The notes under the pieces: model-generated | Databases searched by the model: none | What the model was told of the DNA's origin: nothing | The model's input: only the letters and a program-made list of their open reading frames with translations | Shown: one piece after another, positions 1-64,000 of the stretch | Layout: each line of letters opens with the position of its first letter | Position numbering within the stretch: position 1 is the stretch's first letter | Translations under genes and position numbers: made by a program | From: Acidobacteriota bacterium | GTDB taxonomy: Bacteria; Acidobacteriota; Vicinamibacteria; Vicinamibacterales; UBA2999 | Length of the DNA stretch: 64,000 nucleotides | Direction of reading: 5' to 3' | Assembly (NCBI GenBank): GCA_016213695.1 | Contig: JACQZV010000002.1 | Span: 770 to 64,769, forward strand

Positions 1-1
1 T

Positions 2-55
2 AGGATCGGACTCATGCGCGTCAGCTTCATTGTAGCGCCCGTGACCGGCCCGTGA
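2..55 (+). CDS. 3' end of an upstream gene running off the window (identity not determinable)
   Basis: The frame is open from the window edge and ends ...VAPVTGP* with TGA at 53-55. This overlaps the GTG start of the next gene (GTGA). Only about 17 codons are visible. Confidence 0.25.
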   Translation, partial: RIGLMRVSFIVAPVTGP

Positions 56-1698
56 CGTTTGCTCTGGACCCCGGACCTCTCGGTCCCGCGTTCGACCACG
101 CCTGCCGCCGCCTCGAACAGGCCCGATTCTGCGATGCGCTCTGGTCGCGCCGCGCCGACCTCTGGTCCTCGGACCGCGAGGTCCAGCGACGGATCGCACG
201 CCGCCTGGGATGGCTCGACGTCGTCGACGCCATGCGCGCGCACGTTCCACGACTGCGCGATCTCGGGCAGTCGGCCGCGCACGCGGGCTTCTCCGACGTC
301 GTGCTGATCGGCATGGGCGGATCGAGCCTCGCCGGTGATGTGCTGCGCGCCTCTGTCGGCGCCGCGCCGGGCTTTCCCAGGTTCCAGGTACTCGACTCGG
401 TGGACCCGGACGCGGTGCGGGCAGCCATGGCGCGCGCCGCGACGACGCTGTTCGTCCTGGCGAGCAAATCGGGATCGACCATCGAAGTGACCACGCTCGC
501 CGCCGAAGCCGAGCGCCGCCTCGAGGACGCCGGGATCGCGAATGCGGGATCGCACCTGCTGGCGATCACCGACGACAACACGGAGCTGCACCGGCGCGCG
601 ATCGCGCGGCGCTTCCGCGGCGTGTTCGTCAACCCGTCCGACATCGGCGGACGCTTCTCCGCGCTGTCACTGTTCGGCCTCGTCCCGGCGGCGCTCATGG
701 GCATCGACGTCGAGGCGCTCCTTGCCTCGGCGCAGGCGATGGCCGGCGAGTGCCGGGCAACCGATCCGCGACAGAATCCCGGGCTCGCCCTCGGCGCGGT
801 CATGGGAGCCGCCGCGGCGGCCGGGCGCGACAAGCTGACGCTGCTCATGCCCGAGTCGCTCGGCCGGTTCGGCCTCTGGGCGGAGCAGCTCGTCGCCGAG
901 AGCACCGGCAAGAACGGCACGGGCCTCGTCCCGATCGTCGGCGATCTGTCCGATGCCGGCCGTGCCGGCGACCGCGCGATTGCCGCCATCGTCATGGACG
1001 GGGGGGACGACCCTGCGCCCGCGGCGCGCGCGCGCGCGGCCGGCGTTCCCGTCGTCACGCTTTCCATGCCCGGCCCGCTGGCGCTTGGCGGCGAGTTCTT
1101 CCGCTGGGAAGTTGCCACCGCGGCCGCCGGGTGGCTGCTCGGCGTCAACCCGTTTGACGAGCCGAACGTGCAGCAGGCCAAGGACGCCACGCACGCGCTG
1201 CTCGACGTCTTCACGACCGGGGGTCGATGGCCGGTGGCCGAGCCGGACGCGTTGGTTGACGGCGCGCGCATCAGGCTGACGGCCGCCGCCAAGGACGGCA
1301 TTGGGCGGCTGCACCCGGGCGACTACTTCGGCCTGCTCGCGTATCTGCCCGAGGATCGGCGGTTCGGCCCGACGCTGGAGCGGATCCGGGCGGGCGTCGC
1401 CGACCGGACAGGCTGCGCCACGATGCTCGGCTACGGGCCGCGCTACCTGCATTCGACGGGGCAGCTTCACAAAGGCGGGCCCGATTCAGGGGTGTTCCTC
1501 ATCGTCACGGCCGAGCCCGACCCCGACCTGCCGATCCCTGGAGCCCCTTACTCGTTTGGCGTGCTGGAGATGGCACAGGCGCTCGGCGACTTCGAATCGC
1601 TCGACGGGGCCGGCCGGCGGGCCGCCCACGTCCACTTGCCCAGGCGCGATCCCGTGCTGCTGCAATGGGTTGCGGACAAGATGCTCAGCGTGGGCTGA
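52..1698 (+). CDS. pgi: glucose-6-phosphate isomerase (the type also found as the PGI half of transaldolase/PGI fusions)
   Basis: 548-aa ORF with SIS-type motifs VVLIGMGGSSLAG and FVLASKSGSTIE. The C-terminal segment MLGYGPRYLHSTGQLHKGGP is typical of this PGI class. Start codon is GTG. Confidence 0.8.
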   Translation: MTFALDPGPLGPAFDHACRRLEQARFCDALWSRRADLWSSDREVQRRIARRLGWLDVVDAMRAHVPRLRDLGQSAAHAGFSDVVLIGMGGSSLAGDVLRASVGAAPGFPRFQVLDSVDPDAVRAAMARAATTLFVLASKSGSTIEVTTLAAEAERRLEDAGIANAGSHLLAITDDNTELHRRAIARRFRGVFVNPSDIGGRFSALSLFGLVPAALMGIDVEALLASAQAMAGECRATDPRQNPGLALGAVMGAAAAAGRDKLTLLMPESLGRFGLWAEQLVAESTGKNGTGLVPIVGDLSDAGRAGDRAIAAIVMDGGDDPAPAARARAAGVPVVTLSMPGPLALGGEFFRWEVATAAAGWLLGVNPFDEPNVQQAKDATHALLDVFTTGGRWPVAEPDALVDGARIRLTAAAKDGIGRLHPGDYFGLLAYLPEDRRFGPTLERIRAGVADRTGCATMLGYGPRYLHSTGQLHKGGPDSGVFLIVTAEPDPDLPIPGAPYSFGVLEMAQALGDFESLDGAGRRAAHVHLPRRDPVLLQWVADKMLSVG

Positions 1699-1724
1699 CC
1701 CTGCCCCTGTATACCTTGTATACT
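1695..1724 (+). promoter_or_regulatory. candidate sigma-70-type promoter (CTGACC-N18-TATACT) upstream of the 1744 regulator gene
   Basis: TATACT lies at 1719-1724, 19 nt before the GTG start. It sits within a direct repeat TGTATAC..TGTATAC, an AT-rich motif in a GC-rich background. Confidence 0.3.
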
Positions 1725-1743
1725 CCCACCGACAATCAGCACG

Positions 1744-4692
1744 GTGGCGACCCTCCCCATCCCGTCGACGCTGTCGCAGGCCAATTCGGCGCTTGAACGC
1801 GGGCGCGGCCTCGAAGCCGCGCAGCTGCTGGCGCCGCTGCTGCGGCCGGGCACGCTCAGCCGCGACGACGAGATCGGCGTCCGAACCGCGCTCGCCGAAG
1901 CGTGGCTGCTGCAGGACGATCTGACGCAGGCGTCGGCCGCGCTCGGGCGGCCGCCGGCCACCATCCGCGAGCCGACGAGCGACGCCCGGCTGTCCACGCT
2001 CTGGCGGCTCCACGGGCGTCTGACCTTCGCGCGCGGCGAGCAGTCGCGCGCCATCGCGCTGCACACACGCGCCCTCAAACACGCCGAGCTCGCCCACGAC
2101 TCGCGGGCCATCGGCCTGGCCCACTACGAGCTGGCGCTCTGCTACAAGCAGGTCGGCGACTCGGGCATCGTGCGCGATCACCTGACCGAGGCGGCGTCGG
2201 CGCTGCACGCCGCGGGTGACCGCCGTCATCTGTCGCTGGTCCATTCGCTCTCGGGGGTCCTGCTCGCGCAGTCCGGGCGGTACGAAGAGGCCACGACCGC
2301 GCTGCGCCAGGGCGAGCGGCTGGCGCTGGCCATCCAGGCCAACGACGTGCTCGCCGGGATCGTCCACAACCAGGCGAACGTCGCGCTGATGCGGCACCGC
2401 TACGATCAGGCGCTCGTGCTGGCCGAGCGCAGCGTGAACCTGCACGAATCGCTCGCCTCGGGGCACGGCCTGGCGGTGGCGCTCGCGACGCTCGGACAAA
2501 TCTTCGTCCAGCTGGGCGATCTCGAACGCGCGGAACAGATTCTGACGCGGACGCTCGAGGTCCGGAGCCCCGTGCAGTTCCACGAGACGACCGGCGCCGT
2601 CTTCGACACGCTCGCGCAGATTCATCTGATGCGCGGCTCCTACGAGCGGGCCGGCGAGTATCTGCGCCAGGCGAGCGAGGCGTACGGCGCCTACGGCAGC
2701 CAGACGCCGCGCTGGTACGAGTGGTCCCTGCGGGTCCTCGGGGTCAAGCTCGCGATCCGGCGCGCCGCCTACGGCGAAGCCATCGCCATGGCGGAGGAAC
2801 TCGTGCGCACGCCGGGCGTCCCGCCCGCCGACGCCATCCAGGCCGAGCTGGCCGCGTGCGAAGCGCTCGTCGCGGGCGACCGGATTCGCGACGCGGAAGA
2901 CCGGCTCGACGCCTGCGAGTCCCGGCTCGATCCGCGCGCGGCGCCGGCATCGTGGGGCGAGTTCCTGCGCATTCGCGGCGCCGTGCACGAGCGATCGAAC
3001 CGGCCGGCCGCCGCGCACCATGACTTCGCCCAGAGCGCCAGCGTGTTCGATCTGCTCGGTGAGCGGTATCACGCGGCGCTCAGTCATCTCGCCCTCGGCC
3101 GCCTGGCGGCCGCCGCCGGGCACCGCGCGGCCGCCGAGCGCTACCTGGCTCAGGCCTCCGCGACGTTCACGCTGCTTGGCGCCGAGCGCGACCTCGGCGA
3201 AGTGCGGGCCCTGGAGGCCACGCTCACCAGCACGCCGCGTGCCCAGACCGCCGCCTCACCGGACCAGGACGACGCCGTCGTGCGGCGGCTGGTTGACGCC
3301 GCGATCCTGCCGGAACTGCTCGCGCGCGAAACCGCGACCGCGCTGGTCGAGGCGATCGAAGCCGACGCCGCCGTCGTCTTCACGGCCGCCCGCGGCGGCG
3401 AGGCGCGCGTCCTCGCTGCCGCGGGCTGCGACAACGACGTGGCGGCCGCGCTGGCGCGCGCCGCCTCGCACGGCAGCCGCGAATACGGCGAAGGCATGCT
3501 GATGACCGAGCCGCTCGGCCGCGATTACGACGGCCCGCGCATGTGCACCATCGTCGCGGCCGGACGCCTCACCGAGAACGCCGGGCGGCGGCTCCGGATG
3601 TTCGCCGCGGTCGCGCGGCAGGGCTTCGAGCTGTGCGGCGCGCGCGAGCGGCCGTCGCGGGCCGTCGAGCAGATCAACGAGCGCCCGCTCGAGCCGCTCC
3701 TTCCCGGCTTCGTCTGCGCCAGCGCGGCCATGGCGCGGGTGGTCGAGCAGATCCAGCGGCTGCAGGGGCACGACCTGACGGTGCTCATCACCGGTGAGAG
3801 CGGCACGGGCAAGGACCTGGTCGCCCGCGCCATCCACGTCGGCTCGCCGCGGCGCGCCGCGATGTACCTCCCCTACAACTGCACGACCACGACCAGAGAG
3901 CTCGCCGACAGCCAGCTATTCGGCCACCGGCGCGGAAGCTTCACCGGCGCGATCACCGACCAGCCGGGCCTCATCCGATCCGCCGTCGGCGGCACGCTCT
4001 TCCTCGACGAGATCGGGGACGTGCCGCTCGACGTGCAGCCCAAGCTGCTCCGCTTCCTCGAACAGGGCGAAGTCATGCCGGTCGGCGACACGCGCCCCCA
4101 GGCGGTGGACGTCCGCATCCTCGCCGCCACCAACGCCGACCTCGAGCAGCGCGTAGCCGAGGGGAAATTCCGCGAAGACCTCTACTACCGCCTGAGCGTG
4201 ATCCGCATCCAGGTGCCGCCGCTGCGCGAGCGGCGCGACGAAATCCCGCACCTGAGCACCTTCTTCCTGCGGGAAGCCTGCGACCGACTCGGCAAGCCCG
4301 ACGTGCAGCTGGCGCCCGCAACCCTCGACCTGTTCGCGCGCTACTGGTGGCCCGGCAACGTCCGCCAGCTGCGGAATGAGATCCAGCACGCCGTCGCCAT
4401 GAGCGCGCCGGGCGGGTCGGTCCAGCCCGAGCACCTCTCCCCCGACCTGGCCGCGCCGGCCGTTCAGCCAGCCGACAGCGGCCCGGGGCTCTCCCCGCTG
4501 GCCGCGATCCGCCGGCCGCGCAACCTTACGGCGGCCGTCGAGCAGCTGGAAAAGGATCTGATCGTCACGACGCTCGGCCGGGCCAGGGGCAACATCTCGG
4601 AAACCGCGAGGCTGCTCGGCCTGACCCGCCGTGGGTTGTATCTGAAAATGCGCCGGTTACGACTCGACGGCGAGACTGCGGATACAAAGTAG
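1744..4692 (+). CDS. sigma-54-dependent transcriptional activator with a long TPR-like N-terminal region
   Basis: 982 aa. The AAA+ core has GESGTGKDLVARAIH, the GAFTGA-variant GSFTGA and the ELFGHRRG context. The C-terminus has a Fis-type HTH (NISETARLLGLTRRGLYLKM). The N-terminal ~480 aa are helical, repeat-rich and TPR-like. Confidence 0.85.
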   Translation: MATLPIPSTLSQANSALERGRGLEAAQLLAPLLRPGTLSRDDEIGVRTALAEAWLLQDDLTQASAALGRPPATIREPTSDARLSTLWRLHGRLTFARGEQSRAIALHTRALKHAELAHDSRAIGLAHYELALCYKQVGDSGIVRDHLTEAASALHAAGDRRHLSLVHSLSGVLLAQSGRYEEATTALRQGERLALAIQANDVLAGIVHNQANVALMRHRYDQALVLAERSVNLHESLASGHGLAVALATLGQIFVQLGDLERAEQILTRTLEVRSPVQFHETTGAVFDTLAQIHLMRGSYERAGEYLRQASEAYGAYGSQTPRWYEWSLRVLGVKLAIRRAAYGEAIAMAEELVRTPGVPPADAIQAELAACEALVAGDRIRDAEDRLDACESRLDPRAAPASWGEFLRIRGAVHERSNRPAAAHHDFAQSASVFDLLGERYHAALSHLALGRLAAAAGHRAAAERYLAQASATFTLLGAERDLGEVRALEATLTSTPRAQTAASPDQDDAVVRRLVDAAILPELLARETATALVEAIEADAAVVFTAARGGEARVLAAAGCDNDVAAALARAASHGSREYGEGMLMTEPLGRDYDGPRMCTIVAAGRLTENAGRRLRMFAAVARQGFELCGARERPSRAVEQINERPLEPLLPGFVCASAAMARVVEQIQRLQGHDLTVLITGESGTGKDLVARAIHVGSPRRAAMYLPYNCTTTTRELADSQLFGHRRGSFTGAITDQPGLIRSAVGGTLFLDEIGDVPLDVQPKLLRFLEQGEVMPVGDTRPQAVDVRILAATNADLEQRVAEGKFREDLYYRLSVIRIQVPPLRERRDEIPHLSTFFLREACDRLGKPDVQLAPATLDLFARYWWPGNVRQLRNEIQHAVAMSAPGGSVQPEHLSPDLAAPAVQPADSGPGLSPLAAIRRPRNLTAAVEQLEKDLIVTTLGRARGNISETARLLGLTRRGLYLKMRRLRLDGETADTK

Positions 4693-4767
4693 TCAGGTAT
4701 ACAGGGTAGTGGATACTATGTATTCATGTGCCTGAACCGCCCACCATAGGTCGAATCAGATTATTCC

Positions 4768-4779
4768 ATTGATATCAAT
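4768..4779. promoter_or_regulatory. perfect 12-bp AT-rich palindrome ATTGATATCAAT in an AT-rich intergenic region (candidate operator)
   Basis: Read directly from the sequence. It lies in the 184-nt low-GC gap between the regulator at 1744-4692 and the PilZ-like gene. Confidence 0.3.
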
Positions 4780-4876
4780 AGTTTAGTGCGTGCGCAATTT
4801 TGCCACGTGACAGCAGCGACATGGGCCCTCGGATTGATAGTGCTGTCGGCGCAACCGTCTTCCAAGGGGGCTCAGG

Positions 4877-5260
4877 GTGATTCAAACCGCCGAGAAGGTA
4901 CAAGAGCAGCGCGAGTCCAGCCACAGCCGCATCGGCAACCGCCGCAAGCTTCGTCTTCCGGGACGCCTCACGTGGCGCGACTCGAGCGGTGCGCTCCGGT
5001 TTGTCTCGGTCGTGACCCGCGACGTCAGCGAAGTCGATGCGTTCGTCGAATGCCAGCTCCCCGCGTCCATCCCGCTTTACCGGCTGGTGCACTTCCAGAT
5101 CGAGCGGACCGGGCGTGAGTGCGCCGATCTCCCGCCGGTCCTGCAGCAGGGCAAGGTGCTGTCGGCGGTCTATCGGGTCGGCCCGTATCGCACCTCGACC
5201 GGGACGCCGCAGGGCTACGCGCTCCGCCTGCTCATCGACCCGACGCGCGCGATGAACTGA
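4877..5260 (+). CDS. PilZ domain-like protein (possible c-di-GMP receptor)
   Basis: 127 aa with RRKLR (RxxxR) followed by DSSG / DVSEVD (DxSxxG-like). GTG start is preceded by AAGGGGG. Confidence 0.55.
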   Translation: MIQTAEKVQEQRESSHSRIGNRRKLRLPGRLTWRDSSGALRFVSVVTRDVSEVDAFVECQLPASIPLYRLVHFQIERTGRECADLPPVLQQGKVLSAVYRVGPYRTSTGTPQGYALRLLIDPTRAMN

Positions 5261-5383
5261 TTCAGGGTTCAGGCTTCAGGCCTCAGGCCTCAGGCCTCAG
5301 GCCTCAGGCTTCAGGCTGCGGGCTTTTGGCTGTAGGCTATGGGCGTTTGAGGCCCACAGCCTGAAGCCCGAAGTCCGGAGCCC
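5261..5383 (+). repeat. tandem heptamer array (TCAGGCY x ~8) folding into an imperfect ~27-bp hairpin
   Basis: The array reads ttcaggg ttcaggc ttcaggc ctcaggc x4 ttcaggc. GGCTTCAGGCTG (5307-5318) is exactly complementary to CAGCCTGAAGCC (5357-5368). The element lies between the stop at 5260 and the start at 5387. Confidence 0.6.
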
Positions 5384-5386
5384 AGC

Positions 5387-6469
5387 ATGAAACCACGTCA
5401 TCCGGCTCTTGTCCTCCCGTTCGTCCTCGCCGCTTCCTTCGCGCTCGCACAGACTCCCAAGGACGCCCTGCCCCGCGATGTCCATCCCGACTCGCGCAAC
5501 CGCCTTGCGCCGGCAAAGCCCGGAGTGGAAGGGGTGGACGCCATCCGCCTGCACGCGTCGGGCGTCGATGTGCGATGGCAATCGCCGCTCGGCCGGTCGC
5601 TGACCGAGCTCGCGATTCTGACCTCGGCGCGCGAGCACGACCAGCCGTACGAGTGGTCGCTGCACGAGATGGAGGCGCTCGCCGTGCAGCTCGACCCCGC
5701 GATCATCGATGTTGTCCGGTATCGGCGTCCGGTGAAGGGATTGCCCGACAGGCACGCCGTCATCATCGAAATCGGGCGTGAGATCTTCGGCACGCACACC
5801 CTCGGTCCGGCGACCTACGCGCGCGCGCTCAAGGCGCTCGGCGAGGCCGGCCTGGTCGACATCGTGAGCCTGATGGGCAACTACGCGGCGACCGCGACGC
5901 GTCTGACGGCGGTGAACCAGCAGATGCCGCCCGGGTGGAAGCAGTCGCTGCCGCTGCCGTTCACACCGCCCGACGACATTCACCCCGATTCGAAAAGCCG
6001 TCTCGCGTATGTAAAGGCCCCGGCGGGCGCATCGCCCGGACCGCTCTACAGCCGCGGCCTGGCGCCGGAGGGGACCGGCCCTGGGCAGATTACCCGTCAC
6101 GGCTCTGGCCTGAAGCTGCTCGAAGCGGGTGTCGGCAGGCGGACGATGGCGCTGGCGGCGCTGGTCACGGCGCAGGCGCATCATCAGCCCTACGAATGGG
6201 CGCGGCGGGAGGCGGCGGCGCGAGCAGCCGGCGTGGAGCCGGCGCTCATCGACATCGTGCAGCGCGGCGGGCCGCCGAGCGGCCTGGACGAGAAGGATGC
6301 GGCGCTCCTGCAGTTCAGCCGCGAGTTGTTCGGCAACCACACGGTCACCCCCGCCACCTACGCGCGGGCGCTCAAGACGTTCGGCGAGCGCGACCTGATC
6401 GATCTCGTGGACCTGATGGCGCGGGAAGTGAGCGACATCACGCTGCTCATCGCCTTCGATCAGCGGTGA
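5387..6469 (+). CDS. secreted carboxymuconolactone decarboxylase (AhpD-like) family protein, internally duplicated
   Basis: 360 aa with a signal peptide (LVLPFVLAASFALAQ). Two homologous halves both contain (H/D)QPYEW and TPATYARALK. Confidence 0.7.
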   Translation: MKPRHPALVLPFVLAASFALAQTPKDALPRDVHPDSRNRLAPAKPGVEGVDAIRLHASGVDVRWQSPLGRSLTELAILTSAREHDQPYEWSLHEMEALAVQLDPAIIDVVRYRRPVKGLPDRHAVIIEIGREIFGTHTLGPATYARALKALGEAGLVDIVSLMGNYAATATRLTAVNQQMPPGWKQSLPLPFTPPDDIHPDSKSRLAYVKAPAGASPGPLYSRGLAPEGTGPGQITRHGSGLKLLEAGVGRRTMALAALVTAQAHHQPYEWARREAAARAAGVEPALIDIVQRGGPPSGLDEKDAALLQFSRELFGNHTVTPATYARALKTFGERDLIDLVDLMAREVSDITLLIAFDQR

Positions 6470-7377
6470 TCTGATTTCTTCTTCCAGTACCTCGCCAGTC
6501 CGAGCCAGAGCAGGTCGGGTGGCGCGGCGGCCAGGTAGGCGCTCACCTGCGTCTCGGTCATCGTGCGCCGCATCTGGCGGGTCATGTCCTCGGCGAAGCG
6601 CTGCTGCTGCTCCGCGTCCGAACCGCCCTCGCCCATCCGCGCGCGCACGCTCTCGGCGGTGGCGTGGAGGTTGTCCATCAATGTCGTCAGATGCGGCACG
6701 GGATGATCCACCGGACCGAAATGGGTCATGAAGAGCGTCCGGGGCGCCCAGGCCTCGATGCGCGCCACGCTCTCGTGCCAGGCCTCGATGTCGATATCGG
6801 GTGGCGGGGTCGGCGGCAGGACGTAGCCGCCGTCCACGCAGACGCCGGCCGTGTCGCCGACGAAGGCGACGCCGCTGGCCCGGTCGAAGTACGACACGTG
6901 GTGCGACGCGTGCCCCGGTGTATAGGCCACGTCGAACGTGCGGCCGCCCGCCTCTACCCGCTCGCCGCCGGCGAGCAGGACGAGGTGGCGGTCGGGCACC
7001 GGCAGGACCTCACCCCACAGCCTGTCCATCTGATCGCCGTAGAGCCGCGACGCGCTCGCCAGGAGCTTGGCCGGATCGACCATGTGGGGCGCGCCCCGCT
7101 CGTGGACCCACACCGTGATATGCGGATGCCGGCGCAGGATCGTGCCGGTGGCTCCCGCGTGGTCCAGGTGGATGTGCGTCAGCAGCAGGTGCGTCACATC
7201 CTGTAATCTGGCGCCGACCGCCTGCAGTCCGAGCTCCAGCGATTCGAGGCAGCTGCTCGGGCCGGGGTCGACGAGCGCGAGCGACCCGGCGCCCTGCACG
7301 ACGCCGGTGGCGATCGCGTGCGGGCGGCCGAGAAACTGCAAATCGATCCACGTGAGACCGGGCGCGAGCGTGTGCAA
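6460..7377 (-). CDS. MBL-fold metallo-hydrolase
   Basis: 305 aa with the [12 protein letters not shown] (HxHxDH) motif. TTG start. The 3' end overlaps the convergent gene by 10 nt. Confidence 0.8.
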
Positions 7378-7385
7378 ACCCCCGG

Positions 7386-7393
7386 ATTATACT
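7386..7393. promoter_or_regulatory. overlapping divergent -10 boxes (TATAAT on minus, TATACT on plus)
   Basis: Plus-strand ATTATACT gives TATACT (7388-7393) 23 nt before ATG 7417. It also gives minus-strand TATAAT (7391-7386) 8 nt before the TTG start at 7377. The whole intergenic gap is only 39 nt. Confidence 0.3.
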
Positions 7394-7416
7394 GGGTCAT
7401 CGATCAGGTGCTTTCG

Positions 7417-9410
<1,994 letters not shown>

Positions 9411-9411
<1 letters not shown>

Positions 9412-10271
9412 TGGCGCCACGCATCGGCCTCGCGGTGCTCAGAACGAGTGCCATCTTCGTGTTTCTCGCGCTGGCGGGCGCGACCTATCAGGGCACCGCC
9501 ACCGCGCTCGAGCGGCGCCGGTTTCCGCATCCGGGACGCCTCATCACCGTCGGCGACCGGCAGCTCCACATCTACTGCCTCGGCGAGGGCACACCGACCG
9601 TGGTGCTGGAAGCGCCGGCCGCCGGCATGTCCGCGGTGTGGGGGTGGGTGCAGCCGGCGGTTGCCGCGACCACGCGCGTCTGCAGCTACGACCGCCCGGG
9701 ACTCGGCTGGAGCGAGGCGGGCACCGCGCCGTACGACCCCTCGGTCGTCCCCGATGAGCTCCACGAACTCCTCGCGCGCTCGGGCGAACCCGCGCCGTAC
9801 GTCCTGGCAGGCCAGGGGCTCGGCGCGGCATTTGTCACTCTGTTCGCGGCCCGATTCGCCGGCGAGACGGGCGGGCTGGTACTCCTCGATCCAGCCGACC
9901 CGGGGCGGCCAGCCGCGCCGGACGCCACCGTACGGATCGTGCGCGCGTCGCCCTGGCTGGCGCGGGCCGGCCTCCTCCGCATGACCCGCGCCCTGTCCGG
10001 CACCACCGAGGGCCTGCCGGACGCCTCGGCAGGACCGGTGCGGTCGTTCCTGAACCGGCCGGATCACCTCACGCGCGCGGCACGCGAGCTCGCGCGATGG
10101 GACGACACGGTCCGGCTGGCGGCCGCGGCAGCGCTCGCGCCGGACCTGCCGGTCGTCCGCATCGACGTCAGCGGGCGCGAACCCGTGGCATTTCTCACCG
10201 ACCCGTCACGGGCCGCCGATGTCACGGCACGGCTGACGGCCCTTGCCCGGCAGATCCGCGACAACCGTTAA
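9411..10271 (+). CDS. alpha/beta hydrolase with an N-terminal membrane/signal segment
   Basis: The pattern HIYCLGEGTPTVVLEAPAAGMS...YDRPGLGWSE is typical of the alpha/beta-hydrolase fold. The start overlaps the upstream stop (TGATG). Confidence 0.75.
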
Positions 10272-10924
10272 CGTCCGACGCGAATGGTCGCCGGCGCGCT
10301 CAGGCGCGTGTTCACGCTCGCGCCCGGCCCGACCCGGACATCCTTTCCGCGCGTCGCCAGCACAGCGCCCGTCCCGGCGGCACCGCCAATCGCGGCCCCC
10401 TTGGCCGCGCCGCCACCGCCCCCGAGGAGCGCGCCGATCGCGGCGCCCGCGCCAGCGCCGACGGCAATCTTGGTCGCGTCCTCGCCCTTGGTCGCCTCGG
10501 CCTCATGCGACAGCTGCGCCGTGGCCACGTCGTAGCGATCGCCCGCGAAGGTCAGCGTGTTGAACCGGTAGGCGACACGCGCACGGCCCTTGACCCGTCC
10601 GGGGCGCTCGACCGAAGTGACGACGCCGGAGAGCTCGGTCCCCGCCGGCAATACGGTGGCGCCGTCGATGACGACCGCCTCGCGCAGTTCGGCCCGCACC
10701 GGATCTTAGACACGGCTCGTGTCGGATGCGACGGCCGACCGGAGCCGCAGCCGAAGCGCCGTGCCCTGCGGCAGTGTGACCTCCCGGTAAGCGGGGGCGG
10801 CCGGAGCGGGCGCCGTCTCGCGCGCGCCCTTCTCGGCGGCTGCGGTTCCGAGCGTGCCCGCCTGGCCCCCCCCACACCCGACGCAGATACCGGCTGCGGC
10901 CATCGCGCTCATCCATCTCCTCAT
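10268..10924 (-). pseudogene. glycine-zipper lipoprotein gene interrupted by one in-frame TAA
   Basis: ATG at 10924 follows AAGGAGG. The product starts with a lipoprotein-like signal (MRRWMSAMAAAGICVGCGGG). TAA at 10708-10706 lies in the same frame as the downstream 143-aa ORF, reading ...SDTSRV*DPVRAELREAVVIDG... The C-terminus is Gly-rich (GAGAGAAIGALLGGGGGAAKGAAIGGAAG). Confidence 0.6.
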
Positions 10925-11082
10925 GTCGCCTCCTTCGATCCGGCCGGGCCGGATCTCGTGCGTGTCGCAAGCAGTCACAAAATCGTGATCCGCGAACACG
11001 TTTCGTGCGGGCCCCCAGCCTTCTGACCCGTGACGCGGGGACCTCTGCGAAAATCCTGCCCACGGTGCTACCGTTGAGGCCG

Positions 11083-13734
11083 ATGCGACCTCCCGCCCTC
11101 TTTTTCCTCTTCTTCGCCTGCGCGCTCCTCGTCGCGCCGCGGCCCGCCGCGGCCGAGCGGCTGCCGGACACCGTGGTTCCCGTGCGCTACACCCTGTGGT
11201 TCGCGCCCGATCTCGAGACGGCCACGTTTCGCGGCCGCGAGACGATCGACGTACGCCTCCGGGGACCCGCACGCACGATCACGCTGCACGCGGCGGAGAT
11301 CGCGTTCGGTGAGGTCGTCGTCACCGCCGGCGACCGGACGCAGGCGGCGCGGGTCTCACTCGACGCGACCGCGGAGACCGCCACGCTGACCCTGGCGCAG
11401 GAGGTGCCGGCCGGGCCCGCAGCCATCCAGATCGCGTACACGGGCATCCTCAACGACAAGCTGCGCGGCTTCTATCTGAGCCGGGCCAACGGCCGCCGGT
11501 ATGCCGTCTCCCAGATGGAAGCCACCGACGCGCGGCGCGCGTTTCCGTCGTTCGACGAGCCTGGCCTCAAGGCCACCTTCGACATCTCGCTGATGGTGGA
11601 TGCCGCCGACACCGCCATCTCGAATGGCGTGCTGCTCTCCGACACACCGGGGCCGGACGACGGCCGGCACACGCTGCGATTTGCGCCCACGCCGAAGATG
11701 TCGACGTATCTCGTGGCGCTCGTGGTGGGCGATTTCGTCTGCCGCACCGGCGCCGCCGGTGCGACGCCGATTCGCGTCTGCTCGACGGCGGACAAGCTCC
11801 CCCTCACCGCCTTCGCTCTCGAGGCCGCCGAGCAGCAGGTGGCGTTCTTCAACGACTACTTCGGGATCCCCTATGCCTTCGGCAAGCTCGATCTGATTGC
11901 CGTGCCGGACTTCGCGGCGGGCGCGATGGAAAACAGTGGCGCCATCACATTCCGCGAGCGGCTCCTGCTCATCGACCCCGACCGCGCCTCCCTCGACTCG
12001 CGCAAGCGGGTGGCGGGGATCATCTCGCACGAAATCGCTCACCAGTGGTTCGGCGATCTGGTGACGATGCAGTGGTGGGACGACATCTGGCTGAACGAAG
12101 GGTTCGCAACCTGGATGGCCACCAAGCCGCTCGCGCGCTGGCGTCCCGAGTGGCGCATCGATCTGGACGAGGCCGCCGACACGCAGGGCGCGCTCGGCAT
12201 CGACGCGCTGCGCACGACGCGGCCGATCCGCATGCGCGTGGACACGCCGGCCCAGATCAACGAAGTATTCGACGGCATCGCCTACCAGAAGACGGCTGGC
12301 GTCCTTCGCATGATCGAAGCGTTCGTCGGCCCCGACCGTTTCCGGAAGGGTATCGCGTCGTACCTGCGCAAGTACGCCTACTCGAACGCCACCGGCGAGG
12401 ACTTCTGGAGCGAAATGACGAGGGTCACCGGACAGCCGGTCGACCGGATCCTGAAGGGGTCCGTGCAGCAGGCCGGCGCGCCCGTGGTTTCCGTTCAGAC
12501 GGCATGCACCGGACCTCAGACGGCGACGACGCTCGAGCAGCGGCGATTTGCCGGGAGAACGAATGAGGCGCCGGCCCGCTCCGACGAGATCTGGGCGATC
12601 CCGGTCTGTTTCGCCGGCGGCCGCGGTGCGCCGCGGTGCGACCTGCTCGACACGCGGCGCGATACCGTGCGCGCGCCGGGTTCCTCGACAGCGGCCGGTT
12701 CCTCGACGGCGCCCGGGGCAAGCTGCGGGCCGGTGTTCGCGAATGCGGACAGCCGCGGCTACTACTTCACCGGGTACGCCCCTGACGCGGTACGCGCGCT
12801 CGCCCGCGGCGGTGCGGCGCTGACGCCGGCCGAGCGCATCAGCCTGCTCGGCGACGAGTGGTGGATGGTGCGGGCCGGCCGTCATGATATCGGCGTCTAC
12901 CTCGACGCGGCCGCCGCGCTCGCGACCGATGGGACCGCCGCAGTCGTCGATCCGATCGCGTCGCGGCTGGCCTTTACGGCCGAGTACATCGTGCCGCCGC
13001 CGTCCCGCGCGCGCTACCAGGAGTGGATCCGCCGGCGCTTCGGCCCGGTGCTCGCCGCGCTGGGACTGCCCGGCGCGCCCGCCGACGATGACGAGCGGCA
13101 CAGCCGGCGGGCGGATCTGCTGACGCTGGTGGGCGCTGCCGGCAACGACCCCGGCGTGCAGCGGCGCGCGCGGGAGCTGGCCGCGGCGTACATCACGGAT
13201 CCCGCCTCGCTCGCCGGCACGCTGGCGCCCGCCGTGCTGCGCCTGGCGGCGCTCGGGGGCGACGCCGCGCTCTACGAGCAGTATCTGGCGCAGATGCGGA
13301 CGCCGGGTGCCGACCCCGAGCAGTACTACCGTTTCTTCAACGCGCTGCCGTCGTTTCAGGATCCCGCGCTCGTCGCGCGCACGCTGGCGTTCTCGATTTC
13401 CCCTGACGTCCGCACGCAGGACACCGCCCAGCTGATCGCCGGCCTCCTCGGCCACGGCGGATCCCGCGAGGCGGCGTGGCGCTTCGTCCAGGCGCAGTGG
13501 CCGACGCTCGTGCGGCAGCTCGGCACGTTCCAGGGCATTCCCGGCATCGTCGGCGCGCTTGGCGGCTTCTGCTCGGAACAGGCGGCCGCGGACGTGCGCC
13601 AGTTCTTCATGCGGAATCCGGTGCCCTCGTCAGAACGCGCGCTGCGGCAGGCGATCGAGCGCATCGACGCGTGCGCGGCGCTGGCGGTCCGTCAGGCGCC
13701 CGCGCTCACGGCGTGGCTGGCGACGGCGCCCTGA
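11083..13734 (+). CDS. M1 family zinc aminopeptidase (aminopeptidase N-like), secreted
   Basis: Contains [11 protein letters not shown] and [27 protein letters not shown] (HExxH-x18-E). Signal peptide is [24 protein letters not shown]. Confidence 0.9.
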
Positions 13735-13741
13735 GGCGGAT

Positions 13742-13770
13742 TCGCCAATCGGCCCGCCTGGACATATACT
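13742..13770 (+). promoter_or_regulatory. candidate promoter TCGCCA-N17-TATACT
   Basis: The -10 TATACT at 13765-13770 lies 30 nt before GTG 13800. An AAGGAG Shine-Dalgarno sits at 13789-13794. Confidence 0.3.
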
Positions 13771-13799
13771 CCTGCCCGTCTTGATTCAAGGAGATTGAC

Positions 13800-14531
13800 G
13801 TGCGCAACGCACCCTGGCTGCTGGCGGCGGGACTCGTGTGTAGTCTGATCGTCTTTGGATGCGATTCGAAGAACGGCGGTTCGACGCCGTCGCCGACGTC
13901 GCCTTCACCGACCCCCGCGCCGGCCCCCACGCCGACGCCCACCCCGGCCCCCACGCCGACGCCTGCGCCGACGCCCGCGCCAGCCCCCGCGCCGACGCCG
14001 ACACCGACACCCGCGCCGGCCACGGCGGAACTGTCGTCGCTGGTACTGTCGGAGGGCGTGGTGCAAGGACAGCAGAGGCCAACAGGAACCCTCACGCTGA
14101 CCGCGGCGGCCCCGTCGGGCGGCGCGGCGGTGCGGCTGGAGAGCAGCAACAGTGAGATCGCGCGCGTGCCCACGACCGTGTCGGTTGCCGCCGCCGCGAC
14201 CACGGCCACCTTCACCGTGGACACCGCGACGGTGCGGACGCGCACGACCGTGACGCTTACAGCCACCTACGCCGGCGTGGCGAAGACGGCGAACCTGACC
14301 GTGACGCTGCCGCCGCCCCGCGCCTCATTCACCGTGACCTCGTCGACCTACGGCGCGAACGCGTGCGAGCTGTCGAACCCCTCGCTCATCGTCTGCCGGC
14401 TGGATGCGAGCGCGTCAGACGGCATCATCACGCGCTGGCAGTGGACCTTCGAGGTCAAGGGCAAGCATTCCGTCAACAAGAACGACCCGTTCCTGGTCGA
14501 CCTCGATACTACCGGGTGCAATTTCGTATAG
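13800..14531 (+). CDS. lipoprotein with a Pro/Thr/Ala linker, an Ig-like domain and a PKD-like domain (coding signal continues past the TAG to 14669)
   Basis: Lipobox LIVFGC. The PT-rich linker is [22 protein letters not shown]... The ORF ends at TAG 14529-14531, but the same frame stays open and domain-like for 45 more codons, to TGA 14667-14669. Confidence 0.75.
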
Positions 14532-14726
14532 GGCGCGTCGAGCTCGACCGACACCAACGGCAAGTACGTGGACATGACGATCACGCTCGAGGTGCAGGAC
14601 CGCGACAGCTCCCAGAGCAAGACGTCACGGACGGTCAAGCTCTATACACGGGGCAACTGCGGCTTCTGAGGCCCGGCGGCGTGCCTGAGCGCCAGCGCGC
14701 CACGATGCCGAGCGCAGCGAGGCGAG

Positions 14727-14812
14727 TGCCGGGGGCGGGGATCGAACCCACACGTCCTTTTCAGGACCCGGGATTTTAAGTCCCGTGCGTCTGCCAGTTC
14801 CGCCACCCCGGC
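14727..14812 (-). tRNA. tRNA-Leu (anticodon UAA)
   Basis: Minus-strand sequence is GCCGGGGTGGCGGAACTGGCAGACGCACGGGACTTAAAATCCCGGGTCCTGAAAAGGACGTGTGGGTTCGATCCCCGCCCCCGGCA. It has a 7-bp acceptor stem, anticodon loop CTTAAAA, a long variable arm and GGTTCGATCC in the T-arm. CCA is not encoded. Confidence 0.9.
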
Positions 14813-15010
14813 GCCGGACTCATCTTAAAGCGCTTTTCCTGTTGTCATAGAGGCCGGGTGAAGGGCCCGGTTTTCCGCAACGGCCGACCGGAGCGCCGGG
14901 TCGACCGACGTGGCCCACGTCCGCATGCCGCCGGCCACCCGGCATCGCCACGCGTGCTGTAGCCGGGTCTGCCGCGCGTAGCTCGGGCGCGCGGCGAGAC
15001 CCGGCCTGCG

Positions 15011-15039
15011 TCGACAACGGTGTGGCGCCAGTTTATAGT
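15011..15039 (+). promoter_or_regulatory. candidate promoter TCGACA-N17-TATAGT placed for a leaderless transcript
   Basis: TATAGT at 15034-15039 lies only 8 nt before ATG 15048. There is no Shine-Dalgarno in between. Confidence 0.35.
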
Positions 15040-15047
15040 GTCGATAC

Positions 15048-16154
15048 ATGCGCGCATCCTTCGCACTTCCCGTCGTCATCGGCGCCGCGCTCCTCGCCGC
15101 GGCACCTGTCAGCGCACAGACGGGCGCCGCTCCATCGCTCCGGATCTACGTCATCGACGTCGAGGGCGGCAACGCCACGCTCATTGTCTCGCCCACCGGC
15201 GAGTCGCTGCTCATCGACTCCGGCAACCCCAGCAACGGCCGCGATGCCGACCGCGTCGCCGCCGCGGCGAAGGATGCGGGACTGACACAGATCGATCACT
15301 TCATCCTCACGCACTATCACGCCGATCATCTCGGCGGACTGCCGGAGCTCGCACCCAAGCTCCCCATCCGGCATTTCATCGACCACGGGCCGAACATCGA
15401 CCCGATGGGGTCAGGCGCGAAACTCGAACCGATCTATCAGCAGCTGTACGCGAAGGCGACGCACACCGTGGCCACCCCGGGCGATCGGCTGCCGATCCGT
15501 GGCGTGGACATCCGCGTCGTCGCGTCGGCGGGCCAGCTGGCGAAAGCCCTGCCTGGCGCCGGCGCCGCCAATCCGTACTGCGCGGCATTCAAGCCGGCCG
15601 ACAACAACCTCGAGGATCCGATGTCGGTCGGCGTCCACGTCACGTTCGGCCGCTTCCGCGCCGTGCACCTCGGCGACCTGACGAAGAACAAGGAGTTCGA
15701 GCTCATGTGCCCGGCCAACCGCCTCGGCACGGTGGACGTGATCCTCGGCGCCCACCACGGCCAGGCGAGCTCCAACTCACCCGTCCTCGTCCACGCGCTG
15801 CGCCCGCGCGTCGTCATCATGAACAACGGCACGCGCAAGGGCGGCGAGCCCGAGGTCATGCAGACGATGTTCTCGTCGCCCGGCCTCGAGGACCTGTGGC
15901 AGATGCACTTCTCGCTGCTGAGCGGACAGGAGTACACCTCGCCCGGGATGTACATCGCCAACGGGGTGGACGAGCAGCCCGCTGCCCTCCCGATCGCGCC
16001 CGCGGCGGCGCCGCAGCCGGGCGGGCCGGCCACGCCGGCGCCCGCGCACAGCGGCCCGGCCTACTGGATCACCGTCGTCGCCCGGCAGGACGGCACCTAC
16101 ACGGTGACCAACGCGCGCAACGGGTTCAGCAAGACCTATCGCCTGGCGAAGTAG
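15048..16154 (+). CDS. secreted MBL-fold metallo-hydrolase (ComEC C-terminal-like)
   Basis: Signal peptide is ALLAAAPVSAQ. Contains ILTHYHADHLGG (HxHxDH). The stop TAG abuts the TTG start of the next gene. Confidence 0.8.
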   Translation: MRASFALPVVIGAALLAAAPVSAQTGAAPSLRIYVIDVEGGNATLIVSPTGESLLIDSGNPSNGRDADRVAAAAKDAGLTQIDHFILTHYHADHLGGLPELAPKLPIRHFIDHGPNIDPMGSGAKLEPIYQQLYAKATHTVATPGDRLPIRGVDIRVVASAGQLAKALPGAGAANPYCAAFKPADNNLEDPMSVGVHVTFGRFRAVHLGDLTKNKEFELMCPANRLGTVDVILGAHHGQASSNSPVLVHALRPRVVIMNNGTRKGGEPEVMQTMFSSPGLEDLWQMHFSLLSGQEYTSPGMYIANGVDEQPAALPIAPAAAPQPGGPATPAPAHSGPAYWITVVARQDGTYTVTNARNGFSKTYRLAK

Positions 16155-18410
16155 TTGGCACCGCGGTTCCACGTCACACTCGCGACCCTGGCACTGCTGT
16201 GCGCGCCGGCCGGTGCGTCGGCGCAGCCGCAGAACGCCCAGGGCAATCAGGGAGCGCCCGACACGGGCGCGCGGCCCCGCATGACGGCGCTCCGTCTGGC
16301 CGGCGGCGACACCGTCACGCTCGACGGCCGCCTCGACGAGCCGTTCTGGTCGCGGGCCGTGCCCGCCGGCGACTTCGTGCAGATCGATCCGGAGAACGGT
16401 CGGCCCGCCACCGAAAAGACCGAGGTGCGCTTCGCGTTCAACGCCGACACCTTCTATCTCGGCATCACCTGCTACGACGCCGAGCCGAGCCGCGTGATCG
16501 CCTACCAGCGGCGGCGCGACGAGGGTCTTGCGTCGGACGACAAGATCCAGATCATGATCGACACGTTCCTGGATGCGCGCACGGGCTATTTCTTCGAGTT
16601 GAATCCACAGGGGGCGATGTCGGACGCGCTCCAGAGCCCCACCGATACCAACCGCGCGTGGGACGGCGTGTGGAACGCGCGCGTCCGGCGGAGCGAGATC
16701 GGCTGGACGCTCGAGATCGCGTTCCCCTTCCGCACGCTCAACTTCAACCCGACGAGCGACACCTGGGGCATCAACTTCCAGCGGACCGTCCAGCGGAAGA
16801 ACGAGGTGAGCATCTGGTCGGGGTGGCGGCGCAACGAAGGCATCTGGCGCCTCACGAATGCCGGCACCGTGTCGGGCATCCGCGAGGTCAGCCAGGGCAG
16901 CGGGCTCGACCTCAAGCCGTACGGCATCTACACCTCGCAGGCGTCGCCCGGACGCGGCCAGACGGCCATGCGCAGCGACGCGAGCGCCGGCCTCGACGTC
17001 TTCTACAATCCGACGCCGCAACTGCGGACGGTGCTCACCGTCAACACCGACTTCGCGCAGACCGAGGTCGACCAGCGCCAGGTGAACCTGACGCGGTATT
17101 CGCTGTTCTTCCCCGAGCGGCGCGATTTCTTCCTCGACGGCGTCAATTTTCTCGACTTCAGCAGCGACGAAGGACGCCGTGCCGCGTGGAACGGGCTCCC
17201 CGACAGCGACGATCAGGTGATCCCGTTCTTCAGCCGCCGCGTGGGCCTGAGCGAGGACGCCACGCCCCAGCGGATCGACTTCGGCACGAAAGTCACGGGC
17301 CAGGTGGGCGCGCAGGACGTCGGCCTGCTCCACGTGCGCACGGGGGACGCGGCCGGGTTCGCCAGCGAAGACTTCACGGTGGCGCGCGTGAAGCGCCGCC
17401 TCTTCACGCAGTCGTACATCGGCGGGCTGTATACGCGACGCGACCCTGGCGCCGCGGGGAGCGAGGCGCGACACACGACCGGCCTCGACATGTCGCTGGC
17501 GACCCCTCGATTCCGGGGCTCGCAGAACATCGAGCTTCGCGCGTGGTTCCTGCATGCCACGCGCCCGGACGCGGCGAAGGGGAATTCGGCGTTCGGCGCC
17601 GTTCTCGACTACCCGAACGACCGCTGGTACGCGCGGTTCCAGACGACCGAGGTGCAGGAGCACTTCGACCCGGCGGTCGGCTTTCTCCGGCGCCAGAACT
17701 ACCGGCGCTACGCCCCGACGCTGCAGTTCGCGCCGCGGCCGCGCGGCAACCCCTACATCCGGCAGTTCCGGTTCGGCGCCAACATCGACGTGATGACCGA
17801 TCGGGAGAACGATCTGTTGAACCGCCAGATCGACGCGACGCTGTTCAACCTCACGCTGCACTCGCAGGATCAGGTGGCGGTCAACGCCACGCGCCGCCGC
17901 GAGCGGCTCGACGCGCCGTTCCGGATCAGCCGCAGCATCACGCTGCCGGCCGGCGCGGTGTACGACTCCTCACGCGTGCGGGTGTTCGCGCGGACGGCCG
18001 AACGCCGCACCCTCGCCCTCAACGGGCGGTACGAGACCGGTGAGTTCTACTCGGGCACGCGCACGCAGCGGCAGGTGAACCTCACGGTCCGCGCGCGGCC
18101 GGGATACATCGTGTATCTCAGCGGCGAGTGGAACGCGGTCGAGCTCCCCGAGGGGCACTTCAGCACGCGCCTCTACCGGCTCGTCGGCGAGACGCAGTTC
18201 TCGCCGTTCGTCACCCTCGTCAACGACGTCCAGTACGACACGCAGAGCAGCGTGCTCGGCTGGCAGGCGCGGTTCCGGTGGATCCTGACGCCGGGCAACG
18301 ACGTGTATGTCGTGTACACGCACAACTGGCTCGATGAGCCCCTGCTCGACCGCTTCGCCACGCTCGATCGGCGGGTCGCCTCAAAGGTGCTGTATACGTA
18401 CCGGTTCTAG
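16155..18410 (+). CDS. outer-membrane protein paralog 1: CBM9-like N-domain plus DUF5916-like beta-barrel
   Basis: 751 aa with signal peptide ...APAGASAQ. Contains LDGRLDEPFWSRA, DTFLDARTGYFFELNP and VNTDFAQTEVDQRQVNLTRYSLFFPERRDFF. The C-terminal YTYRF (terminal Phe) is typical of OM barrels. TTG start. Confidence 0.8.
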   Translation: MAPRFHVTLATLALLCAPAGASAQPQNAQGNQGAPDTGARPRMTALRLAGGDTVTLDGRLDEPFWSRAVPAGDFVQIDPENGRPATEKTEVRFAFNADTFYLGITCYDAEPSRVIAYQRRRDEGLASDDKIQIMIDTFLDARTGYFFELNPQGAMSDALQSPTDTNRAWDGVWNARVRRSEIGWTLEIAFPFRTLNFNPTSDTWGINFQRTVQRKNEVSIWSGWRRNEGIWRLTNAGTVSGIREVSQGSGLDLKPYGIYTSQASPGRGQTAMRSDASAGLDVFYNPTPQLRTVLTVNTDFAQTEVDQRQVNLTRYSLFFPERRDFFLDGVNFLDFSSDEGRRAAWNGLPDSDDQVIPFFSRRVGLSEDATPQRIDFGTKVTGQVGAQDVGLLHVRTGDAAGFASEDFTVARVKRRLFTQSYIGGLYTRRDPGAAGSEARHTTGLDMSLATPRFRGSQNIELRAWFLHATRPDAAKGNSAFGAVLDYPNDRWYARFQTTEVQEHFDPAVGFLRRQNYRRYAPTLQFAPRPRGNPYIRQFRFGANIDVMTDRENDLLNRQIDATLFNLTLHSQDQVAVNATRRRERLDAPFRISRSITLPAGAVYDSSRVRVFARTAERRTLALNGRYETGEFYSGTRTQRQVNLTVRARPGYIVYLSGEWNAVELPEGHFSTRLYRLVGETQFSPFVTLVNDVQYDTQSSVLGWQARFRWILTPGNDVYVVYTHNWLDEPLLDRFATLDRRVASKVLYTYRF

Positions 18411-20649
18411 CGTCCCCCGGGTCCTCGCCGTCACCGTCCTGCTCTCCGCCGTCTGCACCCGGACGGCTGCGGCCCAGGTGAACGGCCAGGGCGGCCCCGA
18501 CACCGGCGGCCGACGGACGGTCGCCGCCGTGCGCCTCGCCGACGGCGACGCGGTACGCCTCGACGGGCGCCTCGACGAGCCGTTCTGGTCGCAGGCCATC
18601 CCCGCGGGCGACTTCGTGCAGATGGATCCCGACAATGGCCGTCCCGCCACGGAGAAGACCGAGGTCCGGGTGGTCTTCACGCGGGACGCCCTGTACCTGG
18701 GCGTGACCTGTTACGACTCCGCGCCGGACCGCCTCGTCGCCACGCAGCTGCGGCGCGACGAGTACCTCCGGTCCGACGACCAGTTCCGCTGGACGATCGA
18801 CACGTTCCTGGACGGGCGCACGGGGTACTTCTTCGAAATGAACCCGCTCGGCGAGATGTCCGACGCGCTGATGGGGGCCACGGGGCAGAACCGGGCCTGG
18901 GACGGCATCTGGAACGCGCGGGCGCGCCGCAGCGAGATCGGCTGGACGCTCGAAATCGAGCTCCCCTTCCGCACGTTCAATTTCAACCCGAACAGCGACA
19001 CCTGGGGGATCAACTTCGACCGCCAGGTGTCGCGCAAGAACGAGCACAGCCTCTGGTCGGGGTGGGCGCGCAACCAGGGGCTGCAGCGCATGACCAACGC
19101 CGGGCTGCTCACCGGCATCCGCGACGTGACCCAGGGGCACGGCCTCGACCTGAAGCCGTACGGCGTGGTCCTCTCGCAGGCCTCGCCGGGCCGCGGCCAG
19201 CCCGCCACGCGCAGCGACACGAGCGCCGGCCTCGACGTCTTCTACAATCCGACCCCGCTCCTGCGCGCCGTCTTCACCGTCAACACGGATTTCGCGCAGA
19301 CGGAGGTCGACCAGCGCCAGGTGAATCTCACCCGGTATTCCCTCTTCTTCCCCGAGCGGCGCGACTTCTTTCTCGACGGCGCGACGTTCCTCGATTTCGG
19401 GAGCGACCGCGGGCAGACCGGCTTCGACTTCGGCAGCCGCAACGACGACGACCAGGTGATTCCGTTCTTCAGCCGGCGCGTGGGCCTCAGCGCCAACGCC
19501 ACGCCGCAGACGATCGATTTCGGCACGAAGGTCACCGGCCAGGCGGGCGCCCAGGACGTCGGCCTGCTTCACGTGCGGACCGGCGGGGACAACGGGTTCA
19601 CGAGCGAGGACTTCACGGTCGCGCGCGTCAAGCGGCGCGTCCTCCGACAGTCGTACATCGGAGGGCTGTACACGCGGCGCGACCCGCTCGATGCGGGCGG
19701 GCAGACCCGCCAGACGACCGGCGTCGACCTGTCGCTGGCCACGTCGCGGTTCCGCGGATCCCAGAACCTCGAGCTGAGCGCCTGGGCGCTGCACGCGACG
19801 CAGGCCGACGCGACGACCGGCAACTCCGCCTTCGGGGCGGACCTCCGGTATCCGAACGACCGGTGGCGGGCGCGCGTGCAGACGACCGAGGTGCAGCAGC
19901 ACTTCGACCCCGCGGTCGGCTTCATCCGGCGGCAGAGCTACCGGCGGTACGCCCCCTGGGTCGCGTTCGCGCCCCGGCCGCGGAACCATCGCTACATCCG
20001 CCAGTTCACCTTCAGCGGCAGCGTCGATGTCATGACCGATCTCAACAACGACCTGCTGAACCGCGACATTGAATTCCAGCTGTTCCGCGTCGAACTCCAT
20101 TCGCAGGATCGGATCGAGATCAACACGACGCAGCGCCGCGAGCGGCTCGACGCGCCGTTCGCGATCAGCCCCGGCATCCGCCTGCCGATGGGCGCCGTGT
20201 ACGACTACACGCGGCTTCGCATTTTTGGACGAACGTCCGACCGCCGCGTCCTCGCCCTCAACGGACGGTATGAAATCGGCGATTTCTACTCCGGCACCCG
20301 CACGCAGCAGCAGGTGAATCTCAGCGTCCGCCCCCGCCCCGGCCTCATCCTCTACCTCAACGGCGAGTGGAACCGCGTGGAGCTCCCGGAAGGCCGGTTC
20401 ACCACGACGCTCTATCGCCTGATCGGCGAGACGCAATTTTCCCCATTTGTCGCGCTCGTCAATGACATCCAGTACGACTCGCAGAGCGCCGTGCTCGGCT
20501 GGCAGTCGCGCTTCCGCTGGATTATCCGGCCGGGCAACGACCTCTACGTCGTCTATACGCACAACTGGGTCGAGCAGCCGCTGCTCGACCGCTTTGCCAC
20601 GCTCGATCGGCGGGTCGCCTCGAAACTTCTCTACACCTACCGCTTCTAG
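18334..20649 (+). CDS. outer-membrane protein paralog 2 (start uncertain)
   Basis: Same architecture and motifs as paralog 1. The only in-frame ATGs that precede the signal-like segment VLAVTVLLSAVCTRTAAAQ are at 18307 and 18334, inside paralog 1. The first canonical start after the upstream stop is GTG 18478, which lies beyond the signal peptide. Confidence 0.7.
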   Translation: MSPCSTASPRSIGGSPQRCCIRTGSSVPRVLAVTVLLSAVCTRTAAAQVNGQGGPDTGGRRTVAAVRLADGDAVRLDGRLDEPFWSQAIPAGDFVQMDPDNGRPATEKTEVRVVFTRDALYLGVTCYDSAPDRLVATQLRRDEYLRSDDQFRWTIDTFLDGRTGYFFEMNPLGEMSDALMGATGQNRAWDGIWNARARRSEIGWTLEIELPFRTFNFNPNSDTWGINFDRQVSRKNEHSLWSGWARNQGLQRMTNAGLLTGIRDVTQGHGLDLKPYGVVLSQASPGRGQPATRSDTSAGLDVFYNPTPLLRAVFTVNTDFAQTEVDQRQVNLTRYSLFFPERRDFFLDGATFLDFGSDRGQTGFDFGSRNDDDQVIPFFSRRVGLSANATPQTIDFGTKVTGQAGAQDVGLLHVRTGGDNGFTSEDFTVARVKRRVLRQSYIGGLYTRRDPLDAGGQTRQTTGVDLSLATSRFRGSQNLELSAWALHATQADATTGNSAFGADLRYPNDRWRARVQTTEVQQHFDPAVGFIRRQSYRRYAPWVAFAPRPRNHRYIRQFTFSGSVDVMTDLNNDLLNRDIEFQLFRVELHSQDRIEINTTQRRERLDAPFAISPGIRLPMGAVYDYTRLRIFGRTSDRRVLALNGRYEIGDFYSGTRTQQQVNLSVRPRPGLILYLNGEWNRVELPEGRFTTTLYRLIGETQFSPFVALVNDIQYDSQSAVLGWQSRFRWIIRPGNDLYVVYTHNWVEQPLLDRFATLDRRVASKLLYTYRF

Positions 20650-20780
20650 CGCCGCCGGGTTCTGGTGTACCATGGGTGCTCCCCAAGCTACTTGGCCCCC
20701 GGTCAACGCGCGGGGCCTCGGCGTCGTAGTAGCCACGTAGCGGGTGGGTCTCCGTTCCCTGCCGGCACGTCACATCACGA

Positions 20781-23096
20781 ATGAAGACTCGTTGCCTGGG
20801 GGTGGCGCACCTCCCCCTCACTCTCGCGCTGCTGTGTGTCTCCGGAACGGCGTCGGCCCGGCAGCCGGCGCCCGCCGCCGGGCAGGCATCCGCGCCGGCG
20901 CAGCAGAACGCCCAGGGCAACCAGGGGTCGCCTGACAACGCCCGGCGCCGGATGGCGGCGCTCCGCCTGGCCGACGGCGAGGCCATGACGCTGGACGGCC
21001 GGCTCGATGAGCCCTTCTGGTCGCGGGCCGTTCCCGCCAAGGATTTCATCCAGCGCGACCCGCAGAACGGGCGGCCCGCCACCGAGCCGACCGAGGTCCG
21101 GATCGCCTACGACCGCGAGTCGCTGTACCTCGGCGTCACCTGCTTCGACTCCGAGCCCGACAAGTGGCTGGGGTACCAGCGGCGGCGCGACGAGAACGCC
21201 AACTCGGACGACGAATTCAGCTGGACCATCGACACGTTTCTCGACGGCCGCACCGGCTACTTCTTCCAGATGAACCCGTCGGGGCTGATGTACGACTCGT
21301 TCATGGGCGTCAACAGCGACAACCGCGAGTGGGATGGCATCTGGAACGCGCGGGCACGCCGCAGCGAGATCGGCTGGACGCTCGAGATTGAGATTCCGTT
21401 CCGCACGCTGAACTTCAACCCGAACAGCGACAGCTGGGGCATCAACTTCCAGCGGACGGTCCGGCGCAAGAACGAAGAGAGCCTCTGGATGGGCTGGGCG
21501 CGCAATCAGGGCGTCCGGCGGATGAGCAACGCCGGCCAGCTCACCGGCATCCGGGACGTCAGCCAGGGACACGGGCTCGACATCAAGCCGTACGGCCTGG
21601 CGACCTCGCAGGCGTCGCCCGGACGGGGCCGGCCGGCCATGCAGGGCGACGCGACCGCCGGCCTCGATATCTTCTACAACCCCTCGCCGCTGCTGCGCAG
21701 CGTCTTCACCGTCAACACCGACTTCGCGCAGACCGAGGTCGATCAGCGGCAGGTCAATCTCACCCGCTATTCGCTCTTCTTTCCCGAGCGGCGCGACTTC
21801 TTCCTCGACGGCGCGACGTTTCTGGACTTCGGCAGCGACGTCCAGCGCCGCGGCCAGGGCGGGTTCTTCTTCGGCCAGGGCAGCGACACCAGCGATGACC
21901 AGGTGATCCCGTTCTTCAGCCGGCGGATCGGCCTGAGCGCCGACGCCACGCCGCAGAAGATCGACTTCGGGACCAAGGTCACGGGCCAGGTGGGCGCGCA
22001 GGACGTGGGCCTCCTGCACGTGCGGACCGGCGACGACAACGGCTACACCAGCGAAGACTTCACGGTCGCCCGGGTCAAGCGCCGCGTGCTGGCGCAGTCC
22101 TACATCGGCGGGCTGTACACCCGGCGCGATCCGCGTGTGGCCGGAGCCGGGGCGCAGCACACGTCGGGTGTGGATTTCTCGCTCGCCACGACGAAATTCA
22201 GGGGTTCGCAGAACCTGGAGCTGCTCGGGTGGTTCCTGCACACGGCGCAGCCGGGCGCCTCCGGCGGCAACTCGGCGTTCGGCGCGGTACTCGACTACCC
22301 GAACGACCGCTGGGTCGCCAAGCTCGAAACGACCGAGGTGCAGGAGCAGTTCAATCCGTCGGTGGGTTTCGTCCGCCGGCTGAACTACCGCCGCTACGCG
22401 CCGCAGATCGGGTTTCAGCCGCGGCCCAGGAACAACTCATTCGTACGGCAGTACCGCTTCGGCATCACCGTCGACACGATGACCGATCTCCACAACGAGC
22501 TGCTCTCGCGCGACATCAACCTCTCGCTCTTCGGCCTCAACACCCAGCAGCAGGAAAACCTTTTCGTCAGCGCCATTCGCCGCCGCGAACGCCTCGACGC
22601 CCCGTTCGCCATCAGCAAGACCATCACGCTGCCGATGGGTGCGATCTACGAGACGACGCGGTTCCGCGTCCAGGGCCAGACCGCCAACCGGCGGCCCGTC
22701 GCGCTGTTCGCCAGGGTCGAAACGGGCGACTTTTATTCCGGCACGCGCGTCGAACGACAGGCCAATCTGTCGATCCGGCTCCGCCCCGGGTTCTTCATCT
22801 TCCTCAACGGCCAGTGGAACAACATCCAGCTCGCCGAGGGACGCTTCACGACGCGGCTCTTCCGCCTCGTGGGCGAAACGCAGTTCAGCCCGTTCATCTC
22901 GCTCGTCAACAACATCCAGTACGACTCGCAGAGCGCCGTGCTCGGGTGGCAGTCGCGCTTCCGCTGGATCCTCACGCCCGGCAACGACCTGTACGTCGTG
23001 TACACGCACAACTGGCTGGACGACCCGCTCCTCAACCGTCTGACGACGCTCGACACCCGCGCCGCGTCGAAGATTCTGTACACGTATCGTTTCTGA
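20781..23096 (+). CDS. outer-membrane protein paralog 3
   Basis: 771 aa with signal peptide LTLALLCVSGTASA. Same conserved blocks and C-terminal YTYRF. Confidence 0.8.
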   Translation: MKTRCLGVAHLPLTLALLCVSGTASARQPAPAAGQASAPAQQNAQGNQGSPDNARRRMAALRLADGEAMTLDGRLDEPFWSRAVPAKDFIQRDPQNGRPATEPTEVRIAYDRESLYLGVTCFDSEPDKWLGYQRRRDENANSDDEFSWTIDTFLDGRTGYFFQMNPSGLMYDSFMGVNSDNREWDGIWNARARRSEIGWTLEIEIPFRTLNFNPNSDSWGINFQRTVRRKNEESLWMGWARNQGVRRMSNAGQLTGIRDVSQGHGLDIKPYGLATSQASPGRGRPAMQGDATAGLDIFYNPSPLLRSVFTVNTDFAQTEVDQRQVNLTRYSLFFPERRDFFLDGATFLDFGSDVQRRGQGGFFFGQGSDTSDDQVIPFFSRRIGLSADATPQKIDFGTKVTGQVGAQDVGLLHVRTGDDNGYTSEDFTVARVKRRVLAQSYIGGLYTRRDPRVAGAGAQHTSGVDFSLATTKFRGSQNLELLGWFLHTAQPGASGGNSAFGAVLDYPNDRWVAKLETTEVQEQFNPSVGFVRRLNYRRYAPQIGFQPRPRNNSFVRQYRFGITVDTMTDLHNELLSRDINLSLFGLNTQQQENLFVSAIRRRERLDAPFAISKTITLPMGAIYETTRFRVQGQTANRRPVALFARVETGDFYSGTRVERQANLSIRLRPGFFIFLNGQWNNIQLAEGRFTTRLFRLVGETQFSPFISLVNNIQYDSQSAVLGWQSRFRWILTPGNDLYVVYTHNWLDDPLLNRLTTLDTRAASKILYTYRF

Positions 23097-23102
23097 CGGC
23101 CG

Positions 23103-25400
23103 ATGATCAGACTGCACTCGGGAGCGCGACGGCTCCCTTTAACGGTGACCCTCCTCTGCGCCTGGGCCTCGCTCGCCTCGGCCCAGCAGCCCGTGTCGGG
23201 CGCGCAGCCGGTGCCCGCCGCGCTGCAGCAGAACGGCCAGGCGACACAGGCCTCCGCGAGCGGCGAGCGGCGCCGCGTGCAGGCCGTCCGCCTCGGCGAC
23301 GGCGATGCGATCGCGCTCGACGGCCGGCTCGACGAACCGGTCTGGACCCGTGCGGTGCCCGCAAGCGACTTCATCCAGATCGACCCCGACAACGGCCAGC
23401 CCGCCACCGAGAAGACCGAGGTGCGCATCGCCTTCAACGCCGACGCGCTCTACATCGGCGTCACCTGCTACGACTCGGACCCGAACGGCTCGATTGCGTA
23501 CCAGCGCCGCCGCGACGAAGGGCTTCCCTCCGACGACAAGATTCGGTGGACGATCGACACCTTCCTCGACGCCCGCAGCGGCTACTTCTTCGAGATGAAC
23601 CCGCTCGGCGCGATGTCGGACGCGCTGATGGGCACCAACGGGCAGAACCGGGCGTGGGACGGCATCTGGAACGCCCGGGCGCGCCGCAGCGAGATCGGCT
23701 GGACGCTCGAAATCGAGCTCCCGTTCCGGACCTTCAACTTCAACCCGAACAGCGACACGTGGGGCATCAATTTCGAGCGCACCATCCAGCGCAAGAACGA
23801 AACGAGCATCTGGAGCGGCTGGGCGCGCAACCAGGGGCTTCAGCGGATGACCAACGCCGGCCTCGTCACCGGCATCGAGGGCGCCACGCAGGGACACGGC
23901 CTCGACATCAAGCCGTACGGGGCCTACATCGCCCAGGCGTCGCCCGGCCGGAGCAGCCCCGGGATGACCGGCGACGCGAGCGCCGGCGTCGACTTCTTCT
24001 ACAACCCGACGCCGCTCCTGCGCGCCAATTTCACCGTCAATACCGACTTCGCGCAGACCGAGGTCGATCAGCGCCAGGTCAACCTCACGCGCTATTCGCT
24101 GTTCTTCCCCGAGCAGCGCGATTTCTTCCTGGACGGCGCCACGTTCCTCGATTTCGCCAGCGACCCCAGCCGCAACAACTTCGACCGCAACAATACCGAC
24201 GATCAGGTCATTCCCTTCTTCAGCCGGCGTATCGGCCTGAGCGCCGGCGCGACACCGCAGCGGATCGATTTCGGCACCAAGGTCACCGGGCAGCTGGGCG
24301 CGCAGGACGTCGGCCTCCTCCACGTGCGCACCGGCGAGGACGAGGGGTTCACGAGCGAGGACTTCGTCGTCGCCCGCGTCAAGCGGCGCGTCATGATGCA
24401 GTCGTCCATCGGGGCCCTGTACACCCGCCGCGATCCGGTCGCCGCCGGCACCGGCACGCGCCACACCGCGGGACTCGACATGTCCCTGGCCACCTCGACA
24501 TTTCGCGGCAATCAGAACCTCGAGGTCAAGGCGTGGTTCCTGCACGCGGCGCGGCCCGGCGTGTCGACCGGCAACTCCGCGTTCGGCGGCAGCCTCGAGT
24601 ACCCGAACGATCGCTGGAATCTGCGGTTCGAGACGACGGAGGTTCAGGCGAACTTCGACCCGGCGGTCGGATTTCTGCGCCGCCAGAACTACCGGCGCTA
24701 CGCGCCGTGGCTTCGATTCCGGCCGCGGCCGCGCAACAACCCGTATATCCGGCAGTTCTGGTTCGACGGCACCATCGACACGATGACGGATCTGCGGAAC
24801 CAGCTGCTGAACCGCGACCTGGAGTTTACGCTGTTCGGCATGCAGTTCCAGTCGGGCGACTTCTTCGCCATCACTGCCACCGACCGCCGCGAGCGGCTCG
24901 ACGCGCCGTTTGCGATCAGCCGCACCATCATGCTGCCGCGTGGGGCCACCTACGACTACTCGCGGTTCCGCATCAATGGACGGACGGCGGAGCGGCGCAT
25001 GCTCTCGATCAACGGACGGGTCGAGACCGGCGAGTTCTACTCCGGCACGCGCACGCAGCGGCAGATGAACCTCAACGTCCGCATGCGGCCGGGACTCATC
25101 ATGTACCTCACGGGGGAATGGAACAGCGTCCGGCTGGCCGAGGGTCGCTTCGCCACGCGGCTCTACCGCCTGGTCGGCGAAACGCAGCTCAATCCCTTCG
25201 TATCGCTCGTCAACGACGTGCAGTACGACACCCAGAGCGCGGTGCTCGGCTGGCAGTCGCGCTTCCGGTGGATTCTCACCCCCGGCAACGACCTGTACGT
25301 GGTGTACACGCACAACTGGCTGGACGACCCGCTGCTCAACCGGTTTGCGACGCTCGACCGGCGCGCCGCGTCGAAGATTCTCTACACCTACCGGTTCTGA
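23103..25400 (+). CDS. outer-membrane protein paralog 4
   Basis: 765 aa with signal peptide LTVTLLCAWASLASAQ. Same conserved blocks and C-terminal YTYRF. It starts 6 nt after the paralog 3 stop. Confidence 0.8.
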   Translation: MIRLHSGARRLPLTVTLLCAWASLASAQQPVSGAQPVPAALQQNGQATQASASGERRRVQAVRLGDGDAIALDGRLDEPVWTRAVPASDFIQIDPDNGQPATEKTEVRIAFNADALYIGVTCYDSDPNGSIAYQRRRDEGLPSDDKIRWTIDTFLDARSGYFFEMNPLGAMSDALMGTNGQNRAWDGIWNARARRSEIGWTLEIELPFRTFNFNPNSDTWGINFERTIQRKNETSIWSGWARNQGLQRMTNAGLVTGIEGATQGHGLDIKPYGAYIAQASPGRSSPGMTGDASAGVDFFYNPTPLLRANFTVNTDFAQTEVDQRQVNLTRYSLFFPEQRDFFLDGATFLDFASDPSRNNFDRNNTDDQVIPFFSRRIGLSAGATPQRIDFGTKVTGQLGAQDVGLLHVRTGEDEGFTSEDFVVARVKRRVMMQSSIGALYTRRDPVAAGTGTRHTAGLDMSLATSTFRGNQNLEVKAWFLHAARPGVSTGNSAFGGSLEYPNDRWNLRFETTEVQANFDPAVGFLRRQNYRRYAPWLRFRPRPRNNPYIRQFWFDGTIDTMTDLRNQLLNRDLEFTLFGMQFQSGDFFAITATDRRERLDAPFAISRTIMLPRGATYDYSRFRINGRTAERRMLSINGRVETGEFYSGTRTQRQMNLNVRMRPGLIMYLTGEWNSVRLAEGRFATRLYRLVGETQLNPFVSLVNDVQYDTQSAVLGWQSRFRWILTPGNDLYVVYTHNWLDDPLLNRFATLDRRAASKILYTYRF

Positions 25401-25411
25401 TCCGCCCACGG

Positions 25412-25476
25412 GCCACGGAGACACAGAGACACGGAGAACCTTTGATCACCACTCCGTGACTCCGTGTCCCCGTGGC
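25412..25476 (+). terminator. 25-bp imperfect hairpin built from ACACNGAG octamer repeats (operon-end stem-loop, no U-tract)
   Basis: GCCACGGAGACACAGAGACACGGAG pairs with CTCCGTGACTCCGTGTCCCCGTGGC (22 of 25 complementary). The loop is 15 nt. It starts 12 nt after the paralog 4 stop. Confidence 0.5.
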
Positions 25477-25538
25477 TTGTGAACTCAGTACGTAGGGCGC
25501 GTCCGCGCAGAGAACGCGCCGGCGGACCCGCCGGGCCG

Positions 25539-25895
25539 TCAATGAACCATACTCGCCGGGCGCTGCGCATCCATCACGCGGGCGATCGCCGAGGTCAACT
25601 CCCCCTCCGGCACATCGAAGGGGCCGCCGACCACGGCCCCGAGCGTCATCTCGATCGCAATCACGACTCCGCCGCCCTCGAACGGGCTGACGATCCAGCT
25701 GAACCCCCTCAGGGCGATCGGACGATCCGGCGGCGCGTCGGGATGTCTGGCGCGGTCCAGAGCGCGAAGCATGCTCTGGAGCACCGCCGCCACGTCGGCG
25801 TCGGTCCACCCCCGCGGCTCCCGCGACACCGGCGCAATCACCTCGCTCGTCGCGTGATTGTCGCCGCGCAGCCAGATCTCGACTGGAAACTGCAT
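25539..25895 (-). CDS. hypothetical protein (118 aa)
   Basis: ATG start and GC3-rich coding appearance. It lies co-directionally downstream of the thioredoxin-domain gene. I recognised no motif. Confidence 0.5.
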   Translation of the reverse strand: MQFPVEIWLRGDNHATSEVIAPVSREPRGWTDADVAAVLQSMLRALDRARHPDAPPDRPIALRGFSWIVSPFEGGGVVIAIEMTLGAVVGGPFDVPEGELTSAIARVMDAQRPASMVH

Positions 25896-25939
25896 TCACA
25901 AATAGGCTACTTCAGGAATCAGGCCCCAGGGCGCAGGCT

Positions 25940-28066
<2,127 letters not shown>

Positions 28067-28096
28067 ATAGGCGTTGGCCCGAATCCTGAGGCCCAG

Positions 28097-28915
28097 TCAG
28101 TTGTGTGGCATCGGCTTCGGCGGGGGCATCCGCAGCAACCGCGCCTTTACGGCCTGGAACTGCGGCGTGTCGCGCGTGCCGCCCCTCTGCCGCGCCACCT
28201 CGTCCCGGAGACGCTCGATGCGATCTTGCGGCGACGGGTGGCTGGAGAAGAACGTCTCGACGCTGCCCGGGTTGCGCGCCTGCTCGCGCTGCAGGATCTC
28301 GAACAGCTCCACCATGCCGCGCGCGTCCCACCCGGCGCGCCGCATGAGCTGCAGGCCCACCCGATCGGCTTCCCGCTCGTCGTCGCGGCTGAACTTGAGA
28401 AAGATCCCGTTGGTCAGCAGGCCGGCGGCCGCCTGCGCGGTGCCCGCGCCGCCCCCGTTGCCGAGCACGGCGCCGAGCAGGCCGAGCCCGAGGTTGGCCA
28501 CAAGCCCCTTGGTGAGCTGGCTGGCCGCATGGCGTTGTGCGATGTGCGCCACCTCGTGCGCCAGCACGCCTGCCACCTGCGACTCGGTGGTGGCGGCATG
28601 CAGGACGCCGCGATTGATCCAGACGGGGCCGCCCGGGAGCGCGAACGCGTTGATGTCGCGGTAGTCGGCCAGGGCGAAGCTGTAGGGGTAGGCCGGGCCG
28701 GCGGCCTGCCGCGCCATCCGACCGCCCATCGCCCGAACGTAGGCGGTCGCCTGCGCGTCGCGCACTTCGGGCGTCTCCTTGCGCACCTGCGCGTTCGCCT
28801 CGCGGCCGATCTCGATCTCCTGCTCGACAGAGACGAGCGAGAACTGCGCGGCCCCCGTCGCTGCCGACAGCCACGCCGCCGCAATCGCGACTGCAAGTCG
28901 AAGCAGCCGCGTCAT
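28097..28915 (-). CDS. M48 family metalloprotease, secreted
   Basis: Signal peptide is LAVAIAAAWLSAATGAAQ. Contains HEVAHIAQRH (HExxH). The start ATG overlaps the upstream stop by 4 nt. Confidence 0.8.
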   Translation of the reverse strand: MTRLLRLAVAIAAAWLSAATGAAQFSLVSVEQEIEIGREANAQVRKETPEVRDAQATAYVRAMGGRMARQAAGPAYPYSFALADYRDINAFALPGGPVWINRGVLHAATTESQVAGVLAHEVAHIAQRHAASQLTKGLVANLGLGLLGAVLGNGGGAGTAQAAAGLLTNGIFLKFSRDDEREADRVGLQLMRRAGWDARGMVELFEILQREQARNPGSVETFFSSHPSPQDRIERLRDEVARQRGGTRDTPQFQAVKARLLRMPPPKPMPHN

Positions 28916-29799
28916 GTGCGGGGCGCCGGAGCCGCGGGCATGTCGTCGGGCCGCCGCCGCCGCAGGCGCGCGTAGGCGGCGGTGAACTCCACGCCGTACA
29001 TCAGGATGACCGAGGACACGTAGATCCACAGCAAGAATACGACCACGGCCGTAATCGATCCATGGATCAGCGTCAGCCGGCCGCTGCGGCCGATGTACCA
29101 GGAGAAACCGCTCCACGCCCCGCGCCACAGGATGCCGGTGAGCACGGCGCCCACCCAGACGTCTCGAAACCGCGTCTTGGCGTTCGGGATGAAGTAGTAC
29201 AGCAGCCCGACGGCAACAATGGGGACGCCGGTGGCCGCGTACGTGAACGTCAGTGTCTGCAGCGCCCGCAGCCACTCGAACCGCGCCAGCATCACACCGA
29301 ACCACGATGCCTCGGCCACGTCGACGGCGCTCACCAGGAGGAGCCCGAGAATCATCATGCCGCCGCTGGCGACCAGCATCAGGAACGACACGAGCCGGTG
29401 CTTGAGAAAGCTGCGCTGCTTCTCGACGCCCCACGCCTCGTTGACGGCGCTCGTGATCGCGCCGAACACGCCGAGCGACGCCCAGATGAGCGCCAGACCG
29501 CCGGCCACGCCGACCTGCACGCTCGATTCACGGAACGCATCGAGCTGCGTGGTGACGAAATCGAACTGCGTCGGGAAGTAGCGGAGCACGAAGGCAAGCA
29601 CGGCCTGGCGGTCGCCCTCGTCGGCGGTGACCGAGCCCAGGATCGAGATGACGAGCAGCAGGAACGGGAAGAGCGACAGGAGCGCGTAGTAGGCAATCGA
29701 GGCCGCGTGCGTCAGGTCGTTGCCGTTCACCAGCCGCACCAGTCCCCGCCAGGCGGCCAGGCACGACACGCGAACCTCGGCGCGCAGGCGGACCGCCAT
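28912..29799 (-). CDS. YihY/BrkB family inner-membrane protein
   Basis: Contains HAASIAYYALLSLFPFLLLV and several predicted TM helices. I chose the start at 29799, just downstream of the preceding gene. Confidence 0.8.
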   Translation of the reverse strand: MAVRLRAEVRVSCLAAWRGLVRLVNGNDLTHAASIAYYALLSLFPFLLLVISILGSVTADEGDRQAVLAFVLRYFPTQFDFVTTQLDAFRESSVQVGVAGGLALIWASLGVFGAITSAVNEAWGVEKQRSFLKHRLVSFLMLVASGGMMILGLLLVSAVDVAEASWFGVMLARFEWLRALQTLTFTYAATGVPIVAVGLLYYFIPNAKTRFRDVWVGAVLTGILWRGAWSGFSWYIGRSGRLTLIHGSITAVVVFLLWIYVSSVILMYGVEFTAAYARLRRRRPDDMPAAPAPRT

Positions 29800-29809
29800 C
29801 GGGACGGGC

Positions 29810-31213
29810 TCAGCGGCGCTGCTTGGCACGCTGATCCTGGATCTCATGCTTCTTGATCTTGCTGTAGAGCGTCGGACGGTAGAGCCCGAGGATCTGCGCG
29901 GCCTCCTGCTTGTTCCAATTCGTTCGCTGGAGCGTCTGGACGATGGCCATCTTCTCGATTTCGGCGAGCGTGCAGTTCGGCGGAATCGTGAACGCCTGCG
30001 AAGGCGCCCCGTCATCGCGGATCGCGTCCGGCAGGTCGACCGGCTGAATCTCGCCTGTCTTGGACACCAGCACGGCCCGCTCGATGGCATTCTCGAGCTC
30101 GCGGACGTTGCCCGGCCACGGATTCCGGATGAGCAGGTGGTACGCCGCCGGCGAAATCGATCGGACGTGCTTCTGGTAGCGCTCGTTGAACCGCGCAAGG
30201 AACTGATTGCAGAGCAGCGGAATGTCCTCGGTGCGCTCGCGCAGCGGCGGCACGCGAAGCGTTATCGTGTTGATCCGGAAGTACAGGTCCTCGCGGAGCG
30301 TACCCTCGCCGAGCGCCGTCTCGAGATCGACGTTCGTGGCGCAGATCAGCCGGAAGTCCACCCGCACGAGCCGATCGCTGCCGATCGGCCGGTACTCGCG
30401 CTCCTGCAGCACCCGGAGCAGCTTCGTCTGCAGGTACGGCGGCATCTGGCCGATTTCATCCAGCAGGAGCGAGCCTCCCTCCGCCATCTCGAACAGGCCG
30501 ACCTTGTCGGCGCCGGCGCCGGTGAACGCGCCCTTCCGGTAGCCGAACAGCTCGCTCTCGATGAGATCCTTCGGGATCGCCGCGCAGTTGATCTTGATGA
30601 ACGGCCCTCGGACGCGGTTCGAGTTGTGGTGAATCGCGTTGGCGATGAGCTCCTTGCCGGCGCCGCTTTCCCCCTGAATGAGGATGTTGGCGTCGCTGGC
30701 CGCCACGCGCTCGACCAGCTCGAACAGCTCCCTCATCTTCTTGCTCTGTCCGACGACGTTCGCCAGGCTGTACTGGCCGCGGATCCGCTCCTTGAGCTGC
30801 GTGTGTTCGGCCCTGGCCTGCGTCTGCTCGATCGCGCGGCGGATGAGATCCGTCAGCCCGTCCCGGCTGACCGGCTTCTCGAGGAAGAAGAACGCGCCCG
30901 CCTGCCCCGCCTCGACCGCCCGGGCCAGCGTCCCCTGGCCGCCGATGATGATGACCTCAGGACCTTCGTCGATGGCTTTCAGCCGGCGCAGCAGCGCGAC
31001 GCCGTCGCCGTCCGGGAGCATCAGATCGGTGAGGACCACATCGGGACGCCACTGCTTGAAGATTTCCTCGCCACGCGTGCCGATGAGCGCGGTGCGGACC
31101 TCGTAGCCGTCCGCCTCGAGGACCATCGTCAGCCACTCGGTCATGGCCGGCTCGTCGTCAATGGCGAGCACGCGGCGGCGGCGCTTGAGCGTGGACGAGG
31201 ACGCACTCGGCAT
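29810..31213 (-). CDS. NtrC-family sigma-54-dependent response regulator (REC-AAA+-HTH)
   Basis: The REC domain has VLAIDDE...VVLTDLMLPDGDG. The AAA+ domain has GESGAGKELIANAIH and GYRKGAFTGA. The C-terminal HTH is WNKQEAAQILGLYRPTLYSKI. An alternative TTG start lies at 31261. Confidence 0.85.
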   Translation of the reverse strand: MPSASSSTLKRRRRVLAIDDEPAMTEWLTMVLEADGYEVRTALIGTRGEEIFKQWRPDVVLTDLMLPDGDGVALLRRLKAIDEGPEVIIIGGQGTLARAVEAGQAGAFFFLEKPVSRDGLTDLIRRAIEQTQARAEHTQLKERIRGQYSLANVVGQSKKMRELFELVERVAASDANILIQGESGAGKELIANAIHHNSNRVRGPFIKINCAAIPKDLIESELFGYRKGAFTGAGADKVGLFEMAEGGSLLLDEIGQMPPYLQTKLLRVLQEREYRPIGSDRLVRVDFRLICATNVDLETALGEGTLREDLYFRINTITLRVPPLRERTEDIPLLCNQFLARFNERYQKHVRSISPAAYHLLIRNPWPGNVRELENAIERAVLVSKTGEIQPVDLPDAIRDDGAPSQAFTIPPNCTLAEIEKMAIVQTLQRTNWNKQEAAQILGLYRPTLYSKIKKHEIQDQRAKQRR

Positions 31214-31278
31214 GGGGCTGCCTGCAGGGATGGCGGCTCTTACAAACCTGTTTCCAATCAATGCGCCGCGCGGTCAAT

Positions 31279-31316
31279 TGTCGTGAAACACGACAGTCTG
31301 TACATAATACATACAG
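31279..31316. promoter_or_regulatory. two adjacent TGT-N11-ACA dyads (TGTCGTGAAACACGACA and TGTACATAATACATACA), candidate activator-binding sites
   Basis: Read directly from the divergent intergenic region between the response-regulator gene and the carboxylase operon. The first dyad has perfect 7-bp arms. Confidence 0.3.
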
Positions 31317-31341
31317 GTGCGGTTTGTCGTCGATTCGGTCC

Positions 31342-31347
31342 TATAAT
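31342..31347 (+). promoter_or_regulatory. consensus -10 box TATAAT 6 nt upstream of ATG 31354 (leaderless-type arrangement)
   Basis: The sequence reads CCTATAATCCGGCCATG, with no Shine-Dalgarno. The -35 is weak. Confidence 0.35.
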
Positions 31348-31353
31348 CCGGCC

Positions 31354-31536
31354 ATGTCCGACGCGAAGGCTCCCGTCCCTTCAGCGCCGCCCTCCTCCGC
31401 GCCGCGGCCGGTGGCCGAGGGGTGCCGCGACGAGGCGATGATCTGCGAGCGATGCGGCAAGGCGGAGATGTACCGGATGCATGCCGTGTGGCGCTGCCCC
31501 GAGTGCGGCTTCAAGACGGACTGCTGCGGATGGTGA
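31354..31536 (+). CDS. small zinc-ribbon protein (60 aa)
   Basis: Two CxxC pairs (CERCG...CPECG) plus a terminal CCGW. It lies immediately upstream of the carboxyltransferase gene. Confidence 0.5.
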   Translation: MSDAKAPVPSAPPSSAPRPVAEGCRDEAMICERCGKAEMYRMHAVWRCPECGFKTDCCGW

Positions 31537-31551
31537 ACGTTCCACGCGTTC

Positions 31552-33157
<1,606 letters not shown>

Positions 33158-33159
<2 letters not shown>

Positions 33160-33199
33160 CCACGAAGACCACGAAGGGACCTTCGTGAGCTTCGTGGTT
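33158..33199 (+). repeat. intercistronic hairpin built from (A)CCACGAAG repeats
   Basis: AACCACGAAGACCACGAAGG pairs with CCTTCGTGAGCTTCGTGGTT (18 of 20 complementary). It overlaps the TAA stop of the upstream gene. The same word recurs at 50281-50320. Confidence 0.55.
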
Positions 33200-33210
33200 C
33201 CGGTGCGTTC

Positions 33211-34698
33211 ATGTTCCGCCGCCTGTTGATCGCCAATCGCGGTGAGATCGCCGTGCGCATCATCCGCGCCTGCCGCGAGCTGGGCATCGAGTCGGTCGCC
33301 GTCTATTCCGACGCCGACGCCCGCGCGCCGCACGTCGCGCTGGCCGATCGCGCGCTGCGCATCGGCCCGCCGCCGCCGCTCCAGAGCTATCTCGCCGTCG
33401 AGGCCGTGCTCGGAGCCGCGCGCGAGAGCGGCGCCGACGCCGTTCACCCCGGCTACGGGTTCCTCGCCGAGAACGCCCGCTTCGCCGCCGCGTGCGTGGA
33501 GGCCGGGCTGGTGTTCGTCGGGCCGCCGGCTGCAGTGATCGCGCGCCTCGGGTCGAAAATTGCCGCGCGCCAGGTCGCGGCCGAGGCCGGCATTCCGGTC
33601 GTACCCGGGGCGATTCCGGCCGACCAGCGCGACGAGACGATCGCGCTGGCCGCACGCCGAGTCGGCTTTCCCGTCCTCATCAAGCCCGCCGAGGGGGGCG
33701 GCGGCATCGGCATGAAGGCCGTGCACGACGAGGCGACGCTGGGGGCCGCGACGGCACAGGCGCGCCGCGAAGCCACCGCCGCATTCGGCGACGGCACGCT
33801 GTACGTCGAGCGTCTCATCGAGCGCCCGCGCCATGTCGAACTGCAGGTCCTCGTGGATCACGACGGCCGCGTGGTGCACCTGTTCGAACGCGAATGCTCC
33901 TTGCAGCGCCGGCATCAGAAGATCGTCGAGGAATCCCCGTCCACCGCGCTCACGCCGCGCCTGCGCGCGCGCATGGGAGAGGCGGCGGTCGCGCTTGCGC
34001 GCGCCCCCGCGTACCGCAATGCCGGCACCGTGGAGTTTCTGCTCGACGGCGCCGGGGATGACGCCCGCTTCTACTTCCTCGAGATGAACACGCGCCTCCA
34101 GGTGGAGCACCCTGTCACCGAGCAGGTCACCGGCATCGACATTGTCCAGGCACAGATCGCCATCGCCGCCGGGGAGCCGCTTCCGTGGTCGCAGGACGAG
34201 ATCACGCAGCGCGGCCACGCGATTGAGGTCCGGGTGTATGCGGAGGACCCCGCGCACAACGACCTGCCACAGGCGGGGCCGCTCCTGCTCTACCGCGAGC
34301 CCACGCTGCCGGGCGTGCGCATCGACAGCGGCGTCGTCGAAGGCGGCGACATCCCGGTGCAGTACGACCCGCTCATCGCGAAGCTGGTCGCATGGGCTGA
34401 CACGCGCGAGGCCGCGCGGCGCCGCGCCCTGGCCGCCCTCCGCACCTGTCCGATTCTGGGTGTGAAGACCAACATCCCGTTCCTGATTGCGCTGCTCGAG
34501 CACCCGCGGGTGGTCGCCGGAGCGATCGATACGGGACTCGTGAACGAGGAACGCAGGGCGCTGCTCGACCGGTCGACCGGCGACCCGCCGCCGGAGGCCG
34601 TGGCCGTGGCGATGGCGGCTTCGGACGCGCCGCAGACACGCCCAGCGCCCCACGGGGCGGTCGATCCGTGGGTCAGGCTGCGAGGCTGGCGTGGCTGA
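33211..34698 (+). CDS. biotin carboxylase subunit (ATP-grasp) lacking a biotinyl domain
   Basis: 495 aa. Contains LLIANRGEIAVRIIRA, HPGYGFLAEN, EMNTRLQVEHPVTE and KIIEE-like HQKIVEESP. Confidence 0.9.
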   Translation: MFRRLLIANRGEIAVRIIRACRELGIESVAVYSDADARAPHVALADRALRIGPPPPLQSYLAVEAVLGAARESGADAVHPGYGFLAENARFAAACVEAGLVFVGPPAAVIARLGSKIAARQVAAEAGIPVVPGAIPADQRDETIALAARRVGFPVLIKPAEGGGGIGMKAVHDEATLGAATAQARREATAAFGDGTLYVERLIERPRHVELQVLVDHDGRVVHLFERECSLQRRHQKIVEESPSTALTPRLRARMGEAAVALARAPAYRNAGTVEFLLDGAGDDARFYFLEMNTRLQVEHPVTEQVTGIDIVQAQIAIAAGEPLPWSQDEITQRGHAIEVRVYAEDPAHNDLPQAGPLLLYREPTLPGVRIDSGVVEGGDIPVQYDPLIAKLVAWADTREAARRRALAALRTCPILGVKTNIPFLIALLEHPRVVAGAIDTGLVNEERRALLDRSTGDPPPEAVAVAMAASDAPQTRPAPHGAVDPWVRLRGWRG

Positions 34699-35101
34699 CC
34701 GGCCCTGCGACATCACCGATCTTGGGAACGGGCGCTACCGCGTGTCAGACGCCGCGCGGCAGCGTCTCGCGCACGCGGCAGGCCCCCCGGAGGCGCGCTG
34801 GGTCTTTCTCGACGGTCGTGTCTACGTCATCGACACCCGCGGCCCGGCACCCGCCGCCGCGGGCGCGCGCGGCCGGGCGCACGACGACGAGATGGCGCTG
34901 GCATCGCCGATGCCCGCGACCGTCGCCGCGATCCATGTCACGGTGGGACAGACCGTCGCGCAGGGCGACCTGCTCGTGATGCTCGAGGCGATGAAGATGG
35001 AACTTCCCATCACGGCGCCGCGCGACGGACGAGTCAGGGTCGTCCGGTGCGCACCCGGAGAGCTGGTGCAGCCGGGCGTGGCGCTGGTCGAGCTGGAGTG
35101 A
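34691..35101 (+). CDS. biotinyl/lipoyl-carrier domain protein (BCCP-like)
   Basis: 136 aa with the LVMLEAMKMELPITAP (AMKM) biotinylation motif. The GTG start overlaps the upstream TGA (GTGGCTGA). Confidence 0.8.
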   Translation: MADRPCDITDLGNGRYRVSDAARQRLAHAAGPPEARWVFLDGRVYVIDTRGPAPAAAGARGRAHDDEMALASPMPATVAAIHVTVGQTVAQGDLLVMLEAMKMELPITAPRDGRVRVVRCAPGELVQPGVALVELE

Positions 35102-35145
35102 CACGCCGGCGCCAGACCGGCCGGCCGATTCTGTAGGATCCACCG

Positions 35146-35538
35146 ATGCCGGTCCTCACCGGGATTGAACCGACCGCCCGGGATCTCGACGACATCGTCG
35201 ACCACCTGCGCCGGTCGTGGACGGCGACGATGACCGTGCGCCGGCAGTCGGGCGAGGACGTCGGCTATCGCGAAATCTTCGTCTCGCTCGACGGCGAGCG
35301 GATCGGCATGCTGCAGCACGGCGACGCGATGACCAGAGACATCGAGCCGGGCACCCATCGCCTGCAGGCGCACAACACGCTGTTCTGGAAGACGCTCGAG
35401 TTCACGGTCGGCGCGGGCGAGCATGCGACCTTCCGCGCGGCCAACACCGCCGGCTGGGGCACCTATTCGGTGTGGGCGCTCCTCATCGGCTTTCTGGGCG
35501 CCGGACCGCTCTACGTCTCGCTCGAGCGGCAAACCTGA
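35146..35538 (+). CDS. hypothetical protein with a C-terminal hydrophobic helix
   Basis: 130 aa with an ATG start. The C-terminal segment WGTYSVWALLIGFLGAGPLYV is hydrophobic. I recognised no family motif. Confidence 0.5.
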   Translation: MPVLTGIEPTARDLDDIVDHLRRSWTATMTVRRQSGEDVGYREIFVSLDGERIGMLQHGDAMTRDIEPGTHRLQAHNTLFWKTLEFTVGAGEHATFRAANTAGWGTYSVWALLIGFLGAGPLYVSLERQT

Positions 35539-35624
35539 TCAGAAGCTTGACACTGCTTCGCTCGCTCCCGATGAGCGCGATCGAGACCATTCAGCGGTTC
35601 ATCGAGCAGCACGAGTGAGTCTCC

Positions 35625-35652
35625 CCGCCCGAGAGGGCGGCGCCGTGCTTTT
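35625..35652 (+). terminator. weak intrinsic-terminator-like hairpin (CCGCCC-GAGA-GGGCGG ... CTTTT)
   Basis: A 6-bp GC stem with a tetraloop is followed 9 nt later by a T4 run. It sits just after a 15-codon mini-ORF (35572-35619). Confidence 0.3.
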
Positions 35653-35764
35653 CCGGAAGGAGTGCAGAACACCACGGGTGGGCGTTCATCCAAATCCTTC
35701 GAAAAGCCGATAAGTATCGCGAAGCCCTGACTCTTTCGGTAATCCAGGAGGCAATCGCCAGCTC

Positions 35765-37114
35765 ATGAGTCGAGTGTCCAGGCTGCTCCTGTTACTGCTG
35801 GCGATGCTCTGCGTGCTGGGCATCTGGTGGCCCCAACCGGGTGGGGCGATGTTCCAATGGCTCCCAGGCAGCAGCGACGCCGGCAATGACGCCATCCGCT
35901 ACCGTACTGGCATTCCCTCTGACGCCGTCGCGCGCCTGCAGCGCAGGATTGACGCGGGTACGACCGAGTTGCAATTCGACGCGAAGGGCGGATATCTGGA
36001 CTCGGTACTGCAGGAGCTGAAGATTCCCGTCTCTTCTCAGACGCTTGTCTTTTCCAAGACCAGCGGGCAACGCGAACTCATTTCGCCTGCGAGGCCCCGG
36101 GCTCTGTACTTTCATCACGACGTCTACGTGGGCTGGGTGCAGGGCGGCCGAGCGCTCGAGATCGCCTCAATGGACCCGAATCTGGGTGCGGTCTTTTACA
36201 CGCTCAGCCAGGAGAAGACGGCACAACCCACGTTCCAGCGCCAGACGCAGGCCTGCCTCCAGTGTCACGATTCTCCATCGCTCACGAGCGGCGTGCCTGG
36301 CTTGATCGTGAAATCCGTGTATCCGGACAAGGATGGCGAGCCGATCGTCTCGGCCGGGACATTCGTGACGAGCGACCAGAGTCCGCTGAAGGAACGCTGG
36401 GGGGGATGGTACGTGACAGGCACGCACGGCACACAGGTCCACATGGGCAACGCGATCGCCGACGACACCCAGGGCGCCCCCCATCTCAACCTGATGGGCG
36501 GCGCCAACGTCACCGACTTGAGCACGCGAATCGACACGCAGCCATACCTGAGCGCGCACAGCGACATCGTTGCCTTGATGGTGCTCGAACACCAGAGCCG
36601 GGTGCACAACCTGATCACTCGAGCGAGCTACCGTGCGCGCATGGCGCTGTACTTCGATGAGGTGCGGAACACGGAGCTGAGGCGGAGCGCGGGGTATCTC
36701 CCTGACAGCACCCTTGGCCTCGTCCGACGCGAGGCCGAACCGCTCGTACGGGCGATGCTCTTCGTCGAGGAGGCGCCGCTGACCGAGCCTGTGTCCGGAA
36801 CATCCGGTTTCTCGAGGGACTTCGCCAGCCAGGGACCGCGAGATCACAAGGGTCGTTCTCTTCTGGACCTGGACCTCACGCAGAGGCTCTTTCGGTATCC
36901 GTGCAGCTACCTGATCTACTCGGAATCGTTCGACGCGCTGCCCGTCCCTGTCAAGGACTACGTGTACCGCCGGCTGTGGGACGTGCTGAGCGGCGAAGAC
37001 GCGAGCAACGGGTTCGCGCACCTGTCGCGTGGCGATCGAACGGCCATCATGGATATTCTCCTGGAGACCAAGCCTGATTTCGCAGCGTGGCGCACGACGC
37101 ACGCGTCACGGTGA
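35765..37114 (+). CDS. secreted/membrane-anchored protein with a single CxxCH haem-c motif
   Basis: 449 aa. The N-terminal hydrophobic segment is LLLLLLAMLCVLGIWW. It contains ACLQCHD (CxxCH). AT-ending codons are visibly more frequent than in flanking genes. Confidence 0.65.
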   Translation: MSRVSRLLLLLLAMLCVLGIWWPQPGGAMFQWLPGSSDAGNDAIRYRTGIPSDAVARLQRRIDAGTTELQFDAKGGYLDSVLQELKIPVSSQTLVFSKTSGQRELISPARPRALYFHHDVYVGWVQGGRALEIASMDPNLGAVFYTLSQEKTAQPTFQRQTQACLQCHDSPSLTSGVPGLIVKSVYPDKDGEPIVSAGTFVTSDQSPLKERWGGWYVTGTHGTQVHMGNAIADDTQGAPHLNLMGGANVTDLSTRIDTQPYLSAHSDIVALMVLEHQSRVHNLITRASYRARMALYFDEVRNTELRRSAGYLPDSTLGLVRREAEPLVRAMLFVEEAPLTEPVSGTSGFSRDFASQGPRDHKGRSLLDLDLTQRLFRYPCSYLIYSESFDALPVPVKDYVYRRLWDVLSGEDASNGFAHLSRGDRTAIMDILLETKPDFAAWRTTHASR

Positions 37115-37136
37115 GTGTGTGTTGGAGGGACAGAAC

Positions 37137-39356
37137 ATGCGAACTGCACAAGACATGCGATCGGCCCTGGTCGTATCCCTTTGCGCCGTTATCTGCCTTT
37201 CGGTGCCGTTCCAGCGCCCCGTCAGCGGGCAGGCGACGGCCTGGGTACGGACAGGCGGCCCCTCCGGCGGGATCGGGTATGACATCAGAGCGCGTCCGGA
37301 CAATCCGGATGTCATGTATGTCACGGATGCGCTCGCCGGCGTGCACAAGAGTGACAACGGCGGTCTGACCTGGAGGAGCATCAATCAAGGCATCGACGCA
37401 CGCCAGGGCCCTTCAAACGACCAGATCCCGGCATTCTGCATCACGATCGATCCGAACAATCCGAATGTGCTCTGGGTCGGCGTGCAGGAACTGAGCGGCG
37501 TCTACCGTTCCCAAGATGGGGGCACCACGTGGGACAAACGCACGAACGGCATCGTGGAACCGTTCGGCCTGACGGTGCGCGGCATCACCGTGCAGCCCGG
37601 CAACTCGAACGTCGTGTACGCCGCCGGCGAGATCGGCAGCGTCAATTGGGCGGGGCGCCAGATCGATGGCAAGTTCTTCGACCTGGTACGGGGTGTCGTG
37701 TACAAGTCCAGCGACGGCGGACAGAATTGGCGGGCCGTCTGGCGTGGCGACAACCTGGCGCGGTACGTGATCCTCGATCCCACCAGTCCAGACACCGTGT
37801 ACGTATCGACTGGGATATTCGATCGAGAGGCTGCCAATTCCCGGGCGGAATTCAACGAGGCTGGTGGCGTCGGCATCCTGAAGAGCACCAACGGCGGCGC
37901 GTCCTGGACCACGATCAACGACGGTCTGCGCAATCTGTACGTCGGGTCGCTCTTCATGCATCCTCGGGATCCGAAAACGCTCCTGGCGGGCACCGGCAAC
38001 GAGGCCTATCCCGATGGCGGCGGTATCTATCTGACAACCGACGGCGGGACCACGTGGCAACAGCGGGACGGAGAGGCCATTACGTCCGTGGAGTTCTCGA
38101 CGAACAATCCCGATATTGCCTACGCGTCTGGCAGCCGGGAGTTCTACCGCAGTAGTGATGGGGGGCAGACGTGGCGTGCCTACCTCAATCGCAACGGGCA
38201 ATCATGGGGACCCGCCGGCATCCTGACCGGATTTCCGATCGACTTTCAGGTCGATCCGCGCGATTCACTGCGACTCTTCGTGAACAACTACGGTGGCGGC
38301 AACTTTCTTACCACGGACGGCGGGGCATCCTGGGCTCTGGCGAGCACCGGCTACACCGGCGCAGAGGTGAGGGACGTGGCCGTGAGTCGTCAGAATCCGG
38401 CCGTGATTTACGCCAATACCAAGAGCGGTCCGTTCAAGAGCACAGACGGGGGACAGTCGTGGGCCGGCATCAACCCTGTCGAGCTGCGGTCGGTCAGTGA
38501 AGGCGCGCGGGTCGCCGTCGATCCGGAGGATCACAACCACGTGTTGATGTCCTCGGCCCATCAGGGTTTGACGTACGAGAGTCTGGATGGCGGAAGCACC
38601 TGGCGGCTCGTGACGGACTATGACGAGGAGCTGCGGGGCCTGTCCCCGGCCAATCGCTTCCAGCAGGGCATGCAGGTGTTTGCGTTTGCCCCGTCATGGC
38701 GCCTGAAAGTGTACGGCGGGTTCGGATATCAGGGGTGTGTCCTGTTGCTGGAGGCCTGCGACACGCCGACGATCGTCGGCGTGCTGACGTCTGAGGACGG
38801 TGGCTCCACGTGGGTGCGTCGAACGGGAACCGGTTTCGACACCATGACGGTTCCGGCGATCGCCGTACACCCCAGGGACCGCGACACCGCATGGGCCGGA
38901 ACGATGGGCAGAGGCGTCTTCAAGACGACCGACGGCGGGAGCCGCTGGACCGCGGCGTCGACTGGCCTGGCGGACCTGAACGTCGAATCGCTCGCGTCCG
39001 ATCCGACACGTCCCGAGATTCTGTACGCAGGCACGTCCTCCAGAGGTCTCTTCAAGAGCCGCGACGGTGGCGTGACATGGGCGGCCAGCAGTACGGGCAT
39101 GAAAGCCAACGAGGAGATCAAAGCCATCACGGTGAATCCCAGCCAGCCCGATGTCGTGTACGCCGGTTCCTATGCCTCTGGTGTCTATGCGAGCACGAAC
39201 GGCGGCGCGTCATGGGTGCTGACGAACGCCGGTCTCCGCAACCGTGCCATTCGTGCCCTTACGATTTCGGCAGACGGACGTGTTCTCTATGCGGGAACCT
39301 TCGGTGAAGGGGTCTTTCGCCTGGGAGCTGTTTCGGGCGCCGCCACATCACGCTGA
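37137..39356 (+). CDS. BNR/Asp-box repeat protein (two-propeller, GH74/sortilin-VPS10-like architecture)
   Basis: 739 aa with a GGAGGG Shine-Dalgarno and a signal peptide. It carries 13 SxDxGxTW-type Asp boxes (SDNGGLTW, SQDGGTTW, SSDGGQNW, STNGGASW, TTDGGTTW, SSDGGQTW, TTDGGASW, STDGGQSW, SLDGGSTW, SEDGGSTW, TTDGGSRW, SRDGGVTW, STNGGASW). Confidence 0.8.
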   Translation: MRTAQDMRSALVVSLCAVICLSVPFQRPVSGQATAWVRTGGPSGGIGYDIRARPDNPDVMYVTDALAGVHKSDNGGLTWRSINQGIDARQGPSNDQIPAFCITIDPNNPNVLWVGVQELSGVYRSQDGGTTWDKRTNGIVEPFGLTVRGITVQPGNSNVVYAAGEIGSVNWAGRQIDGKFFDLVRGVVYKSSDGGQNWRAVWRGDNLARYVILDPTSPDTVYVSTGIFDREAANSRAEFNEAGGVGILKSTNGGASWTTINDGLRNLYVGSLFMHPRDPKTLLAGTGNEAYPDGGGIYLTTDGGTTWQQRDGEAITSVEFSTNNPDIAYASGSREFYRSSDGGQTWRAYLNRNGQSWGPAGILTGFPIDFQVDPRDSLRLFVNNYGGGNFLTTDGGASWALASTGYTGAEVRDVAVSRQNPAVIYANTKSGPFKSTDGGQSWAGINPVELRSVSEGARVAVDPEDHNHVLMSSAHQGLTYESLDGGSTWRLVTDYDEELRGLSPANRFQQGMQVFAFAPSWRLKVYGGFGYQGCVLLLEACDTPTIVGVLTSEDGGSTWVRRTGTGFDTMTVPAIAVHPRDRDTAWAGTMGRGVFKTTDGGSRWTAASTGLADLNVESLASDPTRPEILYAGTSSRGLFKSRDGGVTWAASSTGMKANEEIKAITVNPSQPDVVYAGSYASGVYASTNGGASWVLTNAGLRNRAIRALTISADGRVLYAGTFGEGVFRLGAVSGAATSR

Positions 39357-39614
39357 CGTCCGGCGGGACACCACCGCGTTTCCGAGAAGGGCCCCCGCCT
39401 CTCACGCAGTTGCGGATATCGGCACCTCGGTCATGACGTTTGCCGGGTTGCGATGGCATCGACTGACGCCCGTATTGACACTGACCGGAGGATGGCCTGG
39501 TGGTCCGAACGGTCCGCCAGATGTGCAATACTCACATCCTCATTTCGGCCGCTCCGCCTTCGCGCGCGCCGCGCGCGCCGGCCGGACCGGCCCCTACATC
39601 GGAGCAGACAACAG

Positions 39615-40058
39615 ATGGCTACCTTCGTGCGACACGCTGATGTGGACTGGACCGGGACGCTCATGGACGGCAACGGCACCGCCAAAGCGGGCACCGGCGC
39701 ATTTTCGGTGCCGGTGACGTTTCCGAGCCGTATCGCCCCTGAAGGCGACGGCAAGACGACGCCCGAGGAATTCATGGCGGCGTCGCACGCCGTCTGTTAC
39801 GGGATGGTGCTGGTCAACACGATTGGCAAGCAGGGCGGCAAGGCGCGCCGCGTGCGCGTGACCGCCACCGTCACCGGCGACAAGAGCGACGCCGGCCTCA
39901 AGGTCGTCTCGTCGCACCTCAAGGCCGTCGTCGAAGGCCTGGAAGGCATCGACCGCGCGAAACTGGGGGAACTGGCGAGCGGCGCCGAGAAGGGCTGCCC
40001 GATCTCGAACGCCATCCGCGGATCGGTCGCGATTACCGTGGAGGCGCAGGCGGTCTAG
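39615..40058 (+). CDS. osmC: OsmC family peroxiredoxin
   Basis: 147 aa. The two conserved Cys contexts are HAVCYGM and EKGCPISNAI. The start ATG is preceded by GGAG. Confidence 0.8.
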   Translation: MATFVRHADVDWTGTLMDGNGTAKAGTGAFSVPVTFPSRIAPEGDGKTTPEEFMAASHAVCYGMVLVNTIGKQGGKARRVRVTATVTGDKSDAGLKVVSSHLKAVVEGLEGIDRAKLGELASGAEKGCPISNAIRGSVAITVEAQAV

Positions 40059-40535
40059 CTATTTCTTCTCGCCCTCAGCCTGCATCGACAGGTAGCGCTC
40101 GTAGCCCATCTCCTTGATCATGTGGAGCTGGGCCTCGAGCCAGTCGACGTGCTCCTCTTCGTCCTTGAGGAGCGTCGAGAACAGCTCGCGCGACGCGTCG
40201 TCGCCCTGCTCGCGTGACACGCGGATCGCCTTGTTGTACATGGCGACCGCGTTCACCTCGAGCTTGTAGTCGGACTCGATCTGCGCGCGCACGCTGTCGC
40301 CGACATTGAGCGCGAGCGGCTCCATCTTGGGCGTGCCGTCGAGGAACAGGACGCGCTCGATCAGCGCCTCGGCGTGCTTCATCTCGTCGATCGCCTGCTT
40401 GCGGATGTACGACCCGAGCCCGTGGTACCCCCAGTTGTGGCACATCTCCGCGTGGACGAAATACTGGTTGATCGCGGTCAGCTCCTCGCGAAGCGCCTCG
40501 TTCAGCTCAGCTATGACCTTGTCGTTACCGCGCAT
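40059..40535 (-). CDS. bfr: bacterioferritin
   Basis: 158 aa. Contains LNEALREELTAINQYFVHAEM, AIDEMKHAEALIERVLFLDG (haem-ligand Met context) and EEEHVDWLEAQL. The Shine-Dalgarno is AAGGAGG. Confidence 0.9.
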   Translation of the reverse strand: MRGNDKVIAELNEALREELTAINQYFVHAEMCHNWGYHGLGSYIRKQAIDEMKHAEALIERVLFLDGTPKMEPLALNVGDSVRAQIESDYKLEVNAVAMYNKAIRVSREQGDDASRELFSTLLKDEEEHVDWLEAQLHMIKEMGYERYLSMQAEGEKK

Positions 40536-40563
40536 GCGACCTCCTTGCGCCACCCGCCGGGGT

Positions 40564-40588
40564 GCACGCACGATCGGATCGTACGTGC
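40564..40588. promoter_or_regulatory. 25-nt near-perfect palindrome GCACGCACGATC-G-GATCGTACGTGC upstream of bfr
   Basis: 11 of 12 arm positions are complementary. It lies 30-50 nt upstream of the bfr start and downstream of the preceding co-directional gene, so it could be an operator or a stem-loop. Confidence 0.25.
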
Positions 40589-40667
40589 GTCGAGTGCGAT
40601 CAGGCAAGCGAAACACGCCACGGACCGCACCTTGCGTTCGAGACTCAATCTCAGACGCCGCGCGCCA

Positions 40668-41222
40668 TCATTTGATTCTGACGATGCACTCCGCCAGAAA
40701 GCCGAGTGCTTCCCCGGGGCGACAGAGGGGTGGCCGGTAGAACGTGAGCAGCCGCCCGCAGATGATCACCGCGGTCCAGAAGATGAGCGACAGCGCGCCG
40801 CTGATCTTCACGGCTCCCGGCGCCGCCCCCGCCGCGGGGCGGTCGACGTGGCGGAACATCGTCAGGTAGAAGACGAGGACGTTCACTCCGGCGAGCGCGA
40901 TGAACAGCAGCTTGAAATGGAACGCGGGGTTGTAGATGTACTGATCGGGCTGGGCCAGCAGGAACATCGATCCGCTCGCCATATTGATCGCGAAGCCCAG
41001 CACGGCGAACGGCACCAGCCGGTGGAAGGCTGCGATCGGCACCGTGCGCGCCAGCCCCAGCAGGCGCAGGTCCCACACGACGATGCAGCCGAAGAGCAGC
41101 GTGAGCCCGATGAAGTGCACGCTCTCGACCGCCGGCCAGCCCCACAGCGTCTCCATGAACATGCGCACCGCCGGCGCCTGCCGGAACATGCGCTCGAGCC
41201 AGAGCTGATACGGGCCCATCAT
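40668..41222 (-). CDS. multi-pass membrane protein of unknown function (paralog B)
   Basis: 184 aa and hydrophobic. It shares DLRxLGLA..VP.A.F.R..P...G...N..SG...L...P....NP.F..KL with the upstream gene. The ATG overlaps the upstream TGA (ATGA). Confidence 0.6.
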   Translation of the reverse strand: MMGPYQLWLERMFRQAPAVRMFMETLWGWPAVESVHFIGLTLLFGCIVVWDLRLLGLARTVPIAAFHRLVPFAVLGFAINMASGSMFLLAQPDQYIYNPAFHFKLLFIALAGVNVLVFYLTMFRHVDRPAAGAAPGAVKISGALSLIFWTAVIICGRLLTFYRPPLCRPGEALGFLAECIVRIK

Positions 41223-41698
41223 CGCGGCACCGAGAGGGCGTCCAGCCGCGTATACGTGTACGCGAGCAGGCGGCCCGCGGTGATGGCGGCGGCCCAGCAG
41301 AGAAGCGAGAGGATGGCGAGGGCCTTCGCGGTGTCGGGCCGCGGGCGGCGGATTGCCCGGGCAATGACGAGCGCGACGGCAATCAGCGTCAGCTTGAGAT
41401 AGAACACCGGGTTCGTCAGCGCTTTCGTTGGATACCCGATGAGGAGCGCCACGCCCGACAGGACGTTCACCACCAGGCCGAACCACATCACCGGCAGGAA
41501 GCGATCGAATTCAGCCACCGGAACCCGCGGCGCCAGCCCGAGCCGCCGCAGGTCGTGCGCCACATCGACCCCGGCGAGCAGCCCGAGTCCGATCGTGTGC
41601 GCCGCCAGGATCAGCGGAAAGGCGAACAGCGACGGCGACTCGCGCATCCAGATGCTGAACGTCGTCGCCTCGAGCCATAGAAAGAAGGGATCGAACAC
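41219..41698 (-). CDS. multi-pass membrane protein of unknown function (paralog A)
   Basis: 159 aa with four predicted helices. It is a paralog of the downstream gene. Confidence 0.6.
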   Translation of the reverse strand: MFDPFFLWLEATTFSIWMRESPSLFAFPLILAAHTIGLGLLAGVDVAHDLRRLGLAPRVPVAEFDRFLPVMWFGLVVNVLSGVALLIGYPTKALTNPVFYLKLTLIAVALVIARAIRRPRPDTAKALAILSLLCWAAAITAGRLLAYTYTRLDALSVPR

Positions 41699-41770
41699 GG
41701 CGGGATGCTATACCGTCCTGGTGGCGCGGAAAAGGGGCTGCGAGAGCCGCGGCCCCGGCACGGTTCGCGT

Positions 41771-41786
41771 TGGCACGATATACGCA
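41771..41786 (+). promoter_or_regulatory. sigma-54-type promoter candidate TGGCACG-N4-ACGCA
   Basis: TGGCACGATATACGCA has GG and GC at the canonical -24/-12 spacing. It matches the consensus TGGCACG-N4-TTGCW except for the two Ts. It lies 35 nt upstream of ATG 41821. Confidence 0.35.
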
Positions 41787-41820
41787 CGGTGTGCCGTAGA
41801 ATCAATGTGACGGGGCTCCT

Positions 41821-42423
41821 ATGAAGACACTGATGCTTGCGCTTGTGTTATTCCCGGCCCTTACCCTGAGCAGCGTCAAAGCGCAGGAGGCGGCCGAGGT
41901 TCGCAAAATATTCGAGGCGGGACACTACCAGCAGGTCGTGGACATCGCCGCCGCCGATGCCGCGCCGGCGGTCGTGTATACCGCGGCCCAGAGCCACCAG
42001 AAGCTCGGCGCCAGCGACCAGGCGCGCGTCTCGTACGCGCAGCTCACCGACAGGCCCGAGGAGGATCCGTGGCACTTCATCGGCCTCTCCGGGCAGCAAT
42101 TGCTCGACGGCGACACCGGCGCGGCGCTCGAGTCGGCGCGGCAGGCGATTGGCCTTGCGGGCACGCTGCCCGAAGCGCACTACCAGCTGGGGCTCGTGCT
42201 GGCCAGGCGCGAGGACTGGCGCGGCGCAGCGGACGCGTTCGACCGCGCGGCGCAGCTCAACCCGGGGCTGGCCTACGCCCACTACTACGGCGGCCTCATG
42301 CACTACCGCGCCGGACGTCCCGACCGGATGGCCATTGCGTTTGAAACCTTCCTGAAGCTGGCACCCGAAGCGCCCGAACGCCCCGAGGTACTGCAGATCA
42401 TGCGGACGGTGCGCGGGCGCTGA
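41821..42423 (+). CDS. secreted TPR-repeat protein
   Basis: 200 aa with signal peptide LMLALVLFPALTLSSVKAQ. It has TPR-like helical pairs (AHYQLGLVLARREDWRGAADAFDRAAQLNP, AYAHYYGGLMHYRAG). Confidence 0.75.
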   Translation: MKTLMLALVLFPALTLSSVKAQEAAEVRKIFEAGHYQQVVDIAAADAAPAVVYTAAQSHQKLGASDQARVSYAQLTDRPEEDPWHFIGLSGQQLLDGDTGAALESARQAIGLAGTLPEAHYQLGLVLARREDWRGAADAFDRAAQLNPGLAYAHYYGGLMHYRAGRPDRMAIAFETFLKLAPEAPERPEVLQIMRTVRGR

Positions 42424-42521
42424 CGCGGGCGTTGAACCGGGTACCTGAGAACCCACGAACCGGAACCCGGGCACCTGAGCACCAGAGCAACCCGAGAACC
42501 GCTCCAGGCTCAGGCGAAAGC

Positions 42522-45500
42522 CTAGAACGCCTGCCCGATTCCGAACGTCCACCGCGTAGACGCTGCCGGCAATCCCCACATCGTCTTCGCGTAATCGGCG
42601 CGCAGCAGCGCAAACGGCGTGGCGAGGCGTACGCCGACGCCAAGAGAGCCGACCAGGTCGCGCAGGCTCGCATCGCCTGGCCGTGTGAAGACGTTGCCGG
42701 CGTCGATGAAGCCGACGCCCCTCACCCACCGGTAGATCGGCAGCCGCACTTCCTGATTGACGACGATCATCGCGCGGCCGCCCGTGGCATCACCAAAGAA
42801 GTCGCGCCCCCCCAGGGTGCCTTCCGCGACGCCGCGAACGCTGCGCGACCCCCCCGCGAAGAACCGTTCCGAGGGAATCAGCTCCTGCCCTCCGAGCGGA
42901 ACGACCACGCCGAACCGCGCGGCCGAGGCGAACACCGCGCTCCGCCACGGCCTGAAGTAGTACGCCTGCTGCAGCTGCCGCACGAAGCGGATGTCGGAGC
43001 CCGCCATCTCGGGCGCGAACTCGACGGTTGACGACGTGAACAGACCGCGCGTCGTATCGGTGGGATCGTCGCGCGTATCCCACGCGGCGGCCGCGTTCAG
43101 TCGGGCGATGTTGATCGTAAGGTCGAACGCCAGTCCGCCGCTGTCGGTCGGCTTGGTATCGAACGTGTGGTTCCGTTCGAACGTGTAGGCGTACGACAGG
43201 CTGAGGCTCCTGGCGACGCGCGTGCGCTGCTCCCAGGTCGCGCTCGTGCGGCTCGTGACGAGGGACGCCGACTGAAATTCCTCCCGCGACCGCTCCCCGA
43301 TGAGCGACGACTCGATCGGCAGGCCAAGGAAGGTCGGCGTGTTCAGGAACGCGCGGCCGCGCTGCTCGCGCCGCTGCAGGCCGATGGCCGTGCCCACCGT
43401 CATCGCGCGGCCGAAGAGCGTCCGCCGGGTCAGATCGGCCGACACGCCGGGCACCAGCTCGCGGTGCTCGAGACTGTTCCCGGGCCGCTCCTCGGCCACG
43501 ACAAAGCCGTACCGGAGGCGCAGCGCGGGCCATTCCTCGACGGTGACCCGCAGCCGCACCGGCGCGACGCCGGCCGCCGCCGGCTCCACCGTCTCGGAGG
43601 CGACATCGACCCGCCGGAACAACCCGGTGCCGGACACACGCGACCGCGCCTGGAGCACATCGGCGGCCCGGAGCGGCTCGTCCAGCGGCAGGGCGAGCGC
43701 GCGGAGGATCACGTCGGAGTCGATGGCGCGATTACCGGCGATGACCACCTCGTGGAGCGTCTGCCGCGGGCCTTCCTGGATCGCGAACGTGACGTCGACC
43801 AGGGGGGCGCCCGGATCGAGCCGTCCGCGGACGCCCACCGTGGCGGCGGCGAACCCCTCGCGCCGGTAGAGCGCGGTCAGGCGGTCGCGGGCGTCTTCGA
43901 GCGCCGCCGGATCGTAGGGCATCCCCTCCCTCAGCGCGGTGGCGTCACCGAGCGCCTGCCGCGTCACGAGCGCCGCCCCGTCAAAGGTGAGGCTGGAGAT
44001 CGTGACAACCGCACCGGCATCGACGGTCACCGGCAGCGTCGCCGTCGCGCCGGCGAAGAGCGGCGCACCCGCCCGGACCCGCGCCCGCGCATAGCCTTCC
44101 GCTCGCATGGAATCCGCGGTTGCGCGCTCGCCGCCGCCCGGATCGCCGAGCGCGCGATCGGCCAGCCCCAGCCGGCCGAGCTGGGCCATGATGTCCGCCG
44201 CCAGCCGCTCGGGCGCTCCATCGATGCGAACGGCAGTCTGCATCGTGCGCACGCCGGGATCGACCGCCAGCTCGAGCGTCCTGGTCGCGCCGTCCTCGCG
44301 CACGCGCGCGTCGATCGACGGCTGCAGATAGCCGCGGCGCCCGAGGTGATCGCGGACGACCTGCCGCGCCTCGTCGATCAGGAACTCGTCAAACACCGAC
44401 TGGACCCACGCGGTCTCCAGGCGCGAGCGGAGCGCCGGGTCGAGGTCGATACCGGTGGCGGCGATCCGCGTCGCCGGGCCGGCGGCGATCACGTAACTCA
44501 GCGCTATCCCGGCGGCGGCCTCCAGCCGGCGCGCCGTGACACGCGCGGTGAGGTAGCCCTCGCTCCGGTAGAGCGTGTCGAGCCGATCGCGGTCGGCCTG
44601 CCAGCGCGCGAAATCGAAGCGCGCGCCCGGACGAAGGCGCAGCGTGTCGCGCACGCGCGCCTCGGGCAGCGCGAGCTCGCCGGACACGTCGACGCCCGTC
44701 ACGCGCGCGGCCTCCCGCCGCGGCGGCCGGCCGGCCGGCTCGCCCGCACGGAGTCCACCGCCGAACGCCACATCGTGGCGGAATCCGTACGACCGCAAGT
44801 CCTTGTCATCCGACACCAGGCGCAACTCGAGGCCTCGGGCCGGCAGGTAGTCGACGATCCAGGTTTGCGCGGCGCTCTCGCGCAGGCTTTGCGAGAACGT
44901 CACGTCGACGTCCGGACCGAGGCTCTTGCCGAACGTCACCCGCGTGGTCGGATCCAGCTCGGTCGCGACCGCCGTCGGGTCGCGCCGCACGGCCGTGTTC
45001 TCCACGCCGCCGAGCCGCAGCGTGTCGAGACCGACGGCCCGGCTGGCAAACCCGAGCACCTCGGCCGAGAAGTTGCCGAGCACCTGCGTGCCGACAAACG
45101 CCGCGTCGCCCGGGGTGAGATCCTCGAGGCGCCGTCCCGTCAGCAGCAGCGAGGCCAGCTCCGCCTGCCCGAGGTCGGGACTCGACGTGGAGCGCAGATC
45201 GACCGTCGGGCTTTCGGCCGGGCCGGTGATGGCGACCTGGATCTCTTCCCCGCCCGCCCGGGTGGACGCCTCGACGTTCAGGGTCGGTTCAATCGCCACG
45301 GGGTTCGCAAAATCAATCGCGCCGGCGCCCACCGTATAGACATTCCGGCCGACGAAGAGCTGCCCGCCCTCGCGCAGCTCGGCGCGCCCCGACAGCACCG
45401 GCGCCGCGGCCGTGCCGGCCACGCGCAGGTCGCCGCCGATTTGAAACCGGCCGTAGTTGTTGTCGACGAACACGTCCTCGTCGGTCACCACGCGCACGTC

Positions 45501-48500
45501 GAGTACGAGGGCGTCGAGAAGCGCCGACGGCTCGCCTGTGGCTGCGAGCCGCCGCGCGCGCAAACCGGCAAGCAGACCCGTCACGACTGCCAGCGGCTCG
45601 CGATACGCGCCGCGCAGCACCGTCACCGTGCCCGACAGCTCCCCGGCGTAGGTGGGGCGGGTCCCGCTCGCGTCGAGAGCCGTCGCGCGCGGACCCGCCG
45701 ATTCCGCCGCTTGCAACTCGAGCGAGGCGTCGAGCTCGCTTCGAAGCCCGGGCGGATAGTCGAGCGCCATGCCCTTGATGTCCGCCGAGAGCTGCGCCTC
45801 AAGTCCCTGCACCGCGCCGTAGTCGATCGTCCCGCTGCCGGTGAGGGCGCCCCCGTTGACCGATCCAGCCAGGGTCGTGATGCGCGCGGTGGTGCGGGTC
45901 AGCACGGTGCGAACCGTCAGGTCCGAGACGAGCACCCGCGGATCGCTCAGGCGAAGTTCACCGTCGGAGACGAGCAGGTCGCCATCGACACGCGGACTAT
46001 CGATGGGGCCCGTGATCGACAACCGGGGCTCGAGCCGGCCCGCGGTCGAGAGTCCCGCACCGCGCAGAAACGGCGTCAGCAGGCGGAGGTCGACGACGCC
46101 GTTGGCGAGAATCGCCGCCTGCCGGTCCTCGAGCCGCACCTGCCCGCGCACGGCGAGCGTGGCGCCCTGCCCCACCCACTCCCACGCCTCGACGCGCGCG
46201 AATCCGTCGCGCGCGACGAGGCGCGTCGGAACCCGCTGCGTCACCGGCAGATCGGCGACGCGCAGGTCGAAGCGATCGATGCGCAGCTCTCCGGTGAGAT
46301 CGGCGAGATTCCGCGTGGCGGTTGTGGCATCCAGCGAGACGTCCACCGACCCGGTGACCTCGTCGAGCGTCCCCGGCTCGGCAAACGGCGACAGCACCGC
46401 GGGGGTGAGGGTGGTGGCGCGCGCGTGCACGTCGGCATCGCCGGCCGGACCCGGTTGCCCCGTGAGCAGCGACAGCGGGGCTCGGCCGGTGACCGCGAGC
46501 CGCGCGCCTTCATACGCCGCGACGCCCTCGCGCAGCTCGAGCCAGCCGTCCTCAGCGTGCGCTCGCACGCGAACGCCGGTCACCGGAGGTCCATCCTGCA
46601 GCGCCAGCGATCCGGGTCCCACATCGAGATCCGCGGCGATCTCGGGCCGCTGGACCGTGCCGGTCACGCGCGCCAGCAGCGCCACCGGCCCGCTGCCGCC
46701 ACCCAGATAAGAGTCCTCAAACACGCCCGCGGCCATCGCGGCGCGTATGACCTCATCGATATTGCCGGTCGCGGTCAGCAGAACGGCCGGCGCATCGGTC
46801 GCCGGGTCGAACACCGGCAGCGAGCCGGTGGCGGAGATGCTCATGTCACCGGCCGCGACGTCGAGCCGCTCGATGTGCGCGCGCTCGTCCTCATAGCGCA
46901 GGCGCGCCGGCGCGGCCAGATCCACCGCCAGGTCGCCCACCTTCGCCTCGAGCACGGCCACGTCGAGCGTGGCCGCGCCGCGGCGCCACGCCTGGAGCGC
47001 CAGATCGCCGTGCGCGCTGAACGTGGTCGTCCCGGTCACGGCGGCGGGGATCTGGACAAACGGCGTGAAGCGCGAGAGGTCCAACGCCTCCGCGTGTGCC
47101 TCGAAGGTCGTCTGATAGGGTGCGTCGATGACGATGCGACCGCTGGCGGTCGCCGCGAATTCCGGCGCGCGCGCCATGATGCTGGCCGCCCGGCCGTCGA
47201 GCTCGACCGACGCGTCGAGACGGCCAAGGGCAACTTCGCGCCATCTGGCATCTCGGACGACCAGCGACCCGTTCCCGCTCGGCTGCTCCCTGGTGCCTTC
47301 GCCGGTCACGCGGACATCGACCGCCCCGGAGACCGGGCGATCGGCAGTCGGCGTCAGCCTCCACTGCGACCCTTCCGCCGACGCGGTGAACTGGTCGGTG
47401 ACCAGGTTGTACGTACCCGTCGCCCGCAGCGAGCCACCGGCATCCGGCTGCTTCGCGGCAGCCTCATCGATGACGACGAGGGATGCCGGGCGCGGACCCG
47501 CAGCGTTGGTCAGCCGGCCGGCCACCTGCACGTCGCGCAGCGCCTGCTCCGCGACGACCGCCTCGGGTGCTGTGATCTGAAACTCGAGCCGCGACGCCAG
47601 CGGCCGGCCCGTGACCTCCGCCTGCAGCAGCGCCACGTCAATCTGTGAGGCCAGCACACGGTGCACGACCGCATGGGCCTCCACCGTGGGATCCTCGACG
47701 CGGCCGGCGACGCGGACGTCCGCTTCGAGGCTGCCGCGCTCGAGGACGTCCCCCGCGTCGGCGATGCCGGTCGTTCGCAGCACGCGAACGAGGTCCGGCA
47801 GATCCGTTTCATCGACGTGGGCCGTGCCGTCGATGACGTGGTCCAGGGTGCCGCTGAGTGCGACGGTCACCTTCGCCACACCGCCAACCACCTGATGCCC
47901 GTCGAGCCGCCACCGCCCCTCGTTCAGCGCGACGGCGGCATCGCCCGAGAGTGCCAGTCGTCCGCGCGCGTTGCGACCGGCCGTCATCGCCAGACGTGCC
48001 GAGGCCGACCAGCGCGCGAGGTCGGCGCCGCGCCCGGCCGCCTCGAGGTCGCCTGAAAGCCGCCCCGCCGGCACGACCCCGGCCTCCGGCGCCAGCGCCA
48101 GCGTCGCCGCGGCTGCGTCCACCCCGGCGATCGAAGCGGCGATCCGTCCGTCCCCGTCGGCGCCAGACGGGATCCTTCCGCTCGCCGTCACCCGGCCGCC
48201 GCCGAACCCGCCCGTCAGTTCTTCCAGCGCCGCGCCACTCGACGTGACGACCGCGCGCGCGGCGAGATCGCTCGCCGTGATGCCCTGCCATGCGAGCGTG
48301 GCGGACGCGACGTTCACCCGCGTCTCGAGGCGGTCGAGCGCACCGCTCGCGTCCACCTCGAACATCACGTCCCCGCGTGGCAGCTCGCCGTTGACGACGA
48401 CCCACCGGGTGAGCCGCGTGACGTTCACGCTGCCGCGCGCGTGGAGATTCAGCGAGGGCTCGCGCGCCAGCAGACTGATCGCACCGTCGAGCTGCGCCGA

Positions 48501-49175
48501 GCCCTCGTCGGCGCGTACCTGGAGGTTCGCCAGGTGCAGCGCGCGGCCGTCGAAGCTGGCCGCACCGTCCACGTGCGAGATGCGCGTGAGCTGTGCCTCG
48601 TTGTAGAACTGCGCGGGCGCGCCGAATCTGACGTAGCCGTCGGCGCCTGGCGTCAGCCGGAGTGCGATCGCAGGCATCCAGAGAAACGTGCCGGTCCGCT
48701 CGTTGCGGATGTCGATGGCGAGCTGCGGGATGTCTATCCGCGCCACCCGCAGCGGTGCGGGCTCGCCGCCCGGGGCCTGCGAAGCGCGCGGGAGATTCGA
48801 GGTGCCGTCCTCCCGCAGCCTGACGAGGATCCGCGCGTTCATCGCGCCGATCTCGAGGAACCTCAGGTCGCCGGACACCGCCCGCCACGGCAGCGTCACC
48901 GACACGTAGTCGGCGATGACGAACGGGTCGTCCGGCGAGTCGATCGCGGAGACACGCAGGCCGGCCAGCCCGAGGCGCAGCGCGGCGAGGTTGTAGTCCA
49001 GCCGGAGGGCCGCGACGCGCAGGCCGTACCGCTCTTCAACCACGCGCACGGCGTACCGGAGCGCGGCCGCGCGGACAAACGGCGCGTGCAGCAGCAGGAT
49101 GCCCAGCAACCCCGCCGCCGCGAGGACGGCGGTCGCCAGAACGAAGCGGCGCCGGAACAATGGCCGGAAACGCAT
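42522..49175 (-). CDS. 2,217-aa fusion protein: TamB/AsmA-like module (with DUF490-like end) plus five POTRA-like repeats plus Omp85-family beta-barrel
   Basis: Single uninterrupted ORF. The N-terminal signal anchor is RRRFVLATAVLAAAGLLGILLL. The DUF490-like block spans about aa 1236-1470 (AGTAAAPVLSGRAELREGGQLFVGRNVYTVGAGAIDFANP...ITGPAESPTVDLRSTSSPDLGQAELASLLLTGR). POTRA-like repeats span about aa 1490-1880. The barrel spans about aa 1880-2217 (GGSRSVRGV...VGFIDAGNVF...LRADYAKTMW...TFGIGQAF). Confidence 0.85.
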   Translation of the reverse strand: MRFRPLFRRRFVLATAVLAAAGLLGILLLHAPFVRAAALRYAVRVVEERYGLRVAALRLDYNLAALRLGLAGLRVSAIDSPDDPFVIADYVSVTLPWRAVSGDLRFLEIGAMNARILVRLREDGTSNLPRASQAPGGEPAPLRVARIDIPQLAIDIRNERTGTFLWMPAIALRLTPGADGYVRFGAPAQFYNEAQLTRISHVDGAASFDGRALHLANLQVRADEGSAQLDGAISLLAREPSLNLHARGSVNVTRLTRWVVVNGELPRGDVMFEVDASGALDRLETRVNVASATLAWQGITASDLAARAVVTSSGAALEELTGGFGGGRVTASGRIPSGADGDGRIAASIAGVDAAAATLALAPEAGVVPAGRLSGDLEAAGRGADLARWSASARLAMTAGRNARGRLALSGDAAVALNEGRWRLDGHQVVGGVAKVTVALSGTLDHVIDGTAHVDETDLPDLVRVLRTTGIADAGDVLERGSLEADVRVAGRVEDPTVEAHAVVHRVLASQIDVALLQAEVTGRPLASRLEFQITAPEAVVAEQALRDVQVAGRLTNAAGPRPASLVVIDEAAAKQPDAGGSLRATGTYNLVTDQFTASAEGSQWRLTPTADRPVSGAVDVRVTGEGTREQPSGNGSLVVRDARWREVALGRLDASVELDGRAASIMARAPEFAATASGRIVIDAPYQTTFEAHAEALDLSRFTPFVQIPAAVTGTTTFSAHGDLALQAWRRGAATLDVAVLEAKVGDLAVDLAAPARLRYEDERAHIERLDVAAGDMSISATGSLPVFDPATDAPAVLLTATGNIDEVIRAAMAAGVFEDSYLGGGSGPVALLARVTGTVQRPEIAADLDVGPGSLALQDGPPVTGVRVRAHAEDGWLELREGVAAYEGARLAVTGRAPLSLLTGQPGPAGDADVHARATTLTPAVLSPFAEPGTLDEVTGSVDVSLDATTATRNLADLTGELRIDRFDLRVADLPVTQRVPTRLVARDGFARVEAWEWVGQGATLAVRGQVRLEDRQAAILANGVVDLRLLTPFLRGAGLSTAGRLEPRLSITGPIDSPRVDGDLLVSDGELRLSDPRVLVSDLTVRTVLTRTTARITTLAGSVNGGALTGSGTIDYGAVQGLEAQLSADIKGMALDYPPGLRSELDASLELQAAESAGPRATALDASGTRPTYAGELSGTVTVLRGAYREPLAVVTGLLAGLRARRLAATGEPSALLDALVLDVRVVTDEDVFVDNNYGRFQIGGDLRVAGTAAAPVLSGRAELREGGQLFVGRNVYTVGAGAIDFANPVAIEPTLNVEASTRAGGEEIQVAITGPAESPTVDLRSTSSPDLGQAELASLLLTGRRLEDLTPGDAAFVGTQVLGNFSAEVLGFASRAVGLDTLRLGGVENTAVRRDPTAVATELDPTTRVTFGKSLGPDVDVTFSQSLRESAAQTWIVDYLPARGLELRLVSDDKDLRSYGFRHDVAFGGGLRAGEPAGRPPRREAARVTGVDVSGELALPEARVRDTLRLRPGARFDFARWQADRDRLDTLYRSEGYLTARVTARRLEAAAGIALSYVIAAGPATRIAATGIDLDPALRSRLETAWVQSVFDEFLIDEARQVVRDHLGRRGYLQPSIDARVREDGATRTLELAVDPGVRTMQTAVRIDGAPERLAADIMAQLGRLGLADRALGDPGGGERATADSMRAEGYARARVRAGAPLFAGATATLPVTVDAGAVVTISSLTFDGAALVTRQALGDATALREGMPYDPAALEDARDRLTALYRREGFAAATVGVRGRLDPGAPLVDVTFAIQEGPRQTLHEVVIAGNRAIDSDVILRALALPLDEPLRAADVLQARSRVSGTGLFRRVDVASETVEPAAAGVAPVRLRVTVEEWPALRLRYGFVVAEERPGNSLEHRELVPGVSADLTRRTLFGRAMTVGTAIGLQRREQRGRAFLNTPTFLGLPIESSLIGERSREEFQSASLVTSRTSATWEQRTRVARSLSLSYAYTFERNHTFDTKPTDSGGLAFDLTINIARLNAAAAWDTRDDPTDTTRGLFTSSTVEFAPEMAGSDIRFVRQLQQAYYFRPWRSAVFASAARFGVVVPLGGQELIPSERFFAGGSRSVRGVAEGTLGGRDFFGDATGGRAMIVVNQEVRLPIYRWVRGVGFIDAGNVFTRPGDASLRDLVGSLGVGVRLATPFALLRADYAKTMWGLPAASTRWTFGIGQAF

Positions 49176-49211
49176 GAAGAACTGCTGTGCTACCCTACTG
49201 TAATCGCCCGC

Positions 49212-50285
49212 GTGCCCCAGAAAATCACGGCCTCACAGCCGCTCGACCGCACCCTTGAGCTCGAGCCCAAGGCCCGGTTTGACGTCGTCGAGCTGCGATC
49301 CCATTTTGCGGCGGAACACGAGGCGCTTGCAGCCTACCCGCACTGCCTCTACTGGTCCTCGCACACGACCGCCGGCTTTCTCGACCGGAGCCTGGCCACG
49401 CGCCTGACGCCCGACGCGGTCCCGAGCTACCTCGAGGCGTTTCGGGCGCTGTTTCCCGAAGGCGCCGGCTACCAGCACGACCATCTCGAGCGCCGCGACG
49501 ACCTCGACGCCACGCAGCGCATCGTGGAGCCGCGCAACGCCGATTCGCACCTGGCGTTCATCGCGGGCGGCCTGCGCGCGTGCGTGACGCACCCCAACCG
49601 GCCCGGCGAGTCCGTGTTCTTCGTCGACCTCGACGGGGTGGTCGAAGGCAAGCCGCGGCGGCGGCTCGCGCGGCTCATCGGCTTCCACAACGAGCGCCTC
49701 GTCGACACGACGCGCATCGAGGTGCCCGTCTCTGCCCACCCGATCGATTCGGTGAACCTGAAGGATCCGCGCCTCGGCGTCCATCAGCAGCTGGCGGACT
49801 TCGTGGCTCGCGCGGGAGTGGGCAAGGGACGCCTGCGCATCGTGCTCGACCCCTCGGAGCGCCACTCGGCCCTCACCGTCAACGAGTACGAGACGCTGCT
49901 GATGAAACACGACCTGGCGGAGGTCCTGCGGAACCCGCTGAGGTTTTTTGCCGAAAAGAGCCGGCACGCGCTGGCCAATCCGCGCGCCGTCCCCGCCAAG
50001 ACGCTCGGCTACGCGAAGTACGACTTCGTCCGCGTGCTGAACAAGAGCCTCGACACGCTGGGACTGCGCGGATCGATGGTCGAGCGGCTCCTGGCACGGA
50101 CGCTGGCGGTGCCCGCCGCGCGCTTCCTGCGGATGCGCCGGTCGGTCAGCCTCCTCATCTCCGAGCGCCCCGACGGGACGAGCGGACTCGTCGAAGGGAC
50201 GTATCAGAGCCCGATTCTCGTCCAGTGGCAGCGCGCGCCCCGCGCGACCCGCGTCCTCGACGTCACGCTGACCGAACTCAGATAA
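49212..50285 (+). CDS. hypothetical protein with an N-terminal YjbQ/UPF0047-like region
   Basis: 357 aa from GTG 49212, the first start after the divergent giant gene. YWSSHTTAGFLD and YQHDHLE...RNADSHLAFIAGGL resemble the YjbQ HT(S/T)A and Y.HD...(A/S)H(L/I)K motifs. Confidence 0.55.
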   Translation: MPQKITASQPLDRTLELEPKARFDVVELRSHFAAEHEALAAYPHCLYWSSHTTAGFLDRSLATRLTPDAVPSYLEAFRALFPEGAGYQHDHLERRDDLDATQRIVEPRNADSHLAFIAGGLRACVTHPNRPGESVFFVDLDGVVEGKPRRRLARLIGFHNERLVDTTRIEVPVSAHPIDSVNLKDPRLGVHQQLADFVARAGVGKGRLRIVLDPSERHSALTVNEYETLLMKHDLAEVLRNPLRFFAEKSRHALANPRAVPAKTLGYAKYDFVRVLNKSLDTLGLRGSMVERLLARTLAVPAARFLRMRRSVSLLISERPDGTSGLVEGTYQSPILVQWQRAPRATRVLDVTLTELR

Positions 50286-50320
50286 CCACGAAGGCCACGA
50301 CGTGAGCGTCGTGGTTTATC
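50281..50320. terminator. hairpin between convergent genes, built on the CCACGAAG/CCACGACG word
   Basis: The sequence is GATAACCACGAAGGCCACGACG-TGAG-CGTCGTGGTTTATC. The inner stem is a perfect 8 bp and the outer arms GATAACC/GGTTTATC also pair. It overlaps both stop codons (TAA 50283-85 and TAA on minus 50316-18). Confidence 0.5.
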
Positions 50321-51716
50321 GCGGCATCCGCTCCGGCATCTCCGCCACCACGTACGCGATGACGGCGATGGCGGCCGCCGCCCGTGACACTTCCTGCGGC
50401 GCGATGCGCTCGACCGTGTCGGCGGGCGTGTGGTGGATCGCGAAGTACCGCGACGGGTTGCCAAGGTAGGCCATCATCGGCGCGTTGCCCGCCTGCGCAA
50501 TCGGGCCGATGTCGGCGCCGCCCCCGCCGGCGACCAGTTCCGACAACCCGAGCGGTGAGAGCAGCGCCGTCACGTCGCGCATGAGACTGCGCGCGCCGGC
50601 GCTGCCCGAGAAGCCGAGGCTCGCCGGCTCGAAGACCCCCGAGTCCGACTCGAGCGCGAACACATGATCGGCGGCATGCGCGGCGTGCGTGGTGGCGTAC
50701 GCCGTGGCCCCCCGCAGTCCGTTCTCCTCGTTGGTCCACAGGACGATGCGCACGGTGCGCCGGGGACGGATGCCGAGCCTGGCCATCAGCCGCGCGGCTT
50801 CCCACGTGACGATGCAGCCGACGGCGTCGTCGGACGCGCCCGCCCCGACGTCCCAGGAGTCGAGATGGCCGCCGAGCACAACGACCTCGTTGGGCCGCTC
50901 GCGCCCGCGGATCTCGCCGACCACGTTCGCCGACATGGCGTCGGACTCGGTGCGCGCCTCCATCGTGAGCCGGATGCGAACGCGGGTGCCGGCCGCGGTG
51001 AGCCGGACGATCCGATCGGCGTCCTCGGCCGCCACCGATCCGGCCGGAATCGGCGTCACGCCCATGCCGTACTGGACGCTGCCGGTGTGGGGCGTCCGCA
51101 GACCGGTGGGTCCGACGCCGCGCACCAGCGTGGCGACCGCGCCCATCTGCGACGCGACGCGCGCGCTGTTGGTGCGATAGGTGACGGTGTCGCTGTAGGT
51201 CGTGAACGGCGCGTTGAACAGCACGATCCGTCCCTTGACCTCGCTCGCGCGCGCCCGCAGCTCGTCGAACGAGGCCACGGGGACCACGTCCGCCTCGAGG
51301 CCGCCGGCGGGCGTCCCCACCGAGCCGCCGAGGCTGAGAAACGCCAGCGTGTGCTGCGGCGGGTGCACGATGTCGGCGCTCTCGCGCCCGCGCACCCAGC
51401 GCGGCACCATCACCGGTTCGGCGCGCACGTTTTCGAGACCGTCGCGTCGCATCGTCTCGAGCGACCAGCCGACGGCGCGCTGCAGATTGTCAGAACCGCT
51501 CAGCCGGTGCCCGTAGGTGTCGGTGAGCTCGGCCAGCCGCCGCCAGGCGAAGTCGTCTGCGGTGGCGGCTTGCATCAGCCGCGCCGCCGTCTCGCGGTAC
51601 GGGTCGAGCCACGACGAGGGCCGGGGCGGCGATTGGGTGTGGACGGGCGGCGCCAGCAGGATGCCGGCGCAGACCACGACAAGACACAAGGGGGCGGTCC
51701 GCCGCACGAGCGACAT
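50316..51716 (-). CDS. M28 family metallopeptidase, secreted
   Basis: 466 aa with a signal peptide. Contains LDSWDVGAGASDDAVG and WTNEENGLRGA, the M28 Zn-ligand contexts. Confidence 0.8.
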   Translation of the reverse strand: MSLVRRTAPLCLVVVCAGILLAPPVHTQSPPRPSSWLDPYRETAARLMQAATADDFAWRRLAELTDTYGHRLSGSDNLQRAVGWSLETMRRDGLENVRAEPVMVPRWVRGRESADIVHPPQHTLAFLSLGGSVGTPAGGLEADVVPVASFDELRARASEVKGRIVLFNAPFTTYSDTVTYRTNSARVASQMGAVATLVRGVGPTGLRTPHTGSVQYGMGVTPIPAGSVAAEDADRIVRLTAAGTRVRIRLTMEARTESDAMSANVVGEIRGRERPNEVVVLGGHLDSWDVGAGASDDAVGCIVTWEAARLMARLGIRPRRTVRIVLWTNEENGLRGATAYATTHAAHAADHVFALESDSGVFEPASLGFSGSAGARSLMRDVTALLSPLGLSELVAGGGGADIGPIAQAGNAPMMAYLGNPSRYFAIHHTPADTVERIAPQEVSRAAAAIAVIAYVVAEMPERMPR

Positions 51717-51822
51717 CCCTTTACTTTACCGCAGCGTCCATGGACGCCCGGTCAGGGATACGAGCGAGGCGGTATGCCCCCGTCATGCCGGCGGATCTTA
51801 CACCGGCGCCTCAGAAACGCGG

Positions 51823-52989
51823 TCACCGGCTGGACGTCGTGGTCCTCTGGCTCGTGACGAGCTTGACGATGCGCCAGTTGTTCATGTCGGCGACGTACAG
51901 CTCGTTCTCCGACGGACAGGCGAGCCCGTGCGGCCAGTTGAACTGACCGGGCTGCCGCCCCGACTCGCCGTACACCCCGACGATCCTCCCGTCGAGCGTC
52001 ATCTTGTAGAGCCGTCCCGGCTCGGAGTCCATCACGAACAGATACTGCGTCGGCCCGTTCGTCAGGCACATCGTCCAGGGCGCGGTCTCGTCGGGACGAT
52101 TCGCCGGCATGTTGCCGAGCACCGGGTGACGTGCCTTGTCATACGGCACGTTCATGTGAATGAACCGCTGGAACCGCCCTTCGCCGTCGAAGACGTGGAT
52201 GCGCCGGTTGCCGCGATCGCCGGCGTAGATGTTGCCTTGACGGTCGATCTGCATCGTGTGCACGTTCCGGAAGTTCCCCGGATTCAGGTTGGCGTGCTCG
52301 CCGCCCTCGCCGTACTGGCCCCACGTCTTGACCCAGTTGCCGTTCTTGTCGAACTTGGCGATCCGGTTATTGACGTAGCCCTCGCTGATGTAGATGTTGT
52401 CGCTCGCGTCCCAGGCGACGTCGGTCGGCCCGTTGAAGAGGCCGTCGGCGGGCTTCGCTTCGGCGGGCGTCGGCCGCTCCAGTTCCCAGCTGTCGTAGCC
52501 CTCAGGGCGGCGGCCGAGGTTCATCGTGACGTAGCCGGCCGGGTTGAACTTCATCACCGAGTTCGTCCCCTTGTCGACGACCCACAGATTGTCGTACCGG
52601 TCGAACCGCACCGCGTGCGCGTATCCGATCCCGTACACCCCCTGGCCGATCTCCCGGACGAACTTGCCCGTCCGGTCGAACACGAGGAGCTGCGTCGTGG
52701 CATTGCCGTACAGCGGTCCCGAGGTCGCGGTCCCGGGATGGTGGAGCACGACGATCTCCCCTTTCGAGTTGACCGCCACGCCGAGCGTCTCGCCGAGGTT
52801 CATCGTCGGCGGGTACTTCAGAAAGTCGGGCACGACGTCGAGTGGCAGCCGCGGCACGTTCGCGTTGCTGACGGGCGGGGGGGCCTGCGCCTCCACGGGA
52901 CGGGCAAACCCCGTCTCCCGCACCATGAGGAGCAAGAGGAGCAGCGGTCCGCCCACGAGCGCCGTCAGAAGAATGAAAGTCCGTCGCAC
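51823..52989 (-). CDS. NHL-repeat six-bladed beta-propeller protein (peptidylglycine amidating-lyase-like)
   Basis: GTG start at 52989 follows AAGGAGGG. An N-terminal TM/signal segment is present. It has repeated blades of the form VA.D..GN.YV.D..N.RI..F (for example NIYAGDRGNRRIHVFD and ELYVADMNNWRIVKL). Confidence 0.75.
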   Translation of the reverse strand: MRRTFILLTALVGGPLLLLLLMVRETGFARPVEAQAPPPVSNANVPRLPLDVVPDFLKYPPTMNLGETLGVAVNSKGEIVVLHHPGTATSGPLYGNATTQLLVFDRTGKFVREIGQGVYGIGYAHAVRFDRYDNLWVVDKGTNSVMKFNPAGYVTMNLGRRPEGYDSWELERPTPAEAKPADGLFNGPTDVAWDASDNIYISEGYVNNRIAKFDKNGNWVKTWGQYGEGGEHANLNPGNFRNVHTMQIDRQGNIYAGDRGNRRIHVFDGEGRFQRFIHMNVPYDKARHPVLGNMPANRPDETAPWTMCLTNGPTQYLFVMDSEPGRLYKMTLDGRIVGVYGESGRQPGQFNWPHGLACPSENELYVADMNNWRIVKLVTSQRTTTSSR

Positions 52990-53157
52990 AGAACCCTCCT
53001 TGTCGAACTCAAGCACGGGCAGGTATACCACGAGATCGCAGGAGCTCACGCGCAACCCAGGTGAGTCTCCGTTGCAGGTGGAACCTCGCCCTTGACGCCC
53101 TCCCGACGCCGGATCACAATGGCGGCGCTTTCACCACGATGCGTCCATGGAGGCCCC

Positions 53158-54006
53158 ATGAAATCCCGGCTCACCGTTGTGGCGGTCATCGTCGCCGCCT
53201 TCTCGACATCGCTCTCCGCGCAGTGGCCGAGGCGTCCGCTGCCCGGGGTGCCGAAAGGGTCTGACGGCAAGGTGAATGTCACCGCGCCCGCGCCGCGAGC
53301 CTCCAACGGCAGGCCGGACCTCTCGGGCATCTGGGAGGTCTCGCCGCGCAGGGAGAAGCCGGGCAGCGCGCCGCCGGGACGTCCGCCGCTGGCCGTGTTC
53401 GCGGACATCGGGGTCAACATGATCGGGGGGCTGCCGTTTCAGCCATGGGCGGCCGATCTCTCGAAGAAACGCGTCGCGAACCAGCGGTACGACAACCCGG
53501 ACGCGCTGTGCCTCCCGCAGGGCCCGCTGCAATACCATCTGGATCCGCAGCCGCGGCAGATCTTTCAGCTGCCGGGAAGAACGCTCATCGTCTACGAGTC
53601 AAACTACGGCCTGCGCACCATCCACACCGACGGGCGGCCTCTGCCGCCTCTCGGCGAGCCGCAGCCCTACTGGCACGGGTACTCCATCGGGCGCTGGGAG
53701 GGCGACACGTTCGTCGTGGAGTCCAATAACTTCCGTGGCGTCCAGGGCGGCAACCCGTCCGACGCCTGGCTCGACCAGATGGGCAGCCCGTTCACCGACG
53801 CCTTGCGGCTCACCGAGCGGTTCCGCCGCGTCAATTTCGGCAACCTGGAGATCGACGTCACGGTCGACGATCCGAAGGCCTACACGAAGCCGTTTACCGT
53901 CAGAGTCGAGCAGGTGATTGTGGCCGACGGCTGGGAGATGACCGAGTTCATCTGCCACGAGAACCAGAAGTTCCTCGAGATGACGGGGCGCGCACCACAG
54001 CGATAG
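53158..54006 (+). CDS. secreted protein of unknown function (paralog family with 55675-56574)
   Basis: 282 aa with a GGAGG Shine-Dalgarno and signal peptide VVAVIVAAFSTSLSAQ. The conserved core is C.P.G.P...R.IHTDGRP...GYSIGRWEGDTFVVES. Confidence 0.6.
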   Translation: MKSRLTVVAVIVAAFSTSLSAQWPRRPLPGVPKGSDGKVNVTAPAPRASNGRPDLSGIWEVSPRREKPGSAPPGRPPLAVFADIGVNMIGGLPFQPWAADLSKKRVANQRYDNPDALCLPQGPLQYHLDPQPRQIFQLPGRTLIVYESNYGLRTIHTDGRPLPPLGEPQPYWHGYSIGRWEGDTFVVESNNFRGVQGGNPSDAWLDQMGSPFTDALRLTERFRRVNFGNLEIDVTVDDPKAYTKPFTVRVEQVIVADGWEMTEFICHENQKFLEMTGRAPQR

Positions 54007-54012
54007 ATCGCG

Positions 54013-54064
54013 CAGTTATCAGTTGTCAGCGGCGTTCTTACTGATAACTGACAACTGACAACTG
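54013..54064. terminator. hairpin between convergent genes built from TGA(C/T)AAC heptamer repeats
   Basis: CAGTTATCAGTTGTCAG pairs with CTGACAACTGACAACTG (16 of 17 complementary). An alternative register exists because the arms are repeats. Confidence 0.45.
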
Positions 54065-55594
54065 CTATCGCGTCGACGTCCCGCCCGACTCCGGAACCAG
54101 CATCCGGACCGTGCCGTCCTGCCTCGATGTGACGAAGATCTCGCCGTCGCGGCTGCGGCCGAGATGCAGATCGGCGCGCGTGACGGTGGCGCCCAGCGTC
54201 TTCTCGATGAGCTCCCGCAGCGTGACGTACGTCCGCTGCCCGTTCGCGCCGCGCACGTAGAGCTGGATCTCCTCGATCGGCGCCACCGTCTGCGGGATGC
54301 CGTCGTCGGCCTTCTTCATCGCGGCGACGTCGGCGGCAAAGAGCCGCCCGCGCACGATGTCGCCGAACACGAATTTGCCGCGCAGCGCGGCGATGCGGCC
54401 GTGGTACGTGAAGCCATCCGTGACGGCCTGGCCTTCGCTGTGGTCGTACATCGCCACCGGGTAGGTGAAGCCGTCCTTGACCTTGCCCGTCAGGATCTCC
54501 ATCGGCAGCGGGTAGAGCTGCGCGAGATTCCCGCCCGGCCGCGTCACGCCGTTCTCGAAGAGGCCCTCGCGCTTCATCCAGCCGTAGTTCTCGCCGTTGC
54601 GGATGATGTTGATCTCCTCGATGTTGTTCATCCCGATGTCGGAGCCGAACATCGTCCCGTCGGTCATGTCCCAGGAGATCCGGTGGGTGTTGCGGAAGCC
54701 GTATGCGTAGATCTCGCCGAACGTCTTCGGATCGCCGTCGGCGGCGAACTTGTTGCCGGGCGGAATCGTGTAGTCGCCGAGCCCTTTCATGCCGCCCGAC
54801 ACCGAGGGGCTGCGTGGATCGATCCGAAGGACCGCGCTGATGAGCGTGTCGAGCCGCTGCGCTTGCGCCGGGTTGCTCGAGCGCGGCCCGCCGCCGTTGC
54901 TGAATCCGGTGTCGCTGCCGCTCGTGTAGAGCAGCCCGTAATCGGGCGAGCCCGGCTTCGCCGTCGGGTTGAACTCGACCGCGCCGAACGGGTGCGTCAG
55001 GTTGGCCACGATGTGCGCGATGCGCAGCAGCTCGCGCCGTGTGCCCTGGAACGTGCTCGCCGCCGGGTTGCTGGTGTGCCATTCGGTGATCACGTTGTGA
55101 TACGTGATGTCCGCTTCGGTGAACGTCGGCGGGATGAAGTTGACCCGCGCCGGGTTACCCATCACGCGCTCGCTGTGCACGGTATAGATGAGACCGTTCT
55201 TCGCAAACTCCGGGTGGAACGTGAAGCCGATGAAGCCGCTCTCCAGCCGGTTGTAGATGGCGTAGGGAACCTCCTTGTAGAAGTCCCAGTACACGGCCGG
55301 CTGGTTGTTCCGGTCGAGCAGGTACAGCACGCCGCGCGAGTCGTTGACGAAGCGGCGGCCGTCCGGCAGGTCGCGGACGAAGCTGACACGCGCGTAGCCC
55401 GACTGCGCCACGTCCTGGTCGGCCGGGCGGATCCCGCGCGAGTCGGGCAGCCGGACGAGATCCCGGATTTCCACGGCCAGCCCGCGCTTCTCAACCGGGT
55501 CCGGCAGCGGATTGCTGGTGATCTGCGCCTGGATGGCGCCGGCGGCGCCGAGCGCGAGAGACAGAACGGTGACGAGCAGGATTCGGATGCGCAT
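54065..55594 (-). CDS. PQQ-dependent sugar dehydrogenase-like beta-propeller protein, secreted
   Basis: 509 aa with a signal peptide. Contains YAYGFRNTHRISWD and NNIEEINIIRNGENYGWMKREG, resembling the sGDH-family G(F/L)RNP and EIN.I..G.NYGWP motifs. Confidence 0.75.
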   Translation of the reverse strand: MRIRILLVTVLSLALGAAGAIQAQITSNPLPDPVEKRGLAVEIRDLVRLPDSRGIRPADQDVAQSGYARVSFVRDLPDGRRFVNDSRGVLYLLDRNNQPAVYWDFYKEVPYAIYNRLESGFIGFTFHPEFAKNGLIYTVHSERVMGNPARVNFIPPTFTEADITYHNVITEWHTSNPAASTFQGTRRELLRIAHIVANLTHPFGAVEFNPTAKPGSPDYGLLYTSGSDTGFSNGGGPRSSNPAQAQRLDTLISAVLRIDPRSPSVSGGMKGLGDYTIPPGNKFAADGDPKTFGEIYAYGFRNTHRISWDMTDGTMFGSDIGMNNIEEINIIRNGENYGWMKREGLFENGVTRPGGNLAQLYPLPMEILTGKVKDGFTYPVAMYDHSEGQAVTDGFTYHGRIAALRGKFVFGDIVRGRLFAADVAAMKKADDGIPQTVAPIEEIQLYVRGANGQRTYVTLRELIEKTLGATVTRADLHLGRSRDGEIFVTSRQDGTVRMLVPESGGTSTR

Positions 55595-55654
55595 GGCTTT
55601 CTCCCGTAAGGTGGCGAACCGGCCGCATTATGGCTCCACCTGCCCCGAATTGCC

Positions 55655-55660
55655 TATAAT
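55655..55660 (+). promoter_or_regulatory. consensus -10 box TATAAT upstream of the 55675 gene
   Basis: The sequence reads CCTATAATCCCGGCGAGGTCATATG. The same CCTATAATCC context occurs at 31340. Confidence 0.3.
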
Positions 55661-55674
55661 CCCGGCGAGGTCAT

Positions 55675-56574
55675 ATGAAAGTTGGTATCGCGTTCATCGC
55701 GGCGTGCACCGTCGCGTCGCTGGCCGCCACGGCGCAGGAGCGCGCTCCGCAGCCGGCGGCGGAATGGCAGCGCAAGTACCAGATGGGTGTCGCGCACCGC
55801 ACGGCCTGGGACCTCTATCAGGATCTGAAGGCGGCGGCGCACGGCGGCCGGCAGAATCCGACGTTCGCGCAGCTGCCCGACTGGTCGGGGCTCTGGACCG
55901 CCTCGGGCGGCGGCGACTTCTTCACACCGGGTCCGGGCGGCGTCGCCCCGAAGCTGAGGCCCGCCGCCGCGGCCACGCTCAAGGAAGGCCGGGATCTCGC
56001 CGCCAGAGGCATCGTCTACGACGAGAACCTGAGCGACTGCGGGCCTCCGGGCTTTCCGCGCTGGCTCGTCATCCCGTTTCTGCGCGAGTTCATCGTCCGT
56101 CCCGAGCAGACGTGGCTCTCCTCGGAGACAGTGAACAATGTCCGGCGCATCTACACCGACGGCCGCGATCACCTCTCGCCGGCCGATCGCTTCCCCACCT
56201 ACTACGGCGACTCGATCGGCTTCTGGGACGGCCCGAAGCTGGTCGTTCACACCACGTCGCTGATGGATCGCTCGATGGGGCGCAGCCAGCCCCGCCAGAG
56301 CGAGCAGATGGAAACCGTCGAGGTGTGGGAAAAGATCGACGCCAGGACGATCGTGGCGGACGCCTGGATCTACGATCCCACGCTGTACGTCGAGCCGTGG
56401 CACCTGCAGCGGCGCTACGCGCAGATGCCCAATGCGGACAAGGTCCTGCGGCTGAACTACTGGAACTGCAACGAGAATCCCAACAACGACGTCTACAAGA
56501 CACCTGACGGCAACACGCAGTATCGCGACTTCACGTTCACGACGGGCGACGATCGCAAGGAGCAGGGCCGATGA
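55675..56574 (+). CDS. secreted protein of unknown function (paralog family with 53158-54006)
   Basis: 299 aa with signal peptide AFIAACTVASLAATAQ. The core is C.PPGFP...RRIYTDGRDH...GDSIGFWDGPKLVVHT. Confidence 0.6.
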   Translation: MKVGIAFIAACTVASLAATAQERAPQPAAEWQRKYQMGVAHRTAWDLYQDLKAAAHGGRQNPTFAQLPDWSGLWTASGGGDFFTPGPGGVAPKLRPAAAATLKEGRDLAARGIVYDENLSDCGPPGFPRWLVIPFLREFIVRPEQTWLSSETVNNVRRIYTDGRDHLSPADRFPTYYGDSIGFWDGPKLVVHTTSLMDRSMGRSQPRQSEQMETVEVWEKIDARTIVADAWIYDPTLYVEPWHLQRRYAQMPNADKVLRLNYWNCNENPNNDVYKTPDGNTQYRDFTFTTGDDRKEQGR

Positions 56575-56972
56575 CGAAAGTGCTACGGATCGCCGTACTG
56601 GCCGCCGCGGCGTGCGGGGGGATCGCCCCGCCGGCCGCCGCGCATCATTCGTCGACGATGTTCGACGGCACCAAACAGGTCACGATGGAAGGCGTGGTGA
56701 AGGAATTCCAGTTCACGAACCCGCACTCGTGGCTGCTCGTGGACGTCACCAACCCGGACGGCACCGTCACGACCTGGGGATTTGAAGCCGAAGGGCCGAC
56801 CGCGCTCATGCAGGCGGGCATCCGCCGGAACGCGCTCGCTCCCGGCGCCAAGATCACGATCACCGGCTTTCCGATGCGGGACGGCCGCCCCGCCGCGGCG
56901 TGGACCAAGGCGGTGCGCGCCACCGACGGCGTGGAGTTCTATCCGAGAGGCAAGAATCCGAAGCTGAATTAG
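56571..56972 (+). CDS. small secreted protein, DUF6152-like
   Basis: 133 aa. The signal peptide is followed by AAHHSSTMFD and EFQFTNPHSWL. The ATGA overlap indicates translational coupling to the upstream gene. Confidence 0.6.
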   Translation: MTKVLRIAVLAAAACGGIAPPAAAHHSSTMFDGTKQVTMEGVVKEFQFTNPHSWLLVDVTNPDGTVTTWGFEAEGPTALMQAGIRRNALAPGAKITITGFPMRDGRPAAAWTKAVRATDGVEFYPRGKNPKLN

Positions 56973-57232
56973 TCTTTGGTCTTTGGTCTTTGGTCTTTGG
57001 TCTGACCTGGCCCGCCGTTTGCGCTTCAGCAGACGGGAGGGTTACATGGCGACAGACCACCGACGGTACCGCTCGCATCAGAACTGGGTTACTTCCGCAA
57101 CGGGTGCGGCGACTTGCTGCTGCGCGAGTACGCGCACCTGATTCCACAACTCGAAGCGCTGGTCCAGAAGATGCGGGTACTCGGCCGATCCAAAGACTAA
57201 AGACTAAAGACTAAAGACCAAAGACCAGAGAC
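56970..57232. repeat. long inverted repeat of GTCTTTG/GTCTTTA heptamer arrays enclosing a ~185-nt insert (IVS-like element)
   Basis: The left arm (56970-57004) is TAGTCTTTGGTCTTTGGTCTTTGGTCTTTGGTCTG. The right arm (57190-57232) is CCAAAGACTAAAGACTAAAGACTAAAGACCAAAGACCAGAGAC. The arms are mostly complementary over about 35 nt. Confidence 0.65.
57069..57200 (+). pseudogene. possible C-terminal remnant of a four-helix-bundle (23S rRNA intervening-sequence protein-like) gene
   Basis: One frame reads PLASELGYFRNGCGDLLLREYAHLIPQLEALVQKMRVLGRSKD*. The LA.ELGY motif plus a heptad-like C-terminal helix resemble that family. There is no start codon and no N-terminal half. Confidence 0.3.
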
Positions 57233-57234
57233 GA

Positions 57235-57690
57235 CTATCGCTCCACCACCCGCGTGCTCTGGCTCGAGACGCACTGCCACCGGTTGTCGCGAAGCACCCA
57301 CACGTCCGTATAGCGGAGCGTCAACGGCGCGCGCTGCCCCTGGCGAATACCGGTCACGTTCAGCGTGAACCACACGACCGCGGTGTCGCGGTAGACCTTC
57401 ACCACGAAGTCGTCCTGGACGGCCGACTCCACCTGCTGATTGAAGTCCCGCGCGAGGGCCAGTTCCTTCGCCCTGTCCCCGCGCGTGCCGTCGTCGTAGG
57501 TGGCGACGAATTCGTCAGCCAGGAGAGTCTCGATGAAGGCGAGATCCTTGTGGTAGAACGCCTCGTTCCAGCCCCGCTCGAGGCGGATGAGCGTGTCCTG
57601 ATCGGATTCGACCGCCACCCGCTGCGAGGCGCCCACCGGAGCGGCGCAGACGAGCAGGAGCGCGCACGGCAGCAGGCGGCGTAGTTGCAT
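57235..57690 (-). CDS. NTF2-like (DUF4440/SnoaL-like) secreted protein
   Basis: 151 aa with signal peptide LLPCALLLVCAAPVGAS. The pattern LERGWNEAFYHKDLAFIETLLADEFV...WVLRDNRWQ is typical of DUF4440-type NTF2 folds. Confidence 0.7.
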   Translation of the reverse strand: MQLRRLLPCALLLVCAAPVGASQRVAVESDQDTLIRLERGWNEAFYHKDLAFIETLLADEFVATYDDGTRGDRAKELALARDFNQQVESAVQDDFVVKVYRDTAVVWFTLNVTGIRQGQRAPLTLRYTDVWVLRDNRWQCVSSQSTRVVER

Positions 57691-57748
57691 GCGCGACAGT
57701 GTACGCCGGGTCTGCCACGCCTGGCTCACTTGCGCGGCGAGACCCGGT

Positions 57749-59239
57749 CTACTCGTCCGGTTCGAACGCGAGCACCGGCGGCGCCTCGCCGGGCAGCCCC
57801 AGCTCGCTCCAGCGCGCGGCCACCGTCTCGTAGACCCTCTTGCGAAGCATCGTCCGCTTTGAGAACGACGACAGGTGCCGGTAGTCCCTGCACGCATTGA
57901 TCAGGGCCTTGGAGCCGAAGAGCCGCTTCTCGGGCGGGTTCTGCGCCGGGTCGAGCGTCGTGCTCCACGTGTTCCGCAGCAGCTCGACGGCGTCGGCCGG
58001 GTTGGCGCGCGTCGACATCGCCCAGATCACCTGATCCATGTCGGTCGGATCGACGTCGTCATCGACCGCGATGATCCATTTCGTGAAGTACGCGCCGCCC
58101 GGCACCTGCGCGCCGAGCGCGAGCACCTGCGCCGCGTGGCCCGGGTAGCGCTGCTCGAGGCTGATTACCGTCATCCCGAACCCGCCGGCGGCGGCCGGAT
58201 GTGAATACACGCCTTTGACGCCCGGCACCCCGAGCTTTTCGAGGTCGTCCCAGATGCGCGCCGCGCGCAGCACCGCGAAGAATCCGCTCTGCTCGCACGA
58301 CGGGTAGTCGGCCATCAGCGCGTTGGTGAGGATCGGGTTCGAGCGGTAGTGCAGCGCCGTCACCTGCACCAGCGGCGCGCGCCCCTCGGGGCGCCCGTAG
58401 TAGCCGGTGAACTCGCCGAAGGGACCTTCCGGCCTGACCGAATTCGGCGGGATGATCCCTTCGATGACGATCTCCGCCGTGGCCGGCAGCAGCAGGTCGG
58501 TCGTCGTCCCGCGGACGACCGCGATCGGTTCGCCCTTCACGCCGCCGGCGTACTCGTACTCCGAGATGTCCTTCGGGAACTTCTGCGACCCGACGAGCAT
58601 CAGGAGCGGGTCGATGCCCCAGGCGGCCGCCACCTGAATCGGCTCGCCCTTCTGCCACGCGCGCGTGATGTGCAGCAGCGCGTCCTTGCCCGGCGACAGA
58701 TACAGCCCGACTTCGGCCGGGCCCTGCACCATCATGCGGTAGGTGCCGACGTTGAGATAGCCGTTGTCGGGGTCGCGCGTGATGACGGCGTCCGCCGTGC
58801 CCGCGTAGCGCCCGCCGTCGAGCGGCCAGTGCTTCGGAATGGGCAGGCGCGTCAGGTCGATGTCCTTGGCCGTCAGCGTGTGCTCGTAGACAGGCGCGGC
58901 GGAGCGCGGGACTTCCCGCGGCGGAATTCGCGTCTTGAACTTCTCCTTCACGCGGCGAATCAGCTCGACAGTGGGCGTGTCGGCCGGCTCCTCGAGGCTG
59001 AGCGCCGTCCGCCTCAGGCTCGGCCCGAGGATGTTCCAGAGCAGGCGGATGCCGATCGGATCGTGCTCGAAGCCGCGCGCGCGCTCGAAGAGGACCGCGG
59101 GAGACGGACGCCGCTTGGCCAGCAGGTACGTCACCGCGCTCATTTCCTCATCAGGATCCACTGCCCCGCTCACGCGGACCAGTTCTCCGATACCCTCGAC
59201 GCGCGCGAGCCAGTCGCGCAGATCCTGAATCGGTGCCAT
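57749..59239 (-). CDS. UbiD family (prFMN-dependent) decarboxylase
   Basis: 496 aa. Contains DLRDWLARVEGIGEL, NVGTYRMMV, GGxxxEP-like GVKGEPIAV, and PFGEFTGYY. Confidence 0.9.
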   Translation of the reverse strand: MAPIQDLRDWLARVEGIGELVRVSGAVDPDEEMSAVTYLLAKRRPSPAVLFERARGFEHDPIGIRLLWNILGPSLRRTALSLEEPADTPTVELIRRVKEKFKTRIPPREVPRSAAPVYEHTLTAKDIDLTRLPIPKHWPLDGGRYAGTADAVITRDPDNGYLNVGTYRMMVQGPAEVGLYLSPGKDALLHITRAWQKGEPIQVAAAWGIDPLLMLVGSQKFPKDISEYEYAGGVKGEPIAVVRGTTTDLLLPATAEIVIEGIIPPNSVRPEGPFGEFTGYYGRPEGRAPLVQVTALHYRSNPILTNALMADYPSCEQSGFFAVLRAARIWDDLEKLGVPGVKGVYSHPAAAGGFGMTVISLEQRYPGHAAQVLALGAQVPGGAYFTKWIIAVDDDVDPTDMDQVIWAMSTRANPADAVELLRNTWSTTLDPAQNPPEKRLFGSKALINACRDYRHLSSFSKRTMLRKRVYETVAARWSELGLPGEAPPVLAFEPDE

Positions 59240-59242
59240 GGT

Positions 59243-59963
<721 letters not shown>

Positions 59964-59971
<8 letters not shown>

Positions 59972-60719
59972 GGCGGGCATCGCCGAGATAGAGCGCGCGC
60001 ACCTGCGGATGCTCGCTGATCTCGCGCGGGCTGCCTTCGGCCAGCACCTCGCCGGCCACCAGCACGACGACGCGCGTCGCAAAGCGAAAGACGACGTCGA
60101 TGTCGTGTTCGATGAGCAGCACCGCCATCGACGTCGGCAGCTGCTCGATGGCCTCGAAGATGATGCCGACGTCGGCGCGCGGGACGCCGGCGGCCGGTTC
60201 GTCGAGCAACAGAATCTTCGGCGCGAGCGCCAGGGCAAGAGCCAGCTCCACGATCCGCTGCACGCCGTACGGGAGCAGTTCGACCCGTCGCCCCGCATGG
60301 TCGGTCAGCCGGAGCATCGCCAGCATTCCAGCGACACGCCCGTCGATACTGGCGCGCGCGCGCCGGTCTGGCCACAGCCGTCCCGCCGCGCCCAGTTGCT
60401 CCGCGACGGCGAGCGCCAGATTCTCTTCGACTGTCAGCCGGCGGAAGAGGTTCGTAATCTGGAACGTGCGGCCGATGCCCGCTTTGACGCGCGCCGCTTC
60501 AGGCATCGCGGTCACGTTGCGCCCGCTCATCCAGATCTCGCCCGCGGTCGGAGCCAGCCGCCCCGAGATGAGGTTCACGAGGGTCGTCTTGCCGGCGCCG
60601 TTCGGGCCGATGAGCGCGCACCGCGCGCCCTCCTCGAGGCTCAATTGCACGTTGCGCGCGACGTCGAGCGACCCGAAGCGCTTCGAGACGCCGCGAACCT
60701 CGAGAGCGGCGCCCGTCAC
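59964..60719 (-). CDS. livG: branched-chain amino acid-type ABC transporter ATP-binding protein (LivG-like)
   Basis: Contains GPNGAGKTT, LPYGVQRIVELA and ILLLDEPAAG. The GTG start overlaps the upstream TGA (GTGA). Confidence 0.85.
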
Positions 60720-61663
60720 GAGCGCCTCCCCCGGATGCGCCTCGCGATCGCGGCCACCCCGGCGGTCAGCCCGCCCGGCGCCAGAAACACGATCGCGAGG
60801 AGCATCAGGCCAATCCAGAGATACCAGTTGGCCGGGTCTTCCCTCGCCAGATAGTCCTGCATGAAGACGTACACCGGCGCGCCCAGAAACGCGCCGTACC
60901 GGCGGCCCGCGCCGCCGAGGATCAGCATGATCAGTATTTCGCCCGAGAACTCCACGCTGACCGCGTTGAGCGCGACAAACTCGGTTACCTGTGCCTGAAG
61001 GGCGCCCGCCACGCCGGCGAGCGCCGCCGAGATCACGAACGCGGTGCGCAGGCGGGCGCCCACCGGCGTCCCGAGCGCGTGCATGCGGGCCTCGTTCTCG
61101 CGGATCCCGACGAGCGACTGTCCGAAACGCGAGTCGACGAGCGACCGGAACATGAGAAACGCGAACGCGAGCGTCGTGGCCGCATAGACGTACGCGACGC
61201 GGCCCGACAGGTCGAATGCGAATCGCCCCAGAAGCGGCGACATGGCGATGCCCTGTAAACCGTCGGCGCCGCCCGTCACCCCGCCCCACCTGTTGGCCGC
61301 CTCCTGGACGATGAGCACGGTCGCCAGACTCAGCATGATGAGCGTGAGCCGCCGGCTGCGCAGCAGGACCACGCCCGACAGCAGCCCGAGGAGGGCGGCC
61401 GCCGCGCCGCCGACGACGAGGCCGGCCACCGGATCGGCCGAGGCCCGCACCGCAAAGATGCCGGCGGCGTACGCCCCGGCGCCGAAGAACGCCGCATGCC
61501 CGAGCGTGATGAGGCCGCAATAGCCCACCAGCAGATCGAGCGACATCGCGCACAGCACGAGGATGGCCATGCGCGCGCCCAGATCGAGAGATCCGGGCGC
61601 CAGCATCGGGAACGCCGCGAGTCCCGCCAGGACGAGGCCGTCGAGCGCGCGCGTCGTCCTCAC
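60716..61663 (-). CDS. livM: ABC transporter permease (LivM-like)
   Basis: 315 aa and polytopic. Contains LDLLVGYCGLITLGHAAFFGAGAY. GTGA overlap with the upstream gene. Confidence 0.8.
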   Translation of the reverse strand: MRTTRALDGLVLAGLAAFPMLAPGSLDLGARMAILVLCAMSLDLLVGYCGLITLGHAAFFGAGAYAAGIFAVRASADPVAGLVVGGAAAALLGLLSGVVLLRSRRLTLIMLSLATVLIVQEAANRWGGVTGGADGLQGIAMSPLLGRFAFDLSGRVAYVYAATTLAFAFLMFRSLVDSRFGQSLVGIRENEARMHALGTPVGARLRTAFVISAALAGVAGALQAQVTEFVALNAVSVEFSGEILIMLILGGAGRRYGAFLGAPVYVFMQDYLAREDPANWYLWIGLMLLAIVFLAPGGLTAGVAAIARRIRGRRS

Positions 61664-62547
61664 GCGTCCGTCTTTGGGGCGAGGCCGTGCGGGTGGCGGA
61701 AGAGCACCGCCATCACGAGGAGCAGCACGACCACACGCCCGAGGTCGGGCAGAAAGTAGCGGATCGTCGTGTCCGCGACGCCGAAGGCCAGCGCCGCGTA
61801 GAGCGCGCCGCGGATGTTGCCGAGCCCGGCGACGGCCACCACGATCAGGACGTAGACGAGATACTCGTTTGGATAGCCGGGATGAATCGGCAGCAGGCCG
61901 GCGCCGAGGCCTCCGCCGAGCGCCGCGAGCGCGCAGCCGAGCCCGAACGACCACGTGAAGAGCCGGCTGACATTGATCCCCACCGACTCGGCCATCCGCC
62001 GGTTGTCCACCGCCGCGCGAATCGACGCGCCGAATCGCGTGCGCTCGACCCCCGCCCAGACCGCCAGTGAGACGAGGGCGCCGACGCCGATGAGGAAGAT
62101 GCGGTAGGCGGGAAACACGCCGATGCCGATGTTCACGCGCGCCGACAGCCACGCGGGCAGCTCAATCGGCTGGGCCAGCGGTCCAAAGGCATATCGGGCA
62201 ATCGCCATCGACACGAAGATGAGGCCGATCGAGAAGAGCACCTGCTCCAGGATGGGCGCCGCGTAGAGGCGGCGATAGAGCGCGCGCTCGAGCAGCATGC
62301 CGAACGCGCCGACGAGCACGGCGGCTGCGAGAACGGCGGGCACGAACGGGAATCCGGCCCGGGACATCGCGGCCACCGTCACGTAGCCCCCCGCCATGGC
62401 AAAGACGCCATGCGCGAGGTTGACGAACCGCATCAGGCCGAGCGTGACGGACAGGCCGACGGAGAGCAGATACAGGACCGCCCCGTACGCGATGCCGTAG
62501 AACGCGAGGGTGATCAGGAGGTCGGCGACGGGTGCAGCTCCTTCCAC
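61660..62547 (-). CDS. livH: ABC transporter permease (LivH-like)
   Basis: 295 aa. Contains FVNLAHGVFAMAGGY. The only canonical start is GTG 62547, which overlaps the binding-protein gene by 34 nt. Confidence 0.8.
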   Translation of the reverse strand: MEGAAPVADLLITLAFYGIAYGAVLYLLSVGLSVTLGLMRFVNLAHGVFAMAGGYVTVAAMSRAGFPFVPAVLAAAVLVGAFGMLLERALYRRLYAAPILEQVLFSIGLIFVSMAIARYAFGPLAQPIELPAWLSARVNIGIGVFPAYRIFLIGVGALVSLAVWAGVERTRFGASIRAAVDNRRMAESVGINVSRLFTWSFGLGCALAALGGGLGAGLLPIHPGYPNEYLVYVLIVVAVAGLGNIRGALYAALAFGVADTTIRYFLPDLGRVVVLLLVMAVLFRHPHGLAPKTDA

Positions 62548-63722
62548 GGATCCTTGACGGAGGGAATCGTGGCGAACTCCACGTTCCGGAGCTCGCCGTC
62601 AACCTTCTCGACGCGCCGGATGTAGACGTTCTGAATGACGTCGCGGGTGTCCGGATCGATCTGCATCGGGCCGCGCGGGCTTTCCGCGTTGCTCCAGTGC
62701 GCGAGGAAATCCCGCGTGCGCGTCGGATCGAGCGTCCCTTCCTGCGCGCGGATGGCCGCGAAGATGGCCGCCATCCCGTCCCAGCCGCCCACCGCAAAAT
62801 AGTTCGGCAGGCTGTCAGCGCCGTACGCCTTCTTCCACTCGGCGACAAACGTCCGGTTGGCCGGACGGTCCCCCGCCGCCGAATAGTGCGACGCCGAAAT
62901 GACCCCGAGCGCCGCATCCCCCATGTTCTTCAGCTCGTCGTCCGGGACGACGGCGTTGGGACCGACAAGCTGCACGCCTGCGGCCGCCAGACCGAGGTCG
63001 TGGTACGCCTTGACGAACCGCGTGGCCTCCGGTCCGCCGGGATTGAAATTGAACAGCGCCTGCGGCTTGTCCCTCCGGACGCGCTCGAGGAAGGGCACGT
63101 AATCGGCCGTCCGCACCGGCGCACGAATCGAACTGACGATGGCGCCGCCCGCTTCCGTGAAGCCGCGCACGAACGCCTCTTCCGAATCGACGCCGGCCGC
63201 ATAGTCGCTGACGATCGTCGAGGCGCGCCTCATGCCGTTTGACGCGACCCACCTGCCGAGGTGATAGCTGTGCTGCCACGTCGTGAAGGCGACCCGGACG
63301 ATGAAGGGCGACAGGCGCGTCGTGCTGGCGGTGCCGCTCGACATCACGAGATACGGGATGCCGGCCTCGGTCACGAGCGGCGCGATGGCGCTCACATTCG
63401 GCGTCCACTGGCCGCCGGTAAGCAGCTGCACGCCCTCGCGCACGATCAGCTCGCGCGCCAGGCGCTTGGCGACGTCGGGCGTCGGACCCGTTTCATCGCG
63501 CTTGATGAGCTGCAGCTCCACGCCCGCCGGCAGATCCGTGCGATGCAGCGTGCGATAGAGCTCGGCCCCGCGGTCGATGGCTTCACCAATCGATGCGTCC
63601 GGTCCGGAGTAGGTGAGGATGATGCCGACCTTGACGGTCTTTGCTGCCGCCGGCGCCCCCGCGCGGCACCCGGCCAGCGCAAGGATGGCGACCCCGATTG
63701 GAGCGGCCAGCGCCTTCTTCAT
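62514..63722 (-). CDS. ABC transporter periplasmic substrate-binding lipoprotein (LivK/PBP1 family)
   Basis: 402 aa with lipobox ILALAGC. Contains the typical VKVGIILTYSGP...IGEA opening. Confidence 0.85.
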   Translation of the reverse strand: MKKALAAPIGVAILALAGCRAGAPAAAKTVKVGIILTYSGPDASIGEAIDRGAELYRTLHRTDLPAGVELQLIKRDETGPTPDVAKRLARELIVREGVQLLTGGQWTPNVSAIAPLVTEAGIPYLVMSSGTASTTRLSPFIVRVAFTTWQHSYHLGRWVASNGMRRASTIVSDYAAGVDSEEAFVRGFTEAGGAIVSSIRAPVRTADYVPFLERVRRDKPQALFNFNPGGPEATRFVKAYHDLGLAAAGVQLVGPNAVVPDDELKNMGDAALGVISASHYSAAGDRPANRTFVAEWKKAYGADSLPNYFAVGGWDGMAAIFAAIRAQEGTLDPTRTRDFLAHWSNAESPRGPMQIDPDTRDVIQNVYIRRVEKVDGELRNVEFATIPSVKDPWKELHPSPTS

Positions 63723-64000
63723 CGCGGCCGCTTGTCGACGACGATGACGCCGCCCTTGATGACGACGGTCGCGTTCAGCAGATTCCAGTAACCATCGAGT
63801 GGATTGCCGTTGAGGATCACCAGGTCGGCGAGTTTCCCGGGCTCGACCGTGCCGAGATCCTGGCTCCTGTTGATGAAGGCGGCGGTGTTCGGTCCCATCA
63901 GCGTCACGAGGTCCCGCGGCGAGAACATCACGTTCAGCGCGCGCAATTCGTGGGCGAGCCCGAGTGCCGGGTGATAGTTCGTGTCGGTCCCGTAGCCATA
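63719..64000 (-). CDS. amidohydrolase-family protein, C-terminal part only (gene runs off the window)
   Basis: The frame is open to the window end. The C-terminal segment GTVEPGKLADLVILNGNPL is typical of metal-dependent amidohydrolases. The stop overlaps the next gene's start by 4 nt. Confidence 0.6.
   Translation of the reverse strand, partial: YGYGTDTNYHPALGLAHELRALNVMFSPRDLVTLMGPNTAAFINRSQDLGTVEPGKLADLVILNGNPLDGYWNLLNATVVIKGGVIVVDKRPR

Follow-up and report, generated by a model that had tools for sequence, protein, structure and literature searches.

The 64-kb stretch of DNA analysed here (the window) contains a complete gene in which a TamB-type module and an Omp85-type module are joined, TamB first, in one polypeptide of 2,217 aa (positions 42522..49175; this gene and all its features below lie on the minus strand). 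Our results confirm that this fused tamB::omp85 gene is genuine and widely conserved in Acidobacteriota, and we consider it probable, at roughly two chances in three, that its product is a single-chain, TAM-like, trans-envelope machine for lipid and outer-membrane biogenesis in these bacteria.

The open reading frame runs without interruption from an ATG start to the stop codon that follows ...GIGQAF, and its product is a 100% match to NCBI entry MBI4885495.1, annotated as a TamB domain-containing protein of an Acidobacteriota bacterium. Because a spurious ORF of 1,493 aa lies antisense to the gene, at a GC content of about 72%, ORF length by itself is no proof of a gene. A homologue search recovered proteins of the same length that cover 99–100% of the fused protein at 24–65% identity, which excludes chance as well as a hidden stop codon or frameshift. 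The claim of an earlier note on this DNA, that a single uninterrupted 2,217-codon ORF covalently joins the two modules, is thus borne out by the sequence and by full-length homologues, with HMM searches, structure prediction and comparative evidence in agreement: Pfam domains for TamB, POTRA and Omp85 all fall in this one ORF, well above the curated cut-offs, AF2 models show a beta-sheet, a linker, five POTRA domains and a 16-strand barrel, and sequence searches find the fused architecture conserved in Acidobacteriota. The domain borders proposed in that note were right to within a few residues, apart from the start of the TamB domain, which Pfam puts at aa 1105 instead of about 1236.

The TamB-type half and the linker

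The chain opens with a hydrophobic stretch at aa 5–29 (49089..49163; RRRFVLATAVLAAAGLLGILLLHA), modelled by AF2 as a helix and presumed, by analogy with TamB, to be an uncleaved inner-membrane signal anchor, as had been proposed. A TamB/AsmA-like beta-taco, or lipid groove, follows at aa 51–1329 (45189..49025; AF2 DSSP, pLDDT 80–89), a continuous antiparallel beta-sheet of about 1,280 to 1,300 aa. Mean pLDDT was 80 and 88.9 in the AF2 models, with pTM of only 0.55–0.56. A hydrophobic helix leading into a long beta-taco, as found here from sequence and AF2 with membrane insertion predicted, is characteristic of TamB. The family profile aligns to residues 855–1196 of E. coli TamB (E = 4.6e-22), Pfam reports a weak AsmA match in the fused protein, and its homologues carry precomputed Pfam matches to DUF748, YhdP and AsmA; Foldseek with the N-terminal model (aa 1–1100) did not retrieve TamB. 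The NCBIfam TamB equivalog NF047952, a proteobacterial model, gave 66.5 bits against a cut-off of 825.

The Pfam TamB/DUF490 domain (PF04357) occupies aa 1105–1458 (44802..45863; 110.8 bits against a cut-off of 22.4, 1.2e-31, profile positions 6–368 of 381), and is internal, not C-terminal. Within it AF2 places a helical cluster at aa 1337–1398 (44982..45167; helices H308–317, 326–341, 345–351 and 364–369 in model numbering, with pLDDT low in part), which may correspond to the three conserved helices at the taco end of E. coli DUF490 (PMC13119328). Five terminal amphipathic beta-strands, again from AF2, complete the module at aa 1412–1471 (44763..44942), and the last of them, RSYGFRHDVAF (aa 1461–1471; 44763-44795), resembles a beta-signal. 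The motif R-S-Y-x-F-R-H-D-V-x-F-G-G is kept across 85 homologues, in which the final residue of this strand is F in 54 and F, L, I, V or W in 81. A stand-alone TamB of the same clade stops at the equivalent point, where its DUF490 match ends, with ...TYALEFRVRRVF, and in canonical TamB, too, DUF490 is C-terminal and its aromatic beta-signal is free (Heinz 2015, PMC4494059), whereas ...YGFRHDVAF in the fused protein is internal and is followed by the linker and 727 residues.

The linker itself (GGGLRAGEPAGRPPRREAA; aa 1472–1490, 44706..44762) is 19 aa long and disordered in AF2, with pLDDT <50 at aa 1474–1487. Across the 85 homologues it measures 11–22 aa (median 19), is unconserved in sequence and consists to 66% of R, A, G and P, in keeping with the Gly/Pro/Arg linker of about 20 aa originally described.

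The Omp85 half

Five POTRA domains span aa 1491–1881 (43533..44705); Pfam identifies them as POTRA (PF07244, 4e-30, in three stretches) and POTRA_2 (aa 1492–1549), and AF2 resolves five beta-alpha-alpha-beta-beta units. The 16-strand Omp85 barrel follows at aa 1885–2217 (42525..43523; AF2 strands), with a PF01103 match at aa 1920–2217 (136.5 bits, 2e-39), an L6 motif VRGV (42828-42839) and a C-terminal beta-signal, ...FGIGQAF. In the homologue alignment R2114 is invariant (85/85), and G2115 and the terminal F are each present in 84 of 85 sequences. The best Foldseek matches of this half are full-length five-POTRA BamA structures (9hg7_A, 1.6e-38, 814 columns). The initial description of five POTRA domains and an Omp85 barrel ending in ...GIGQAF agrees with these results.

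Five POTRA domains, a 16-strand barrel, the (V/I)RG motif of L6 and a C-terminal aromatic residue are together the hallmarks of BamA, which is also the best NCBIfam match, although the score of 192 bits lies below the cut-off of 297 for the BamA equivalog TIGR03303. TamA has three POTRA domains, and its equivalog model NF047950 gave 90 bits against a cut-off of 625. The initial reading as a TamA/TamB pair was correct as to Omp85 identity, but with its five POTRA domains this half is of the BamA-like and not of the three-POTRA, TamA-like type. The sequence ahead of POTRA1 contains no signal peptide.

Distribution and origin of the fusion

Clustered at 90% identity, proteins with the fused architecture fill more than 100 groups, down to 24% identity, with more than 115 clusters of 2,000–2,300 aa. 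Among representatives of clusters drawn at 50% identity, each of the best 150 aligns through the junction as a single stretch. Fused-type loci make up 57 of the 79 best species-level loci, and in about 45 of these the ORF is unbroken over 2,100 aa or more; the chromosome-titled records OZ253576.1 and OY970174.1 are among them. The named sources are all Acidobacteriota (Vicinamibacteria and Candidatus Polarisedimenticolia), with a protein labelled Candidatus Polarisedimenticolia included in a second fused subfamily. In the data covered, the source organisms are known only as MAGs.

Related Vicinamibacterales genomes (loci L058-L080) carry tamB as a gene of its own, directly ahead of a canonical bamA; in locus L075 the TAA stop codon of tamB (...RVRRVF) is directly followed by the ATG of bamA, whose stand-alone product passes the BamA equivalog cut-off with 335 bits. 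Such a separate BamA, of about 965–985 aa and encoded next to a tamB of its own, is common across Vicinamibacterales and more conserved; it retains both the signal peptide and roughly 240 aa of additional N-terminal sequence. The fused protein shares only 27–30% identity with the TamB and BamA products of the split operon. One MAG, JBFWPD01, carries both a fused-type locus (L043, with a TPR neighbour) and a split operon (L074), the sole case of co-occurrence shown. In Borrelia, a tamB-bamA-skp locus is known and TamB interacts with BamA (PMC5582053). Because tamB immediately precedes bamA in Vicinamibacterales, the order TamB then Omp85 is native to the clade. The earlier remark that losing a stop codon could not by itself produce this order is strictly correct for the proteobacterial tamA-tamB arrangement, but misleading here. 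To produce the fusion, it is enough that a duplicate copy loses the stop codon together with the start of BamA, signal peptide included. The best reading of the fusion is accordingly a fused paralogue whose likely evolutionary source is the split acidobacterial tamB-bamA operon; besides the stop codon, the duplicate would have shed the signal peptide and some 240 N-terminal residues of BamA.

Comparison with known systems

The fused protein resembles the E. coli and other proteobacterial TAM (structures PDB 9xdc/9xdd and 23sp/23sq) in pairing an inner-membrane-anchored TamB beta-taco and DUF490 with a POTRA-bearing Omp85 barrel, and in keeping the terminal amphipathic strands and a beta-signal-like motif. 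Unlike that system, which consists of two polypeptides in the gene order tamA-tamB, it is one chain with TamB first, its DUF490 is internal, and its Omp85 half is BamA-like, with five POTRA domains and without a signal peptide. Spirochaete TamB-BamA (Borrelia BB0794-BamA; PMC5582053, PMC11361582) shares the tamB-then-bamA order and a five-POTRA BamA partner instead of TamA; there, as in the Vicinamibacterales split operon, the two are separate genes and proteins, and the signal peptide of BamA is retained. N-terminally extended Omp85 proteins (PlpD patatin-Omp85 and Omp85 with a WD40/BamB-like domain; Heinz and Lithgow 2014, PMC4104836) also carry a partner or passenger upstream of the POTRA-barrel unit, but their N-terminal modules are soluble periplasmic or secreted domains and lie behind a cleavable signal peptide, whereas the upstream module of the fused protein is a 1,470-aa inner-membrane-anchored bridge, so that the chain would contact both membranes. 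Chloroplast TIC236-TOC75 is similar in that a TamB homologue links the inner envelope to an outer-envelope Omp85 channel, and differs in comprising separate proteins of a eukaryotic organelle with a role in protein import. The earlier remark that no characterised example is known is consistent with our full-text literature searches, which found no description of a TamB-Omp85 fusion; Heinz et al. 2015 (PMC4494059) mention none.

Proposed function and alternative explanations

The domain order suggests one chain residing in both membranes. The N-terminal helix would remain in the inner membrane while the rest of the chain is exported by Sec, and the C-terminal barrel would be inserted into the outer membrane by canonical BAM. 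By analogy with E. coli, where TamA and TamB form a hybrid barrel and lipid densities are seen in the beta-taco (PMC13119328), the TamB end may dock into its own barrel: the TamB-type terminal strands would pair with strand beta1, giving a stable hybrid barrel as in E. coli TamAB, and the linker of 11–22 aa would loop back to POTRA1. Phospholipids could then move along the beta-groove from the inner membrane to the outer, and the Omp85 half would be chiefly a permanent docking point and exit in the outer membrane rather than a foldase for proteins in general.

The beta-signal strand, which is the free C-terminus in E. coli, is internal in the fused protein, a point against docking in cis. From the gate strand's periplasmic end, the 19-aa linker has to reach POTRA1, whose N-terminus lies at the distant tip of the five-POTRA arm, and this geometry may be sterically tight. 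A more specific version of the trans-envelope reading, to which we give somewhat less than even odds, is an obligate single-polypeptide lipid conduit in which the beta-signal strand sits permanently in cis in its own lateral gate and the Omp85 half, a former foldase, serves as dock and lipid exit, possibly together with the co-conserved secreted TPR protein described below; one chain would then be integral to both membranes. If this is true, nature has already run the covalent-tether experiment, and it would argue that TAM-like machines work as a stable hybrid barrel and not through a cycling TamA.

The polypeptide could instead be a precursor whose linker is cleaved after Sec export, leaving a normal TamB whose chain ends freely in the ...F beta-signal and a normal BamA-like Omp85, the two associating non-covalently as in canonical TAM. 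The disordered, sequence-variable linker rich in Arg, Pro, Gly and Ala would suit such processing, as would the F just before it, the true C-terminus of same-clade stand-alone TamB, and the strongly conserved F-G-G junction (G1472 in 77 of 85 homologues). A further point for this reading is that the Omp85 half, having no signal peptide of its own, must be exported within the TamB chain. We regard cleavage as unlikely, since a linker whose length stays within 11–22 aa despite deep divergence is more suggestive of a geometric tether than of a loop for cleavage, and comparison of the window's flanking genes found no conserved protease gene beside the fused gene. We know of no comparable processing of TamB or BamA.

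Less likely still, the organism could rely on the fused protein as its essential BamA, one that acts mainly in outer-membrane-protein folding and carries TamB as a permanently attached accessory. Its BamA-like Omp85 half, with structural and NCBIfam matches to BamA and an intact L6 motif and C-terminal signal, would fit that role, and no second Omp85 was found within the 64-kb window. Against it stand the sub-threshold equivalog score, the conserved separate BamA beside its own tamB in Vicinamibacterales and the presence of both locus types in one MAG; moreover, TamB strands filling the lateral gate would block the foldase site, as argued for the E. coli TAM (PMC13119328). An assembly or sequencing error joining adjacent tamB and omp85 genes through a lost stop codon or frameshift is ruled out by the comparative data. 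Adjacent tamB and bamA genes do occur in the clade and some related loci have broken frames, but these lie at scattered positions, mostly in assemblies with isolate names starting 'MFD', and are most simply read as sequencing errors. The unbroken fusions come from many studies, judging by isolate names and sources, and the junction aligns gap-free in frame, with the linker replacing the signal peptide and about 240 residues of split BamA.

A conserved neighbouring TPR gene

A gene for a secreted 200-aa protein with a signal peptide and TPR repeats (41821..42423, plus strand) is convergent with the fused gene and lies 98 nt from its 3' end. It is the only one of the window's flanking genes compared that is widely conserved beside the fused gene, and it is a candidate associated gene. 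By tblastn, no TPR homologue was found beside the split tamB-bamA loci, whereas 50 of the 57 fused-type loci have one immediately downstream, on the opposite strand. Locus L057 has a further TPR match, upstream on the same strand.

A single reading frame with TamB and Omp85 domains

The fused gene, tamB::omp85 (window 42522..49175, minus strand), comprises 2,217 codons without interruption in our ORF reading of the window, from an ATG start to a C-terminus ending in ...GIGQAF before the stop codon. The GC content of this region is approximately 72%, and the strand opposite the fused gene holds a 1,493-aa ORF (43167-47648, plus strand), demonstrating how such a composition yields very long non-coding ORFs; ORF length alone is therefore weak evidence for a gene. 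By Pfam, aa 1105-1458 form a TamB/DUF490 domain, which scores 110.8 bits where the cut-off is 22.4; three stretches match POTRA (104.7 bits), aa 1492-1549 match POTRA_2, and aa 1920-2217 match Omp85 (136.5 bits). The protein carries both the domains that define TamB and those that define Omp85/BamA. The top NCBIfam model was BamA, with a score (192 bits) under the BamA cut-off of 297, and the protein fell far under the cut-offs of both the TamA and the TamB equivalogs. Its DUF490 is internal rather than a C-terminal domain carrying a free beta-signal, and its Omp85 half has no signal peptide of its own.

Two AlphaFold2 models, each built on an alignment of 36 sequences, covered aa 1-1100 (mean pLDDT 88.9) and aa 1030-2217 (mean pLDDT 80). 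The first has a helix near its start (aa 5-29), where the sequence is hydrophobic (FVLATAVLAAAGLLGILLLHA), and in both models near-unbroken long antiparallel strands continue from there to approximately aa 1329. In the second model, a helical cluster (aa 1337-1398) and five strands (aa 1412-1471) come next. A linker (aa 1474-1487), where pLDDT drops below 50, leads from these to five beta-alpha-alpha-beta-beta POTRA units (aa 1491-1881), and the chain closes with sixteen barrel strands (aa 1885-2217). The earlier note on this DNA had proposed, from the sequence alone, a covalent chain in which TamB precedes Omp85. The domain anatomy it described proved correct to within a few residues: Pfam supports TamB-type and Omp85-type domains in one ORF, and the predicted fold places five POTRA units and a 16-strand barrel after DUF490 and the linker.

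Foldseek comparison of the second model with the PDB returned full-length five-POTRA BamA chains as the best matches (9hg7_A, 1.6e-38 over 814 columns), with TamA ranking lower. Residues 855-1196 of E. coli TamB (9xdc_B) were aligned by a profile of aa 1030-1475 (4.6e-22); this required 29 sequences, and a phmmer search of the PDB with the single sequence of the same region gave no match. Only weak Foldseek matches, to the ApoB100 beta-belt and LptD, were obtained with the N-terminal model, which did not retrieve TamB 9xdc_B.

Alignment of the junction in 85 homologues revealed a conserved alternating motif in the last TamB-type strand, R-S-Y-x-F-R-H-D-V-x-F, followed by G-G; 54 of the 85 sequences have F at the final motif position, and 81 have one of F, L, I, V and W there. 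Between this motif and the first POTRA strand lies a segment of 11-22 aa (median 19), of which R, A, G and P make up 66% and whose sequence is unconserved. Within the barrel, the R-G of the L6 loop is near invariant (R2114 in 85/85, G2115 in 84/85), and the C-terminal F is present in 84/85. Each chain therefore has an internal beta-signal-like element, at the TamB-type strand, and a second one at the C-terminus, in the barrel.

Conservation of the fusion

The window protein is identical to NCBI entry MBI4885495.1. The same set of TamB, POTRA and Omp85 domains occurs in more than 115 clusters (90% identity) of 2,000-2,300 aa, at 24-65% identity and approximately 99% coverage. An exhaustive HMMER search with aa 1100-2217 was run against 1.84 billion cluster representatives; among the best 150, nearly all non-fragment members were matched without a break across the DUF490-POTRA junction, and full-length members measured approximately 1,950-2,390 aa. 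Scanning one genome per GTDB species gave at least 79 loci, and in 57 of the best 79 species-level loci the whole query lay in one place. In about 45 of these 57 fused-type loci, a single ORF of 2,100 aa or more runs without a break; among them are OZ253576.1 and OY970174.1, the two records titled as chromosomes. A sequencing artefact that joined two genes is contradicted both by these unbroken frames, two of them in chromosome records, and by the recurrence of one architecture across so many divergent clusters, and is extremely improbable. Judged by these comparisons of sequences, the fused gene is genuine and conserved.

Frame breaks at scattered positions were observed in L008, L009, L023, L024, L026, L039, L041, L048, L050, L052 and L053, all fused-type loci, in assemblies mostly with isolate names starting 'MFD'; L041 has approximately 1.2 kb of additional sequence within the gene. 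Sequencing errors, or in L041 an insertion, probably account for these breaks, which are not natural splits at the junction.

The fused architecture is conserved within the Acidobacteriota, to which all informative taxon labels among the fused-type loci listed belong, mainly Vicinamibacterales, Vicinamibacteraceae and Luteitalea. A second, more distant fused subfamily includes one member labelled Candidatus Polarisedimenticolia, another acidobacterial class. At L003, L004 and L035, on contigs labelled Candidatus Sulfopaludibacter, Acidimicrobiia and Chloroflexi, the fused genes share 47-58% identity with the window protein, which suggests that these MAG contigs are mis-binned or mislabelled. 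L061, labelled Bryobacteraceae, is a distant copy that is truly fused. Isolate names point to soil, sediment and groundwater samples as the apparent origin of most source MAGs, and the fused protein is therefore probably common in such habitats.

Split loci and origin of the fusion

Among the loci listed by the genome scan, 21 are unfused (L058-L060 and L062-L079), as is L080; the informative labels of this group are all Vicinamibacteria or Acidobacteriota. Their tamB-like gene encodes approximately 1,360-1,480 aa and stops at DUF490 (Pfam TamB at 1026-1391 of 1,394 aa), with the C-terminus ...TYALEFRVRRVF before the stop codon. A separate Omp85 gene of approximately 985 aa abuts it on the same strand with little or no gap, mostly in another frame; in the split pair of L075, the two genes (1625-5809 and 5810-8767) meet at TAA|ATG. 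The L075 Omp85 scores above the BamA equivalog cut-off (335 versus 297 bits), and BamA of this type belongs to a large, well-conserved family. The stand-alone BamA has extra N-terminal POTRA-like sequence, and its residues 1-238 (signal peptide and extra N-terminal region) have no counterpart in the fused protein, which is 27% identical to the split TamB and 30% identical to the split BamA. The tamB|bamA pair of L080 is followed by a 183-aa gene that matches no family, recalling the tamB-bamA-skp arrangement of Borrelia.

Because the split loci of Vicinamibacterales show it, the order tamB then bamA is native to this clade, and the same order is found in Borrelia (PMC5582053). For Acidobacteria, in contrast, Heinz et al. 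2015 described the BamA that partners TamB solely as a gene of its own, within an operon of the order BamA-TamB (PMC4494059). The earlier note had held that loss of a stop codon in a canonical tamAB operon cannot give TamB followed by Omp85; this is valid for the proteobacterial tamA-tamB order, but not for a clade in which tamB|bamA is native. We infer that a tamB-bamA duplication was followed by fusion of one copy, which would have lost the stop codon and the 5' part of bamA.

Both arrangements are present in one MAG, JBFWPD01, which holds a split operon (L074) and a fused-type locus (L043; 42% identity, truncated at the contig end, with the TPR neighbor present). This co-occurrence, and the existence of the separate canonical BamA family, contradict the possibility that the fused protein acts as the sole BamA, which we consider quite unlikely. 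It is also conceivable, although rather doubtful, that the fused chain is a precursor cut proteolytically at the linker after export.

Proposed mechanism and comparison with known systems

The most economical reading is that the fused protein works as an uncut single chain, in four steps. The N-terminal helix would anchor the chain in the inner membrane, the groove would span the periplasm, and the canonical BAM machinery would put the barrel into the outer membrane by means of its own C-terminal signal. The TamB-type strands would then dock in the chain's own barrel, with the short linker running back to POTRA1, so that 11-22 residues would have to reach from the gate to the POTRA1 N-terminus. 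In E. coli cryo-EM structures, TamB pairs its C-terminal beta-signal strand with TamA beta1, contributes six strands to a stable hybrid barrel and binds POTRA1/2 through a loop, and lipid-like density is seen in the beta-taco (PMC13119328). The fused protein retains all of the TamB elements (taco, helices, terminal strands and motif), and likewise all of the Omp85 elements. In a mean-field DCA of 325 fused sequences (Meff 261), a few hairpin contacts of the barrel emerged, such as 1980-1998, 2195-2207 and 1891-1909. No coherent signal linked aa 1461-1471 with beta1, and the top inter-domain pairs look clade-driven.

Proteobacterial TamAB shares its parts with the fused protein, but divides them between two chains, with three POTRA domains and a reversed gene order. 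The split TamB-BamA pair of spirochaetes and Acidobacteria shares the order and the five-POTRA partner, but is also two chains. PlpD and other N-terminally extended Omp85 proteins (PMC4104836) provide a precedent for fusion upstream of POTRA, although their modules are soluble. Existing automatic annotation names these proteins 'TamB domain-containing protein' or 'BamA/TamB', and full-text searches found no paper describing a TamB-Omp85 fusion. The fusion is real, conserved and undescribed; it belongs to a known type of machine and reveals no new principle.

The partnership of TamB with Omp85 is established, but the stability of the complex and the role of the Omp85 half are disputed, between a stable hybrid barrel anchoring a lipid bridge and a dynamic protein foldase (PMC13119328 versus its reference 25). 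As a natural 'Rosetta stone', a fusion that two or more acidobacterial classes have kept, and whose short tether is constrained in length, argues that the partners associate permanently and 1:1. For structural studies it is a ready-made single-chain construct, and it raises a puzzle of biogenesis, namely how a 235-kDa chain still anchored in the inner membrane is handed over to BAM for barrel insertion. In evolutionary terms, a BamA-like paralogue has been fused to TamB in these classes, in the order tamB then bamA, unlike the separate-gene picture of Heinz et al. 2015 (PMC4494059).

Gene neighborhood

The fused gene stands alone, and the 64-kb window contains no additional TamB or Omp85 gene. 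A candidate upstream partner, a 244-aa ORF at 49233-49967 (minus strand), was rejected as the spurious antisense shadow of a real divergent gene on the plus strand (approximately 49200-50285, about 340 aa); this gene matches nothing in Pfam or NCBIfam but is conserved in the closest relatives.

Downstream and convergent lies a TPR gene (41821-42423, plus strand) encoding 200 aa with a signal peptide (MKTLMLALVLFPALTLSSVKA|QE) and no lipobox; the protein showed no match to BamD, YfiO or any other specific family. According to tblastn, a homologue lies immediately downstream on the opposite strand in 50/57 of the fused-type loci listed, down to approximately 35% identity, and at none of the split tamB|bamA loci listed. 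The TPR protein may be an accessory partner of the fused protein. A promoter and terminator scan at the 3' end of the fused gene found nothing. Genes farther out (37029-41402 and 50316-53055) are unrelated to envelope biogenesis and encode a Sortilin/BNR-repeat protein, OsmC, a ferritin/Dps-like protein, an M28 peptidase and an NHL-repeat protein; synteny of the peptidase and ferritin genes extends to the closest relatives only (L001-L013 and L045).
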